The notes beneath the pieces are model-generated. The model saw nothing but the letters and a program-made list of their open reading frames with translations, made no database searches and was not told the origin of the DNA. From the NCBI GenBank assembly GCA_040290295.1, contig PSMW01000017.1:6840-70839 (forward strand): a DNA stretch of 64,000 nucleotides, in the 5' to 3' direction. The position numbers and the translations under genes are program-made. Source of the DNA: Ignavibacteria bacterium (lineage in GTDB: Bacteria > Bacteroidota > Ignavibacteria > UBA10030 > UBA6906). This document shows positions 1-64,000 of this stretch, one piece after another (the first letter of the stretch is position 1; each line of letters opens with the position of its first letter).

Positions 1-152
1 TACCTTCCGGCCGATTGCTTGACCTGCTCAGCCGTGCGCAACACGAGGTCTCGACGTTCGACGACACAAGGACCCGCAAACAACACCAACGGCTCGCCGC
101 CACCGACGGCTATCGTTCCGATCCGTACACGACGTGTTCGATCCCGACTCAT
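1..152 (-). CDS. KDO8P synthase (KdsA)/type I-beta DAHP synthase-like protein, 5' end only (runs off window)
   Basis: Open-ended, so absent from the ORF track. ATG at 152 (minus) gives MSRDRTRRVRIGTIAVGGGEPLVLFAGPCVVERRDLVLRTAEQVKQSAG..., the G..P.vL.AGPCViE..D N-terminal pattern of this family. Confidence 0.45.
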   Translation of the reverse strand, partial: MSRDRTRRVRIGTIAVGGGEPLVLFAGPCVVERRDLVLRTAEQVKQSAGR

Positions 153-222
153 GGTCTGCTCGTTTGTCCTCACGCAATTTCGGGATTCGGTGGACCCAAC
201 ACGTTTTCCTGCTTTGCCATGA

Positions 223-1680
223 TCACACTGCGTCGCCCGAAACGTTCAGGACCGTCCGGCACATGTCGAGGAATCGATCGACACCCAAAATCAATGCGAT
301 GCCCTCCTCGGGAACATGTACGGAGCGCAGCACAATGATAAGCATGACGATGCCGACGCCCGGCACCGGTGCGGTGCCGATCGACGCCAGGACAGCAGTG
401 AGGATGATCGTGAGTTGTGCGCCCAGACCCAAATCGATGCCGTACACTTGCGCAATGAACACCGTTGCAACGGCTTGATACATCGCCGTGCCGTCCATGT
501 TCACCGTTGCGCCGAGCGGCAGCACGAAGCTAGCGATGTGTTTCGGCACGCCGAGGTTCTTCTCGCATGCCTCCATGTTTACCGGCAACGTGGCAGCGCT
601 GGAACTGGAACTGAACGCGATGAGCATCACTTCTTTGATGCCGCGAAAAAATATTCTCGGATTCATGCCGCCGAAGACGCGCACGAGAATTCCCAACGTC
701 ACAAACTGATGCAGCACGTACGCGATCAACAACGTCACAATGTACCATGCCAACGTCTGTAAAATATCGAAGCCAAATTCGCCGACGACCGCGGCGATCA
801 ACGCAAAGACTCCGTACGGAGCGATCACCAGAATCATTTCCACCATTCTGATCATCGTATCACTCAAGCTATCGAAGAAGGCGATGACGGGTCCGCTCTT
901 GTTCTGCTCAACGAGCGTGAGCGAAACGCCGATCATCAGAGCGAAAAAGATGATGGCAAGCATGTCTCCCTTTGCAAGCGCCTCAATCGGGTTGGCCGGC
1001 ACGATGCGCATCAACGTCTCCAGCACGTCCACCGACGTTTCCTGTTGAATCTTGTCGCCAACGTTATGATGAAAATTGACCATCAATTTCTCACGCGCTT
1101 CCACACTCAAGCGAGTCCCCGGTTGAATGGCGTTCACCATCACCAAGCCCAACAAGATGGCAGTGACGATAGTCATAAGATAAAACATGATCGTCTTGCC
1201 GCCGATTCTTCCCACTTTGCGGATGTCGCCGAGACTTGCCGCACCGACAATTAACGAGGAAAGGACAAGCGGTATAGCGACAAACATGAGAAGCCGAATG
1301 AAGATCGTGCCGATGGGTTTGATGAGCACGGCAATGGTCTTGACTTTCTCGATCGTCTTAACGCCGGGAAACTCACGCGTCTGACCGTTACCCAGCTCGA
1401 CGCGCACACGAAGCTGTGCCTTCTCCTGCGGTGTGCGTGTCCCGACGAAGGTAAGGATCTTCAGTTGATCTTCAGGACCGAAGGCGGCACGCTGCTCGCC
1501 CGTCTTCGCATCGAGGAACATAAATGATCGCCATCGTTCGATCACCTCGCTTCGCTCGTCGAGACGATCCGCCCGATAGGTGATTTCCAACTTGTACTTA
1601 CTGATGTTGAATGCCCCTCCGAAGATCGCGCCCAGAACGAGAGCGAGCAGAATTTTGTGGTGAAGTTTGAGCGTCGGCAT
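223..1680 (-). CDS. dicarboxylate/amino acid:cation symporter (DAACS/GltP family), apparently frameshifted at the 3' end
   Basis: 485-aa multi-TM ORF with family motifs SSSSAATLP, ATVNMDGTA, PVPGVG and RTVLNVSGDAV. The ORF stops right after GDAV, while a shifted frame continues VIMAKQENVLGPPNPEIA* to about 170, which looks like the normal family C-terminus. Confidence 0.85.
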   Translation of the reverse strand: MPTLKLHHKILLALVLGAIFGGAFNISKYKLEITYRADRLDERSEVIERWRSFMFLDAKTGEQRAAFGPEDQLKILTFVGTRTPQEKAQLRVRVELGNGQTREFPGVKTIEKVKTIAVLIKPIGTIFIRLLMFVAIPLVLSSLIVGAASLGDIRKVGRIGGKTIMFYLMTIVTAILLGLVMVNAIQPGTRLSVEAREKLMVNFHHNVGDKIQQETSVDVLETLMRIVPANPIEALAKGDMLAIIFFALMIGVSLTLVEQNKSGPVIAFFDSLSDTMIRMVEMILVIAPYGVFALIAAVVGEFGFDILQTLAWYIVTLLIAYVLHQFVTLGILVRVFGGMNPRIFFRGIKEVMLIAFSSSSSAATLPVNMEACEKNLGVPKHIASFVLPLGATVNMDGTAMYQAVATVFIAQVYGIDLGLGAQLTIILTAVLASIGTAPVPGVGIVMLIIVLRSVHVPEEGIALILGVDRFLDMCRTVLNVSGDAV

Positions 1681-1834
1681 GCAGTACGATCGAGGGTTTC
1701 TGGCAGTTTCTCGTTGAATCGCAATGTGCGGTGATATGATACAAAAAAGGTGGTTGAATCAAAAGAGCAGCCGGCGCGCGTCTGTACTCTCTCGAAGGAA
1801 ATTGCTATACTCATGCAAACAACCCGACCCTCGC

Positions 1835-2680
1835 ATGACAACTCTCGCTTACGCAAAAATCAATCTCGGCTTGCGCGTGCTCGAACGGCGCCCAGACGGC
1901 TACCACACCCTCGAGACGATTTTCCATCGCATCGCACTCGCAGACGAGCTGACGTTCACATCTGCATCCACGATCCGCATGGCATCGGAAGTCGAGGGCC
2001 TTCCGCTCGATCACACCAACATTTGCTGGCGGGCTGCTGCGTTGCTGCGCGACGAACTTCAATGCACCCGTGGCGTGTGCATCCACCTGCACAAGCGCAT
2101 TCCGATCGGTGCCGGCTTGGGCGGCGGGAGTGCCGATGCGGCTGCGGTGCTCCTTCACCTACCCGCATTCTGGCATCGCACGGTTGATAGCAGTACGCTG
2201 CGGCGGATCGCCGAACACCTCGGCTCCGATGTCCCCTACTTCCTTGAGAAAGGTTCGGCAGTCGGTCGCGGACGTGGAGAGGTGCTGGAATACTTTCCAC
2301 TCGACATTCCTTACTGGATACTCTTGTGCAACCCTCGCCTTCCGATCGCCACAGCGTGGGCGTATGCGCGTATCACGCCTGCCAAGCGAGACACTGCACC
2401 CGGACTGAAAGAGATTCTGTTAGAAGGATTGCACGATCCCAAGGGGCTGCACGGAGCATTGGTGAACGACTTTGAGCCTGTGGTGTTCGCTACGTATCCG
2501 CTCGTTCGAGAGGTGAAGGAAGAGATGGAAAGACGAGGTGCGCTTTTCGCTTCGATGTCGGGAAGCGGATCGTCTGTGTACGGATTCTTCGAACGTGAAG
2601 ACGATGCCCTCGCAACCGCACGAGCATTCGACGAGCGTGGACTGTTCACGCACCTTACACCGCCTCATTTCACGGTGTAA
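1835..2680 (+). CDS. ispE: 4-(cytidine 5'-diphospho)-2-C-methyl-D-erythritol kinase
   Basis: N-terminus MTTLAYAKINLGLRVLERRPDGYHTLETIF and GHMP-kinase motif PIGAGLGGGSADAAAVL. Start moved to ATG 1835 inside track ORF 1724..2680. Confidence 0.9.
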   Translation: MTTLAYAKINLGLRVLERRPDGYHTLETIFHRIALADELTFTSASTIRMASEVEGLPLDHTNICWRAAALLRDELQCTRGVCIHLHKRIPIGAGLGGGSADAAAVLLHLPAFWHRTVDSSTLRRIAEHLGSDVPYFLEKGSAVGRGRGEVLEYFPLDIPYWILLCNPRLPIATAWAYARITPAKRDTAPGLKEILLEGLHDPKGLHGALVNDFEPVVFATYPLVREVKEEMERRGALFASMSGSGSSVYGFFEREDDALATARAFDERGLFTHLTPPHFTV

Positions 2681-2686
2681 GGATTG

Positions 2687-4918
2687 TCAGGTGCGCATCG
2701 CTTCCGCGTTATTGTGAAGAAGTTCTCTCACTCTATTGAGAATCTCGTCGGACATGTACGGCTTTTGCACCAAATCGACCGCACCACCGTTGATCAGATT
2801 ATCGCGCAGTGTTTGGTCGATGTAGCCGCTTGCAAAGACCACCTTCACATCGGGATTGATCTCACGCATCCGCTGGAACGCCTCCCAACCGTCGATCTTC
2901 GGCAGACCCAAATCGGTAAGGACTAAGCCAATCTCATCACGATGACGTGCATAGATTTCCAACGCCTGCTCGCCGTCGGTTGCCGTGAGCACCGTGTAGC
3001 CCTTACTCGCGAGCAAGTCGCGCACAAGCTCAAGCAGCATCGTTTCGTCCTCCACAACCAAGATGGTTCCACTGCCGTTCTGATGGAAGCTCGAACCGCT
3101 CAACGTTTCACATATCATGTCCGTTTCCTCTCGCTGAATGGGAACATACACCGTAAAGCTTGTGCCTTCGCCTACTCGACTCTCGACATCGACAAATCCT
3201 TTGTGGCTCTTGGTCACGCCATACACCACGGCCAGACCAAGGCCCGTTCCTTTCCCGATATCCTTTGTTGTAAAGAACGGCTCGAAGAGTCTGCTCTGCA
3301 CCTCCGGCGGCATCCCGACACCTGTATCGGTCACGCGGATCGCCGCATAGCGATGTGCATGCGCCTCGGGATGACGCTCGCGCAAGAACATGCCATGCAC
3401 TACGAGCGTCTCAATGGTCAATGTGCCACCGTCGGGCATGGCGTCGCGTGCATTCACGCACAGGTTCAGGAGCGCTTGGTGGACTTGATTCGCGTCGGCA
3501 ATCGTTGTGGGAAGCGCCGGATCGAGCTTGAGTTGGAAATCGATCTTCTTCGGGAACGTCTCTTCCAGCATCTTGTGCAGGTCTTCGATGAGGTGATTGA
3601 GATTGACCGGCTCGAAGACCACCTCGTTCCGCCGAGCGAAGGTCAGGATTTGCTTCACCAATTTCGATCCGCGTTGCACGGCACGATTGATCGTCTCGAC
3701 GCTATTTGCTTTGCGAATCAACTCCGGATCTCCGTTCATAAGGATCTGCGCGTGCCCCATGATGATGGCAAGGATGTTATTGAAGTCATGAGCGATGCCG
3801 CCGGCGAGCGTGCCGATGCTTTCCATCTTTTGTGCTTGCCACAGTTGCTCCTCCAGCATCTTGTGACGCGTATTGTCGAACACGTAACCTTTGATCTCGA
3901 CCAACTCGCCGCGGGTATCGAAACGGCCGATCACATTCTGGATGATGTACACGGGCGCGCCGTCCGACCGGCGGAGTTGAATTTCGTAATGTTCCAACTT
4001 CCTGTTCAAGCGAACGAGTTCGAGGACCTCTGCAAAGTGCCGTGACTTCGAGTAGAGTGCCATGAGGTTGAACGTCAACGCTTCCTCGACTGAGGCGAAG
4101 CCGAAAATGCGTGCAAACGATGGATTGCAGGCAAGCAGTTTCCCGTTTGGTGTAGCAATGAAGGCACCTGCAAGGTCGTCGTCGAAGAATTGACGGTACT
4201 TCTCCTCGCTGGCACGAAGGGCAGCTTCAGCCGCTTTCCGTTCGGTGATATCGCGCGCAATCGTAACGATGGCGCTCGTCTGGCCTTGATCGTCGTGCAC
4301 GATGGAAATCGAGAGTGAGACGTAGAATTGCGAGCCATCCTTCTTGCGATGCAGGCGCTCACCCGATTCGCACGTCTCGCCGAGCACGGACGCAGGCTTG
4401 CCGATGATCTCCTCCGCCGAATACCCATAGGTATGGTGAAATGCTTGATTCACGAAGCGAATCATCCCTCGCGTGTCGGTAATGTACACACTGTCGTTGA
4501 TGTGCATGACCGCATGCAAGAGCATCTTCATCTGCTTGTCCGACCGATAACTTTGCACCGCCTTCTCGACGGTGAGCGGAAGGATCTTCAGGTAGTTGCG
4601 TTCGGCGTCTTTGATGATGTAATCGTACGCGCCCGACTTCAACGCTTTAACGGCGATCTCTTCGTTGCCGGCACCGGTAATCACGATGAGAGGCGTTCCG
4701 CTGGCGACCGCACAGACATCCAGCGCGGTGCCATCACCCAAGTTGTAATCGGAGATGATAATGTCGAACTCCTTCTTCTGCAGCGCCTTGCATGCTTCAT
4801 CCACCGACTGCACGATCTCATAACGATACGGAAGCTTCTCGCGTTCGAGATGCCGTTTGAACGCAAGCTGATCTATCCGATCATCTTCGATCAACAATAT
4901 GCCGATGGGTTCGAGCAT
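2687..4918 (-). CDS. hybrid sensor histidine kinase/response regulator (REC-PAS-PAS-HisKA-HATPase-REC)
   Basis: N-terminal receiver (LLIEDDRID...DYNLGDG), PAS-like segments, H-box GGIAHDFNNIL, HATPase boxes (NLCVNARDAM, DTGVGMP, GTGLGLAVV), C-terminal receiver (ILVVEDE...TDLGLPKIDG). Confidence 0.9.
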   Translation of the reverse strand: MLEPIGILLIEDDRIDQLAFKRHLEREKLPYRYEIVQSVDEACKALQKKEFDIIISDYNLGDGTALDVCAVASGTPLIVITGAGNEEIAVKALKSGAYDYIIKDAERNYLKILPLTVEKAVQSYRSDKQMKMLLHAVMHINDSVYITDTRGMIRFVNQAFHHTYGYSAEEIIGKPASVLGETCESGERLHRKKDGSQFYVSLSISIVHDDQGQTSAIVTIARDITERKAAEAALRASEEKYRQFFDDDLAGAFIATPNGKLLACNPSFARIFGFASVEEALTFNLMALYSKSRHFAEVLELVRLNRKLEHYEIQLRRSDGAPVYIIQNVIGRFDTRGELVEIKGYVFDNTRHKMLEEQLWQAQKMESIGTLAGGIAHDFNNILAIIMGHAQILMNGDPELIRKANSVETINRAVQRGSKLVKQILTFARRNEVVFEPVNLNHLIEDLHKMLEETFPKKIDFQLKLDPALPTTIADANQVHQALLNLCVNARDAMPDGGTLTIETLVVHGMFLRERHPEAHAHRYAAIRVTDTGVGMPPEVQSRLFEPFFTTKDIGKGTGLGLAVVYGVTKSHKGFVDVESRVGEGTSFTVYVPIQREETDMICETLSGSSFHQNGSGTILVVEDETMLLELVRDLLASKGYTVLTATDGEQALEIYARHRDEIGLVLTDLGLPKIDGWEAFQRMREINPDVKVVFASGYIDQTLRDNLINGGAVDLVQKPYMSDEILNRVRELLHNNAEAMRT

Positions 4919-4935
4919 GCTTCACTGTACCTCGT

Positions 4936-5355
4936 TCATTCCGGCAATTCACTCAGCGTCCAATACAAATTGATGCTGCGAACAACTTCGATGAACTGCG
5001 GGTACTCCACCGGCTTGATCATATATCCTGCCACGGACAAATCGAACGTTTCGAAACGATCTTGCTCGTCCTTCGAGGTCGTGAGCACGACCGCCGGAAT
5101 GCGCCGGAGGTGTTCGTCGTGCTTCAAGTTACGCAACAGTTCGACACCGTTCATCTTCGGCATGTTCAGGTCGAGAATGATGATGCAAGGCAGACGGTCC
5201 GCCTCGTTGCGCAAATACGCAAGCGCCTCTTCGCCGTTGTTCTTGATGATCAATGTATTGGTGACGTTGAGGTCTTTCAGTGCCCGCTTCACGGTCATGG
5301 CATCCACAACGTCGTCCTCCACCAGGAGGATGGAAGCATCCGATTTCATATCCAT
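4936..5355 (-). CDS. single-domain response regulator (CheY-like receiver)
   Basis: LLVEDDVVD ... DLNMPKMNG ... VVLTTSK ... GYMIKP receiver signature. It sits between the two kinase genes on the same strand. Confidence 0.9.
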   Translation of the reverse strand: MDMKSDASILLVEDDVVDAMTVKRALKDLNVTNTLIIKNNGEEALAYLRNEADRLPCIIILDLNMPKMNGVELLRNLKHDEHLRRIPAVVLTTSKDEQDRFETFDLSVAGYMIKPVEYPQFIEVVRSINLYWTLSELPE

Positions 5356-5367
5356 TGATTCTCCTGT

Positions 5368-8283
5368 TCAGTGATTCATTTCCGCGGGGAGGGTGAAATG
5401 AAACGTTGTTCCCTCTCCGACTTTCGATTCGACCCAAATCGATCCGCCGTACATTTCGATGATCTTCTTGACGATCGTCAGTCCAACCCCCGTGCTCTCG
5501 TGTTCGTCCCGCGGAGAAAGGGTCTGGAAGATTTGAAAGATTTTGTTGAAGTGCCGCTCTTCGATACCGGGTCCGTTATCGGCAACGTGAAACTTCCACT
5601 GACCGTTCTCGCGCACACAACCGACCTCGATGACTCCTTGAGGTTTATCCATAAACTTCACTGCATTGCTCAGCAGATTTTGAAACACTTGCTGCATACG
5701 GGTCGTCTCCGCCACAATCGTCGGCAAGGGGCGTTGAATCTTCACCTGCACGTTCGGCGGAGGCACGATGAGATCGACGATCTCGGACACCAGTGTGTCG
5801 AGATTGACCTCCGTGATTTGTTCTTTTGTTCGGCCGATGCGTGAATAGCGGAGCACGCCATCGATCAGATCGTGCATGCGTTTGGTTCTGCCCAAAAGCA
5901 TCGTGAGCAGTTCTTTCCCTTCATCGCCGAGCTTGTCGCCATAGTCGGTCGCGAGCCAATTGACCAATGTACCGATAGCTCGCAGTGGTGCCTTGAGATC
6001 GTGTGAGACGATGTAGGCGAAGTCGTTCAACTCTTTGTTTATCACCTCCAAGTCCCGCATCAATTTCGCGCGCTGTTCTTCTTCACGCTTCTTTTCGGTG
6101 ATGTCGGTGCACACCCCGACGAGTGCGATCATCCGTCCCTCCTCGTCACGCACCGCCGACGTGGAGAGATAGATGGGAAAGATCGAGCCATCTTTCCGTT
6201 TGCTCAGCAACTCGCCTTGCCATGCTCCTTCGAGCGTTGCGGAGCGAACCGGCACTTCTCGATCGGACTCAGCTCGGAGGATCGTGACAGACTTGCCGAT
6301 CAGTTCCTCGGCCGTGTAGTCGTAGATACGTTGGAATGCCTTGTTGACGAACAGGATGTTCTCGTCGGTATCGGTGATGCAAATACCTTCGGTCACACTC
6401 CTGACGGCGTGCACCAAGCGAGCGAGTTCGACCTCCGCTTTCTTTCGTGCCGTGATGTCCACGTACATGCCGAACACCCCAACCGCCTCACCGTTCATCA
6501 TGATAGGAACGCCGAAGATGTTCACGTTCAGATGTGTGCCGTCCTTCCTCATGCGCACCGATTCTGTCTGAATCGGCTCACCGGTGAGCACGCGGTGTGA
6601 AAGCTCGTTGCCCTCGTGTCGCAATGATTCAGGCACGATGGTTTCGTTGATACTGCGGCCTCGGATTTCTTCAAGCGAAAATCCGAACATCGCTTGGAAT
6701 CGGCTATTGGCGTGCAGGATGCGCTCGTCGCTGTCGGCAAGGATGATCCCGATTGGAGCGTTTTCGAACAACTGTTCGAACCGAGCCTTCTCCAAACGAA
6801 TTGCTTCTTCCGCACGCTTCTGTTGTGTGACGTCCACGTAGAGACCAAAGACACCGATCGCTTCTCCATTGATCACGATCGGCACGCCGTAGATTTGCAC
6901 GTCGAGCAGGCGGCCCTCTTTGGCTCTTCGCATCGTCTCACGACGCACTGGCTCGCCGTGCAACACCTTCCCGAACAATTCGTCTCCCTCTTGGCTCAAC
7001 GCTGCCGGCACAATGGTTTCATGGATTGTCCTTCCTACAAGCTCTTGCAGCGGGTAGCCGAACATCTGCTGAAACTCGCGGTTAGCGCTCACGATCCGCT
7101 TTGCGGGGTCGATGAGCAGAATGCCGACAGGCGCGTTCTGAAACAACTGCTCGAAACGCGCTTTTTCCAACAGGATCGCCTCCTCGGCACGCTTACGTTC
7201 AGTAATATCGCGAAAGATCCCGCACACCGAGAGAACCGTACCGCTTTCAACGCGACACCCCAGGCTTCCTTCGACGGTGATCTCACGGCCATTTCTCGCA
7301 ATGAGCACAGTCTGGAAACGGTCCACGGTTTCGCCGTGCAGCGTTCGCTCCATGACCTTCTCAAACGACGGTAACTCGGCATCGGCAACGATATGTTGGA
7401 TATGTAACTGCGTGATCTCGTGTTGGGTAAAGCCGAGCGTTTCCAAAAACGCCCGATTGGCAAACTCGAACATACCCTCTGGGCAGACGCTGAGAATCAG
7501 ATCACTGGCATTCTCGAACAAGTCACGATAGCTGCGTTCACTGTGATGAAGTTTCTGGTACGCAACGGAGAGATTGTCGAGCATGGTGTTGAAGGCAACG
7601 GCCAGCTTACCGATCTCATCGTTGGAACGGACAGGAACTCGCCGGCTCCAATCTCCCTCCGCCAGTCGTTGAGCCGTACGCGCCATTTCGATGAGAGGCT
7701 TCGCCGCAAGCCTCAAGATGAGGAAGGTAACTGCGATCCCCACAACGGCGAATCCGAAGCTCACGATGGCGATCGTTGTTCGCGCTTGGCGAATCTCCGC
7801 GTGCATCTCATCCAACGATAATCCGACATAGACGCGTCCGAGAAGTTTTGCCTGAACGATGACCGGCAGCATGGTTTGATACGTTTGCTCATCTTCCGAA
7901 ATGCGGTCCACTGCATCGGTGTGCTGATAGCGCAGCGCGACTGCGCGTAGCGAGTCGTAGCTTGCGATGACCTGTCCCGATGCATCCAGCACCATGACAT
8001 AATCAAGCCCGGCAGTACGTTTCGCTCCGATGACCCCAGCCCATACCGCTCGGCGATCGTCGTTCTGGAGCGCCAGACTAACGTTATACGCCAAGATTGC
8101 ACCGATGGCTCGCGACCGTTCAGCAATCGCGGCTTTGGATTTTTCTTCGAGGAGGTGAGGTCCGTACCAATAGACAAGAATGGCCACGAGTGCGATGAGG
8201 ACACTCATCAGAGCGGCGAGTCTCGCCCTCACCGAAAACAGCCACGAGGGAAGCTTTGAAGATTCCTGCTGTGGATCGTTCAT
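5368..8283 (-). CDS. membrane sensor histidine kinase (2 TM, HAMP, four PAS-like modules, HisKA, HATPase)
   Basis: Two TM segments flank a periplasmic region. It has HAMP (KLAVAFNTMLDNL), an H-box FAYIVSHDLKAPLR, and HATPase boxes (NLLSNAVKF, DNGPGIE, GVGLTIVKK). Start taken at ATG 8283 (MNDPQQ...); the upstream ORF extension overlaps the divergent receptor gene. Confidence 0.85.
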   Translation of the reverse strand: MNDPQQESSKLPSWLFSVRARLAALMSVLIALVAILVYWYGPHLLEEKSKAAIAERSRAIGAILAYNVSLALQNDDRRAVWAGVIGAKRTAGLDYVMVLDASGQVIASYDSLRAVALRYQHTDAVDRISEDEQTYQTMLPVIVQAKLLGRVYVGLSLDEMHAEIRQARTTIAIVSFGFAVVGIAVTFLILRLAAKPLIEMARTAQRLAEGDWSRRVPVRSNDEIGKLAVAFNTMLDNLSVAYQKLHHSERSYRDLFENASDLILSVCPEGMFEFANRAFLETLGFTQHEITQLHIQHIVADAELPSFEKVMERTLHGETVDRFQTVLIARNGREITVEGSLGCRVESGTVLSVCGIFRDITERKRAEEAILLEKARFEQLFQNAPVGILLIDPAKRIVSANREFQQMFGYPLQELVGRTIHETIVPAALSQEGDELFGKVLHGEPVRRETMRRAKEGRLLDVQIYGVPIVINGEAIGVFGLYVDVTQQKRAEEAIRLEKARFEQLFENAPIGIILADSDERILHANSRFQAMFGFSLEEIRGRSINETIVPESLRHEGNELSHRVLTGEPIQTESVRMRKDGTHLNVNIFGVPIMMNGEAVGVFGMYVDITARKKAEVELARLVHAVRSVTEGICITDTDENILFVNKAFQRIYDYTAEELIGKSVTILRAESDREVPVRSATLEGAWQGELLSKRKDGSIFPIYLSTSAVRDEEGRMIALVGVCTDITEKKREEEQRAKLMRDLEVINKELNDFAYIVSHDLKAPLRAIGTLVNWLATDYGDKLGDEGKELLTMLLGRTKRMHDLIDGVLRYSRIGRTKEQITEVNLDTLVSEIVDLIVPPPNVQVKIQRPLPTIVAETTRMQQVFQNLLSNAVKFMDKPQGVIEVGCVRENGQWKFHVADNGPGIEERHFNKIFQIFQTLSPRDEHESTGVGLTIVKKIIEMYGGSIWVESKVGEGTTFHFTLPAEMNH

Positions 8284-8372
8284 GCAAAATCGATTTGTGC
8301 CAATGGTTGATGCTGCGCGCTGCTTCTGATTCTTGCTTCTCGACGGCGTTCTGGATATATTTTGCGCACACA

Positions 8373-10472
8373 ATGCAGCGATCAGGTCAGAGCTTGCCAA
8401 ACCGCGCCCACCCCCTCCACGTATTGCTTGCCTTAGTAGTCATCGGCGTGAGTCATCCTTCTCTTCGCTCACAGCACATCCGCTCGACGGCACCACGCAC
8501 ACACCACATCGTTCCGCTGCAGCCGGCGCTCGGCGATTCAACGTATATCCTTCTGTCCGATACTCTTTCTCGCAAGAGCGATGCCGATTCGACTCTTGTC
8601 GAGGACACCACACGCATGAGCACTCCCGCGTTGGTCGGCACCTATGACCGCTCGCTCGATTCTACAAAATTCATTACCAAAGAAGACCTTCACTTTCTCG
8701 ACTACCGATACCTCGGCGGTGTGCTGCTAACCCTGCCCGGCATTTTCCTTCGCGAGCAGTGGAGCGATGGGCAATACAGTCAGCTCACCGTGCGTGGAAG
8801 CGATTGGCGAGCGATCGCCATTACAGCCAACGGCAGACTCCTAAACGATCCTGCCTCTGGCATTTACAACCTGTACCACTTTACCACCGAGTATGCCGAT
8901 AGAATCGAAGTGGTGACGGGACCACGCGCGTTTCTGTACGGACTCAACAGCACCGGCGGCGCAGTGAATCTCGTGACCAAGAACTACAACAGCAATCGCC
9001 CCTTTTCGAAGATCAACTACACGGAAAGCGCGTACAACTACCAGTATAGCGACGGTACGTTCAGCCAGAATATATCGCGCAAGGTCAATTTCACATTCGG
9101 TTTTCAGCATCAAGGAACGGATGGACGCTTCCCCGCCAGCATGCACGACGCTTGGAATATGCGCGTCAAAGTGCGCTACAATCTTTCGCGCAAATTCCAC
9201 ATCATCCTTTCAGAGTATCTCACGCACACCGAAACGGACTTGAACGGCGGCGTGGACCCCGTCAAGACCGGCATCCCCGCGCTCGCTTTTGACCGCATTC
9301 AGGCGGTCATGCGCAACTACGATAGCTTCGAGAAGCTCCATCGTCACGATCTCGACCTCTCGCTGGTCGGCACGCTGTTGGGCGATACGACAAATGTTTC
9401 GACGCTCTCGTTCTACTATTCGAATGCTTTTCGTGAATACCGCGACGGAAACGCCCGGCGCAACTATCCATCCAACTCCATCATCATCAACTCCGATCAT
9501 CGTTCCTCATGGATGGGCGTGATGTTCACGCAAGATTACCACACCGACCGCCAACGCTTCAATGTCGGTGCAACCATCGAGGTACGACAAATCGAAGGCA
9601 GTCCCAATTTGGGCAGAAGACGAAACTCGATCGGCAGTGTCTGGGCTAAGGAGGAACTCCTCCTCGGCTCGTTTCTCACCGTCGCAGGTTTCGGCCGGTA
9701 CGACAGATACCTCGGAGAATCAGCCATCGGTGTCGGCGGCGATGCGACGCTGACGCTGAGCAATCAGCTCACACTTTTCGGCGGCGTCTCTACGTCCAAA
9801 CGCTTCCCCACGTATCAGGAATTGTTTTGGCGCGACAGCACTGTGAACCGAATCGAACCGATTGTGTCTGAAACACACCGGAGCGTAGAGTTGGGTGCGC
9901 GGCTTCATCTCCATCCGTCCCTCGATCTCCATTTTGCATACTTCCATCGAACCGTCGAACATCCCATTGTGACGAGGTCCTTTGGACGTGGGTTCGTGTT
10001 TCCGGGAGTGGAGTTTGGAAACGGCACCACGGTGTTCACGAACGGAATTGAAGCGCGCCTGCGGGCGCGGGTTTGGGTGCTCGCCGTGGAAGGAACGGGA
10101 ATGTTCATCACACAAAAAGATGGACGTGGAACGCTCTCCCGCTATCCGCGCTACAGTGCGAACGGCGGCATCTACTACTGGCAACGTCTGCTCCACGATC
10201 GTCTTGAACTGAAAGTCGGTTTCCGAGGTCGATATGTGTCAGGTTCGCAGGGTGAAGAATTCAATCCCGAAGTGCTGGCGTATGTTGCAGCATCGGGTCC
10301 GCCGATTGGGTACGGATCCTCGGTCGATGGATTCTTGATTGCTGCCATCGGAAGCGCGTACGTGCACTTCATGTGGGAGAACCTGACCAACGCGCGCTAC
10401 TACATCACCCCCTACTATCCGGTCCTCGACCGGGCAATCACGTTCGGCATCTCATGGCAGTTCTTGGATTGA
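8373..10472 (+). CDS. TonB-dependent outer-membrane receptor
   Basis: Signal-peptide-like N-terminus after ATG 8373, plug-domain text (RIEVVTGPRAFLYGLNSTGGAVNLVTKNY), a long beta-barrel and C-terminal ...ITFGISWQFLD. Confidence 0.8.
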   Translation: MQRSGQSLPNRAHPLHVLLALVVIGVSHPSLRSQHIRSTAPRTHHIVPLQPALGDSTYILLSDTLSRKSDADSTLVEDTTRMSTPALVGTYDRSLDSTKFITKEDLHFLDYRYLGGVLLTLPGIFLREQWSDGQYSQLTVRGSDWRAIAITANGRLLNDPASGIYNLYHFTTEYADRIEVVTGPRAFLYGLNSTGGAVNLVTKNYNSNRPFSKINYTESAYNYQYSDGTFSQNISRKVNFTFGFQHQGTDGRFPASMHDAWNMRVKVRYNLSRKFHIILSEYLTHTETDLNGGVDPVKTGIPALAFDRIQAVMRNYDSFEKLHRHDLDLSLVGTLLGDTTNVSTLSFYYSNAFREYRDGNARRNYPSNSIIINSDHRSSWMGVMFTQDYHTDRQRFNVGATIEVRQIEGSPNLGRRRNSIGSVWAKEELLLGSFLTVAGFGRYDRYLGESAIGVGGDATLTLSNQLTLFGGVSTSKRFPTYQELFWRDSTVNRIEPIVSETHRSVELGARLHLHPSLDLHFAYFHRTVEHPIVTRSFGRGFVFPGVEFGNGTTVFTNGIEARLRARVWVLAVEGTGMFITQKDGRGTLSRYPRYSANGGIYYWQRLLHDRLELKVGFRGRYVSGSQGEEFNPEVLAYVAASGPPIGYGSSVDGFLIAAIGSAYVHFMWENLTNARYYITPYYPVLDRAITFGISWQFLD

Positions 10473-10478
10473 AACAGC

Positions 10479-11027
10479 GTGAAGGAATCGAAGCGTACAA
10501 TCGTGTCTGTCTTCGGTAGCTCTCATCCACGAGAAGGAGAACCGGACTATCGTGAGGCGTACGAACTCGGCGCACGGCTCGCGGCAACGGGTTTCGTGGT
10601 GTGCAACGGCGGATACGGGGGCGTGATGGAAGCGTCGGCACGCGGAGCCAAATCGGCGCGCGGCGTCACCATCGGCGTTACGTGCGCGAGTTTCAGCGGC
10701 AGCACTCCCAACAAATGGATCGACGAGGTCGTCGAGACAGTGACGCTTGTCGATCGCCTGCAGAAGCTCGTTGCGTTGGGCGACGCTTACGTGGTAATGA
10801 AAGGTGGAACAGGAACGCTGCTCGAACTGGCTGCTGTCTGGGAATTCACCACCAAGGGCTTGATGCGCTCGAAGCCGATCGTTGTTCTGGGGGCGTACTG
10901 GAAACCCGTCATCGAAACGCTGCGCGTCCAACTCATCCACGAAGGATCGATCGCTGCTGCGCGCGCGATTCTCGAAGCAGAGTCGCCGCAACAGTGCATA
11001 GAGATTCTTCGTACACGATTGACGTAA
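10479..11027 (+). CDS. LOG family / TIGR00725-type nucleotide-binding protein
   Basis: VSVFGSS...CNGGYGGVMEA...VVMKGGTGTLLE motifs; GTG start 6 nt after the receptor stop. Confidence 0.75.
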   Translation: MKESKRTIVSVFGSSHPREGEPDYREAYELGARLAATGFVVCNGGYGGVMEASARGAKSARGVTIGVTCASFSGSTPNKWIDEVVETVTLVDRLQKLVALGDAYVVMKGGTGTLLELAAVWEFTTKGLMRSKPIVVLGAYWKPVIETLRVQLIHEGSIAAARAILEAESPQQCIEILRTRLT

Positions 11028-11055
11028 CCCCATCCCTATCTCAACGGAGGACTCG

Positions 11056-11538
11056 ATGGCATTTGACCCGCGGCAGTTTTTGCTCCACATGATCGATGAG
11101 GCATACGAAAAGAAGACCTGGCATGGGCCGAATCTGAAAGGTTCGCTACGCGGCATCGATGCTCGGCAAGCACTCTGGCGTCCGGCACCGAATCGACACA
11201 ATATTTGGGAGCTGACGCTCCACGCAGCGTATTGGAAGTACATAGTCCGCAGGCGACTGTTACGCGAGAAGCGGGGTTCGTTCCCGCTCGAAGGCAGCAA
11301 CTGGTTCGCCGTTCCCGATACGCCAAACGAAGCGCAATGGAGGGCGCATCTCCGTCTTCTTGACGAGACACATCGTTCGATGCGTGAGGAGATCGCCTCG
11401 CTCCCCATCGCACGGCTTTCTGCAAAAACGCCAAACAGCAAGAACACCAACAGCGCAGTCATCCTCGGTATTGCCAATCACGACGTGTATCATGCGGGAC
11501 AAATTCAACTCTTGAAACGTCTGATGAAGGACCGATGA
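11056..11538 (+). CDS. DinB family protein
   Basis: Four-helix DinB-like pattern: W.GPN, HAAYWKY and C-terminal NHDVYHAGQIQLLKRL. Confidence 0.7.
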   Translation: MAFDPRQFLLHMIDEAYEKKTWHGPNLKGSLRGIDARQALWRPAPNRHNIWELTLHAAYWKYIVRRRLLREKRGSFPLEGSNWFAVPDTPNEAQWRAHLRLLDETHRSMREEIASLPIARLSAKTPNSKNTNSAVILGIANHDVYHAGQIQLLKRLMKDR

Positions 11539-12461
11539 TGGACGAGCGAACCTCGATGACAGACGCTGAGCGCAACGTTTCGTTGCGCGTAGCGCTCGCC
11601 TATCTCAGCGTCTTTCTGATTTGGGGCTCGACGTATCTCGCGATCAGAATCGGTGTACAGGATTTGCCGCCAGCATTGTTCGCAGGTGTGCGCTTCGTTT
11701 GCGCCGGCGCTCTGATGCTTGCCTACAGCAGGCTAAGAGGCTTGCCCCTCCCCAACCGGACTGGTATGCTCCATCTTTCGATCACGGGCTTGTTCCTTCT
11801 CGTCGGCGGCAATTTGCTGGTGGTGTGGTCGGAAAAAACGATTCCATCGGGACTGGCAGCTCTCATCATCGCCATCGTGCCCCTGCTCATGTCAACGATC
11901 GATGCACTCATGCCCAAAGGCCAATCGCTTCCCCCGATCGGCTGGCTCGGCATTGTCGTGGGCATCGCCGGAACGATCATTCTCGTTTCTCCAAGTCTTG
12001 GCTTGGTCGAGGGAGAGCATCTCGATCCTTACGGAGTCATCGGGCTATTGTTGGCATGCCTCTTCTGGTCGATCGGCTCTGTGTATTCGCGGCATCACCA
12101 TGTCGAAGGAAACATCTTCGTCAATTCGGGTGTTCAAAATATGGTACCGGGCATTGCGCTCGTTGGGCTCGGCATCGCCGCAGGTGAAGTGCCGCAATTC
12201 CATCTTACGTACAACGGCACGCTTGCGCTCTTCTATCTCATTGTGTTCGGTTCGATCCTCGGGTACACTTCGTACGTGTACTTGTTGCGCCATCAGCCCC
12301 CTGCGAAGGCTTCGACGTATGCTTACGTCAACCCAGTGGTAGCAATTGTCCTCGGCTGGTTGGTGTTGGACGAGCCAGTCACGTTGCGCACGATTGTTGC
12401 TATGCTGATCATTCTCGGCGGAGTTGCCATCGTTCAAACAAGCAAGATGAGGAAGAAGTGA
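11535..12461 (+). CDS. EamA/DMT family transporter
   Basis: About 10 TM segments with two EamA-type repeats (LIWGSTYLAIR...; ...LGGVAIVQ). ATGA start/stop overlap with the upstream gene. Confidence 0.85.
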   Translation: MMDERTSMTDAERNVSLRVALAYLSVFLIWGSTYLAIRIGVQDLPPALFAGVRFVCAGALMLAYSRLRGLPLPNRTGMLHLSITGLFLLVGGNLLVVWSEKTIPSGLAALIIAIVPLLMSTIDALMPKGQSLPPIGWLGIVVGIAGTIILVSPSLGLVEGEHLDPYGVIGLLLACLFWSIGSVYSRHHHVEGNIFVNSGVQNMVPGIALVGLGIAAGEVPQFHLTYNGTLALFYLIVFGSILGYTSYVYLLRHQPPAKASTYAYVNPVVAIVLGWLVLDEPVTLRTIVAMLIILGGVAIVQTSKMRKK

Positions 12462-12937
12462 GATCGATGCGATCGTTGTTCGTCATGATTGTGCGGGAAG
12501 CTGCGCTGATCGCCTTCGCCGCAGTGCTTCTCGGATTCGGGTATGGTTTCGTTATGAAGAAGGGGCTGTTCGCCCCGACTCAACCCACGAGCAACCTTCC
12601 TGTAGCACCACCCGCGCCAACGTTCATCGACTACGAAGAGGCACTCCGCTGTTTCCGAGAAGGCTCAGCACTCTTTGTCGATGCACGTCACGAGTACGAC
12701 TACAAGCTCGGACACATCCGTGGGGCGATCAACGTTCCGCTGAAGGACTTCGACCTTGCGACTTCGCCGCTAGCACCAACACCGAAGAACCAATTGATCG
12801 TGACGTACTGCGATGGGGCTGAGTGCAACTCCAGCATCGAGCTGGCGCAGAAACTCGCTGCGGCAGGATTCACCAATGTCAAGATGTTTTTTGGGGGATG
12901 GAATGAATGGCAACAGCACCACTTGCCGACGGAGTGA
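12458..12937 (+). CDS. membrane-anchored rhodanese-like domain protein
   Basis: N-terminal TM, then a rhodanese fold (FVDARHEYDYKLGHIRGAINVP ... VTYCDGAECNSS ... GGWNEW). Start overlaps the upstream stop. Confidence 0.8.
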   Translation: MRSMRSLFVMIVREAALIAFAAVLLGFGYGFVMKKGLFAPTQPTSNLPVAPPAPTFIDYEEALRCFREGSALFVDARHEYDYKLGHIRGAINVPLKDFDLATSPLAPTPKNQLIVTYCDGAECNSSIELAQKLAAAGFTNVKMFFGGWNEWQQHHLPTE

Positions 12938-12962
12938 CAATCAAGATGTTCGGAGTGAAACA

Positions 12963-13466
12963 ATGAAAGCGCTGAGAAAGGTGATCGACAATGCGTTCGT
13001 GGCGCTGAGCGCACGCATGCTGCTCGGGTTCATCTTCGTCGTTGCTAGCACCGATACGATCGCCGACCCGACGGCGTTTGCCACTTCGATTTCGTATTAC
13101 AAGATCGTCGGTGCACCACTTACGCTCATCATTGCCACCGTCCTTCCGTGGCTGGAATTGTTGTGCGGGCTCTTTCTTCTTTTCGGCATGCTCACCAAAG
13201 GCAGCAGCGGACTCATTCTCCTCATGCTGGTCGTCTTCACCGGTGGCGTTCTCTCCGGTATTGCCCGCGGTTTAGATATATCGTGTGGGTGCTTCACGCG
13301 AGATCCCACCGTGGATAAGATCGGGTGGCTGAAAGTGTCCGAGAACCTTCTGCTCATCGTGCTGGGCTTTGTGTGTCTTTTCACCAACTCCACTCGGTTC
13401 ACTCTCGTGCATGGGGTCGATCCTGATTCATCCCCTGCACGCCGCTCGGCATCCGATGCGTCATAA
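12963..13466 (+). CDS. DoxX/MauE family membrane protein
   Basis: 4-TM protein with a SCGCF motif. Start moved to ATG 12963 (MKALRKV...). Rhodanese plus MauE/DoxX is a common pairing. Confidence 0.7.
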   Translation: MKALRKVIDNAFVALSARMLLGFIFVVASTDTIADPTAFATSISYYKIVGAPLTLIIATVLPWLELLCGLFLLFGMLTKGSSGLILLMLVVFTGGVLSGIARGLDISCGCFTRDPTVDKIGWLKVSENLLLIVLGFVCLFTNSTRFTLVHGVDPDSSPARRSASDAS

Positions 13467-13491
13467 TCCTCATCATCGGCGTTGACCTTGC

Positions 13492-14060
13492 GTGGGGCGA
13501 CAAGAAGCCCGACGGCGTATAAGCAATCTATTCATCGGCACAGACAACGGAACAGGCACAGCCGTACACATGCCACCGGATGATAATATCTTGCCCGCCC
13601 AGTGCTTCGCAACAACATCTTCTATCTTAACTGGCTTTCTTCTTCACCTGAAGGCGGAACGATCCAGGGCGGAGGTACACTGACCTACTCGAACATCTAC
13701 AACCGTGATAGCTCAACCTACACGCCGCCTCCGAACGCGATCAACTTCAAGCGCTACCCGAGCTTTGTCAACCCGGCATCAGGCGATTTCTCCCTCCGAT
13801 ACTTTTCGCCGAGCGTCGATTCTGGAGACCCAAGTGACTCTTTTGCTCTTGAGCCTGTCCCAAATGGGAATCGCATTAATCAAGGTCATCAAGGTAACAC
13901 TCTGCTCGTGCCGGACCACTGGAACCTTCCCGCCACTGGAGGATGGATTGCCAGCGGACCTGTTCCCTCACCTTCAGGAATCGCTTGGATCGGCACCATC
14001 GCCTTGCTGAATGTGGCAGTATTTTATCAGGCTCTTGAGAATAGATTTAATTTTTCGTAA
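13492..14060 (+). pseudogene. C-terminal fragment of a right-handed beta-helix (pectin-lyase-fold) secreted protein, internally frameshifted
   Basis: Two overlapping frames (13492..13683, 13602..14060). The second carries the typical family tail ...NNIFY...YSNIY...FVNPASGDFSLRYFSPSVDSGDP...PNGNRIN.G..GNT. There is no N-terminal part or signal peptide upstream. Confidence 0.45.
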
Positions 14061-14206
14061 GAATGGACCAACATTCCGAGGAGGTACCTCCTGATGCACG
14101 TGAACAAGCCGCCAACCCAACCGCAGCCTCCATCGATACGGAGCGCTGAACGAAGACTCGGAAGAGACACTCTCCTCGCCCCCCCCACACACACCTTTTC
14201 CTCGAT

Positions 14207-14509
14207 ATGGCGAATCGTCTTGCCGTCAGCTTTCCATATAACGAACACGATATCCGAGAGATAAAGAAAATTTCCGGACACAGATGGCATCCCAATCAAA
14301 AGTGCTGGACCGTTCCGTTTAGTCCTGAGAACACACAGCAGCTTTTAGCACTGTTCGATGGAAAGAAGGTGAACGTAGCCCCTGAGCTTCGAGCACGGCT
14401 GGGCGGGGCCAAAGCAACTATAGAACTGCCTCCAGTCTCGGTCCAATCCACTGGTGGACTTTGCCGCCCGCCCCGTCTCTGGTGGGCAAGAAGGCCGTGC
14501 CGAGGATGA
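14207..14509 (+). pseudogene. N-terminal stub resembling the small N-terminal domain of some tyrosine recombinases (possible truncated integron integrase)
   Basis: The first ~60 aa (SFPYNEHDIREIKKISGHRWHPNQKCWTVPFSPENTQQLLALF) match, from memory, an F/YPY...G.RW....K.W.vP module seen ahead of recombinase cores. The rest is Arg/Pro/Gly-rich and stops; no catalytic domain follows in any frame. Confidence 0.3.
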
Positions 14510-14764
14510 TCGATATGACCGTCTTGAATATCATCTGTGTAACTGCTCTACGAAAAAGTAATGAACGTGGAAGAAGGAGTCAAGGAATTCCGGAAAGGCC
14601 AGGATGTCTCAGTTTCCGCGGACAGCCGATAGGCTGACGAGCACAATGTAGGCAGGGTAGGCGACTGATGCAAGAGAAAAGTGAAACGATTTAACGTGCG
14701 ACTCATCCCGATTTTTACCGGGACATAAGGGTGGGAAGTGAGTCGCACTTGTAAAAAAATAATG

Positions 14765-14793
14765 TTGACGATGTGCAGGAAAGTTAGCAAATT
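14765..14793 (+). promoter_or_regulatory. candidate cassette promoter (sigma70-like TTGACG-17-CAAATT)
   Basis: TTGACG at 14765-14770, a 17-nt spacer, CAAATT at 14788-14793. It faces the cassettes about 125 nt upstream of the attI-like crossover point. The -10 is weak and this is by eye only. Confidence 0.2.
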
Positions 14794-14856
14794 CGCGGCG
14801 ATGAAAGACAAGGTGGACAGGTTATGACCAAGACTGGGAACGAAGCTATAAGACAA

Positions 14857-14926
14857 ATAGACGAAGTTCGTCTATTACGCCGTAATGGGAATATAGACGA
14901 AGTTCGTTAACTCACTAGTTATAGGC
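14857..14926 (+). other. attI-like primary recombination site
   Basis: 19-bp palindrome ATAGACGAAGTTCGTCTAT (14857-14875). Its 15-nt left part repeats directly at 14893-14907, followed by CGTTAAC-tcacta-GTTATAGGC. GTTATAGGC is the exact complement of the 5' box of the first attC (GCCTATAAC). Confidence 0.45.
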
Positions 14927-14957
14927 AATTGCCCGCACTAAGGAAGGAGTAGTCTCA

Positions 14958-15890
14958 ATGGCAAATCTATTCTGGAAGCAAAAGGGGAAGAAGACACTCA
15001 ACCTTGTCTCTACTCCGTTTGCTTCTGAGGAAGAATTCGAGAAGGTCATCTTTGAAACGAAGGAGATACTCGAAGACATTTTTCTCATCAAGCGACAAAT
15101 CCGAGGCGGCAAGAAGGCTGGCATTCCTGACATTGTTGGCATCGACAACGACGGCAACGTGTGCATCGTTGAGATGAAAAATGTTACCATTGACGCTTCT
15201 GTCATTCCTCAAGTTTTGGCTTATGCGTTCTGGGCACAGAAAAATCCTGACTCCATCAAGAATCTTTGGCTTGAAGCACCCAAGCAACCAGAAGATGTTG
15301 TCGTAAATTGGGACAATTACGAAGTCAAAATAATCATCATTGCTCCCTCAATCGAGCATTCAACTCTTGAACTCGTAAACACTATCACGTATCCCGTTGA
15401 CCTGATTGAAATCAAACGCTGGGTCGAAGGTCCGAATCAGTTTCTTCTTGTTAACAAGTTGGAACCCGAGCAACCGAAGAAAGTTCGTGCGGTTCGAGGT
15501 CTCGAAACTTACGACTGTGCTTTCTACGAGAGCCATTACAACAAACTTAGCGTCAATGCGTTCTTGAGCTTTGCTGAGGAAACCGAGCATCTTATCAAGT
15601 CGAAGGGTTGGCCCCTCGAAATGAAGTTCAACAAGCACTACTGCGGTTTCAAGCACGGCTTCTTCAACGCCTTTGGCATCAAGTGGATCGGCTCTAAGAC
15701 GTTTGCTTTCTTTTTCAAGCTACCAAAGTCTGCTGCCGAGAAGACTCAACCCGAAGGTCTCAAGATGGATCGATACGAGGATCAATGGAAGGAAGCGGTC
15801 TACAAGGTCGATCCATCAAAAACCAAAGTCAAAGCCTTCTTGCCACTCTTTGAGAAGGCTCTCAATTCTGTAACTGGAAAGGTTGAGTGA
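14958..15890 (+). CDS. PD-(D/E)xK nuclease (NucS/DUF91-like N-domain) fused to an uncharacterised C-terminal domain; cassette 1
   Basis: GIPDIVGIDNDGNVCIVEMKNV = D...(D/E)xK nuclease core in the NucS-like context (...QVLAYAFWA). The C-terminal half (KHYCGFKHGFFNAFGIKWIGSKTFAFFFKLP) looks like the DUF4268/DUF5655-type module. Strong SD AGGAAGGAG. Confidence 0.7.
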   Translation: MANLFWKQKGKKTLNLVSTPFASEEEFEKVIFETKEILEDIFLIKRQIRGGKKAGIPDIVGIDNDGNVCIVEMKNVTIDASVIPQVLAYAFWAQKNPDSIKNLWLEAPKQPEDVVVNWDNYEVKIIIIAPSIEHSTLELVNTITYPVDLIEIKRWVEGPNQFLLVNKLEPEQPKKVRAVRGLETYDCAFYESHYNKLSVNAFLSFAEETEHLIKSKGWPLEMKFNKHYCGFKHGFFNAFGIKWIGSKTFAFFFKLPKSAAEKTQPEGLKMDRYEDQWKEAVYKVDPSKTKVKAFLPLFEKALNSVTGKVE

Positions 15891-16082
15891 GCGGGCAACT
15901 GCCTATAACAAGCAAAACACCGACGCATCATCTTTTGATAAGGATTATAGATGTCGCTCAATGCTGTTGCTCACAATTTGGTTTGCGCCGCCCGCCGCGA
16001 GAGAATTAGTCTTTTGTAGCAGCGGTCGTCGCATCATTTTGTAGTTCGCAACAGCACTGCGGTGTTTTGCTAAACGTTAGAC
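15891..16082 (+). repeat. attC site 1
   Basis: Starts 1 nt after the stop. 5' arm GCGGGCAACTGCCTATAAC-AAG-CAAAACACCG; 3' arm CGGTGTTTTG-CTAAAC-GTTAGAC (12-bp perfect L box, GTTRRRY core at 16076-16082). Confidence 0.8.
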
Positions 16083-16128
16083 GGAATGCCATCACCAATT
16101 AACTCATATCACAAGAAAGGAGTTTCAT

Positions 16129-17730
16129 ATGCCAAGCATACTCAAAGGAAGATGGGAGCCAGTCTATATTGGCAACAATCCCAGTGCTGGAGTTCTCAAC
16201 TCACAGCAAACTGCCGTTCATGCTTGCTTAGCGTACAACCCAAACGACGGCACATGGAAAGTTCTTTAGTTTCGTGCTGCCGATCTCGAGGAAGGAAACA
16301 CCTGGGTCAAGACACGCATGTGGCGTTCTGCATCAACGAGCCAGATTACTGCGCAGAGAATTCCTGATTGGCCAGGCGGAACAGAGAAGCCAAGAATATT
16401 CTGTGGAGGCCATGCGTTCATGCACGATGGCAAGCTCTTCGTTGCTGGAGGAAATCTTGGTCAAGTCGTGCAACCTTTTAGGGGTCTAAACTACGCATAC
16501 ATCTTTGATCCAACGATAGCAGACGAAAACACAAAGTGGGGTTACTTAGGCTCACCCGGATCACCGAACCGAATGTCAGCGGGAAGATGGTACCCAACGG
16601 TGACTCTTCTCCCAGATCGCCGTCTGTTGGTAATGTCCGGGTATATCACCGAGAGCCTGCCTGATCCCTACAATCGCACTCCTGAGATGTGGAATCCTCA
16701 AACTGGTCAATGGATTCGGCGAACTGCTCAACAAGCCAAGATGCCTTTCGACGCTCTTTACCCTGGTGCACATGTCGTTCCACGAGGACAGTATCAAGGG
16801 CAAGTGTTCTATTCCATGCCGATGCTGCAATCGTATGTCTTCGATCCCAATTTCGATGGTAATCCCAACGGCAGCACTTACTATTGGAAAGCTGTTCCGA
16901 ACACCGCGCGTTCGTTCTTTCGAGATGGAGGCTGTTCTATTCTTCTCCCGATCAAGTTGAGCCCAAGCACAGAAGCGAAAGTGTTAATCCTCGGCGGGAT
17001 GCAGGATGATCCTGCCTTTGGTACTGCAGTTGCAACAAACACAGCCGAGATCATCGACCTTGGTGCCGCAAACCCTGTTTGGCAATCTGCAGCTTCAATG
17101 ATAATGGAACGCACCCATGCCAATGCGATCATCCTTCCCGACGGAAAGATTCTTGTCACTGGCGGCAAGCAGATCTCCTTCAGGGAAGGTGCCGTAACCT
17201 TTGCTGAAATGTATGATCCTGACACCAATACCTGGACGCTCCTTCCCCCGAGCAGCTACACAAGGATGTACCACTCTGCTTCTATTCTACTACCCGATGC
17301 AACCGTGTGGGTTGGTGGAGGGGACACTCTGGGCGGAAGTCCTTCGAGCGATTTCATTGAGATATACAAGCCGGGATATTTGTTTGATCCTCCTGATCCC
17401 CAAGTGCGACCGAATATTCTTTCCATCAGCACAACTCAGATCACATACAATAGTGCCTTCACCATTGAAGTAAATTATCCTGTTGATTCAGCTATTCTCA
17501 TAAGCCTTGGCGCAACCAGCCATGCGTTTGACCAGAGCCAACGGGCAATTTACCTCAAACTTAGTTCTCTTCCGCCTAACGGCACGAACCCGTACAGCGT
17601 CACAACCCCGGCGAATGCAAACATAGCTCCACCAGGCTATTACCTGTTCTTTGTTTTGAGGCCGAAGTCGGCGAGTCAATCCGGTATGAATAGAATCCCG
17701 TCTGTTGCGAACTTCCTGAGATTGGCATAA
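16129..17730 (+). pseudogene. galactose oxidase/glyoxal oxidase-like protein (kelch propeller + DUF1929-type C-domain) with in-frame TAG; cassette 2
   Basis: ATG 16129 with SD AAAGGAG. In-frame TAG at 16267-16269 (..GTWKVL*FRAADLEEG..), then track ORF 16318..17730 in the same frame. Family text RMYHSASILLPDATVWVGGG and ATSHAFDQSQR...APPGYYLFFVL. Confidence 0.7.
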
Positions 17731-17741
17731 CCGGGAGGACA

Positions 17742-19457
17742 GTGATGGACTACGTGTTCTCTCGACCGATGAGGTCGTCCTCAATCCTATTTCTTTTTGC
17801 TTTTCGTTTCGTGATTGCTCAATGGTCAAACGACCCGAACGTCAATACACCAATCTCGACTGCTAACGGCGATCAGCAAGTACCTGCTATCGTGAGTGAT
17901 GGTGCACGAGGGGCTATTATTACATGGAAAGACACACGGAACACTATTTGGCCCGATATTTACGTTCAACGGGTTAATCAGTCTGGTATCATCCAATGGA
18001 CGACAAATGGAGTTCCAGTTGCCGTGGGAGGATTTCGAATGCATGAGTTTCCTAGGATGTCGATTGACGGAACTGGCGGCGCCATAATTGCGTGGAGGGA
18101 ATCACCTCCACAGCCTAATCTCAATTATGACATCTACGCACAGCGGATTAACACATCGGGTGTTGTGCAATGGCCGTCAGGTTGCATTCCAATTTGTGCA
18201 TTGCCGGGCCATCAAGGACCATATTCCATTGTGTATGATGGCACGAGAGGCGCATTCATTCTTTGGGGAGATGGTAGGAGGGTCGGCTTCAGTGACATCT
18301 ATATACAGCGTGTAAATGCCCTTGGACAAGCGCAATGGGATTCAAACGGGGTTCCCATATTTACGTTATACACCCCGGTGGGCCCATCCGCTACAATGAC
18401 AAACGATGGTGCAGGAGGCGTTATCATTACGTGACGTGGCATGACATGCGTAATCTCAACGACATTAACATCTACGCGCAACGTGTGAACGCATCAGGAA
18501 CAACGCTTTGGACATCAAACGGTGTTGCCGTTTGCACACACCCGGCCTATCAGCGTGAGCCTAAGTATTGTCAGCGACGGTTCCGAGGGAGCTATAATCA
18601 CATGGGGCGATGACCGCAATACTCCTGGCTCGGATTACGTTTTTGCTCAGCGGATCAGTGCTTTAGGCGCAAGACAATGGGCAACAGACGGAGTACGCAT
18701 ACCTGGTTTGGGCGCATCGCCTCATTCCATTGTAGGTGACGGAGCGGGTGGTGCAATCATCGCTGGTATCAGCCACAATAACGTCCGTGCACACCGCATC
18801 AGTGCCGAAGGAGCTCTGCTCTGGGATTCTAGTGGCGTTGTCCTTTCTACCGAACCTATAAATTACAACACAGCTATCGCGAGCGATAATGCGGGTGGCG
18901 CAATTGTCGCATGGCTCGATACCCGCAATGACTCAACGCATAACATCACCGACATCTATGCCCAACGCGTAAATGCTTCAGGTGCTGTCATGTGGCAAAC
19001 CAATGGAGTTCCAATCACAACGGCTCCCGGCAATCAATTCAATCTCGCAATCACAACCGATGGGGCCAGCGGAGCGATCATCGCATGGACAGATTGGCGC
19101 AGTGGCACCAACGCTAACATCTACGCACAACAAGTAAGTGCAAATGGGATTCTTGGGCAAGTGACTTCGGTCCAGAAGGAAGAGACTCTACCGAAAGACT
19201 TTGCTATGCTTCAGAACTATCCCAATCCGTTTAATTCCTCGACTACGATCGAGTTCGAGATTCCTCGGTCGACATTTGTCAGAGTTGTTATAGGCAATTA
19301 TCTCGGCCAGCAAATTGCAACCTTAGTGAGCAGACAACTTGCGCCCGGAAAATATCGTGAGTCCTTCAACGCAAGTAAGCTTTCAAGTGGCGTCTATTTC
19401 TACAAGCTTCTAACATCAGAATCATCAATCGTAAAGAAAATGTTATTGCTGAGATGA
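17742..19457 (+). pseudogene. secreted repeat protein with T9SS C-terminal sorting domain, broken by two frameshifts; cassette 2
   Basis: Signal peptide, about 9 repeats of ...DIYAQRVN.SG...W..NGV..., and a C-terminal NYPNPFNSSTTIEFEIP...GVYFYKL T9SS sorting-domain pattern. The frame changes at 18429-18438 (ACGTG duplicated) and back at about 18545-18560 (track ORFs 17742..18434, 18335..18613, 18522..19457). Confidence 0.7.
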
Positions 19458-19468
19458 TGATGGCACTA

Positions 19469-19603
19469 CGCCTAACAAGCGTGTTCACGACGCTCACATC
19501 GTTTGATATGGATTATAGAGTTCGCTCAACACAGTTTGCCGCGAAAAGAATTGGTCATTTGATAGCGGCAAACTGCGCTGCGTGCTTTTGGTAAACGTTA
19601 TGC
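19469..19603 (+). repeat. attC site 2
   Basis: 5' box CGCCTAAC (19469-19476), shared internal consensus CGACGCTCACATCGTTTGATATGGATTATAGAGTTCGCTCAA, 3' arm GCGTGCTTTTGGTAAAC-GTTATGC (19597-19603). Confidence 0.75.
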
Positions 19604-19674
19604 GTCATGGCCGCCAGCAACAAAATGATTATCTAACCAACTAAGTTAATCACAAGCACTAGGAGGATCTCATC

Positions 19675-20241
19675 ATGGCAGAATTGATAGTTCCCATCAC
19701 ACTCAAACAGTACTGGTATGAGGATATCACGAAGGCGGAAGCAATCAGACGATTGGATGGCCGAAACCTCGATCCAGAAACTCGTGCTGAAATAGAGCGG
19801 GACATTCCAGAACGCTCTCGACATTACCTGACTTTCGAAGCCCCATTTTTTCGAGAATATCTTGATTGGGGAGATGGCGTTGCAAGTCTCATTCTCCTCC
19901 TTCCCATGAAGGTGGGAGTAAACAATTTTGTTGTGCAAGGTTTCGTAGATAAGTCTGGGATATCTGGGGTCTGGCGCTCTGAATTCACTGTTGATTTACA
20001 AAAAGGACTGTTCGAAAATGGCAAGCCCGTTCCATTTAATTATTCTAACGAGCCTGTCCAACTAAATCTTGATGTCACGTTCGTCGTCCCCGAGCCTGAA
20101 CCAGAGAGACCTCGTTGCAGTTGCAGAGCCTGCGAATGGGTTCATTCGTTGCTCGGAATTCACTGGGCCGATCCTTTGTGTTGCTTGGGTTGCTGTTTCA
20201 ACATAAATCACAGGCCCGCTCTTGTTTTCGAGCAATTCTGA
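19675..20241 (+). CDS. hypothetical protein with Cys-rich C-terminus; cassette 3, gene 1
   Basis: 188-aa ORF with strong SD AGGAGG. No family recognised. C-terminal CSCRACEWVHSLLGIHWADPLCCLGCCF cluster. Confidence 0.6.
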   Translation: MAELIVPITLKQYWYEDITKAEAIRRLDGRNLDPETRAEIERDIPERSRHYLTFEAPFFREYLDWGDGVASLILLLPMKVGVNNFVVQGFVDKSGISGVWRSEFTVDLQKGLFENGKPVPFNYSNEPVQLNLDVTFVVPEPEPERPRCSCRACEWVHSLLGIHWADPLCCLGCCFNINHRPALVFEQF

Positions 20242-20244
20242 ATC

Positions 20245-20670
20245 ATGAAAACAATTCTACGCAACGAGGTCCTAGCAATTCTCTTTGGTTTGAGTGCGTG
20301 TTCTTGGGTACCACACTGGGCTTGCCACTATTATCGACTCGAAACCGAAAGCACATTCGTTGTGGGGAATTGGAGCTTCTCTTCAACGGATAGCATTGCA
20401 AGTTTGCTGGTTTACGGATCGCTAATCGTACTAAACTTGGTTTCCATTTCCGTTAGTAAGCTGCGGGTTTCGGCATCTCTGATCACTGGCCTTTGTCATG
20501 TTATTATTGGATCGATTCACCTATATCGTTTGTGGAATCCCTTCACATTTGAAGTGTTTGGATACACATGGTCTTATGGTGCATCAGTTAGAGAAGTGGT
20601 AATAGTGGTTCCGTTTGGTTTACTTTGCTTGTTCGTTGCTTCGAAACTGCATCACCAGAAAGCTTTGTAA
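20245..20670 (+). CDS. hypothetical small membrane protein (about 4 TM); cassette 3, gene 2
   Basis: 141-aa ORF starting 3 nt after the upstream stop codon. Four hydrophobic segments, N-terminal CSWVPHWACHYY. No family recognised. Confidence 0.55.
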   Translation: MKTILRNEVLAILFGLSACSWVPHWACHYYRLETESTFVVGNWSFSSTDSIASLLVYGSLIVLNLVSISVSKLRVSASLITGLCHVIIGSIHLYRLWNPFTFEVFGYTWSYGASVREVVIVVPFGLLCLFVASKLHHQKAL

Positions 20671-20675
20671 TTTTC

Positions 20676-20834
20676 ATGGTCAATTTGCTGGCGGCCACGA
20701 ACGCATAACAACCAAAAGCACGACGCTCACATCGTTTGATATGAATTATGGAGTTCGCTCAATCCCGCCAGCCACAAGAAAATTATTCATTCATAGTGGC
20801 TGGCGGGACTGCGTGCTTTTGGTGAACGTTATGC
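20676..20834 (+). repeat. attC site 3
   Basis: 5' arm TTGCTGGCGGCCACGAACGCATAAC-AA-CCAAAAGCAC; 3' arm GTGCTTTTGG-TGAAC-GTTATGC (20828-20834). The R boxes are perfectly complementary. Confidence 0.8.
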
Positions 20835-21011
20835 GTCATGCATGCCAGCACAAAACAGTCTGCTTATCTACTCGCGGAATTTTTTTTGAGAGTGATGAAG
20901 CAAGCGCTGTGGTTGCCGGATAGTCGTTCGCATCAAGAAGCAATCGGCGTCACTCGAAGTCGTGAGCATTCGGCAACCACCTCCGACGCGTGACTTAGTA
21001 AGTGTGTACAA

Positions 21012-21148
21012 GCTGGCATGCACGAACCCATAACAATCGCAAGCACCGACGCTCGTTTTGTTATAGCTTTTGATTGAACTCGCTCCATCCCGCACATCAT
21101 TTATAAAAGTTGGAAGTGCGGGACGGCGTGCTTGCTCGAACGTTAGTT
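21012..21148 (+). repeat. attC site 4
   Basis: 5' arm GCTGGCATGCACGAACCCATAAC-AATCG-CAAGCAC; 3' arm GTGCTTG-CTCGAAC-GTTAGTT (21142-21148). Confidence 0.75.
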
Positions 21149-21186
21149 GCAATTGCCCGTCACATGGATAGGAAAGGGCTGCCAAA

Positions 21187-22314
21187 ATGAACAAGACTAG
21201 TCTCTTCATCATCTCGACGATTGTGATGTTTGTTTCTTGCAAAGATATGGGAAGTGAACCTCCACCGATTCCACCTCCTCCACCGCTTCCTGATGACGTT
21301 GCACTCTACGTTTCCATGGACAGCTACCAAGACTGCGGCATTTGTGTCCTCAATGCAAACACGCTTGAACGGGTTGACACATTAGTTACGAGACCCGGAG
21401 TACCTCGGACGATTGAGTTCTCACCTGATCACAGCATATGGTATTCGATATGGGCCACAGGTGGACCGAACCATTCTCTCTTTTCCGGAGATGTACACCC
21501 CCTTTCAGTCCGAAATGCAATCCCTCTCCAGTACTCAAAATACGCATTGGTAAGAAGTGCGGGCCAACGCTATTTGATTGCTTACGGCGACAAGGGCATA
21601 GATGTCTTTGATCGTGCTACTCTAAGTCTAGTGCATCAGGACACATCTTCCTTCTTTGGCAGATCCACCAGAGTCATCGCTTCCCCCAATCATAACCTTA
21701 TCTATTTCACGGGATGGGAAAACAGACAACTCGTAGGATTTGGAGTTTACAATCTCGATTCCATGAAACTCACAGATACCTTAAGACTTTTTGATCGGGT
21801 TCAATACCCCGGGCTCAAGGATGCCGACCTCGTTATTTCGCCCGACGATAGATTCCTTTTTCTCTCTGCTTGGAATTGGCGAGGCGGAGGAGGGTTCAAT
21901 TCCTTCTTCATCATAGATATCTCTCAGAAGCGTCTTTTGTATGAATTCCCCTGCGGCCCTTTTGCGAGATTGGCCTTGAGTCCAGACGGACGAAGTGTTT
22001 ACATCAGCAAAGATGGGTTCAATCTATACATATTCCCTCCCACAAATCACCGCACGTATAGATACGAGGTGCAGACAAACACAATCTATAACTTTTTGAA
22101 CCGAGGTGGCTCAACAGGTATGGTCGTTGCAGATGACAACAGGACTGTCTTTCTCTCAGATGGCGGCGAGGTCATCAAGGCCGACGCCCTCACCGGGATA
22201 ATCCTCAGCACATACTCGGTTCCTCTCGATTCGCTGGGCCGCCTGACAAGCGGTATTCGCAACATCAGACTTGGAAGATACCCTGCGGAAACTCATTCTG
22301 CTGGAAGGAGGTGA
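21187..22314 (+). CDS. lipoprotein with beta-propeller repeats (YVTN/lactonase-like); cassette 5
   Basis: Lipoprotein-type signal (MNKTSLFIISTIVMFVSC), a Pro-rich linker, and repeated ...SPD(G/H/D)...(Y/F)... blade-like segments. Confidence 0.6.
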   Translation: MNKTSLFIISTIVMFVSCKDMGSEPPPIPPPPPLPDDVALYVSMDSYQDCGICVLNANTLERVDTLVTRPGVPRTIEFSPDHSIWYSIWATGGPNHSLFSGDVHPLSVRNAIPLQYSKYALVRSAGQRYLIAYGDKGIDVFDRATLSLVHQDTSSFFGRSTRVIASPNHNLIYFTGWENRQLVGFGVYNLDSMKLTDTLRLFDRVQYPGLKDADLVISPDDRFLFLSAWNWRGGGGFNSFFIIDISQKRLLYEFPCGPFARLALSPDGRSVYISKDGFNLYIFPPTNHRTYRYEVQTNTIYNFLNRGGSTGMVVADDNRTVFLSDGGEVIKADALTGIILSTYSVPLDSLGRLTSGIRNIRLGRYPAETHSAGRR

Positions 22315-22349
22315 TCGCATGTGCTCCAAAACAAGACCGCCGCCATTGT

Positions 22350-22447
22350 GCATCTAACACAATGACGGCAGTAGCCACCAAACAATCGACACCCATGGAT
22401 TGACGCTGGGGTTGCAGCCCAACGGGGCGCCGACTTGTTTGTAACCC
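22350..22447 (+). repeat. degenerate attC site 5
   Basis: 5' box GCATCTAAC is the complement (8/9) of the cassette-5 start GTTAGTTGC. L-type pairing ACAATGACGGC / GCCGACTTGT. The 3' core is poor (TTTGTAAC). Confidence 0.4.
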
Positions 22448-22507
22448 AATGTATAAAACTTGTGGTCCTTTTCCAATCCGAGGGGCCACATCATCATTGG
22501 AGTAACT

Positions 22508-23353
22508 ATGAGACACACAAAGTGTTTCGCAGCAACGCTGATCCTATCGCTCATTCTTCTGCCGCAGCTACTGTTCGCAGGCAGCGACTACTTCTGGGCA
22601 GGAGACAAGAAGGTCAGCATCGTTTCAGATCGCTCTACCCTTGTTGTTGTGTTCAAGGAAGAGAGCTATCAGAAAAATATTTCCTCCATCTATGCAAAGG
22701 TGCCGGATCTAGTCGAGGCAACCATATCCGGTGACCAGCCCATGGTGGTGCTAGTGTTTCAAACAGATCGACTCTCATCAGAACCCAGTGTCCTCCAGAG
22801 CAACGGTTTATCACCTTCAGACATCGAGTGGCATTCCTTCGGGTATTTTGTCCTGGGCTCTTCACCTCTCCGACCTCTCCGACCAACAAATCGCATTTCG
22901 TTCAAGCTGAAAGGAGGTTCCTTGCCACAACAACTCGAACGGTTCATGCAAGGGAAGGCAACCTTCGATCACACCCACTTCGGCACACCCACTGGTCGCA
23001 TCACCTTTACTAGCACCTCCGGCTCCTGGCAGGGCATCACGCTTACGGGCGCGAATAATTCCTCCCTCCAATACTGTGACCTCAACTACCCCATTTCTCC
23101 CATCGTCGCCACAAACACAAGCAATCTCACAATCAACAACGTGAGCATCGGTAACTCCAGCTTTCAAAATTATCCCCACGATGCCGCGATGGCGTTCTAT
23201 AATTCGTCGCCTACAATCAGTTCTGTCGTCATCAATGGACAGTCAAATTCTTGGAACGGTGTCCGCTTCGCACAGGGTTCCACTGGCTCGATTACAAATA
23301 GCACCATTCAGAACTCCGGCGCAGCGTGGGCAGATTGCGGATTCATCTGTTAG
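22508..23353 (+). CDS. secreted beta-helix repeat protein, N-terminal part only (C-terminus missing or frameshifted)
   Basis: Signal peptide MRHTKCFAATLILSLILLPQLLFAGS. From about aa 180 come beta-helix style repeats (ITLTGANNSSLQYCDL, ATNTSNLTINNVSIGNSS, GSTGSITNSTIQNSG). It ends abruptly; repeat-like text continues in another frame to about 23531. Confidence 0.55.
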   Translation: MRHTKCFAATLILSLILLPQLLFAGSDYFWAGDKKVSIVSDRSTLVVVFKEESYQKNISSIYAKVPDLVEATISGDQPMVVLVFQTDRLSSEPSVLQSNGLSPSDIEWHSFGYFVLGSSPLRPLRPTNRISFKLKGGSLPQQLERFMQGKATFDHTHFGTPTGRITFTSTSGSWQGITLTGANNSSLQYCDLNYPISPIVATNTSNLTINNVSIGNSSFQNYPHDAAMAFYNSSPTISSVVINGQSNSWNGVRFAQGSTGSITNSTIQNSGAAWADCGFIC

Positions 23354-23673
23354 AGGCTCTTGCTGGATCGTTAACAGCCAAGGGTCCCGTGCAATTGCGC
23401 GAAAGTGCTCGTTGCTCAATGTTTTACGAGATTCCTTGCGATTTCGGTTGACTTTACCCACCGCCCCATCCTATATTTTTGCAGGTGCGGGGGTGGCAGG
23501 GGCTTTTATCCCAGTGAACAAAAAGCGATGACACGCAATGATCTCGGTGAAGCACTGACCGCTTGATAGAGAAAGAACGGATTGCAAACGATTATATTGA
23601 CCCCGATTTCGAGCGAGCATATTTTTTGCTTTAATTAAACTCACAGTTGTGAGTATTCGGAAAGGGTCAATGT

Positions 23674-23919
23674 ATGGAAGGGTTACAGAAACGATGGAGT
23701 ACAAGAAAGAAGGCGGAGGTTGTACTCCAGCTGTTGAGAGGAGAAGTTCTTGATGCAGTAAGCCGTGAGACGACGGTGCCGGTCAGTGTACTGAGCCGGT
23801 GGAGAGAGGATTTTATCGAAGCGGGGATTGCTGGCCTTAAAGGAAAAAGTCTCGATGATGCACGGATCGCCAAGTTGGAGAAGAAGGTTGGTCAACAGGC
23901 GATGGAGATCGGACTGTAG
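23674..23919 (+). CDS. IS3-family transposase OrfA (HTH/leucine-zipper part)
   Basis: WSTRKKAEVVLQLLRGEVLDAVSRETTVPVSVLSRWREDFIEAG... followed by a coiled-coil tail, the typical IS3 OrfA layout. Confidence 0.75.
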   Translation: MEGLQKRWSTRKKAEVVLQLLRGEVLDAVSRETTVPVSVLSRWREDFIEAGIAGLKGKSLDDARIAKLEKKVGQQAMEIGL

Positions 23920-23933
23920 AAAAAAAAGAGGCG

Positions 23934-24864
23934 GTGGAACCAGAGCAACCACGGGAGTTTGCCGAGGTCATGATGAAAGAGAAATCGGAGACGACGGGCA
24001 AGCATTATCCGATGCGTCTGGTGTTACGTGTGGCAGAGTATTCTTCAGCAGCGTGGTATGGCAAGCGGCAGAAGAAGCAGGTGGTCGAGCGCCGAGGGCC
24101 CAAGCCTGTGGTAAAGGATGAAGAACTTCTGAAGTTGATTGGCGAGGTAATCGAGACGTGTCCGTTTCATTCAGAAGGATATAAGAAGGTACACCTACGC
24201 TTGCGTCGGCAAGGCATTCGAGTCGGGAAACAGCGTGTTTTAGGCTTGATGCGAGCGAACAACTTGTTAGCTCCCGTGAGACCGAAAAGCAATGGGGCGT
24301 CGCGACCCCACGATGGGACCATCATCACCGAACTGCCGAATCATCTGTGGGGCACGGATAGGAAACAGTTCCGGACAGAGGAAGACGGATGGTGCTCACT
24401 TCTTTGGAGTGATTGATCACTATAACGATGAAGTACTTGCTTGGCACAGTGCAAAGAAAGGCAATCGCTTTGCTGCGTTGGAACCGGTGCGACAAGCCGT
24501 CAAACACTGTTACCGAGCGATTGGTCAAGGCATTGCTGATGGGACCGGATTGTTCTTGCGCAGCGATCACGGCACTCAATACGAATCGAAAGATTTCCCC
24601 AATGAACTGAAGTTCTTAGGGTTGAAGCATTCGCCATCGTTTGTGAGAAGCCCGGAGTGCAACGGCATCATCGAACGGTTTCATCGAACATTGCAGGAGC
24701 AGGTGTTTGATATTTATCAGTTCAGGAATCTGGAAGAAGCGCGACGGGTCATTGCGGAGTTTATCGACCTCTACAATCATCAGTGGATTATGCACCGACT
24801 CGGCGGTCTTTCACCGGTGGAATACAGAAATCAACATCAAAAAGTTTTCTTAAAAAGTGCTTGA
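23934..24864 (+). pseudogene. IS3-family transposase OrfB (integrase core), internal +1 frameshift
   Basis: Its frame is -1 relative to orfA and is open from 23859. DDE residues in HLWGTD, SDHGTQY and NGIIERFHRTLQE. The reading frame switches at about 24388-24395 (track ORFs 23934..24416 and 24292..24864). Confidence 0.7.
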
Positions 24865-24996
24865 CTAATTGGGGCCAATACACAAGGTTGTTATCACTGT
24901 AGCCCAAGGAACAATGTTCGTAGTAGGAAATAATCTCAACGGTGGTAGTAACACAGAAATCAGGGCTTATGGACAACTGAATGAGGTTGAACAATT

Positions 24997-26083
24997 ATGA
25001 CATTCACATCTCGATTGATAATACTTCTTGCTGCAATAACTTTCCTTCTGCAGTTTAGCTGCAAGGATAGCGGAACGGGTCCGGCGCCGGGTGAGTGGCA
25101 ACCGCTAGGTTGGGAAGGTAAGCTCGTGCCCCAGCTCGTGTTGGTCGACAATTATCTCTTCGCGTGTGCTGCGAGAGATGGGTTATACAGACTGAACGTG
25201 GCTGTTGCAGAGGAGCAGTGGCAGTATCTCGGATTTGCTGATTCAACCCCAAGTAGGCAACTTGACTATGGTGTGACATCACTATATCACAACTCTGTTA
25301 CCAATGAACTGCTTGTGGGTCTTGGTGCCCAACCAGAGTCGTTGTTCATCGGTATTTTTCGTTCAGCTGATCTGGGCTTAACATGGATACCATCGGATAG
25401 TGGAATTCGAACTGGCCAATATCCAAGAAGTAGCGAAATATCATCGCTGAGTGGTTCACCTCACTCATCGAACACTGTATATGCCGGCTTGCTTGCAACC
25501 ATTTACAAAAGTGATGATGGAGGAAGGTTTTGGGCACCACTCTATGGGGTGCGTGGGGCTGGTGGACTGGGAATCAATGCGTTACGAGTTGCTCCTTCTG
25601 CACCAAATGAGATTTGGGCGGGGGGGTGAAACTTCAAGATTCGCACCGACACTTGAGCATTCGACCGATGGTGGAAATTCTTGGCGTCGGATATTTTTTC
25701 CCGCTAACTTTGGCCCGTACTATGTTGACAACGTAATCTATGATATTGCAGTGGATCCAATAAACGAAAATGTAGTTTACTTTGGGATGTTAGGTGTGAT
25801 TGCAAAGACAACAGACAAAGGAGAGACCTTCCAGAGAATACTCGGATGGGAAGACGGGATTTATCGGCATTGGCGACTCGCGATCAATCCGAGTAATCCA
25901 CAAGAGTTGCTTGCAACGGGATTCTACTTGTACCGCACTACAGACGGTGGGCAGTTTTGGCAGAAAATAACCCCACCTGATAACAGAAACAATCTTTATG
26001 CGCTTGCCGTCGACTGGCAACAAAGAATTCTTTTTACGAGCGCTTCCAGTCCCGGTAATGGAATTTACAGGTTGCGTTTTTGA
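24997..26083 (+). pseudogene. BNR/Asp-box repeat lipoprotein interrupted at a G7 tract
   Basis: Lipoprotein-like signal (LLQFSC) and Asp-box motifs SADLGLTW, SDDGGRFW, STDGGNSW, TTDKGETF, TTDGGQFW. The frame shifts at GGGGGGG 25620-25626; removing one G gives ..IWAGGETSRF... Confidence 0.7.
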
Positions 26084-26181
26084 GTTCGCCGATGATAATG
26101 ATCCCGCTACACGAACGAGATCCGCTAACTGGTTCTTCCTTTCCAACGAAACAATTCACTCTATTCACAAGGAGAACAACA

Positions 26182-28065
26182 ATGAACACAGTCAGAAATA
26201 TCAGAAACTGTCAGCGTGGTGCGCTCCTGATCGTGGTTGCACTTCTTGCACTGACAACGAGCGATCTTTACGCTCAACTCCAGCGGTTCACTCTGCAAAA
26301 CAGAGAATATCGCTTGGAAGGAAACAAATGGTTTACCTTCTTTGAAGGAAAGAAGGGAGACGAGATCATTCCTCAACGTTTGATTGTGAGACTAAAAGAC
26401 AGAGGGGATGTCGAGAGCTTCGACTTTCAGCGACTGAACATCAGCGGCGTATCGATGGGAAGCCGTCGGTTTCTTAACGGTTTCTATGTCTTGACAATCT
26501 TGTCGGACCGTTATGCTTTCCAGATCGCATCTGTACTTGAAAAAACCGCTCTTTTCGATGTATTGGAATTTGATGCCTACGGAACATGGGACGGAACACC
26601 TAACGACCCGCAATATCCCAACCAATGGAACTTGCCCAAGATTCGGATGCCTCAGGGGTGGGACATAACAACGGGGAACAGTTCCGTTATCTTAGGCATC
26701 ATCGACAGCGGGACGAGATACACGCATGAAGACATTGATGGAAACATTTGGGTCAATCCTGCGGCAGACCGCAATGGAAACGGGCGACCCGATTTTTTCC
26801 CGTTTTCACAAGGCGGCGATCTTGATGGAATTGACAATGATGGTAATGGGTTTGCGGATGATCTCATCGGTTGGGATTTTTATCAGTCCGATAATAACCC
26901 CGATGATGCGTTTGGGCACGGCACTAATGTCGCCGGTGTATCTTCAGCTCAAACCGATAATTATGAAGGTGGAGGTTATCGAGGCGTAGCCGGGGTAGCT
27001 GGTGGATGGCGAAACCAGAAGGGGGCAAGCGTAATGGTGCTCAGGATAGGCGATACCGCGCCTGTCACCTCGTACACTGCGCAAGCAATTGAATACGCTG
27101 CCGTAAATGGTGCCGGGGTCATTAATATCAGCTCGTCTCTGAGCAATCTGACCGTACTTCAAAATGCTGTGAATCTTGCCGTCAACACATACGGGGTGGT
27201 GATCGTTGCGTCCGCCGGGAACAACGGCAGTGATCCCGATCCATCTATCCGATATCCTGCGCGCTACTCAAACACAATTGCCGTCGGTGCCACTGACCAG
27301 AATGACAACCGTCGGTCATACAGTGCCTACGGCCCGGAAATGGATGTCGTTGCACCGGATGGAGTACCAAGTACAACGATGACAGGAGGGTATACAAGCA
27401 GTGTGGCAGGCACTTCTTTTTCCGCTCCTCACGTTGCCGGTCTTGCCGCACTCATCCTGTCAGTCAATCCATCGCTCACCTGGCAGCAAGTGCGAGAAAC
27501 GATTCATCTTAGTGCCGATAAGGTACCAGGTATGGGCGGGCAGAACTTCACCAACCAATACGGCTACGGCCGCATCAATGCTCTTCGCGCTGTCGGAACG
27601 GCTTATGTGACAAACCATCCAGATTATGAATTCGTCTACAATTCCTCTTCGCTTTCTCACTATGACAATTTCAATATGATTTTCCATGCCGGGCCCAATT
27701 GGTGCAATGCCGCTGGTACATATTACAACACAGAGCGGCACAGACTTCTCATTCAAGTCAATCGCTCGTTTACGGAAATACCGCTGGCTTGGTACCTTGG
27801 ACCAGTAGGATATAGCTGGGCTAATCCGAATAACGCCACAGCGTGGTTGAGCCAGACAGTTAACGCAAATACGATTCGCTATGAGACTGTTTTCTATCGT
27901 CTCAATCAGGGAAACTTCTCGTGTGAAAATCGTTGGGCACCGTTCGATCCCAATTCGGTAGAAAGAGCCTACGCATATTTGGGTAGGCCTCTCGTTGCCC
28001 CCGCCATCTCTCTGGTTTCACGCAATCACCTGTTCCCATCTATCGATATAGCTCGGGCGATATAG
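26182..28065 (+). CDS. S8 family (subtilisin-like) serine peptidase
   Basis: Signal peptide after ATG 26182 (SD AAGGAG). Catalytic triad contexts GIIDSGTRYTHEDI (D), HGTNVAGV (H), GTSFSAPHVAGLAAL (S). Confidence 0.85.
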   Translation: MNTVRNIRNCQRGALLIVVALLALTTSDLYAQLQRFTLQNREYRLEGNKWFTFFEGKKGDEIIPQRLIVRLKDRGDVESFDFQRLNISGVSMGSRRFLNGFYVLTILSDRYAFQIASVLEKTALFDVLEFDAYGTWDGTPNDPQYPNQWNLPKIRMPQGWDITTGNSSVILGIIDSGTRYTHEDIDGNIWVNPAADRNGNGRPDFFPFSQGGDLDGIDNDGNGFADDLIGWDFYQSDNNPDDAFGHGTNVAGVSSAQTDNYEGGGYRGVAGVAGGWRNQKGASVMVLRIGDTAPVTSYTAQAIEYAAVNGAGVINISSSLSNLTVLQNAVNLAVNTYGVVIVASAGNNGSDPDPSIRYPARYSNTIAVGATDQNDNRRSYSAYGPEMDVVAPDGVPSTTMTGGYTSSVAGTSFSAPHVAGLAALILSVNPSLTWQQVRETIHLSADKVPGMGGQNFTNQYGYGRINALRAVGTAYVTNHPDYEFVYNSSSLSHYDNFNMIFHAGPNWCNAAGTYYNTERHRLLIQVNRSFTEIPLAWYLGPVGYSWANPNNATAWLSQTVNANTIRYETVFYRLNQGNFSCENRWAPFDPNSVERAYAYLGRPLVAPAISLVSRNHLFPSIDIARAI

Positions 28066-28147
28066 CTCGGGAACAGTAACCTGCAATCTCTCCCAGGGAA
28101 CCGGCAATATTACCTATTCGTGGACTGCGAGTCATGTCCCAAGCGGT

Positions 28148-28384
28148 GTGAGCGTCACATACAACGGTAACCTTGCTACCATCTGTTACCTCTGCGACGG
28201 GCCAATGGGTGTCAAGGGCTCGGAGAAATCAGGTAGTGGAGAACCTAACGATCCAATGGCGATCTTCACCCTGAGATGCACTGCGTCAAATGGTGCCGGG
28301 TCATCAACGGGTACCTTTTATCCTTCGCTCGCTTACAGCCCTCCTCCACCACCGCCTGGCGGTTGTCCGTTAACTGACCCTTGA
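28148..28384 (+). CDS. ORF fragment, possibly a displaced C-terminal domain of the S8 peptidase
   Basis: The frame is open from 28052 and reads ..SSGTVTCNLSQGTGNITYSWTASHVPSGVSVTYNGNLATICY.., Ig-like-domain style text, directly after the S8 stop and the 14-bp duplication. Confidence 0.3.
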   Translation: MSVTYNGNLATICYLCDGPMGVKGSEKSGSGEPNDPMAIFTLRCTASNGAGSSTGTFYPSLAYSPPPPPPGGCPLTDP

Positions 28385-28411
28385 CACACCTAGTTCGTCA
28401 CATCTCTTAAA

Positions 28412-29045
28412 GTGCCTACTTTGGAGTTTTTTCTGGCCGCTTTCTCGTTTCTGATTGTTGCGGAGGGTCGTGGACAAGACCTTGTGATTCTCAGGAGCTT
28501 CGCGAGGTTTCGACTGAACAAACGCAGGTCTACGAAGTTCCCCCTGCTAAACGGATTAGCTGCCCCTCATACGCAAGGACAAGAAACGGACAGTGTCAGA
28601 GGGATTTTTCTTTACTCTGGTATCGGTTTGGTCGAAGTTCTCACGATCGGCGTTGGGAAACAGTTGACTCAAGACCTTTCCATATCTCTGAAATATGCTA
28701 CGACTTGGATTGGCAAAGGAGCAATGATACTTCCCAACAGTGCGACGGGCATAGGACTGAAGTTGACTTACCATAAAGACTTAGCCCCTCTTGCTCTTAA
28801 CGCGATTTCCTTCGATTACATTCTCTATCTCCACAGTTCCCTTGGTTGGCAGTATAGGCAGGCTGGACAGGTACGATCCTTTCATCAAGGGGCATGATTT
28901 TGACATCAACGTAGGCAAGGAAACAGTGAACGAGTCTGGCTTCCACTTCTTCTGGGCGGTAGGCTTCTGCATCAGTGCCGCCAAGGAAGCAGGTGTCTTG
29001 TATGCTCCATCAATAAGAATCGGTATCAATTTCAACTTCATATAG
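28412..29045 (+). pseudogene. small outer-membrane beta-barrel-like protein, frameshifted
   Basis: Signal-like N-terminus (GTG 28412) and alternating beta-strand pattern. The second frame (28791..29045) ends ...YAPSIRIGINFNFI, a typical OM-barrel terminus. Frames join at about 28860-28897. Confidence 0.45.
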
Positions 29046-29084
29046 TTAGGAGACCGAGAAATGACCAAGCTTATTTTGATGATT

Positions 29085-29158
29085 GTGTAAAATACCGACG
29101 CTCCATCATTTGATAAGGATTATAGATGTCGCTCAATGCTGTTGCACACGTTTTGGGA
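29085..29158 (+). repeat. truncated terminal attC (5' half only)
   Basis: ACCGACGC...TTTGATAAGGATTATAGATGTCGCTCAATGCTGTTGC. A 37-nt stretch (29108-29144) is identical to attC1 (15934-15970). Similarity ends at about 29158 and no 3' L/R boxes follow. Confidence 0.7.
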
Positions 29159-29536
29159 GATTTTCCCATCCTCCGTTGGTAATTTCCGGGTGAAGTTCCT
29201 CTAGAGCGTTTCGGCTATGCAACCAAAGATTCTCGCTTTCGTCTGGACCGATCGACTGCCTCCAGAGCAGTAATCAACACCGACATGGATTTTTGTATCC
29301 GCGTACGTTCCTGACTTGCTTCTCCATTCGCATGAGTGCTTTCACGAGGTGTGGCGCAAACGTGGAGATAGCCTGCCGTTCATGTGCCTTCGTGCTGCAG
29401 CTCAAAGCCACAATCGCGTTCACCCTTGCTCAAGAGGTCGCGATATCAGCCTCAGGGTGAATATCGCCATAAGGAAGAGATGAGGTGATCGGACTCCGAC
29501 GAACGCCAGGTTGGTGGTTGATATCTAGAACTGTGA

Positions 29537-30436
29537 TCATCTCCTCCCGCACCCCTTCTGAACGCCCTCGCTTGTCGAGAATGGTAGCTTGTCCGACAAT
29601 TCCGAGACGAGCACGCCCGTAACGATGAGACTGGCGCCGACGATGCCGAAGGTGCCGAGGCGCTCACCGAGCAACACGTAGGCGAGCAACGATGCCCACA
29701 CCGGCTCGATCGTAAAAATGATCGCAGCACGTGTCGGCGTGGTGTCTTTCTGAAATCTTGTTTGCATGAACGTGGTCAGCAGCGTGGCGAACAGCGTCAA
29801 ATACCCGAGTGAAAGGATGAGGGAAGATGTCGGATGCAGAAACCAGTCTTCGACCAGCAGGGTTGTCGCCCATCCCAACACGGCGCAGGCAGCGAACTGC
29901 AAGAACGTAAGCTGCAGCGCGCTCATCGCACGTGACGCCACGTCGAGGTACACGATGTAGAACGCAAACAGTATTGCACAGACGAGCGTCAGCCCGTCGC
30001 CGATCGTGAACGTTGATCCGCTTGGCGCCGTGAGCAACCATAGCCCGATCGTTGCCACACCGATCCCCACCATATTCCCTATCGTTGGCGGCCGTTTTTC
30101 GATGAGGAACTGCAGCAAAGGAACGAAAACAACCATGAGGCTCGTGATGAACGCTGATTTCGAAGCCGTGGTGTAGTTCAAGCCGACATTTTGCGCGACA
30201 AACCCGAGAAAAAGAAACGCTCCCAACAGTCCCCCCTTTTCCAGCGCACCATGAGGCAAGGGAAAAATCTTTCTCGCGAACAGCATCAGGAACACGAGGG
30301 AAGCCGCCGTGAAGCGCGCAGTGGTCATGAGGATCGGCGATATATCGCGCAACCCGATCTTCATGAACGCGAAAGTGCTACCCCAGATGAGCGTAAGAGA
30401 CAGGAGAGCTGCTTCGGCTTTGGATCGGTTGGTCAT
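29537..30436 (-). CDS. EamA/DMT family transporter
   Basis: 10-TM protein with N-terminal LTLIWGSTFAFMKIGL EamA signature. Confidence 0.85.
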   Translation of the reverse strand: MTNRSKAEAALLSLTLIWGSTFAFMKIGLRDISPILMTTARFTAASLVFLMLFARKIFPLPHGALEKGGLLGAFLFLGFVAQNVGLNYTTASKSAFITSLMVVFVPLLQFLIEKRPPTIGNMVGIGVATIGLWLLTAPSGSTFTIGDGLTLVCAILFAFYIVYLDVASRAMSALQLTFLQFAACAVLGWATTLLVEDWFLHPTSSLILSLGYLTLFATLLTTFMQTRFQKDTTPTRAAIIFTIEPVWASLLAYVLLGERLGTFGIVGASLIVTGVLVSELSDKLPFSTSEGVQKGCGRR

Positions 30437-30526
30437 TACATCTCGCCAAAGAAAAGCGAAGACGCGATACGTTCAAGCAGGGTGCACATTCTGAGGGCTT
30501 CGCTTGAGCACCGGAACGTTGGTTGC

Positions 30527-31642
30527 TTAGACGGTGACGGATTGCCGCACTTCTCGCCGTTCGTATTCGACGAACAGTTTTCCCCAATGCGTGGTTCGCT
30601 TCCAGTGCTCGAATACCCTCTTATCCTTCAGAGGCCAGCGGTAGTAATCGTGATATGCTTCCGAACCGAAAATGAACGCATGTACCATCGGCGTGCGGAA
30701 GAAAAGTTTTTGCATGCCTTTGAGCGGACCGAACCACGCCAGGTTGCCGAACAAACTTACGCCGTTGTTCCCGACATGAAAGCCCCATGACTCGTTCGAG
30801 ATATCTGTGCCGGCAATCTCGATGTCACGCACGTCTCCCACGCCCAATCGGTCCTCGTGCGCAACGCGGATGTATTCGATGCTCAGCGGATCGAAACCCA
30901 TCATCTTTGCTGCAACGGCATCGATCGCCACCTGATCAGCGCTGGCAAGAATGTAGTCTTTGACGACCGGGTACATCGTGCGCGGTCCGGGTCCATTGCC
31001 GGCGGTTGTTCCATCCATTATCGCGAAGATGCCCGTATGAATTTCCTTCTGGATCGCCAGCAAATCCACAAGGGTCTTGTGAATCCACGAGTGCGTGTAG
31101 TGTCGTTTCGTGTTCAGCAAACCGCCGAAGGCATTCTTCATTGCGCCGGTGGTTGTTGTGTAGATATGGCACTTCATCGTCGGAAGGTGAACGATATTCT
31201 TCCCGAAGAAGAAATCGGGAATGGTAATGCCTTCCGGATAAATCATCTTCAACACGTGCATACGTGCTTTCGGCTCGTACGTCACCCATTTCATATCCTC
31301 TTCTTTGAAATTGAAGCGGACCGGAATGTTGTGCTCTTTGAAAATGGGTATGTAGCGATTCAAGTCCTCACCCTTAAAGGCATCCGTCACCACCGTTTTG
31401 TTTTGCACACACACCATATCATGGTAGCCGAATCGTTTGAGCGCGAGGATCGTTCCCTCCAACTGCCAGGGTGTGGTGTTGGCAGCCGGAAACGGAAAAT
31501 GCCACGAGATATTGTCCTTCAAAATCGTCGTCGCCTGTGGGTCAAGCACGTCGCGCATGCCCGCAAGCTCTCCAAGACGTTGGTAATCGTCGAGAACGGT
31601 CTCGGGCTTTGTTTTGAGTACAGCGACTTTTGCCTTTGCCAT
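30527..31642 (-). CDS. DUF362 domain-containing protein
   Basis: Start moved to ATG 31642 (MAKAKVAVLKTKPE...). Overall DUF362-like text (..LKDNISWHFP.., ..IMDGTTAGNGPGP.., ..ASADQVAIDAVAAKMMGFDP..). Confidence 0.6.
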   Translation of the reverse strand: MAKAKVAVLKTKPETVLDDYQRLGELAGMRDVLDPQATTILKDNISWHFPFPAANTTPWQLEGTILALKRFGYHDMVCVQNKTVVTDAFKGEDLNRYIPIFKEHNIPVRFNFKEEDMKWVTYEPKARMHVLKMIYPEGITIPDFFFGKNIVHLPTMKCHIYTTTTGAMKNAFGGLLNTKRHYTHSWIHKTLVDLLAIQKEIHTGIFAIMDGTTAGNGPGPRTMYPVVKDYILASADQVAIDAVAAKMMGFDPLSIEYIRVAHEDRLGVGDVRDIEIAGTDISNESWGFHVGNNGVSLFGNLAWFGPLKGMQKLFFRTPMVHAFIFGSEAYHDYYRWPLKDKRVFEHWKRTTHWGKLFVEYERREVRQSVTV

Positions 31643-31682
31643 ACGTTTTCCTAACTTCGTTACGCAACGTATCGGTTGAACA

Positions 31683-33350
31683 TCAAAAGACAGCAACCTC
31701 CTCGTGCACGCCGAAGACCTCGGTGAGTGTCTGGCACATTTCGCCAAGCGTTGCATACGCCTTCGTGCACTCGATGAGGTACGGCATCAGATTGCTGCCG
31801 TCCGCCGCTGCCTGTTTGAGCGTGGCAAGAGTACGCTCTACGTCGGCGTTGTTGCGCGACTGGCGGAGCTCCGCGAGACGTTTGCGTTGCCGTATTTCTA
31901 CTTCCGGAGAGATTTCGAGAATCGGAATGTCGAGTTTCTCCTCTTCTTCGACAACCTCGTTCACTCCGACGATAATCTTTTCCTTGTTGTCCAGTTCGAG
32001 CTGATAGCGGTAGGCCGCTTCGGCAATCTCTCGTTGGAAGAAGCCTGCTTCGATGGCAGGAATAACTCCGCCGAGCGCGTCGATTTTTTCGAAGTACGCT
32101 TCGGCTTCTTTCTCCATCTTATCCGTCAAAGCCTCGATGAAATAACTGCCTCCGAGTGGATCGATGGTATTGGTGACGCCGATTTCGTGGGCGATGATCT
32201 GCTGCGTTCGGAGCGCTATTTTCACCGCTTTCTCCGACGGCAACGCGAGCGTCTCATCCATGGAGTTGGTATGTAAGGATTGCGTCCCGCCGAGCACGCC
32301 GGCAAGCGCCTCGAATGCCGTGCGAATGATGTTGTTCTCAGGTTGTTGCGCCGTTAGTGTACAGCCCGCCGTCTGCGTATGGAATCGCAATGTCCACGAC
32401 CGCGGATTCTTTGCCCCGTACTTTTCGCGCATACGCTTCGCCCAAATCTTGCGCGCCGCACGAAATTTGCAAATCTCTTCGAAGAAATCGATATGCGAGT
32501 TGAAGAAGAACGACAGCCTTGGCGCAAAACTGTCCACATCCATCCCACGCTTCAAGCACTCTTCCACATACGCAAATCCGTCGGCAAGTGTGAACGCCAA
32601 TTCTTGCACCGCCGTCGAGCCTGCTTCGCGAATGTGGTAGCCGCTGATCGACACCGGATTCCACAACGGCATCTCCTTGGAACAGAACTCGATCATATCC
32701 ACCACAATCCTCATGGATGGTTTCGGCGGATAGATCCATTCCTTCTGTGCGATGTACTCCTTGAGAATGTCGGTTTGGATGGTTCCGCGCAGTTCTTCGC
32801 GTCGCGCACCTTGTTTCTCCGCCACAACGATATAGAACGCCAGCATCATTGCCGCCGGCGCGTTGATCGTCATCGATGTCGAGATATCCTTGAGCGAAAT
32901 ACCTTTGAAGAGCAACTCCATATCCGCAAGCGAGCTGACCGACACGCCGCAGATGCCGACTTCGCCTTCGCTCAGCGGGTCGTCCGCGTCGCGTCCCATC
33001 AGCGCCGGCAGATCGAACGCTACCGAGAGACCCGTCTGCCCGTGTTCGAGCAAGTAGTGATACCGAGCGTTGGTATCTTCGGGCGAACCGAAGCCCGCAA
33101 ACTGGCGCATCGTCCATAACTTGCCGCGATACATGTTATGATGAATGCCGCGCGTATACGGAAACTCACCCGGGAAACCGATCTCCGTCAAGTAATCGAT
33201 GTGCGCGATATCGTCGGGCGTGTACAGTAACTCGATCGGCTGCCCGCTGACCGTGGTGAACTTCACTTGCCCTTGCCGGGACGATGTTGCAGCTCGCTTC
33301 TGCCATTCGGCTTTCCGTTTTCGAATCTCGTCAACACCATTCGTGTTCAT
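31683..33350 (-). CDS. methylmalonyl-CoA mutase family protein, catalytic (N-terminal) domain subunit
   Basis: [57 protein letters not shown] is the classic acyl-CoA mutase text. No B12-binding domain in this ORF. Start set at ATG 33350 (SD GAAGGGGA). Confidence 0.85.
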
Positions 33351-33531
33351 GCGTTCCCCTTCGTTGGTATCATACGCTGAATGAATCATTTGCCGTTTCA
33401 ATTAACAAAGATTGCGTTTGAAGTTCAACACGCCTCGATCACACACGGCGGCATACAGGGGGCGGGGAGACAGAATCTATGGACGTTTGGTTCGGTTGCA
33501 CCATTCCACACGCGAATGTTTCATCATTGCT

Positions 33532-35379
33532 TCACGTTCGTCCGAACCGACGGTCAAGCTCCTCGATCGAAATCTTCAACACAATCGGCCGACCGTGCGG
33601 ACACACGTACGGCATCGTGCAGGCGAAGAGTTGATCCAGCAGCGATCGCATCTCACGCTCATTCAGGGGGTCGCCGGATTTGATTGCTGCGCGGCAGGAA
33701 TAGGACTTTGCAAGCACGTCCCGAGCATCCATCACTGCGTGCTGACGATACTCGCGATAGAGCGTAAGAATATCAGCGATCACCTTCGCGTTGCTCGTAG
33801 CGGGAAGGTCGGCAGGCACACCTTCGAGCACTACGGTGTTTTTGCCGAATACTTTCAGATCGAAGCCGAGCTGCTGAAAGTGCGGGAGCAGTTCTTCGAC
33901 CAGCGCAAAATCAACTGGCGACAGTTGCAGCGGTTCGGGAAATAATACCTGCTGCGTCCCACGCGCGTGCGTTTCCGTCCGCTGCAGCGCGCGCTCGTAC
34001 AGCACGCGCTCGTGTGCAACGTGCTGATCGACGATCAGAAGACCACCCTCGATCGGTGTCAGCAGATATCGATTGTGGACTTGCCATACCGGCGCGGCAT
34101 GGTGAATAAACGCTGTCTCATTGCCTGCCCGCTGAACTCCCTGCTCGCTCTCGGCGGGTTTCCCGAACAAACGATCAGCTATCTCCTTTCCATCCTGTTG
34201 CAAGACCTGTGAGATGAATGATGAACGCGTGCCGACATTCGTCTCCACCGGTCGTGGCGACGAGAGAACCTCGCCCGTCATCGGATCCACACGTGTTCCA
34301 CCCCATGGGTGTTGCCGATCGGTGAACGATAACCCGATCCCACTCTCTCTTTCGTCTGTCGTGGAGAGGGACACCGTCGGGATGAGATCATTCGCTGCAA
34401 GGGTCCGTCGCACCAACGTCGAGATGATACGATAGACGTACTGCTCGTCTTCGAACTTCGCTTCCATTTTCGAAGGATGTACATTGACATCGACGCGATG
34501 CGGATCAATGTCGATGAAGAGAAGGAAGAAGGGAAACGTTCCTTTGACGAGTAAATGTTCGTAGGCACTGAAGACGGCGTGACTGATATTGCGATTGACA
34601 ATGTAACGCCTGTTGAGGAAGAGATATTGGTTGGCGCGACTTTTCTGCCCGAAGCTTGGTTTGCCGATGAAGCCTCGAATGCTCATGAGATCGGTCTGCT
34701 CTTCTGCCCACACCATTTCCTCCACCTGCCGCTGACCGAACACGTCCAGCAAGCGCTCGTGGAGTGGAGCTGGCTTCACATCGAGAAGCGTCTCCTCATC
34801 GCTGATGAAACGCAACGCGACCTCAGGATGACTGAGCGCGACGCGCTGAACAGCCTCCGCGATGTGGCGAAACTCTGTCGCGGCCGACTTCAAGAACTTC
34901 CGTCGAGCCGGCGTATTGTAGAAAAGATTTTGGACGGCGATGGACGTGCCGGCTTCTCGAGCCTCGCGTGACACACGCGGCGCGCCTCCTCCTTCGATAT
35001 GAACGACCACTGCGGATTCATCTTCGCGTCGGCGAGTTTTCATCGTCACGTGTGCAACCGCGGCAATCGACGCAAGCGCCTCGCCTCGAAATCCGTACGT
35101 GCGGATCGCCTCCAGGTCCTCCAGCGTCGCGATCTTACTCGTTGCATGCCGCAGAAACGACGCAACCGCATCCTCCTCACTCATTCCTCCACCGTCGTCG
35201 ATAACTTGAATCAGTTTTTTGCCGCCTTCCTTTACGACGACGACGATCTGCTTTGCTTGCGCGTCGAGGGAATTCTCCAACAACTCCTTGACGACGGACT
35301 CGGGGCGTTGGATCACCTCGCCTGCCGCGATTTGGTTGGCGAGATGTTCGGGGAGAATATGAATGCGCCTCTCGCTCAT
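33532..35379 (-). CDS. mutL: DNA mismatch repair endonuclease MutL
   Basis: N-terminus IHILPEHLANQIAAGEVIQRPESVVKELLENSLDA, GHKL ATPase motifs, C-terminal dimerisation region. Confidence 0.9.
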   Translation of the reverse strand: MSERRIHILPEHLANQIAAGEVIQRPESVVKELLENSLDAQAKQIVVVVKEGGKKLIQVIDDGGGMSEEDAVASFLRHATSKIATLEDLEAIRTYGFRGEALASIAAVAHVTMKTRRREDESAVVVHIEGGGAPRVSREAREAGTSIAVQNLFYNTPARRKFLKSAATEFRHIAEAVQRVALSHPEVALRFISDEETLLDVKPAPLHERLLDVFGQRQVEEMVWAEEQTDLMSIRGFIGKPSFGQKSRANQYLFLNRRYIVNRNISHAVFSAYEHLLVKGTFPFFLLFIDIDPHRVDVNVHPSKMEAKFEDEQYVYRIISTLVRRTLAANDLIPTVSLSTTDERESGIGLSFTDRQHPWGGTRVDPMTGEVLSSPRPVETNVGTRSSFISQVLQQDGKEIADRLFGKPAESEQGVQRAGNETAFIHHAAPVWQVHNRYLLTPIEGGLLIVDQHVAHERVLYERALQRTETHARGTQQVLFPEPLQLSPVDFALVEELLPHFQQLGFDLKVFGKNTVVLEGVPADLPATSNAKVIADILTLYREYRQHAVMDARDVLAKSYSCRAAIKSGDPLNEREMRSLLDQLFACTMPYVCPHGRPIVLKISIEELDRRFGRT

Positions 35380-35428
35380 GCCATACGAAGCCGGCGATCA
35401 ACAAACACATGCAAGGATGTCCTCCACT

Positions 35429-36376
35429 TCATTCTTGCTCTCCTGTGAACAGCGCTTCCACGAACGCGGACGTATCGAAGGGTTGCAAGTCGTCGATGTG
35501 TTCGCCTACGCCGACGTATTTGATGGGAAGCTTCATCTCGCGACTTATTGCCAGTACGATTCCTCCCTTGGCTGTGCCGTCGAGTTTCGTGAGTACCAAA
35601 CCAGTGACACCCGTTGCAGCATCGAATTGCTTCGCCTGCTGCAGTCCATTTTGCCCCGTAGAAGCATCGATCACCAACAAGACTTCGTGGGGAAACGCAG
35701 GATTGAGCTTGGCAACCACTCGACGAATCTTTTTCAACTCTTCCATCAAGTTCGTTTTCGTGTGCAGTCTCCCCGCCGTGTCGATGATAACGACATCCGC
35801 GGCCTGTGCCAGTGCCGACTTCACAGCATCGTAGGCGACAGCCGCGGGATCGGCACCATGCTTTTGGCGAACGACCTGTGCCCCAGCGCGCTGCGCCCAA
35901 ATCTCCAATTGCTCATTGGCCGCCACACGAAACGTATCTGCCGACCCAAGGACAACCCGTTTTCCTGCTTTTGTGTAGATGTGTGCAAGTTTTCCGATCG
36001 TCGTCGTCTTTCCCACCCCGTTGATGCCGACAACCAAGATGACGTACGGCTTTTCCGCAGGCAACGCAAGCGTATCGCCAACGCACCCATCAGCCGAGAA
36101 TTGATGCTCGATTTCCTCTCTCAGCAATCGTTGAAGCTCCGATGCGTCGGCGTAGCGCTCAGCTTTCACACGGGCACGGATCGCCTCGATGATGGCAAGC
36201 GACGTATCCACACCGACATCGGCGCCGATGAGGATTTCTTCGAGTTGCTCCAGTGTTGCATCGTCAATCGTCGATTTGGTCGTGATGAGACGAGCTACTT
36301 TGCCGAGCAATCCCTCTCGCGTTTTCGAAAGGCCCGCTTTGAGCTTCGCAAAGCTTAGCATATCAAACAGCGCCAT
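35429..36376 (-). CDS. ftsY: signal recognition particle receptor FtsY
   Basis: SRP GTPase motifs VGINGVGKTTTIGKLA, DTAGRLH, TKLDGTAKGG. Confidence 0.9.
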   Translation of the reverse strand: MALFDMLSFAKLKAGLSKTREGLLGKVARLITTKSTIDDATLEQLEEILIGADVGVDTSLAIIEAIRARVKAERYADASELQRLLREEIEHQFSADGCVGDTLALPAEKPYVILVVGINGVGKTTTIGKLAHIYTKAGKRVVLGSADTFRVAANEQLEIWAQRAGAQVVRQKHGADPAAVAYDAVKSALAQAADVVIIDTAGRLHTKTNLMEELKKIRRVVAKLNPAFPHEVLLVIDASTGQNGLQQAKQFDAATGVTGLVLTKLDGTAKGGIVLAISREMKLPIKYVGVGEHIDDLQPFDTSAFVEALFTGEQE

Positions 36377-36531
36377 AACCCTCGTGCATGATCAGACAAC
36401 ATTTTCCTCATTCATCATAAGAACATGCCCCACGAAAAACTTCCCGGGACCTATGGCTGCAGGATCAGTATCCGGAGCCTCTCTCCTTCCCACACACATC
36501 GTTGCCGATGGAACAGCAGCGAGCAGCCCTT

Positions 36532-37110
36532 CTACTTCTTCATCAGAAGGACGAACGTTCTTACATACGAAACGAACGAAGCGACGAGCATTGCAACACT
36601 CGCACCGATGGCGAAGTCCAACGCAAGTCCTGTCACGCCGATCAGGGCAAGTCCCATCGCGACGGCAAGGACGCCAACGGTCCATTTCCCCAGCACATTC
36701 GACGGTACGACAATCTTCTGCGTTCGCTTCAAATAGAGGCCGCCTGCCAGTATCAACACATCTCTACCGATGATAGCCGCAAGGAACCAGGCGGGAATCA
36801 TGTCGAGCGAAACGAGGACGATCGCCAACACAGCCATCCCGATCTTGTCTGCAACCGGGTCGAGAATTTTTCCCCACTCCGTTACCAGGTGATGTCTGCG
36901 AGCAAAAGCGCCATCGAGCTTGTCGGTAAGCGCAGCGACAGCCAAGAGTGCGAGGCCCCACCAGCGTGCACGCGGTTCACCCGAGAGCATGACGGCAACA
37001 AACGGTATCGTGAGGAGCGCCCGGAGAATACTAAGAGCATTCGGCACGGTGAAAAGTGTTTCGGAGTGTGGATGCTCGGACACGTGGGAATCCGCGGCAG
37101 GAGGACTCAT
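36532..37110 (-). CDS. pgsA: CDP-alcohol phosphatidyltransferase (PgsA-like)
   Basis: DKLDGAFARRHHLVTEWGKILDPVADK = D-G-x2-A-R-x8-G-x3-D-x3-D motif. ATG 37110 overlaps the purF stop (ATGA). Confidence 0.75.
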   Translation of the reverse strand: MSPPAADSHVSEHPHSETLFTVPNALSILRALLTIPFVAVMLSGEPRARWWGLALLAVAALTDKLDGAFARRHHLVTEWGKILDPVADKIGMAVLAIVLVSLDMIPAWFLAAIIGRDVLILAGGLYLKRTQKIVVPSNVLGKWTVGVLAVAMGLALIGVTGLALDFAIGASVAMLVASFVSYVRTFVLLMKK

Positions 37111-38612
37111 GTTTCGTGTTCTTCCTTCGTTTGTTGCGCGTCGACCTTCACCGGGTACTTGCCGCTGAAGCATGCTGTACAGTAATTCTCACCGTGTTCA
37201 TGCGGCACAGAGGCGAGAAGATCGTCTAACTCTAAGTATTCAAGACTGTCCACGCCAAGCTCTTGCGCAATCTTTCTCACATCACCATTGCACTGATTGG
37301 CGATCAGTTCCTCGCCGTTCGGGAAGTCCATACCATAATGACACGGATATGTGATTGGTGGAGCGGAAACGCGGAAGTGCACTTCCTTCGGTCCGGCTTG
37401 GCGTACGAGTTGAACGAGTTGCTTCGAGGTGGTGCCGCGAACAATCGAATCATCCACAATCACAACGACGCGATCTTTGAGCACTCCTTTGACGGTGTTG
37501 AATTTCGTTTTCACTTTGTTCTCGCGAACATCTTGCTTCGGCTGAATGAATGTTCGGCCGATGTAGTGACTGCGAATCAACCCTATTTCCAGTCGAGTCT
37601 TGTTGCCAAGCTTGTTCGATTCCTGAACGAATCCCATCGTTGCCGTGTTGCTCGAATCCGGAACGTTGATGACAATAACTTTCTCGTCGGGGTCGGAGGG
37701 ATGGACCGGCTTGGTGCGGGCAAGCGTCTTGCCAAGCTTACGGCGCACTTTATCCACGCTGTGCCCGAAAATCTGGCTGTCGGGACGTGAGAAGTAGATG
37801 TATTCGAAGATGCAGTGATGGGGTGCCGCCGGCTCTCCGTTGATCCGTAGAGACTTCACAGCGCCGGTCTCTTGTGCTTCGCTGTCGATCACGATCAGCT
37901 CTCCCGGTTCCACGTCGCGTACATACTCTGCGTCGATAATGTCGAAAGCAACAGTTTCCGACGCCACGAAGAACGCCTTGCCTTTCTTGCCGAGTGCAAG
38001 CGGCCGAAAGCCGGAATGATCTCGTGCAGCAATCAAACGATCATTGGTGAGAATGACCAACGAGTATGCTCCCTGAATCTGCGAGAGCGCATCGCGGATT
38101 TGCTCGATCTGATCTGGCTGCTTGCTTCGTGCAATGAGGTGTAGGATGACTTCTGTATCCGATGTGGTCTGGAAAATCGTCCCCTCATCGACGAGCCGCT
38201 TGCGAATCTCGCGGAAGTTGGTCAGGTTCCCGTTATGAGCGACTGCAAGATTACCGTTCTTGTAAATAACTGTAAGTGGCTGAATGTTCAGGCGATTGTC
38301 AGCGGCACCTGCAGTTGAATAACGATTGTGTCCAATCGCCAGAGTGCCGCGTAGTTCGTTCGTGAGAAGTCGTTCGTCGCGATAGATGTCATTCACCAGT
38401 CCAAAGTCCTTGTGAATGTGAAAGCGATAGCGCTTCAGCTTCTCATCGTATTCAGACGTAACGATGCCGGAGCCTTCCTGTCCACGGTGTTGCTGTGCGA
38501 GCAATCCGTAGTATGTGAACTGCGCCGCGGCAGGATGCCCGAACACACCGAACACGGCACAATGGCAACGAGGCTTGTCAAGAACAGTACGCATGGTATC
38601 GAGGAATTTCAT
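37107..38612 (-). CDS. purF: amidophosphoribosyltransferase
   Basis: N-terminal nucleophile context CAVFGVFG, QHRGQEGSGI, and PRT motif VVVIVDDSIVRGTT. Confidence 0.9.
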   Translation of the reverse strand: MKFLDTMRTVLDKPRCHCAVFGVFGHPAAAQFTYYGLLAQQHRGQEGSGIVTSEYDEKLKRYRFHIHKDFGLVNDIYRDERLLTNELRGTLAIGHNRYSTAGAADNRLNIQPLTVIYKNGNLAVAHNGNLTNFREIRKRLVDEGTIFQTTSDTEVILHLIARSKQPDQIEQIRDALSQIQGAYSLVILTNDRLIAARDHSGFRPLALGKKGKAFFVASETVAFDIIDAEYVRDVEPGELIVIDSEAQETGAVKSLRINGEPAAPHHCIFEYIYFSRPDSQIFGHSVDKVRRKLGKTLARTKPVHPSDPDEKVIVINVPDSSNTATMGFVQESNKLGNKTRLEIGLIRSHYIGRTFIQPKQDVRENKVKTKFNTVKGVLKDRVVVIVDDSIVRGTTSKQLVQLVRQAGPKEVHFRVSAPPITYPCHYGMDFPNGEELIANQCNGDVRKIAQELGVDSLEYLELDDLLASVPHEHGENYCTACFSGKYPVKVDAQQTKEEHET

Positions 38613-38670
38613 GCATGCAATATACGTGAACAGCGCTGGGCATTCAAACGTGCTTCAGTGCTGAGCCGAC

Positions 38671-40272
38671 TCAATCGGCGATCGTGTCCTTCAAGAATTC
38701 TGCATTATTGCGGTGCGGATAATCGGTCGTGACGTGGAGACCACGGCTTTCTTTCCGTTTCATCGCGCACTGAATGATCAGCATGGCGCATTGGGCAAGA
38801 TTGCGCAACTCAATCAGTCCTTCGGTCACTTTCGTTTTCTTGTAAAACGTCTCCACCTCTTCCTGAATCAATTTCATGCGACGGAGTGCTCGCTCCAGAC
38901 GGAGGCTCGACCGAACGATCCCGACATAATCCCACATGATTTGCTGTATCTCTTTCCGATCGTGCGCGATCAACACCCACTCTTCACTATTGAACGTGCC
39001 GCTATCATCCCAATCTTGAACGTCGGGGATCGGGTGGTGGTACTGCCGAAGAAATGTTTGCGCATCCACAGCGGCGCGGTGGGAAAAGACCAAGCCCTCC
39101 AGCAACGAGTTGCTCGCTAAGCGGTTGGCACCGTGCACACCCGTCATGCTTACCTCACCCGACGCATACAAGCCGTGAATGGGTGTTTTGCCCTCCGTGT
39201 CGGTCACCACGCCGCCGCACGCGTAGTGCGCTGCCGGCACCACGGGGATCGGCTCTTTGGTGATATCCAACTTGTACTTCGAGAGACAAGTTTGGTAAAT
39301 GTAGGGAAATGTTTCGATGACCTGCTCGGCAGGCAGATGGCGGAGGTCGAGCAAGACGTAATCCTCGCCTCGCTTCTTGAGTTCGGTATCGATAGCGTAT
39401 GCGACGATATCGCGCGGCGCAAGCGATTTGCGCGGATCGTATTTCTGCATGAACTCTTCTCCATCCCGACTTCGTAGTACTCCTCCAAAGCCCCGCAGAG
39501 CTTCTGAAATGAGAAATGCCGGGCTGCCGGAATTGTACAGCGTCGTGGGATGGAATTGCACGAACTCCATGTTTGCGATTACCGCGCCCGCACGATACGC
39601 CATCGCCACCCCATCGCCAGTAGCGATCAAGGGATTTGTGGTGTGCAGATACACATGGCCTAACCCACCCGTTGCAAGCAGTACGACCTTTGCAAGAAAG
39701 GTGTCGACGCGACGCTCACGTTCGTTCAATACATACGCGCCCCAACAATGGATGTTCCGCTTGTCAATTGGTCGCCGCAGGACTGTCTGGTGCTCAGTGA
39801 TCAGTTCGATGGCGACGTGGTTCTCGAAGATTTGGATATTGGGATGAGACGTCACGTGAGACACAAGAGCGCGCTCGATTTCTCGTCCCGTCAGATCGCG
39901 TGCATGCACAATGCGGTTGACGGAGTGACCGCCCTCCCGTCCCAAATCCAGTTCGCCGGTTTCCTTTCGTGTAAACTCGACACCGAGATCCATCAGCTCG
40001 CGGAGGCGCTCGGGACCTTCACGCACCAGAATCTCTACAGCATCTCGATGACACAAACCGGCGCCGGTCGCGAGCGTATCCTGAATATGCAGGTCATATG
40101 AATCGAGTTCTGACATGACGGCTGCAATGCCGCCTTGGGCGTAGTTCGTGTTAGACTCTGCTCGCTCTTTTTTGGTGATGATGGCAACGCTGCCGAGCTT
40201 CGCCACCTTGATGGCATAGAACAATCCGGCGATACCACTACCGAGCACGAGAAAGTCAAACCGATGGGTCAT
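38671..40272 (-). CDS. nadB: L-aspartate oxidase
   Basis: FAD motif [12 protein letters not shown], ..[10 protein letters not shown].., and HYACGGV and [10 protein letters not shown] segments typical of NadB/succinate dehydrogenase flavoproteins. 533 aa. Confidence 0.9.
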
Positions 40273-40330
40273 CGAAAACGTGGCGAGAGTGTGGGAAATG
40301 GACGGTTATCGGTTTCATGACGGACGCAAT

Positions 40331-40368
40331 ATAAACAAAAAGAGGGTGACGAAAAATCCGCCACCCTT
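40331..40368 (-). terminator. rho-independent terminator after the OM-barrel gene
   Basis: Minus strand: AAGGGTG-GCGGATTTTTCGT-CACCCTC hairpin followed by TTTTTGTTTAT. Confidence 0.55.
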
Positions 40369-40390
40369 CTCCGCACGCTGTGCGTCAGGT

Positions 40391-41795
40391 TCAGTTGAAA
40401 TTGAAACTCGCGTTGATGAACCCGAATGTGTTGACGTTGTCGTTCCCGCTGATCAGTCCGAAGCCACGGCGCAAGGCTTCTTCACTGAGCGTTGCATCGA
40501 GTGAGAAGCGACCGAAACGCATCCCGACTCCCAGGGAGACGATGCCATCGTGATTGTAATTGCCAAACAGAAGGAAGCTGCTTGGCGTTGTGAGATTTGT
40601 TTCGAACGTGGTGCTCGTTGTTCCAACAGTAGATTCCACCTTCAGTTTGAACTTACCCAACGTCCGATAGTAACCAACACGTCCTGCAAGCCAATCGAGG
40701 AACCACCACTCGCCTCCGAGATTGATGACGGGTATGGAGGTGTTGGAGACTGTTCCGGTAAGTGAGAGAGCGGTTGCGGGAGGGACAGCCGCTTGTGCAA
40801 ATTCCGCTTTTGCTCGTGCCGTGAAGAAGCTCAAGCCCGTTGCAATCAGAATATCCTTACTGTGATACTCCATACCTGCACCGAACGCAACCGAGGTGAC
40901 GGTCACTTTGAGAGACGCCGGCGTTGGCCGAGGGGCTGCCGTAGGCTTGGTGTCCTCTTTCGGCGCGCCGGAAATGCTGCCGAAGGCACCGTACGGAACC
41001 AAGTTCACGCTGTTCGAGATCTTGAACCGCCCACGCGCTTGAATCTGGAACTCCGTCCCGCTGACCGAATACTCACCGTCGATCGGCGCCGTGGGCGGGG
41101 GCGTCATCGATATCCGATCGGTCGCCTTGTCAATGCGCAGAGCGGCGCTCACGTCAATCGCATTACCTCCGCCTAAATCGACCAGCACGCCACCCCGAAA
41201 GCCAAGAACACTTGCCGATGCCTCCGATGACGACGATATCGTGCCGGAGGTGAGTGACGAATCCGAATTCGAGTTGCCGTACATGATGCCGAACCCAAAA
41301 TCGAATCCACCCATATCGACCGAGGCGAATGCTTCCCACACGTTTTGGATCGGTGGAATCGGTCGAGGCTGGCGCTGAGCAATCGATCCGATAGGAAGGG
41401 GGAACCCCAGTGCACCAATGCCGCTGATGAACGTGCGTGCCTGATTGGCAAACGAAGGATCGAAACTGAGAACAGCGCCGACCGTCAACTGATTGTTGAC
41501 CTCGAAGCTGACACCGGCGTTTTGCAGTCCGTACCCGTTATCGGCGGGTCGTCAAGCCGGCAAGTGTACCACCGCCGATATTTGACCAGAGATAATCTTT
41601 ATACATGGTCTGATAGGCGGGATTGACCAGCAACAGCGTTGGGTCCTCCCAGAGAAACGGATTGAGCACGACTCCCTGCCCCGCCGTCGAACCGCCCATG
41701 GCGATCTGCCGCGCGAGACCTCCCCACTTTGCCTGACTCGAAGCGAACGGCGAGACAAGCACGAGCAGCACCAAAACACAGAGCATTCGGTTCAT
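40391..41795 (-). pseudogene. outer-membrane beta-barrel protein (PorV/PorQ-like N-terminal text), single frameshift
   Basis: The 85-aa ORF (41538..41795) supplies the signal peptide and ..ARQIAMGGSTAGQG...NPAYQ... The 365-aa ORF (40391..41488, frame open from about 41530) supplies the barrel ending ..INASFNFN. Frames join at a CCC run (41546-41548). Confidence 0.6.
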
Positions 41796-41837
41796 GGGAA
41801 CCTCCTTGAGGTTGTGAATGGGATTGGTGGGAAATCC

Positions 41838-41924
41838 TCAGCACGCCCAACAGCCGGCGGTAAGCACCGCCATGAGCACCAACAGTACTGCGTTGGCAAT
41901 TCGGTACTTCAGCGTCTCGCTCAT
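41838..41924 (-). CDS. possible 28-aa hydrophobic peptide
   Basis: GGAGG 4 nt upstream of the ATG; MSETLKYRIANAVLLVLMAVLTAGCWAC*. Too short for the track and unsupported beyond SD plus hydrophobicity. Confidence 0.3.
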   Translation of the reverse strand: MSETLKYRIANAVLLVLMAVLTAGCWAC

Positions 41925-42023
41925 ACTGCCTCCATTTTTGTTGGTGAAAAGAATGGTAAGTTTGTGGAACGTCGGAGCTACCATAACCAATTCGAGGTGG
42001 AGAGTCAAGCGACAACGAAAATA

Positions 42024-42644
42024 CTACAGCTTTTTCAGGAGTGCGTCAATGAACTGAACACGGGGGAGAAGTTCGGCTTCGGTTCCATCGTTGTGAAGAA
42101 CGAAGTGGGCGCGTTCGAGCGCGTCCTTCACGTCCATTTGAAATCTCATGCGTGCAAGCACTTCTTCGCGCGTTACACCATCCCGCTGCATCACGCGTGC
42201 GATGCGCGTTTCTTCATCGGCATGAACGACGAGCACGGCATCCACTCGTTCGTCCATGCCGCTTTCGAAAATCAGCGCCGCTTCGATGACGACGTACGGT
42301 TTCTTCTTTTCTAACGGAAGGACTTCGAGCTGTCGTTCGATGTAATCAAAAACGTGCGGATGCACGATCGCATTCAGTTTGTGCAGTTCCACGGGGTCGG
42401 AAAACACGCGTGCGGCAAGCTTCTGTCTGTTCAGGCTTCCCTCGGAAGCGAACACTTCCTCACCGAAGGTTCTGCGGATCGCAGCTTTGATCTCCTTATG
42501 CTCTTCGGTGAGCGTTCGAGCGATCGCATCGGCAGAAAGAACCGTTCTGCCGAGCGTTTCGAAGTGTCTGCATACCGTGGACTTCCCGCTTCCAATCCCG
42601 CCGGTCACTCCAACGCGGAGGTATGCTGGACGAGCTTTCTTCAC
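42024..42644 (-). CDS. coaE: dephospho-CoA kinase
   Basis: P-loop VGVTGGIGSGKST, about 200 aa, CoaE-like layout. Confidence 0.85.
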   Translation of the reverse strand: MKKARPAYLRVGVTGGIGSGKSTVCRHFETLGRTVLSADAIARTLTEEHKEIKAAIRRTFGEEVFASEGSLNRQKLAARVFSDPVELHKLNAIVHPHVFDYIERQLEVLPLEKKKPYVVIEAALIFESGMDERVDAVLVVHADEETRIARVMQRDGVTREEVLARMRFQMDVKDALERAHFVLHNDGTEAELLPRVQFIDALLKKL

Positions 42645-42734
42645 AGCGTTACAATCGATAAGGATGAAGAAGAAAAGGCGAAAGCGGTGGAGGCGTGCCG
42701 GCTCTTCGCGCCATGATGGCTTAGGGAGTACACG

Positions 42735-44297
42735 TTACTTGGCGTATGCGACAGACCGGAATTCGCGAATGACCGTCACCTTGATCTGTCCTGGATACTC
42801 CATCTCCTGCTGGATCTTTGCAGCGATGTCGTGAGCGAGTTGATCGGCAAGGGCATCATCCACCTTGGTCGGTTCCACCACGACACGAATTTCTCGGCCT
42901 GCCTGGATGGCGTACGTTTTCTCGACACCCTGGAAGGAATTGGCAAACATTTCGAGCTTTTCCAAACGTTTTGCATATCCTTCCACCGATTCGCGGCGGG
43001 GGCCGGGCCGCGCGCCGCTGATGGCATCTGCCGCTTGCACGAGTGCTGCGATGGGAGATTCCATCGGCATGTCGTCGTGATGCGAACCGATTGCATTGGC
43101 AACGATGGGGTGCTCGCCATATTTCTTTGCAAGCTCATACCCTAACAACGCGTGTGGGCCTTCGGCTGATTTGTCGGCACACTTCCCGATATCGTGCAGC
43201 AATCCGGCGCGTTTACCCAGTGCGGCGTCAAGCCCCAGTTCGGAGGCCATCATGCCGGTCAGCAATGCAACCTCGATACTGTGCTGTAGCATGTTTTGGC
43301 CATAACTTGAACGATATTTCATGCGTCCAATGAGCCGGAGGATTTCCTTGTGCGCGCCATGCAAGCCCACCTCCAACAGCGCGTTCTCCCCTGTGCGGAG
43401 AATGTCCTCTTCGAGTTCCTGTCGGACTTTCTCAACGACTTCCTCAATACGCGCCGGGTGGATACGGCCGTCGGCGATCAACCGCTCGAGTGCAACACGC
43501 GCGACCTCGCGCCGGAACGGATCGAACGCAGAGAGAATTACTGCCTCAGGCGTATCATCGACAATCACATCGACCCCCGTTGCCGCTTCGAAGGCACGGA
43601 TGTTTCGACCTTCACGTCCGATGATGCGTCCTTTCATTTCATCGCTTTGGATGTTCAAGACGCTTACGGTGGTTTCTACGGAATGGTCGGCAGCCGTCCG
43701 CTGGATGGCGTGCACGATGAGCTTTTGCGCTTCCTTCTTTGCCTCGTCTCGGGCTTTGTCGCGAATTTCTTTGAGGATCTGGGCAGCCTCTGACCGTGCC
43801 TCGTTGATGAGATTGTCCATCAACACCTTCTTTGCTTCTTCACGGGAAAGCCCAGAGACACGCTCCAGACGCGCGTTCTCTTCGCGCATCAGTTGTTCCA
43901 ACTCTGCCTGCTTTGCTTGTAGTTGGCGCTCCTTCTCTTCGAGGTGTTTCTTGAGTTGAGCCTGTTCGCGCTCCTTGCGATTGAGGAGTTCGACCTTTCG
44001 GTCGATGTTTTCTTCCCGCGCGTCGAGCGCCTTTTCTTGCGAAGCTAATTTGGTCCGCTTGCTTTGGACGTCGGCATCGAATTCTTTCTTTTTCGAGTAC
44101 CATTCGTCCTTCACTTCCAGGAGTTTTTCGCGTTTGAGCGTTTCGGCTTCTTTTTCGGCGTCGGCGAGGATTTTTGCCGCGCGTTCCTGCGCCGAGGCAA
44201 TCTTGTTCTCTCCCGATTTTTGATTGAGGAACCACCCAATGAAGAAACTGATCCCGCATGCGAGGAGGACCAGCGGAACTAAGAGATAAATATTCAT
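42735..44297 (-). CDS. rny: ribonuclease Y
   Basis: N-terminal TM ([21 protein letters not shown]), a long coiled coil, a KH domain ([15 protein letters not shown]) and an HD domain (LLHDIGK). Start at ATG 44297. Confidence 0.9.
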
Positions 44298-44416
44298 ACA
44301 GCCTCCCAAATCACAGTGTGAGTACCAACCACCCGTTGCACGCAAACACTCTGCTGCAGGTGTTCCGGCGTGAAATAAAAATCCGCACCAATCAACCGTA
44401 CCAAAAGATTCTTATG

Positions 44417-44608
44417 AAAGAACCTTCTTCAAACACAGTGGGTGCTCGCCTGAGCGCCTCTTACGTCCACAGTCTCGCTCGTCCCGCACAGCCGAAGCTG
44501 AAGCAGGAGGTCATGGCAAGAATCCCGTTCACTCGGTTGGTGGGACGGGATGTGGCGTGTAATCAACGCCCACGAGTCGGGCTCCCTAGATAAAGGTGTT
44601 GGTTCTTT
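44417..44608 (-). ncRNA. ssrS: candidate 6S RNA
   Basis: 192-nt segment in the 408-nt gap downstream of zapA. 5' AAAGAACCAACAC pairs with 3' GUGUU(UGAAGAA)GGUUCUUU (13 bp closing stem). Apical hairpin AUCCCGU...ACGGGAU. CAGC-UUCG-GCUG hairpin on the 3' side. zapA-ssrS synteny is known from E. coli. Confidence 0.4.
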
Positions 44609-44705
44609 ATAATGATGTTGGAGACGGTTGACGGTGCGGATGATATTCATCCGTACGCGACTGCCCTATACCATAAAGAACAGTGTTCGCCCTTTCGCTA
44701 ATAAT

Positions 44706-45008
44706 TCACGGAGATGTTGATTCTTGCAAACACGTATCAAGGTACGCATTCAGCTTCGCGATTTCACTTTCCAGAGCAGATGCCATCGCTTTCGATCGTT
44801 CACGTTCCTTGAACAGATCTTCCGTGATATTAAGCGCAGACAGTACAGCGACGGTCAGGGTAGGCTGTTCGGGTATTTTGTTGTGAATGGTCGTGATCAT
44901 TTCATCCACGTATGCTGCGACACGGCGAGTGAAATCTTCACTCTCCCCGCGCAACGGATATTCGGAACCGAAAATTTTGACTCGAATGCTTTTTCGTTCT
45001 GGCGTCAT
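44706..45008 (-). CDS. zapA: cell division protein ZapA
   Basis: IRVKIFGSEYPLRGESE...AAYVDEMI...LTVAVLSALNITEDL is ZapA-like. ATG 45008 preceded by GAGGA. Confidence 0.8.
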   Translation of the reverse strand: MTPERKSIRVKIFGSEYPLRGESEDFTRRVAAYVDEMITTIHNKIPEQPTLTVAVLSALNITEDLFKERERSKAMASALESEIAKLNAYLDTCLQESTSP

Positions 45009-45078
45009 CGTATCGATCCTCTGTACCCGAACCGTTTGAGGCAAACCGTCTCACGTTGCTGCCGTATCGAGGTCCGCT

Positions 45079-45378
45079 TCACAAGTATGCGTCGATCTTT
45101 GCAAGCAGTTCCTTGACCTTGGCAGCCAACTGCTCGCGCTCCCCGTTGGAAACAATCGCCGATGTACTCATGTCCTGTGCATGGGCGCTCGCGCGTTGCA
45201 GTTGTTGTTCCTTCACGGCAAGCTCGTTGCGGAGCTTTGCCACTTCTTGCTGCAGCAGTGCGACCTGACTATGCAGCGCCTGTTTCTCTTCACGTAACTG
45301 AGCGATGATCTCGCCCGTTCGGCGCACCTTCTCCCAAAGAACTTTGAGAGATTCTTCAATGTGAGCAAACTGCTCCAC
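45079..45378 (-). CDS. coiled-coil protein, ZapB-like
   Basis: 99-aa heptad-rich protein immediately upstream of zapA. GTG start. Confidence 0.5.
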   Translation of the reverse strand: MEQFAHIEESLKVLWEKVRRTGEIIAQLREEKQALHSQVALLQQEVAKLRNELAVKEQQLQRASAHAQDMSTSAIVSNGEREQLAAKVKELLAKIDAYL

Positions 45379-45411
45379 GCAAGAGCCTGTACTTTGTGGA
45401 CGTAGGACTCG

Positions 45412-47823
45412 TTAGTTCGTTCGCAGTTCCGCGCCAAATCGGTCGCGCACGCGCTGCACCACTCGTTTCACCTCAGCATCGATCTCTTCGTCGGTCAGCG
45501 TCCGTTCCTTCGACATCAACACCAGCGTGTACGCCAAGCTCTGCTTGTCTGCCGGAAGGTTCGGACCGCGATAGACGTCGAACAGTTCCACTTCCTGCAG
45601 AAGCTCGCTGCTCAATTCCATCATCGCGTTCTGAATGCTCTCGGCGGTTACCCCGGTATCGACAACGAATGCAACGTCACGACGCACCTTCGGAAAGCGT
45701 GGAAGAGGTTCGTAGCGTTTGTGCTTCTTGGAAAGCAGCGACGCAAGGTTCAACTCCGCAACAAACACATCCTGCTCGATCCCGAAGCGATCCCGTACTT
45801 CCCGCTTCACACGACCGAGAAACCCAGCGGTCGTGCCATTGATTTCAACGAAGATAGGATTATCAGCTAAAGTTTCGCTGGTAGAATAATAAATATACCG
45901 CCAACTGTCAAGCCTGCAGACATCGAGCAAGTCCGCAACAACCCCTTTTATGTGATACACATCCACGTCGTGCGATGGATACTTCCAATGCCGAGGTTCA
46001 GCCTTGCCGGTGAGGACAAGGCACACATGCTGTTCTTCCTGGATCGTACCGACAAGCTGCGGCGTGGCCGCTTGGGCAAACACGTGCCCAATCTCGAACA
46101 ATCGCAAATCGGTGTTCCCGAACCTTTGGTTGCGAGCCACCGCTTCGAGCAAACCCGGCAACAGCGAGCTACGCATTGCCGCCATCTCCTTCCCCAAAGG
46201 ATTGGCAAGGCGCACCGGATTCTTGCCGCCAAGCATAGCAGTTTCCTCATCCACCAAGGAAATAGAGAGAGCCTCATGCAACCCGAATCCCACCAAAATT
46301 TCTCGAATCCGATCGGCAGCACTCTCCTTCTGAAAGGGATGATTGAGATCGATCGCCGCAACTGTTTTGGTCTCGATCTTATCGTACCCATAGACGCGTG
46401 CCACCTCTTCGATAAGGTCGATCTCTCGTTCGATGTCCACACGAAATGTCGGGACGCGAAACCACACCCGTTTGCCGTCGGAGCGCGTCTTGCTGATCTC
46501 TAAAGGAGAAAGAAGTCTGACAATGTCGCTCCGCGACAATGTCGTTCCCAAAACGTGGTTGCACCGGTCGGCGCGCAGCGAGAGCGTTCGCGGTAAAATC
46601 TTTTTGGGGTAGATGTCGATCTTTCCTCGCAACACTTCTCCCCCTGCAATCTCGGCAATCAGTTGTGCTGCACGGTCGAGAGCGTAATCGGTGGCATTCG
46701 GATCAGCTCCCCGCTCGAACCGATACGACGCATCCGACTGTATGCCGAGCGCTTTTGCCGTGCGGCGGATGCTGCTGGGGTTCCAGTACGCGCTTTCCAA
46801 CACGACGTCGGTCGTTGCATCGGAGATTTCAGAGTTCTCGCCGCCCATAATGCCTGCGATGGAAACCTCCCGTTCAGCATCGCACACCATCACGGCTCCT
46901 TCAGGCAGAACTCGTTCCTTCCCATCCAATGTCACGAAGCGCGTTCCTGCTGCGGCCTGACGTACGATAATGTGGGAACCTCGCAGGTGTGCATAATCGA
47001 ACGCATGCATGGGCTGGCCACACTCCAGCATAACGAAGTTCGTCACGTCCACAACATTGTTACGGGGCCTCAAGCCCACAGCTCGGAGCGTGTCCTGCAA
47101 CCACTTCGGCGAAGGCGCAATCGTTACCCCACGAATCATGCGCACGGCGAAGCGTGGACAGTTCACCGTATCTTTGACCGTGAGGGAGAAATATTTCTTG
47201 ATCGGCACTGAGGATTCACGGAGTCGCACGCGTGGCAGCGCGGGTTTTCCGCCCGTGAGGATAGCAATTTCGCGCGCAATACCGAAATGACTCAAGAGGT
47301 CGGGACGGTTCGGCGTAATCCCGATCTCGTACACGACATCATCCAACCCCAGATAGCTCGCCAGCGGCTGACCGGGTCGTGCTTTCGGTTCGAGAACCAG
47401 AATGCCATCCTTATCGGTCCCAACGTCCAACTCATACTCTGAGCAAATCATGCCGAACGACTGGACACCACGCAGTTCCATCTGCGATAATGTGAAGGGC
47501 TTGCCCTGCACATCATGTTGGTTGCGAGGGACAACCGCGCCAACCAAACCCACGGCAACTTTCTGCCCCGCGGCAACGTTGGGCGCACCGCACACAATCT
47601 GCAAGCGTTCTTTGCCGATATCGACCGAGCAGACGGTCAGTTTGTCGGCGTTCGGGTGTTTCTGCACCTCGAGCACTTTCCCAACGACGAAGTTTCTGTA
47701 CTTCTCGCCGAGCCGTTCATAGCTCTCCACTTCCAGTCCCAACATCGTGAGACGCTCACTCAACTCTTCGGGTGTGAGCTGAAAGGAAATGTACCGTTGA
47801 AGCCATCTGTGAGAAAGTTTCAT
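45412..47823 (-). CDS. pheT: phenylalanine--tRNA ligase beta subunit
   Basis: MKLSHRWLQRYISFQLTPEELSERLTMLGLEVE N-terminus, with tRNA-binding, B3/4, B5 and anticodon-binding-like C-terminal regions. ATG 47823 lies 4 nt after the pheS stop. Confidence 0.9.
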   Translation of the reverse strand: MKLSHRWLQRYISFQLTPEELSERLTMLGLEVESYERLGEKYRNFVVGKVLEVQKHPNADKLTVCSVDIGKERLQIVCGAPNVAAGQKVAVGLVGAVVPRNQHDVQGKPFTLSQMELRGVQSFGMICSEYELDVGTDKDGILVLEPKARPGQPLASYLGLDDVVYEIGITPNRPDLLSHFGIAREIAILTGGKPALPRVRLRESSVPIKKYFSLTVKDTVNCPRFAVRMIRGVTIAPSPKWLQDTLRAVGLRPRNNVVDVTNFVMLECGQPMHAFDYAHLRGSHIIVRQAAAGTRFVTLDGKERVLPEGAVMVCDAEREVSIAGIMGGENSEISDATTDVVLESAYWNPSSIRRTAKALGIQSDASYRFERGADPNATDYALDRAAQLIAEIAGGEVLRGKIDIYPKKILPRTLSLRADRCNHVLGTTLSRSDIVRLLSPLEISKTRSDGKRVWFRVPTFRVDIEREIDLIEEVARVYGYDKIETKTVAAIDLNHPFQKESAADRIREILVGFGLHEALSISLVDEETAMLGGKNPVRLANPLGKEMAAMRSSLLPGLLEAVARNQRFGNTDLRLFEIGHVFAQAATPQLVGTIQEEQHVCLVLTGKAEPRHWKYPSHDVDVYHIKGVVADLLDVCRLDSWRYIYYSTSETLADNPIFVEINGTTAGFLGRVKREVRDRFGIEQDVFVAELNLASLLSKKHKRYEPLPRFPKVRRDVAFVVDTGVTAESIQNAMMELSSELLQEVELFDVYRGPNLPADKQSLAYTLVLMSKERTLTDEEIDAEVKRVVQRVRDRFGAELRTN

Positions 47824-47827
47824 CGTC

Positions 47828-48838
47828 TCATGAGAACTGCTTGAGGAATCGTACGTCGTTTTCGTAAAAGAGTCGAATATCGTCAACGCCGTACAACAGC
47901 GCGGCGGTTCGCTCGATGCCCATACCGAATGCGTACCCTGTGTATTTCTCCGCGTCGTAGCCGACCGAGCGGAAAACATTCGGATCGACCATTCCACATC
48001 CCAAGATCTCCAACCATCCCGATTGCTTGCAAAGACGACATCCTTTGCCGTTGCAGAGGAAACACGTGATGTCCATCTCGGCGCTCGGTTCTGTAAACGG
48101 AAAGAAGCTCGGCCGGAAACGATACGTGATATTCGAACCATAGAACTGACGAGCAAACGAAACCAAGGTTCCTTTCAATTCGCTGAACGTTATGCCAACA
48201 TCGACAGCGAGTCCTTCCACTTGATAGAAGTTGCACAAGCTGCGAGCGGTCACCGCTTCTTTCCGAAACACCCGTCCCGGCATGATACTGCGAATCGGAG
48301 GCTGGTGTGTTTCCATAACACGAATTTGGACGGGAGAAGTATGCGTACGCAGAACGATATCGTGAGAAACAAAGAACGTATCCTGCATATCGCGCGCTGG
48401 ATGATCAGGAGGAAAATTCAGCGCACTGAAATTGTGCCAGTCATCTTCGATCTCTGGACCATCGGCGATACCGAATCCCATGCCGACGAAGATCGCTTTG
48501 ATCTCGTCCAACGTTTGCATGATGGGATGGTTCGATCCGCGAAAGAGTCTTCGTCCCGGCAGCGTCAGGTCGAGGTCCTCCGATGGGGCTGGCCTGGCTT
48601 GGAGCGTAGCACGTTTTTCGTCGAACACACGCTGGGCGTATTGACGAAGCTCGTTCAAATGCTTGCCGATCGACGGCTTCTCGTGCGGCGGTACGTTTCG
48701 GAGTTCGTCGAAGAGCGAGGCAATGCGACCCTTCCGGGCAAGATATTTTACTCTGAACGCCTCGAGGTGTTGTTCTGTCGAAATCGAAGAAATGTCCGCT
48801 TCCAGTTCCTCACGAAGCTTGGCTATGTGTTCGAGCAT
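47828..48838 (-). CDS. pheS: phenylalanine--tRNA ligase alpha subunit
   Basis: Class II aaRS motifs (HPARDMQDTF, FRxE-type VFRKEAV, GFAFGMGIERT). ATG 48838 preferred over TTG 48853. Confidence 0.9.
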   Translation of the reverse strand: MLEHIAKLREELEADISSISTEQHLEAFRVKYLARKGRIASLFDELRNVPPHEKPSIGKHLNELRQYAQRVFDEKRATLQARPAPSEDLDLTLPGRRLFRGSNHPIMQTLDEIKAIFVGMGFGIADGPEIEDDWHNFSALNFPPDHPARDMQDTFFVSHDIVLRTHTSPVQIRVMETHQPPIRSIMPGRVFRKEAVTARSLCNFYQVEGLAVDVGITFSELKGTLVSFARQFYGSNITYRFRPSFFPFTEPSAEMDITCFLCNGKGCRLCKQSGWLEILGCGMVDPNVFRSVGYDAEKYTGYAFGMGIERTAALLYGVDDIRLFYENDVRFLKQFS

Positions 48839-48862
48839 GGCGGGTAGGGACAATACGAAAAT

Positions 48863-48900
48863 CTTCCTGTGGGGCAGCGTTCGCTGCCCCCGACAGGAAG
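48863..48900 (-). terminator. strong hairpin between rplT and pheS (terminator/attenuator)
   Basis: Minus strand: CUUCCUGU-cg-GGGGCAGCG-aa-CGCUGCCCC-ACAGGAAG (17 bp), then AUUUUCGUAUU. Confidence 0.7.
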
Positions 48901-48914
48901 AGATGTGAATGAAC

Positions 48915-49262
48915 TTACGCTGTCGCGAACTTTACGACCTCAGCAAATGCGTCGGGGTTGCTCACCGCAAGGTCGGCGAGCAGCTTGCGGTTGATATCGA
49001 CCTTCTTCTTGTTCAAGCCGTTGATCAACCGTGAGTAGGTTGTTCCGTTCAGTCGGGCTGCCGCGTTGATACGCGTGATCCACAACTGCCGGAACGTGCG
49101 TTTCTTGGTTTTCCGATCGCGGTAGGCGTATTGCATCGCCTTTTCCACATGGTGTTTGGCGACCGTGTACACTTTGCTTCTCGCACCCCAGTAGCCCTTC
49201 GCTTGCTTCATGACGCGCTTGCGACGGCGGTGGGAGGCAACTGTATTCTGCGAACGTGGCAT
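48915..49262 (-). CDS. rplT: 50S ribosomal protein L20
   Basis: [36 protein letters not shown]...; start at ATG 49262. Confidence 0.95.
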
Positions 49263-49344
49263 AGTTGCTCTTGTCCTTTGTGAGATGATGAAATGGTCTC
49301 GTTGACGCTGAGACGTTGATAGTACGGTGTAGCCTATAAAATCG

Positions 49345-49539
49345 TTATGTGGCAAGCATTTCGCGCACCGCCTTGACGTCCGGCTTGGCAACCAATGCCG
49401 GGAGGCGAAGCTTGCGTTTGCGTTTTCGTGACTTCGACGTCAGGATGTGGCTCCGATATGCTTTCGCCCGCTTGATCTTCCCTGTTCCCGTAATCTTGAA
49501 GCGCTTCCTTGCTGCGCTTCGGGTTTTGGTTTTCGGCAT
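49345..49539 (-). CDS. rpmI: 50S ribosomal protein L35
   Basis: [24 protein letters not shown]... Confidence 0.95.
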
Positions 49540-49541
49540 TT

Positions 49542-50102
49542 CTACGCTTCCTTGGTTATTTGCTTGTCTGATTTCTGCTCGACCTTCTTTTTCCGTTCCG
49601 GGGCAAAGATCACGATCATGCTTCTGCCTTCCATGTGCGCGGGTTGATCGATCTTTGCAATATCACTCAGTTGTTCAGCCAACCGCTCTAGCAACTCTCT
49701 CCCGTGATCCTGATAGGTAATTTCTCTCCCCTTGAAGACGACGGTGGCTTTGACCTTGTGTCCCTCCATCAGAAAATTTCTCGCGTGGCGCATCTTGAAG
49801 TTGAAATCGTGCGTGTCGGTGTTAGGATGGAAACGCAACTCCTTCAACTGCGTCACATGCTGGTGCTTCTTTTGGATTTTATCCTTCTTGGCAATTTCGT
49901 ATTTGTACTTGCCGAAATTGATCACCTTGCACACGGGGGGATTGGCGTTCGGAACAATTTCCACAAGGTCGGCATCGCGTTCCTTCGCCAATTCGATGGC
50001 TTCGCGCGGCGTCATCACGCCAAGCTGCGCTCCACGTTCGTCGATCACTCGTACTTGCGGTGAGCGGATCTCTTCGTTGACGCGAACTCGTTCTTTGCTA
50101 AT
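49542..50102 (-). CDS. infC: translation initiation factor IF-3 (AUU start)
   Basis: The track ORF starts internally (GTG 50048). The frame stays open upstream and reads [24 protein letters not shown] from ATT at 50102, 7 nt after GGAGG. Confidence 0.85.
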
Positions 50103-50163
50103 AGTATAGCCTCCTTCGTTGTGATGTGGGGGAGATGCGCGAAGCGTTCACGACGTATGCTCC

Positions 50164-52164
50164 TTACGTTGTCACTGCTTGGATGTTGATATGCGTCAGT
50201 GCCCGCAACTCGTCCAAATGATCTTCACCGCTGATCCATTTCTCGGCGATTTCCTTTTTCAAAAACGCCAAGAAGGCGTCCTTCGGTATCCTGCCAAGAC
50301 CCCCCTTCTTGTGTCGTCGCACCGCTACCGTTCTGCTTTGTCGTTCTTTCTCCCCCACCACCAACATGTAGGGAACTTTCTTTGTCTCCCACTCTCGAAT
50401 CTTGTAATTCACTTTTTCGTTGCGATCGTCGAGTTCCAACCGAACACCTCCCGCAGCATACTCAGCCCGGAGTTGCCGCGCATACTCCAACTGGGCATCG
50501 GTGATCGGGAGGATCGCTACCTGAACAGGGGCAAGCCAGAGAGGAAACTCGCCGGCAAAGTGCTCGATGAGAACGCCGATGAAGCGTTCCAGCGACCCAA
50601 ACGGGGCACGGTGGATGATCACGGGCCGATGCTTCTGCCCATCGCTGCCGATGTACTCGAGCTGGAAACGTTCAGGCATGACATAATCGACCTGTACGGT
50701 TCCCAATTGCCAAGTGCGGCGGAGTGCGTCCAGCACCATAAAGTCGATCTTCGGACCGTAGAACGCCGCCTCGCCGATGCCAATATAGTAATTTAGGTTC
50801 TTTACGTCAGCCACCTCTTTGATTTCGCGTTCCGAGCGTTCCCACATAGCATCCTCGCCGCCATATTTTTCTTTGTTCTTCGGGTCGCGGAAGGACAAGC
50901 GGGTTTTGAAATCCTTGAATCCCAGCGTGTTGAACACAAGTTGTATCAAGTCGATCACCTCGCACAGCTCGTCCCTCAATTGGTCGGGGCGAACGTACAT
51001 GTGAGAATCATCCACGGTAAACGAACGCACGCGCGTCAAGCCAGTCAACTCACCCGATTGCTCGTACCGATAGACGGTACCGAACTCCGCCAAACGAATC
51101 GGCAGATCCCGGTAACTGCGCGGCTTCGCCAAATAAATTTGATGGTGATGCGGGCAGTTCATCGGCTTCAACAGGTACTCTTCATCCTCGACTTTGATCG
51201 GCGCAAATTGGCTATCCTTGTAGTACGGATAATGACCACTGGTTTTGTAGAGTTGGAGATTGCCGATATGCGGTGTCACGACGGGTAAGTACCAGCGCTT
51301 GCGTTGCTCCTCGCGCAGGAAGTTTTCCAACTCTTCACGGATGATTGTTCCTTTCGGAAGCCAGATGGGGAGTCCGCCGCCTACTTTCGGCGTGATCATG
51401 AACAGCTCCAACTCCTGCCCCAGCTTCCGATGGTCGCGGCGTTTGGCTTCTTCGAGGCGGTAGAGATATTCGTCGAGTTCTTTCTGCGTCGGGAAGGTGA
51501 TGCCGTAGATGCGTTGCAGCATCTTATTCTTTTCGTTGCCACGCCAATACGCGCCGGCAACACTGAGAAGTTTTATGGCGTTGATGCGACCGGTCGATGG
51601 GATGTGAGGACCAAAACACAGATCAGTAAAGTTCCCTTGATGGTAGAAGGTGATGGTTTCTCCTTTCAGTCCTTCAAGAAGTTCGAGCTTGTATGGGTCA
51701 CCCTTTTTCTTGAAGTACGCGACTGCGTCCTCCCATGAAACAACTTCACGCTTGTAGGGTACATCACGCTGAGCAAGCTCGCGCATCTTCTTTTCGATCT
51801 CGCTGAGATCGACAGCGGTAATCGAATGGTCGCCCATGTCGATATCGTAGTAGAAGCCATGTTCGATCGGAGGACCGATGCCAAACTTGGTCCCCGGAAA
51901 AAGTGTCTCGATTGCTTCAGCCATGAGATGGGCGGAGCTGTGCCAATAGGTGCGTTTGGCTTCCTCATCATCCCACGTGTGAATCTTGATCGACGCGTCC
52001 GTCTCGATTGGTCGAAACAAATCCCACACTTCCCCATTCACGGAGATTGCCAAAGCAGCCCGCGCCAACCGAGGACTGATGTCCTCGGCGATCTGTTGTC
52101 CCGTGATGCCGCTCGGATACATCCGAACGGAACCATCGGGAAGTGTGATGCGAATCTGCGCCAT
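50164..52164 (-). CDS. thrS: threonine--tRNA ligase
   Basis: TGS domain (MAQIRITLPDGS...), editing domain (HSSAHLMAEA) and class II core (..RVRSFTVDDSHMYV..) with anticodon-binding domain. Confidence 0.95.
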   Translation of the reverse strand: MAQIRITLPDGSVRMYPSGITGQQIAEDISPRLARAALAISVNGEVWDLFRPIETDASIKIHTWDDEEAKRTYWHSSAHLMAEAIETLFPGTKFGIGPPIEHGFYYDIDMGDHSITAVDLSEIEKKMRELAQRDVPYKREVVSWEDAVAYFKKKGDPYKLELLEGLKGETITFYHQGNFTDLCFGPHIPSTGRINAIKLLSVAGAYWRGNEKNKMLQRIYGITFPTQKELDEYLYRLEEAKRRDHRKLGQELELFMITPKVGGGLPIWLPKGTIIREELENFLREEQRKRWYLPVVTPHIGNLQLYKTSGHYPYYKDSQFAPIKVEDEEYLLKPMNCPHHHQIYLAKPRSYRDLPIRLAEFGTVYRYEQSGELTGLTRVRSFTVDDSHMYVRPDQLRDELCEVIDLIQLVFNTLGFKDFKTRLSFRDPKNKEKYGGEDAMWERSEREIKEVADVKNLNYYIGIGEAAFYGPKIDFMVLDALRRTWQLGTVQVDYVMPERFQLEYIGSDGQKHRPVIIHRAPFGSLERFIGVLIEHFAGEFPLWLAPVQVAILPITDAQLEYARQLRAEYAAGGVRLELDDRNEKVNYKIREWETKKVPYMLVVGEKERQSRTVAVRRHKKGGLGRIPKDAFLAFLKKEIAEKWISGEDHLDELRALTHINIQAVTT

Positions 52165-52228
52165 AGGTGTTCTACTGAAAACAAAAAATCGCCCGACCTT
52201 TCACGTGGGGCGGGACGATTCGATTGTG

Positions 52229-52302
<74 letters not shown>

Positions 52303-52380
52303 CTGAAGCTTCTTGCCATACCCTACCGTGTGAATTGTTCGGCTGCTAAGGTATGGGCTGCTGCGCAGCACTACGCACTG

Positions 52381-52466
52381 TGCCGAGGATGGGACTTGAA
52401 CCCATACGGACCCGAAAGTCCACAGGATTTTAAGTCCTGTGCGTCTACCAATTCCGCCACCCCGGC
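52381..52466 (-). tRNA. tRNA-Leu (TAA)
   Basis: GCCGGGGTGGCGGAATTGGTAGACGCACAGGACTTAAAATCCTG + long variable arm + GGGTTCAAGTCCCATCCTCGGCA. Anticodon loop CTTAAAA. Confidence 0.9.
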
Positions 52467-52518
52467 GAAGAGTAATACCTGCAACCCAAACAGCGCTTTT
52501 GCCCGACCTCAACAGTTC

Positions 52519-52593
52519 TGGAGGCGCCGGGCGGATTCGAACCGCCGCATAAAGGTTTTGCAGACCTCTCCCTTACCACTTGGGTACGGCGCC
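52519..52593 (-). tRNA. tRNA-Cys (GCA), CCA encoded
   Basis: GGCGCCGTACCCAAGTGGTAAGGGAGAGGTCTGCAAAACCTTTATGCGGCGGTTCGAATCCGCCCGGCGCCTCCA. Anticodon loop CTGCAAA. Confidence 0.9.
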
Positions 52594-52602
52594 ATAATTG
52601 CC

Positions 52603-52646
52603 GACAAACAAAACCCCGCCACCTGGAGGGACTTGGGGCGGCGGGG
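52603..52646 (-). terminator. hairpin + T-run between tRNA-Gly and tRNA-Cys
   Basis: Minus strand: CCCCGCC...GGCGGGG stem followed by TTTTGTTTGTC. Confidence 0.5.
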
Positions 52647-52725
52647 CCACTTTAAAGAGGAAGTGTGTTAATCAGACAATCAGCGCGATTACCGATTGTC
52701 GAGGTGTCCCACCGAAGTGGGACAG

Positions 52726-52798
<73 letters not shown>

Positions 52799-53485
52799 AT
52801 TGGCGCTACCAATATAACAAACATCCTCTTCGGGTGCAAGAGCGTTTCTGCTTATCAAAGACCAATGCAACGTGAAAAAATATACAGTGCATGTTCCTGA
52901 AAGTCAAGAACCAAATAGGTTTCTAACAAGCAAGGACTGAAAGGTGTGGATTGTTTCAACAACAGACAACGCCACGGTACGCCGAGAACGCTTCCGCTGA
53001 AAAATCATCCGGTTTCATCACCGAGATGGAGAATTCCGTACAGGTGTACGTCATGGTCATCGCTTTTTCGTCAAGGCAAACGGTTTGTTGTCCTGTTCAC
53101 AAGCTCTGGCTCAACTGCAAGCATCGATTAATCCGACGAAAGACAAGAAGCATTACGAAAGTGCTACAGGAACCTTGAGAAATGGGAAGGGGCAGTACTT
53201 TTTTGCGGGACGCACAAACCAACTCAACAATTTTCTACGACGAGGATTCCTCGCGTTTGAAATTACACGAGCGATCCTGACCGGAGCAATGACCCAGAGC
53301 GTCGTATTGACTCTTTCGATGTCAGGAACAACTTCTGCGGCATATCACCTCTCACTTCATCGCGTAACGCCCACTGGGGAGACGCAACGTCGGTAGCAAG
53401 CGCGAACAAAGGTTGCGTGCAGGTTGGTTCGTGGCAACGTGCACGCTCGTTGTGATGAAATAAGTCCCTTCGGCAAGAAAACGAG

Positions 53486-53518
53486 AAGCTCTCCGCTCCA
53501 ACGACGAGCGGAGAGCTT
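53486..53518 (-). terminator. perfect 13-bp hairpin downstream of greA
   Basis: AAGCTCTCCGCTC-caacgac-GAGCGGAGAGCTT, 20 nt after the greA stop. On the minus strand it is followed by a U-containing tract (CTCGTTTTCTT). Confidence 0.65.
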
Positions 53519-53538
53519 GTGTCCGACACGCTGAGACG

Positions 53539-54012
53539 TTATCTGTTAATGTCGAGAATCTGATAGGTAAGCAATCCGACGGGGACTTTGATCTCGACGA
53601 CCTCTCCCTTCTTCTTCCCCAAGAGTGCCTTGCCGATCGGAGAAGTGACCGAGATCTTATGAGCTTCGAAGTCTGCTTCTTCGGGAGAGACCAAAAGGTA
53701 TTCGAATGTATTGTGCGTTTTCAAGTCCTTGAGCTTTACCCTGCTCAAGATATACACCTTGTCGTTCGGCAGGTCCTTTGCTTCGATCAGCTTCGCCTTC
53801 GCAAGGGTCATCTCCAGCTTCTGAATGCGAAGCTCGAGATGTTGTTGTTCCTCTTTCGCAGCGTCGTACTCGGCGTTCTCCGATAAATCGCCATGCCCAC
53901 GCGCCTCGGCAATGACCTGAGCGATACGTTTTCGCCCATTGGTCTTCAGCTCGTGCAGTTCCTGCTCCAGCGCTACCAAGCGCTCACGAGTGAGGTAAAC
54001 TGTATCGGACAT
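53539..54012 (-). CDS. greA: transcription elongation factor GreA
   Basis: ..LTRERLVALEQELHELK...GDLSENAEYDAAKEEQ...VSPEEAD...ISVTSPIGKALLGKKKGEVV... Start ATG 54012 (GGAG 6 nt upstream). Confidence 0.9.
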   Translation of the reverse strand: MSDTVYLTRERLVALEQELHELKTNGRKRIAQVIAEARGHGDLSENAEYDAAKEEQQHLELRIQKLEMTLAKAKLIEAKDLPNDKVYILSRVKLKDLKTHNTFEYLLVSPEEADFEAHKISVTSPIGKALLGKKKGEVVEIKVPVGLLTYQILDINR

Positions 54013-54198
54013 GCACATCTCCAACGGTTTGTTTGGGACAAAAGAAATAGCCATCATCCGCATGTGCGAATGGTGGCTAACCACCTTCTCGGCTGTTATT
54101 AGGTACTGAATCCGCCCGACAAAATCAAGTCGGTGAACGCCTCTCCCACTGTGGGAGCCTCTCCCCTGTTTGCGTCGGGCTGTGAAAGGATTATCGGA

Positions 54199-55443
54199 TT
54201 ATTTCGCCTTCAACTTTTGGTCGACGAGAATGAGATGACCAAGCTTGTCGCGTTTGGTTTTCAGATATTTCTCGTTGACTTCATTCGGTCCCATCTCCAG
54301 CGGCACACGCTCCACAATTTCCAGTCCGTACCCGTGAAGTCCGACGACCTTCTTCGGATTGTTGGTCAGTAGACGAATCTTCGTCACACCCAGATCGCGC
54401 AAAATCTGCGCGCCGATACCGTAATCGCGAAGGTCGGCGCGAAAGCCTAACTTCTCGTTTGCTTCCACGGTGTCCAGTCCATCGTCCTGAAGCTTGTACG
54501 CTTTCAGTTTGTTGTACAGACCGATTCCGCGACCTTCTTGCCGCATGTACAACACCACCCCTGTTCCTTCCTTCTCAACCATATGCAAAGCCGAAATCAA
54601 TTGCTCGTTGCAATCGCAGCGAAGAGAGCCAAAGAGATCGCCGGTGAGGCACTCCGAGTGAACGCGGACCAACGTCGGATGATCGGGTCGGATGACCCCT
54701 TTGGTCAGGGCGATATGTTCCTTGTTGTCGGGCTCGCTGCGATAGAGGTGAATATGGAACGATCCGTACTTTGTCGGCAGCGTTGTTTCAACTAATTTTT
54801 GGACGAGCTTCTCTTTTGTCATGCGGTATGCGATCAAGTCCCGAACGGTAATGATCTTGAGATGAAACTGTTCGGCAATCTTCATCAGTTCGGGGACGCG
54901 CGCCATCGAGCCGTCGTCCTTGAGAATCTCACACAGCACGCCCGCGGGATAAAGGCCACCCAACTTGCATAAATCGATCACCGCTTCGGTATGGCCTGCA
55001 CGACGGAGGACGCCGCCCTCCATAGCACGAAGAGGAAACACGTGCCCGGGACGCGCAAAATCGCTCGGCTTTGCCTTCGGATCGATCAGCGCTTTCACCG
55101 TCGCCGAACGATCGTGTGCTGAAACACCCGTTGTCGTACCGTGAATGTAATCCACCGAAACGGTGAACGACGTTTCGTGAAGCGACGTGTTGGTTTCGAC
55201 CATCAACTCTAATCCCAACTCTTTTGCTCGTTCAGCAACGATGGGTGCGCAGATGATGCCGCGTCCGTGCGTCGCCATGAAGTTGATGACGGAAGGCTCG
55301 GCAAATTCCGCTGCACAGACAAAATCGCCTTCGTTCTCCCGATCATCATCATCAACAACGATCACGATCTTTCCCTGTCGAATATCATGGATCGCTTCGT
55401 CGATCGTGTTGAAAGCGCTGCGTCGTGTCTGTGTGGACGACAT
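54199..55443 (-). CDS. ribBA: bifunctional 3,4-dihydroxy-2-butanone-4-phosphate synthase / GTP cyclohydrolase II
   Basis: RibB text [29 protein letters not shown], then RibA text [26 protein letters not shown]. Confidence 0.9.
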
Positions 55444-55454
55444 TGTGACCTCGA

Positions 55455-55799
55455 CTACTTGTTGTCTTTCTTCTCGTCTCCGCCTTCACGAATCACGCTT
55501 GCAACTGCGGCGCGTTCGAATTTCATTTTCACGTTGTCGGCAACCTGCACCAGCACCGTCCGATCTTCCAACCCTGCAATCGTGCCGTGCAGACCACCGG
55601 TGAGAATTACCTTGTCCCCTTTTTTGAGCGATTCAATCATCTGCTGATGTTGCTTCTGCTTCTTTTGCTGAGGACGCAAGATCATGAAGTAGAAGATTGC
55701 GATGATCGAACCGAACATGATGAGCGTGCTGAGCAATCCGCCGCCACCCCCACCGTTGCCGGGAGGTGGAGCCATGAGCACGAGTGGTAGAACGTTCAC
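55455..55799 (-). CDS. yajC: preprotein translocase subunit YajC
   Basis: Single TM followed by RPQQKKQK...[17 protein letters not shown], the YajC signature. The start is ambiguous (GTG 55799 or ATG 55775). Confidence 0.85.
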
Positions 55800-55813
55800 G
55801 TGATCTCCTCTAT

Positions 55814-57007
<1,194 letters not shown>

Positions 57008-57412
57008 TCACTTTGCAGGTGCGATCGCTCGGAGCTTGCTATAAGCCCAATGCGCGATCACGAACACGCACGCGCCGACACAGTCCGCGATCCAATCGAG
57101 CAAACTGCAATCTCTACCCGGTACGAAATACTGATGCCACTCATCGATCGCTGCATAGAAGGCGATAAGCAGAATGCTTGCGAGATACGCGCGGCGTCGC
57201 ATCGATAGGAACCGATCCTGTCGTGTCAGCGCACGATGAACGGTGTACGTAAAGACAACATAGATAAGAAAGTGAATTACTTTGTCGTGCGTGAGGATGC
57301 TCCACTCCGGAAGTTCGCTCGAAGGAATCGAGGATTGCACGAACAAGGCAACTGCCCAGAAGATCATAGGTCCTTGATCGCGCCAAAACGCAAGCGGCGG
57401 CTGCACACTCAT
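57008..57412 (-). CDS. VanZ family membrane protein
   Basis: 4 TM; HDKVIHFLIY.. and ..DEWHQYFVPGRDCSLLDWIAD are typical VanZ-like motifs. Confidence 0.65.
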   Translation of the reverse strand: MSVQPPLAFWRDQGPMIFWAVALFVQSSIPSSELPEWSILTHDKVIHFLIYVVFTYTVHRALTRQDRFLSMRRRAYLASILLIAFYAAIDEWHQYFVPGRDCSLLDWIADCVGACVFVIAHWAYSKLRAIAPAK

Positions 57413-58989
57413 CGGTTAGCCTCTATGTTTTGCAGGGCTTCCGGCACAGCTTCGAGAATATCCATCGCCATGAGACTGCGCTGACCGAATTTCTTTGCTG
57501 CAATGTCGCCCGCGAGACCGTGCACGAACACACCAGCCCATGCCGCCTCTTCGGGCATCATACCTTGGGCAGCAAACGACGCGATGATCCCGGTCAGCAC
57601 ATCTCCTGCGCCCGCAGTTGCCATGCCCGGATTGCCGGTCGAGTTCATGAACGCGCGCCCCTCCGGCGTACCGATGATTGTCGGTGATCCTTTGAGGACA
57701 AGAATGGTATTGAGAGATTTTGCCTGCGAGCGTGCCACTTCCACGCGTTCCTTCTCGATCATGTCGCGATCGAGTTTCGTCAACAACCGCAGCTCACCGA
57801 CATGTGGTGTGATGATGGTGCTGAAGCGTCGCTTCTTCAATAAAGAAATGTCGTATGCCATCATCCCCAGTCCGTCGGCATCCAGCACCAACGGCTGAAC
57901 GATGGACGGGACGAGTGTGTGAACCAACTTCCGCGTTTCGAGATTTTGTGAGAGTCCCGGACCCAGGGCGACAACATCCGCCCAACGAAGTCGCTCTTGA
58001 ATCGTATCCATCGCTTGAATGGAAATGGTACCTTCGTCCGTTTCCTGGAGCGGAGTGATCATTACCTCGGTCACTTTTTTTATCAATGGAGGATGGAGAG
58101 ATTTTGGAACGGCAAGGATGACCGCCCCCGCGCCGGCTCTCATTGCAGCCACTGCCGTCATGAACGGCGCGCCGGTGAGCGCCCGCGATCCCGCAATCAC
58201 CAACACCTTCCCCACACTATACTTGTGCGCCGTATGCGGACGTTGAGGCAACACGCGCCGCACATCTTCTGTGTGAACACGGTAGGTGGGCTGTCGTTCG
58301 ATCTGAAACAGAAAACGGGGAATGCTGATGTCGGCAATCTCGACGATCCCGGCATGATCTTTCCCCTCGCCGACATAATGCCCGATCTTCGCGAGACCCA
58401 TCGTCACCGTAAGGTTGGAGCGAACGGCAATATTTTCCACGAGACCTGTCGAGGCGTTCACCCCCGAGGGAATGTCAACAGCAGCTCTGAATGTTCGAAG
58501 CGAGTTCATCCATTCAATTGCTTCGCGATAGGGCGAACGAACAGCGCCCGCAAAGCCCGTCCCGAAGAGCGCATCCACAACAACCGCAGGAGAATCGGAA
58601 AGCGAGGTGGTCACGGTGTTCATTTTTCCCACGGTCGGTACTTCGTGAAAGGCAACGCTCGATCGCTTCGATCTCAGCATCTTCAAGAGGATGGAAAGAT
58701 TGGTTTGAGCATCTCCTTTCACGTCACTCTTCTTCCCAATGAGCAACACATGAACTGCAGCTCCACGGTTGCTCAGATGTCGTGCGATGACGAAGCCGTC
58801 GCCGCCGTTATTTCCTTTTCCACACACAACAACGACAAGCTTGCCCAGCAGAGAGCCGACGTGCTGCTCGAGGAAGTCAACGAACGCGCGGCCAGCATTC
58901 TCCATCAAGACGATGCCGGGTATTGCATACGTACCGATAGCCGAGCGATCGAAGCGCTGCATCTGCTCGGCTGTGGAGAGAAGCTGCAT
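57409..58989 (-). CDS. nnr: bifunctional NAD(P)H-hydrate epimerase / ADP-dependent dehydratase
   Basis: YjeF-N (VVVCGKGNNGGDGFV) plus YjeF-C carbohydrate-kinase domain (GPGL.., ..GNPGMATAGAGDVLTG). Confidence 0.9.
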   Translation of the reverse strand: MQLLSTAEQMQRFDRSAIGTYAIPGIVLMENAGRAFVDFLEQHVGSLLGKLVVVVCGKGNNGGDGFVIARHLSNRGAAVHVLLIGKKSDVKGDAQTNLSILLKMLRSKRSSVAFHEVPTVGKMNTVTTSLSDSPAVVVDALFGTGFAGAVRSPYREAIEWMNSLRTFRAAVDIPSGVNASTGLVENIAVRSNLTVTMGLAKIGHYVGEGKDHAGIVEIADISIPRFLFQIERQPTYRVHTEDVRRVLPQRPHTAHKYSVGKVLVIAGSRALTGAPFMTAVAAMRAGAGAVILAVPKSLHPPLIKKVTEVMITPLQETDEGTISIQAMDTIQERLRWADVVALGPGLSQNLETRKLVHTLVPSIVQPLVLDADGLGMMAYDISLLKKRRFSTIITPHVGELRLLTKLDRDMIEKERVEVARSQAKSLNTILVLKGSPTIIGTPEGRAFMNSTGNPGMATAGAGDVLTGIIASFAAQGMMPEEAAWAGVFVHGLAGDIAAKKFGQRSLMAMDILEAVPEALQNIEANR

Positions 58990-58997
58990 TGGGATGC

Positions 58998-60434
58998 CTA
59001 GAAGAAGCGGGGGATCACGTCGAGAACAACAGACGGAAAGATGCCGAAACCGAGGAGTGCGGCGACCGAAACCAACAACGCAGCAACGCCCAACCGCGAC
59101 CGCGAAGCTTCCAGAGACACCGCAGATTCCTCCTTGAAGTACATCAGCACGACGAGACGGAGATAGTAGTATGCGGAGACGACGCTCATCAGCACGCCGA
59201 CGATGGCGAGCCAGGTGTACCCAGCCTGCACGGCTCCGGCGAACACATAGTACTTACCAAAGAAGCCGGCGAAAGGAGGAACACCCGAGAGCGAGAACAT
59301 GAAGACCGACATGATCAGGGCAAGCATCGGGTAGCGTGCGGCAAGTCCCGAACAATCGTCGAACGTGAGATTCTGCCCCTCGGCCGATTCGAGGAATGCG
59401 ATCACTCCAAACGCGCCGACGTTCATCATCGTATAGGCAACAAGATAGAACAGCACGCCTTGCAAACCGTAGGTGTTTGCAGCAATCACGCCGGCGAGAA
59501 TATATCCTGCGTGTGCGATGCTGGAGTATGCAAGCATGCGCTTGATGCTGGACTGTGAAATCGCGATCACATTTCCGACAATCATCGAGAGTGCGGCAAT
59601 CGCCGCCATGATTTCCCGCAGCGGAGCTACGGTGAGCATCAGTGCAGGCGCAAATACCAGCACAACTCCAGCGAACGCCGCCGCCTTCCCTCCCGTTGAC
59701 ATGAATCCACTGACCGTTGTCGGCGCGCCTTCATACACATCCGGCACCCACATGTGGAACGGTACAGCAGCAACCTTGAACGTGAACCCGATGAGCAGCA
59801 ATCCGCATCCGATCAAAAACAAAGGCGAGCTTGCCAATGTGGCCGCTTGTCGAACCAGCAGCGGGATGTTTGTTGTGCCGGACGAACCGTACAGAAGCGC
59901 AACCCCGTACAAGAAGAAACCTGTCGCGAACGCGCCGAGCAGGAAGTATTTCATCGCCGCTTCGTTGCTGATCAACCGGCGGCGTGCAAATCCCGCAAGA
60001 ATGTAGAAGGCGATGGACATGGTTTCCAGCCCCAAAAACAGGATCACCAAATCCGCAGCGGCAGCCATCAGCATCATGCCGATAACGGCGAAGAGAACCA
60101 CAGAGTAGTATTCGCTGTGCTCGATCCCTTCCTTCTTGATGTAGTGTTTCGAGAGCATCACCGTCAGCAAGCCGGCAAACGAAAACAACGCAGCGAAAAA
60201 CGAAGCATACCCGCCCATCGTCGCCATGTTGTGAAAGACCGTCGTTGCGGGTGAACCGATCGATGCAAGCGACAAACCGAAGCTCCCCGCCAAACCGAAG
60301 ACGGAAATCCACGCATTCAGATGTTCGGTCCGGTCGTTGAGCGCTTCGACGGTGAGAACAACCAACGCGACAAGTGTGAGAAGCGATATGGGCGCGATCG
60401 CAAGTGTATCGTGCCAGAGAAGCGAGAGATCCAT
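58998..60434 (-). CDS. nuoN: NADH-quinone oxidoreductase subunit N-like proton-translocating membrane protein
   Basis: About 14 TM with NuoN/ND2-type text (LFLGLETMSIAFYILAG, KYFLLGAFATGFFLYG, PFHMWVPDVYEGAPT). Start uncertain (ATG 60434, ATG 60470 or TTG 60485). Confidence 0.8.
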   Translation of the reverse strand: MDLSLLWHDTLAIAPISLLTLVALVVLTVEALNDRTEHLNAWISVFGLAGSFGLSLASIGSPATTVFHNMATMGGYASFFAALFSFAGLLTVMLSKHYIKKEGIEHSEYYSVVLFAVIGMMLMAAAADLVILFLGLETMSIAFYILAGFARRRLISNEAAMKYFLLGAFATGFFLYGVALLYGSSGTTNIPLLVRQAATLASSPLFLIGCGLLLIGFTFKVAAVPFHMWVPDVYEGAPTTVSGFMSTGGKAAAFAGVVLVFAPALMLTVAPLREIMAAIAALSMIVGNVIAISQSSIKRMLAYSSIAHAGYILAGVIAANTYGLQGVLFYLVAYTMMNVGAFGVIAFLESAEGQNLTFDDCSGLAARYPMLALIMSVFMFSLSGVPPFAGFFGKYYVFAGAVQAGYTWLAIVGVLMSVVSAYYYLRLVVLMYFKEESAVSLEASRSRLGVAALLVSVAALLGFGIFPSVVLDVIPRFF

Positions 60435-60614
60435 TGTCAGAGTGCTGTTGTCATGAGAATGATAAATCATCAAGACGCCGGGCAATCGGGAGATGTTTGT
60501 GCAATGCCAGACGGCTCAAAATTATGAAAAGCGGCAGTAAGAAACAAAGCGCTTCTCTGCAGACCGTTGCGTTCGGCAAGCATGCGGTCGATGCACATAT
60601 TCTTGACGGCATGG

Positions 60615-61856
60615 TCATGCGCTCGTGTCCACCCGCCCGACGCGCCACATGATGACAGCACCGCAGAGCATTGCCGCGGCGGCGACACCGAATCCGGCTA
60701 CCGGCGAGACAGCATTCCACAGCACACCGACAAGGGCACTTGCAAGAAAATCGCCCACACCGTTTACCGTTCCTAACACACCCATGCCGATGCCCCGTGT
60801 TTCGCTCGCGATGAAGTCTGCGGTGATCGCCCCTTCGAGCGTGTCTTCAAAAGCCATGAACACGCCTGCAAGCGCAAACAGAACGCAGAGAAGAACAATG
60901 CTATCCGAGCTCAACACAAAGGCAAGCACAAACCCCATCACCGTGCACGCAGCGAGGCAATAGCCGAGTGCGAGCAAAACGATCCGACTCATTCTATCAC
61001 TCAACGCACCGATGGGAAGCGACGCGAGCGCGTACGTCGTATTGCGGACGACGTACATCAAGCCCGCAAGTTGGGACGCGCGCGCCAGTCCGTGCGTAGG
61101 CGTAAGCAACTGGATGGCAGCAAGGATGAAGACTGTGGGTGCGAAATCGCCGGCACCGAAGATGCCTGCGCCTACAAGAAACTGCTTGAACCGCGGGGGC
61201 AACGACCGAATCGTTCCCCAGAAGTGAAGCTGACGGTTGCCAGTGCGGCGCTTTTCGCTCACCATCAACCAAAACGCTACCGCCGAAAGAATGCCGGGGA
61301 CGAGAGTTATGAGAAAGACGTTTCGGAACGGTTGGACAGGATCGAGCAACGAAAGAGGCTGCCAAACTTCCAGGAGCGCAACGCCGAGCAGAGGTCCTAC
61401 GATTGCACCGAGTGTGTCCCCAAAGCGATGGAACCCGAACGCTTTACCGCGTACCTCGTGCTCGACAGAATCGGCAAGCATCGCATCGCGAATCGGTCCA
61501 CGAAATCCCCGACCGAACCAGCCGATCATGCGACCCACGAGAACGACAATCCAATGCGCTGCAATCGCGAAGAATACCATGGCAGCCCCCGTCAGCAGGT
61601 AGCCCAGCGCGGTGAGTCGCTTGCGATCCCCTACCCTGTCCGATATCCATCCACCCCACAACTTCACGAAGCTCGATGTTGCATCGGCGATTCCTTCAAT
61701 CAATCCCAGCGCCGAAGGGGGTGCGTTGATAATCGTCAGGAAGCCCGGCAGAACCGTGGTCGCCATCTCATGCGACGCATCGGAGAGAAAGCTCGTGATG
61801 CTCATGCCGAGCACGTTCCGATTGAGCCATGGCTTTTCTATTGTTGTGGCGTTCAT
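60615..61856 (-). CDS. MFS transporter
   Basis: 12 TM with GWISDRVGDRKR-type loop 2-3 motif. Start ATG 61856 (MNATTIEK...). Confidence 0.8.
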   Translation of the reverse strand: MNATTIEKPWLNRNVLGMSITSFLSDASHEMATTVLPGFLTIINAPPSALGLIEGIADATSSFVKLWGGWISDRVGDRKRLTALGYLLTGAAMVFFAIAAHWIVVLVGRMIGWFGRGFRGPIRDAMLADSVEHEVRGKAFGFHRFGDTLGAIVGPLLGVALLEVWQPLSLLDPVQPFRNVFLITLVPGILSAVAFWLMVSEKRRTGNRQLHFWGTIRSLPPRFKQFLVGAGIFGAGDFAPTVFILAAIQLLTPTHGLARASQLAGLMYVVRNTTYALASLPIGALSDRMSRIVLLALGYCLAACTVMGFVLAFVLSSDSIVLLCVLFALAGVFMAFEDTLEGAITADFIASETRGIGMGVLGTVNGVGDFLASALVGVLWNAVSPVAGFGVAAAAMLCGAVIMWRVGRVDTSA

Positions 61857-62098
61857 CTGTTGGCTGGAGGAAAGTGATGAACAACGTCCCCACACGGTCC
61901 AGGGTCGAGGTGGAGGATCTACCAAGCGCAGATCGTCTTGCGTGTTCGACGAATCGCACTACGACCATTCTACAAAAAGCTATCGCAAGAATCAACGCAG
62001 ACGAGACTCACCACACTTTGTTTGTGCCATACGGATTGCATCTTTCCGTGCAATTGGCTACCTAATCATAGCAACCTACATTCACTTCAGTGGACGGC

Positions 62099-62449
62099 AT
62101 GCGTTCGGTTAGTGCACATATCGCCGTTGTGCTTCTTGCATCGTGTTACGGATTGGTGAGTTTGGCAGAGCCGATCGAGCATTTGGCTCGCGTGATCGTG
62201 CCCGGCGGAAAACCTCAGCAGGTCACAGCAGCGAAAAGCACCAAGCCCATCACCGGCGCGTCGTATGTTCTTGCACGCCGCCATCTTCCTCTCACGAAGC
62301 AGATCGAGCTGCCGCCGCACGTAGTGCAGACCATTGTTATCGAGTCGCCCCTCGTCTTTCAAACGTATGGTATTGTTCGTTGGATCGAAGGAGGCGAAGT
62401 TCAATGCATACCACCACCCCTGCGCTCGCGTCCGCCTCCACCCGCGTGA
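62099..62449 (+). CDS. hypothetical lipoprotein
   Basis: MRSVSAHIAVVLLASC fits a lipobox (L-A-S-C). 116 aa, no family recognised. Confidence 0.4.
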   Translation: MRSVSAHIAVVLLASCYGLVSLAEPIEHLARVIVPGGKPQQVTAAKSTKPITGASYVLARRHLPLTKQIELPPHVVQTIVIESPLVFQTYGIVRWIEGGEVQCIPPPLRSRPPPPA

Positions 62450-62553
62450 CCATGTCCATTACTCCTCCGCGTGAGCAACACTGCACACGGCAAGTGGCTC
62501 ACGGGGGTCGTCATTCCCATTACACTCTGGAGGCATGCGATGCGAACGCGTGA
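62404..62553 (+). CDS. hypothetical 49-aa protein
   Basis: ATG preceded by GGAGG (8-nt spacing). It overlaps the end of the upstream ORF. No family recognised. Confidence 0.3.
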   Translation: MHTTTPALASASTRVTMSITPPREQHCTRQVAHGGRHSHYTLEACDANA

Positions 62554-62746
62554 ACACGAGCAGCACAATGAACCCGCATCCGGGTTCCCGCTACAGTTCA
62601 AGGTTTTCTTAGCCATCATTGTGGGTGGAGTACTGTACCTTCTCCTCCAAGTGATCGCCATTTTCTCAGCAAGGACGATGTCGCGCTCTGGCGCTCCTGT
62701 GCGATTGTCGGAGCAAAAGCGCGCGTTCATCGAACTTTCCGGTTGA
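62540..62746 (+). CDS. hypothetical 68-aa single-TM protein
   Basis: ATG preceded by GGAGG (6-nt spacing). One clear TM (FKVFLAIIVGGVLYLLLQVIAIF). It overlaps the upstream ORF end. Confidence 0.35.
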   Translation: MRTREHEQHNEPASGFPLQFKVFLAIIVGGVLYLLLQVIAIFSARTMSRSGAPVRLSEQKRAFIELSG

Positions 62747-62815
62747 GGACGGATCGCTATTCCGTCCTCGCCGGTGGTATTCCCCCTAGAATATGACGTG
62801 CAACGGAGGTGTAAC

Positions 62816-64000
62816 ATGAAAACCATCGACCCGACTGCTCTCGAACAGGTGCTCATGGTACGCAATATTCGGATGGAAGATTACGAGCAGATCGTCGCCT
62901 TGCAGGAGAAGTGTTTTCCCGGTATGAAGCCGTGGACGCGGGAACAACTTGCCAGTCAGCTTTCGATCTTCCCGCAGGGACAAATATGCATCGAGTACGC
63001 AGGGCGTGTCGTTGCCTCCTCCAGCAGTTTGGTGTTGGATTTCGCCATGTACGGAGAGGTTCACGATTGGCAACAAATCTCCGACGGCGGATTCATCCGC
63101 AATCATAACCCGGAAGGCAACACGCTCTACGGCATCGAGATTATGGTCGATCCGGAATTTCGCGGGATGCGCCTCGCTCGTCGCTTGTACGATGCGCGTA
63201 AGCGACTTGCACAGGAGATGAACCTTATGCGCATTGTTCTCGGCGGACGCATTCCGGGCTACGCGAAGTACAAGGATCAGATGTCAGCCAGAGAGTACGT
63301 CGATAAGGTCATGAAGAAAGCACTCGTCGATCCGGTGCTCACCACACAACTTTCCAACGGGTTCGTCCTCAAGCGGCTGATCAAGTCGTACTTGACATCC
63401 GACAAAGAATCCGATGGTTATGCGACATTGTTGGAATGGTCGAATCTCGACTACCAACCCGACACGTCGAAAAAGTTTGTTCCCTCGAAAGCTGTGCGTA
63501 TCTGCGCCGTACAGTATCAGATGCGAGCGATCAAGAGCTTCCAGGAGTTCGCACGCCAATGCGAGTACTTCGTGGATGTCGCGGCTGACTACAAGACGGA
63601 CTTCGTGCTCTTTCCCGAATTGATCACGACGCAACTGCTCTCGTTCATTCTCGCCGAACGCCCGGGGATTGCCGTACGCAAGCTGGCTGAGTTCACGCCG
63701 CAGTACCTCGAACTCTTCTCGCACCTTGCGATCAAATACGATGTGAACATCATCGGCGGCTCTCATTTCCTTGTCGAAGATGATCATTTGTACAACGTTG
63801 CACATCTGTTCAAGCGAAACGGCGGCATCGGCAAACAGTACAAACTTCACATCACGCCGAACGAAAAACATTGGTGGGGCGTCGAGCCGGGAAACAGCAT
63901 CGAAGTCTTCGAAACCGATAAAGGCAAAATCAACATCCAGATCTGCTACGACATCGAGTTTCCCGAAATCTCACGCATTGCAGTCGAAAAAGGGGCACAG
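62816..64000 (+). CDS. bifunctional GNAT N-acetyltransferase / carbon-nitrogen hydrolase family protein (3' end outside window)
   Basis: Open-ended, so absent from the track. ATG 62816 sits 6 nt after GGAGG. GNAT text (IEIMVDPEFRGMRLARRLY), then nitrilase-superfamily text (RICAVQYQMR.., FPELITT.., INIQICYDIEFPE). No stop through 64000. Confidence 0.8.
   Translation, partial: MKTIDPTALEQVLMVRNIRMEDYEQIVALQEKCFPGMKPWTREQLASQLSIFPQGQICIEYAGRVVASSSSLVLDFAMYGEVHDWQQISDGGFIRNHNPEGNTLYGIEIMVDPEFRGMRLARRLYDARKRLAQEMNLMRIVLGGRIPGYAKYKDQMSAREYVDKVMKKALVDPVLTTQLSNGFVLKRLIKSYLTSDKESDGYATLLEWSNLDYQPDTSKKFVPSKAVRICAVQYQMRAIKSFQEFARQCEYFVDVAADYKTDFVLFPELITTQLLSFILAERPGIAVRKLAEFTPQYLELFSHLAIKYDVNIIGGSHFLVEDDHLYNVAHLFKRNGGIGKQYKLHITPNEKHWWGVEPGNSIEVFETDKGKINIQICYDIEFPEISRIAVEKGAQ

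Follow-up and report, generated by a model that had tools for sequence, protein, structure and literature searches.

A decayed integron-type cassette array in Ignavibacteriota, with a lost recombinase that was probably IntI-like and without the I2 domain

Sedentary chromosomal integrons and CALINs (clusters of attC sites without an integron integrase) have been defined with IntegronFinder, for which the IntI-specific additional domain is a requirement; a CALIN is at least 2 attC sites with no IntI nearby, at a clustering distance of 4 kb (Cury et al. 2016, PMC4889954). In textbooks, integron integrases are recognized by this additional (I2) domain, which is held to have enabled an originally Xer-like enzyme to recombine attC sites as folded single strands (Messier & Roy 2001; PMC7790495). 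Related arrangements include the 'inverted integrase' integrons of the Treponema type (Boucher et al. 2007, as discussed in PMC4889954). In Acinetobacter plasmids, the Xer-dependent pdif modules are another case of discrete gene units with a recombinase site at each boundary.

We analyzed a 64 kb stretch of an Ignavibacteriota chromosome (the window) and found a locus that is best read as the remains of an integron-type gene-capture platform, whose lost recombinase was most probably IntI-like and I2-less (Table 1). With four intact sites, and a recombinase gene stub as the sole recombinase signal in 64 kb, it satisfies the definition of a CALIN. Like sedentary chromosomal integrons and CALINs, it consists of co-oriented cassettes between imperfect palindromes with RYYYAAC / GTTRRRY boxes and a G|TT crossover; its attI adjoins the integrase gene, attC sequences within the array are related to each other, decay has proceeded by integrase loss and IS insertion, and defence genes are represented among the cargo. 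A preliminary description, made from the sequence alone, had proposed an integron-type array of units once closed at G|TT and lacking an intact integrase. This reading held, on the strength of covariation, the boundary test, attI and the stub, with the caveat that the associated recombinase family is not IntI in the strict sense, being without the additional domain. An integron in this part of the tree is no novelty by itself, as complete integrons have been reported in Chlorobi and Ignavibacteriae by the IntegronFinder papers (PMC9024848).

Table 1. Features of the array and its flanking segments (window coordinates)
Feature	Position	Strand	Remarks
Recombinase gene 5' stub	14207..14479	+	N-terminal accessory domain and linker; co-directional, upstream of attI
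Filler in place of SAM-like and catalytic domains	14480..14841	.	no homology to any recombinase
attI	14842..14926	+	homologous to L013 attI
Cassette 1	14919..16076	+	ORF 14958-15890, 310 aa; attC1
attC1	15903-16082, outer stem from 15891	+	R1 123 bits, E 5e-30
Cassette 2	16077..19597	+	two broken genes (16130-17730, 17742-19457); attC2
attC2	19470-19603	+	R1 121 bits
Cassette 3	19598..20828	+	ORFs 19675-20241 and 20245-20670; attC3
attC3	20703-20834	+	R1 147.7 bits, E 2e-36; best-formed of the sites
Cassette 4	20829..21142	+	314 nt, only a doubtful 51-aa ORF; attC4
attC4	21028-21148	+	R1 69 bits, E 7e-16; interior divergent
Cassette 5	21143..22447	+	ORF 21187-22314; possible relic attC (22336-22447)
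Low-GC segment, co-directional genes	22448..29088	+	no attC detectable
Beta-helix ORF	22508-23353	+	in low-GC segment
IS3-family transposase genes	23674-23919 and 23934-24864	+	orfB split
BNR/Sortilin-like gene	24997-26083	+	frameshifted
S8 peptidase	26092-28065	+	in low-GC segment
Long-class attC, internal fragment	29089-29156	+	R1 partial match 29083-29228, 43.5 bits

All four palindromes lie directly 3' of + strand stop codons. From attC1 to attC4, the 5' boxes read CTATAAC, GCCTAAC, GCATAAC and CCATAAC, and the 3' boxes GTTAGAC, GTTATGC, GTTATGC and GTTAGTT; the positions and boxes given in the preliminary description held. An internal consensus, TTTGATAnGRATTATRGAnnTCGCTCAA, has four copies in the 64 kb window, all on the + strand and all within the array (none expected from 100 shuffles). 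In attC4 the module is reduced to its flanks, CGACGCTC ... TCGCTCCA.

To search for sites we used a home-built family covariance model (R1), made from the window sites and five MAG sites, rather than IntegronFinder's attC_4.cm. Run with and without filters, R1 returned the same five matches in the window, at the four attC sites and partially at 29083-29228 (E 1e-36 to 4e-9), and none outside the array or in the 22.4-29.1 kb region. An Rfam scan of the window yielded only four tRNAs, none inside the array. Under a strict generic R/L-box grammar attC3 was the sole passing site in 64 kb, and a relaxed version was too noisy to reveal extra sites in the 22-29 kb region (47 matches versus 12-36 in shuffles). 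The fragment near 29 kb is 90% identical to attC1 positions 15914-15981, lacks both R boxes (repeat family D1) and is the truncated distal end of the array. A fifth, degenerate site proposed earlier at 22350-22447 was not confirmed: an inner stem is present, and ATCTAAC is plausible as an R'' arm, with some complementarity to the beginning of cassette 5 (the 5' arm ...GCCATTGTGCATCTAAC resembles in part GTTAGTTGCAATTGCC when reverse-complemented), but it has no GTT box and was undetected by R1.

The attC family has a common layout. From the outside in, an outer stem of ~18 nt is followed by the R box (..TAAC / GTTA..), then by a spacer that is unpaired and unequal on the two arms (2 nt versus 5 nt), and then by an 11-bp L helix. 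Beyond the helix the 5' arm alone carries a bulge of 30-65 nt with conserved flanks (ACGCTC and TCGCTCAA), and a variable hairpin forms the closed end. Covariation establishes this structure: among 9 sites 92% of cells pair, with compensatory change in 18/31 pairs, and among 40 sites 91.7% pair, with compensatory change in 28/31, compared to 28-50% pairing in slid controls. TAAC/GTTA is invariant and always paired in the 40 sites, while at the outer positions of the R box pairing in situ is lacking in 10-16 of them. In the R and L arms the sequence is free to change and only the pairing is conserved, and the attC criterion (R''-L''...L'-R' imperfect palindromes, structure over sequence, RYYYAAC / GTTRRRY boxes) is met. 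A further criterion for integrons, that the L box carries extrahelical bases once the bottom strand is folded, fails here, the L helix being an uninterrupted 11 bp in 39/40 sites; in place of such bases these sites have the spacer and the large one-sided bulge. Helix, spacer, bulge and the long outer stem beyond the R box all distinguish this family from the attC sites of sedentary chromosomal integrons and CALINs. Folding of the bottom strands as DNA, a check suggested earlier, showed attC1 (z -6.5) and attC3 (z -9.3) to be far more stable than shuffles; attC2 (z -1.7) and attC4 (z -2.4) were weaker, because the L'' and L' arms of attC2 no longer pair.

Cassette boundaries in these arrays are permuted. 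All 30 of 30 pairs of consecutive sites (4 in the window, 26 from related MAG arrays) behave alike: the 18-nt flank 5' of TAAC is complementary to the 18 nt that follow GTTA in the preceding site. The mean score is 10.6, versus 2.5 when the two flanks of one site are compared and 3.0 +/- 2.0 when flanks are paired at random. For attC1-attC4, alignment of the 5' flank with the 3' flank of the preceding site scores 13, 10, 13 and 11 out of 18, versus 1, 3, 7 and 4 with the site's own 3' flank, so the boundary complementarity claimed in the preliminary description held. A flank that pairs with the previous site and not its own is the mark left when cassettes are closed by crossover at G|TTA. The integron criterion of a G|TT crossover, with each cassette carrying the distal part of the preceding site, is therefore met.

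At the head of the array, attI has two direct repeats ATAGACGAAGTTCGT (14857-14871 and 14893-14907), then TAACTCACTAG|TTATAGGC, with the crossover at G14918|T14919; the sequence from 14919 onward pairs with the attC1 5' flank. Window positions 14842-14934 are 79% identical over 95 nt to positions 9759-9852 of a related locus (L013), directly 3' of its intact recombinase gene (P0151), and the integron criterion of an attI by the integrase gene at the array head is met. With respect to the cassette promoter (Pc) that an integron has in or near intI/attI, a scan of the + strand for sigma-70-type promoters, which did not include Bacteroidota-type promoters, gave no match near attI.

The recombinase gene of the window has been lost beyond its 5' end. 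Only codons 1 to about 91 survive, homology running out before the stop at 14509, and the search for an IntI-type enzyme suggested earlier found no tyrosine recombinase signal in 64 kb besides this stub. From the stub-homologous stretch to attI there are 973 nt in L013 versus 522 nt in the window, with no similarity between them; the filler contains a hairpin (14698-14750) and has no second copy detectable by blastn in the window or related loci. In tblastn, P0151 matched the stub with 84 bits (E 5e-20, residues 24-117), versus 61-66 bits over a shorter stretch for canonical IntIs. A word-indexed homologue search with the stub found nothing, and a single-protein locus search found no close relative. 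A representative search recovered 678 proteins with its N-terminal domain, and the carriers scanned were recombinases with Phage_int_SAM_4 and Phage_integrase domains. Canonical IntIs of Nitrospirota and Armatimonadota carry this domain too (36-50% identity), so the stub alone is a weak guide to the type of the lost protein; because the stub is N-terminal domain only, that type rests on the modestly better P0151 match and on attI homology. An AF2 model of the domain (pLDDT 78) had no significant PDB match in Foldseek (the SMARCAL1 HARP domain ranked 4th, E 0.4, TM 0.45), and the possible label 'HARP-like' therefore rests on a borderline Pfam match. The idea that this domain replaces I2 was weakened by three array-linked recombinases that lack the N-terminal domain.

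Related contigs preserve the recombinase-attI-array linkage. An intact recombinase gene followed by co-directional cassettes was found for P0151 (L013), P0243 (L015), P0167 (L016), P0157 (L018), P0172 (L019) and P0210 (L020/21), with different genes upstream of the recombinase at different loci. Each locus has a significant same-strand R1 match except L018, whose contig breaks off after 30 nt of the first site (E 0.11; by eye this pairs with the attI crossover flank). Sites analogous to attI, with direct repeats and AG|TTA, also occur in L015, L016, L018, L019, L020 and L035, and L008 retains a C-terminal recombinase remnant in the same relative position. A left-flank synteny search via the EamA gene identified four relatives (L009-L012) with a conserved LOG-DinB-EamA-rhodanese-DoxX order, none of which had attC matches. 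They continue into SpoIIE, acyltransferase, LspA and PepT, all absent from the window, which left neither an empty site nor a variant array for comparison, and the search found no relative with the same insertion site.

All six intact recombinases are IntI-like but lack the ~40-residue I2 domain, and so fail the integron criterion of an IntI-specific additional domain near patch III. Alignment to a canonical IntI (P0123) shows 41 residues missing, and PDB alignment to VchIntIA skips IntI residues 178-238. The GxKxR-to-HxLRH spacing is 60-69 aa in 121/126 family members versus 100-109 aa in 108/108 canonical IntIs. The proteins are Xer-like in length and pass NCBIfam NF040815 ('XerA / integron integrase'), and their TIGR02249 scores (218-244 bits) fall under the NCBI IntI cut-off of 265 bits. 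In PDB comparisons the recombinase is nearer IntI (IntI4, 142 bits) than Xer (XerA, 122 bits; XerD, 95 bits), and a crude tree places these proteins as a sister clade to canonical IntIs. They probably constitute an undescribed sister family of integron integrases; we found no account of such an I2-less integron-like system in the literature searched. The more distant P0151 relatives (34-41% identity; Spirochaetaceae, Armatimonadota, a Bacteroidota SAG) had no R1 matches. Unlike sedentary chromosomal integrons and CALINs, the family has a recombinase gene co-directional with the cassettes and a protein without the roughly 35-40-residue IntI-specific domain. 'Inverted integrase' integrons share the upstream, same-orientation recombinase gene, but their IntIs carry the additional domain and pass IntI profiles, whereas this family does neither.

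Three other explanations merit consideration. The locus could be an ordinary CALIN that has lost a canonical IntI, one that had the additional domain, belonged to the co-directional ('inverted') type and bore the same N-terminal domain. The stub is indeed 45-50% identical to the N-terminal domains of 'integron integrase' proteins P0291, P0303 and P0366, and complete integrons are on record in Ignavibacteriae. We nonetheless regard this as unlikely: the I2-less P0151 matches the stub better and over a greater length, the window attI closely resembles the one beside P0151, and none of the intact recombinases beside this attC family has I2. It is also unlikely that an I2-less recombinase ran the array as Xer enzymes do, with double-stranded or cruciform DNA and not folded single strands as its substrate. 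In favor of this view, the enzymes lack the I2 helix that in VchIntIA reads the extrahelical bases of folded attC (PMC7790495), and nearly all L helices lack such bases. Against it, the R and L arms are free in sequence and conserved only as pairs, a double-stranded core site, if there were one, would have two unrelated arms, and the bulge always lies on the same arm, so the two strands fold differently. XerA, XerC and XerD sites, by comparison, are ~28-bp double-stranded sequences with two related arms; those described here are 45-340-nt hairpins, conserved by pairing, in a single orientation and with a dedicated adjacent recombinase and attI.

That the palindromes are generic REP/MITE elements or transcription terminators, and not recombination sites, can be all but excluded. 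Their placement after stop codons and their hairpin form are compatible with this, and some parts fit a terminator-like pattern. However, every site is on one strand, flanks are permuted at G|TTA without exception, and no copies were found outside the array in 64 kb or in L009-L012, so that the dispersal that would have refuted the earlier reading was not seen there; in other genomes the palindromes occur only in arrays downstream of a recombinase. The REP/MITE criterion (scattered copies, both orientations, unpermuted flanks) is not met.

The cargo is partly recognizable, contrary to the earlier description of it as entirely uncharacterised. The cassette 1 ORF is the PADLOC phage-defence candidate PDC-S18 (PDLC04944, E 3e-131). 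In cassette 2, a glyoxal-oxidase/Kelch-like gene (Pfam) is broken by an in-frame stop, and a gene for a T9SS-tailed repeat protein is broken by frameshifts. Neither cassette 3 ORF has family matches, nor does the cassette 5 product (375 aa, lipoprotein-like). Apart from T9SS tails, no window cassette protein recurs in related arrays. The segment is AT-richer than its flanks, as claimed, GC dropping from about 0.55 to 0.46-0.50 between 14 and 29 kb; ORFs of >=200 aa occupy 49% of 13.5-29.2 kb versus 91% and 70% of the flanks. The 6.6 kb at 22.4-29.1 kb, being without attC, may not consist of cassettes. Small ORFs are also present there, and no IS inverted repeats could be defined for the IS3-family element.

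Under the preferred reading of an I2-less, integron-type platform, the intact form, which the related contigs show, comprises a recombinase gene, a co-oriented attI with two direct repeats and a G|TTA crossover, and cassettes that each end in an attC. The recombinase would insert circular cassettes at attI and excise them between attC sites, although we have no activity or circle data; since the crossover falls at G|TTA, the 3' part of the neighboring site stands at the start of every resident cassette. By inference from classical integrons, the sites would act as folded single strands (we have no data on single-strand dependence), and cassettes may be expressed by read-through from upstream. 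In the window the recombinase gene is gone after about codon 91, several cargo genes are broken, an IS3-family element has inserted and the distal end is cut inside an attC. Given these losses the array is now static, unless the genome encodes another copy of the recombinase outside the window that works on it in trans. Such an intact copy may exist, as only one 64 kb contig was covered.

A bolder reading, which we can neither favor nor dismiss, is that a whole sister family of I2-less integron integrases runs genuine attI-attC cassette arrays, with members in several phyla (Ignavibacteriota/Bacteroidota MAGs, WOR-3 and others). By the same evenly balanced conjecture, either I2 is unneeded for attC-type recombination on these sites or the lineage preserves a pre-I2 state. 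The window is only a decayed example, valuable as a lead to this recombinase family, whose recombinase-attI-array units recur across differing genomic contexts. If the bolder reading is true, many family members would be scored as orphan CALINs by current tools, and some orphan attC clusters would be reclassified as complete elements. The family would then offer a natural test case for attC recognition without I2, and would bear on the origin of integrons.

The preliminary description had claimed four imperfect palindromes, each 3' of a + strand stop codon, in a segment AT-richer than its flanks, and both points held: on inspection of the sequence each palindrome has ..TAAC as its 5' box and GTTA.. 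as its 3' box, and GC content falls from ~0.55 to 0.46-0.50 across 14-29 kb. Its degenerate fifth site, after cassette 5, was not confirmed and is at best a relic. The internal motif TTTGATAnGRATTATRGAnnTCGCTCAA is present in four copies in the window (at 15934, 19502, 20735 and 29109), all on the + strand, where none is expected by chance. An Rfam scan gave no match within the array. R1, a covariance model that we built from the window's sites and five sites from related MAGs, gave five matches in the window, each within the array and on the + strand, with no change when filters were off. The motif also occurs in eight Ignavibacteriota/Bacteroidota MAG contigs, within the same architecture, and R1 detected 3-9 co-oriented sites per contig in several MAG contigs.

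Pairing was evaluated on a hand alignment of the four window sites and five MAG sites, with a hand-written structure comprising an R helix, an L helix and two inner helices. In this alignment, 92% of cells were paired, with changes on both sides in 18 of 31 pairs (9 sites), compared to only 28-48% of cells paired in slid controls. An alignment of 40 sites gave 91.7% of cells paired and 28/31 pairs compensatory; it was fitted to R1 and is thus biased toward the structure, a bias from which the hand alignment is free. The consensus anatomy consists of an R box followed by a spacer (2 nt on the 5' side versus 5 nt on the 3' side), an uninterrupted L helix of 11 bp, a one-sided bulge of 30-65 nt in the 5' arm only (conserved flanks CG|ACGCTC ... 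TCGCTCAA, variable interior), and a variable hairpin as end loop. The shortest sites measure about 45 nt and the longest 341 nt. Sites of 200-341 nt in two related loci (L008 and L005) contain extra interior sequence, possibly nested insertions or an expanded bulge. Two hybrid sites, one of them attC2 of the window, combine the L'' arm of one type with the L' arm of another, and therefore hint at homologous exchange between different attCs inside the conserved bulge; the L arms of attC2 no longer pair.

To assess cassette boundaries, the 18 nt 5' of TAAC in each site were matched against two flanks of equal length, one following the GTTA of that site and the other following the GTTA of the preceding site. 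The preceding site's flank was the better match in 30/30 cases, four of them from the window (mean 10.6, versus 2.5 for the own flank; random pairings, 3.0 +/- 2.0), and in 10-16 of 40 sites the outer three R-box pairs do not form in situ. These results show the units to be permuted at G|TTA, the pattern expected of former circles, and the earlier claim that cassette starts complement the 5' arm of their own attC holds for all 30 site pairs; no cassette circles have been shown. Pairing reaches ~18 nt past the R box. In the closed-circle pairing of the cassette, the outer stem often shows a recurring small, asymmetric bulge (CGA facing CA, or G facing AA) 5-8 nt beyond the R box, and this bulge is conserved in many sites.

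Upstream of the first cassette, an ORF begins with a domain common to 678 proteins, the scanned carriers of which are Phage_int_SAM_4 plus Phage_integrase recombinases. The best match of this recombinase stub is P0151, the intact recombinase of locus L013 (84 bits, versus 61-66 bits for canonical IntIs). In L013, the 95 nt that follow the stop codon of the recombinase gene share 79% identity with 14842-14934 of the window, a homologous stretch that includes two direct repeats and TAACTCACTAG|TTATAKGC; homology and linkage therefore identify the window region as attI, with no recombination activity shown. Between stub and attI lie 360 nt of unrelated sequence, where the gene should span about 970 nt. 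This filler contains a perfect 10-bp inverted repeat (GTGCGACTCA ... TGAGTCGCAC) with no match elsewhere. The converse decay is seen in L008, where the gene is reduced to its last 56 codons, which directly precede AG|TTAGTTGC and the array. The absence of an intact integrase, as previously claimed, held: a search of the 64 kb window for recombinases returned the stub only, with no other tyrosine recombinase signal.

The claim that the cargo is entirely uncharacterised failed in part. Cassette 1 encodes the phage-defence candidate PDC-S18, with a weak NucS-like nuclease domain, in keeping with the view that chromosomal integrons serve as stores of defence genes. Cassette 2 contains two broken genes, and cassette 4 is almost empty. 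Co-directional genes of low GC content and split IS3-family transposase genes occupy the 22.4-29.1 kb stretch; no attC sites were found there, nor terminal inverted repeats of the IS3-family element, and a 68-nt internal attC fragment forms the segment's far end. Synteny of the left flank with relatives (L009-L011) extends as far as DoxX and is then lost, so the array sits at a rearrangement point. Between DoxX and the stub lie non-coding junk and a beta-helix-like remnant. A four-tRNA cluster in the window is unrelated to the array.

Coordinates of features in the window and in related loci (L-numbers)
Feature	Sequence	Position	Remarks
DoxX-to-stub interval	window	13480-14200	non-coding
Gene remnant	window	13602-14060	resembles C-terminal end of beta-helix-type protein
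ORF with recombinase stub	window	14207-14509	
Inverted repeat	window	14698-14750	in filler replacing integrase gene
Cassette 1 ORF	window	14958-15890	intact; PADLOC candidate PDC-S18, full-length match, E 3e-131
attC2	window	19470-19603	hybrid
Outer-stem bulge example	window	20690-20702 vs 19604-19615	
IS3-family transposase genes inside array	window	23674-24864	HTH orfA; HTH_21 + rve orfB, split into two frames
tRNA cluster	window	52229-52798	- strand; Rfam
Unit between two attC sites	L004	796-6751	~6 kb
Long attC	L005	3000-3235	
Hybrid attC	L006	1351-1530	
Long attC	L008	461-801	
Cassette cargo, second I2-less subclade	L035	3852-5733 and 9255-15079	R-M system, GmrSD, beta-lactamase

Intact relatives of the stub (P0151, P0243, P0167, P0157, P0172 and P0210) lie directly upstream of arrays and are co-directional with them. 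Every such locus but one has a significant same-strand R1 match; the exception is L018, where only 30 nt of the first site precede the contig end (R1 E 0.11) and where, on visual inspection, the start of this site pairs with the flank of the attI crossover. The genes upstream of the recombinase vary between loci; judged from the sequences, recombinase and array therefore move as one unit. A second subclade lacking I2, the IntI-specific additional domain, also heads arrays of the same grammar, in L035 and in L033 (WOR-3). In L035, an attI composed of two repeats and G|TTAGGCG precedes cassettes that encode R-M, GmrSD and a beta-lactamase; an IS200/IS605 TnpA and a TnpB-like gene lie upstream. 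One unit in L004 is unusually large for a cassette: besides a porin-like gene and a 308-aa gene, it encodes a protein of 1090 aa that ORF translations, without a family scan, led us to regard as a molybdopterin-type oxidoreductase.

VchIntIA is the closest solved relative of the recombinase family, and the alignment to it omits IntI residues 178-238. Compared to the canonical IntI P0123 (325 bits on the NCBI IntI profile TIGR02249; 53% identical to IntI1), the family lacks 41 residues, corresponding to the ...ALSRKY...WAWQWVFP...DP..G...RHH segment. In 121 of 126 family members, 60-69 aa separate GxKxR from HxLRH, versus 100-109 aa in all 108 proteins retrieved with a canonical IntI, a set in which many entries bear the name 'integron integrase'. 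On TIGR02249, none of the six array-linked proteins reaches the 265-bit cut-off (scores of 218-244 bits); five of them pass NF040815 ('site-specific tyrosine recombinase/integron integrase'). In a crude NJ tree, built without bootstrap and with just two ad hoc outgroups, the I2-less family and the canonical IntIs are sister groups. The N-terminal domain also occurs on some canonical IntIs and is absent from three array-linked recombinases, and therefore neither marks the recombinase type nor is required; a 'HARP-like' label for it is possible at most, its support being weak. P0123, which came from the representative search, has its catalytic domain joined directly to the N-terminal accessory domain, without the SAM-like core-binding domain, and is likely a deletion derivative. 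In L031 and L032, canonical IntIs that possess the N-terminal domain are located at the ends of contigs, with ordinary genes upstream, which suggests that co-directional arrays downstream broke the assemblies.

Together, the attC structure, G|TT crossover, attI and co-oriented cassettes match those of integrons, whereas the IntI additional domain and extrahelical L-box bases of strict-sense integrons are missing. We consider the array very likely to be functionally integron-type, although no recombination activity has been shown; operationally it is a CALIN, an attC cluster without an integron integrase. Integrons have previously been reported in Ignavibacteriae and Chlorobi (PMC9024848), and Cury et al. 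noted and dismissed four recombinases, 'intermediate between IntI and Xer', that lay close to a few attC sites (PMC4889954). The literature that we searched contained no description of an I2-less family heading arrays, a negative result that does not prove novelty. It is this family of I2-less recombinases, rather than the window's decayed copy, that is of interest.
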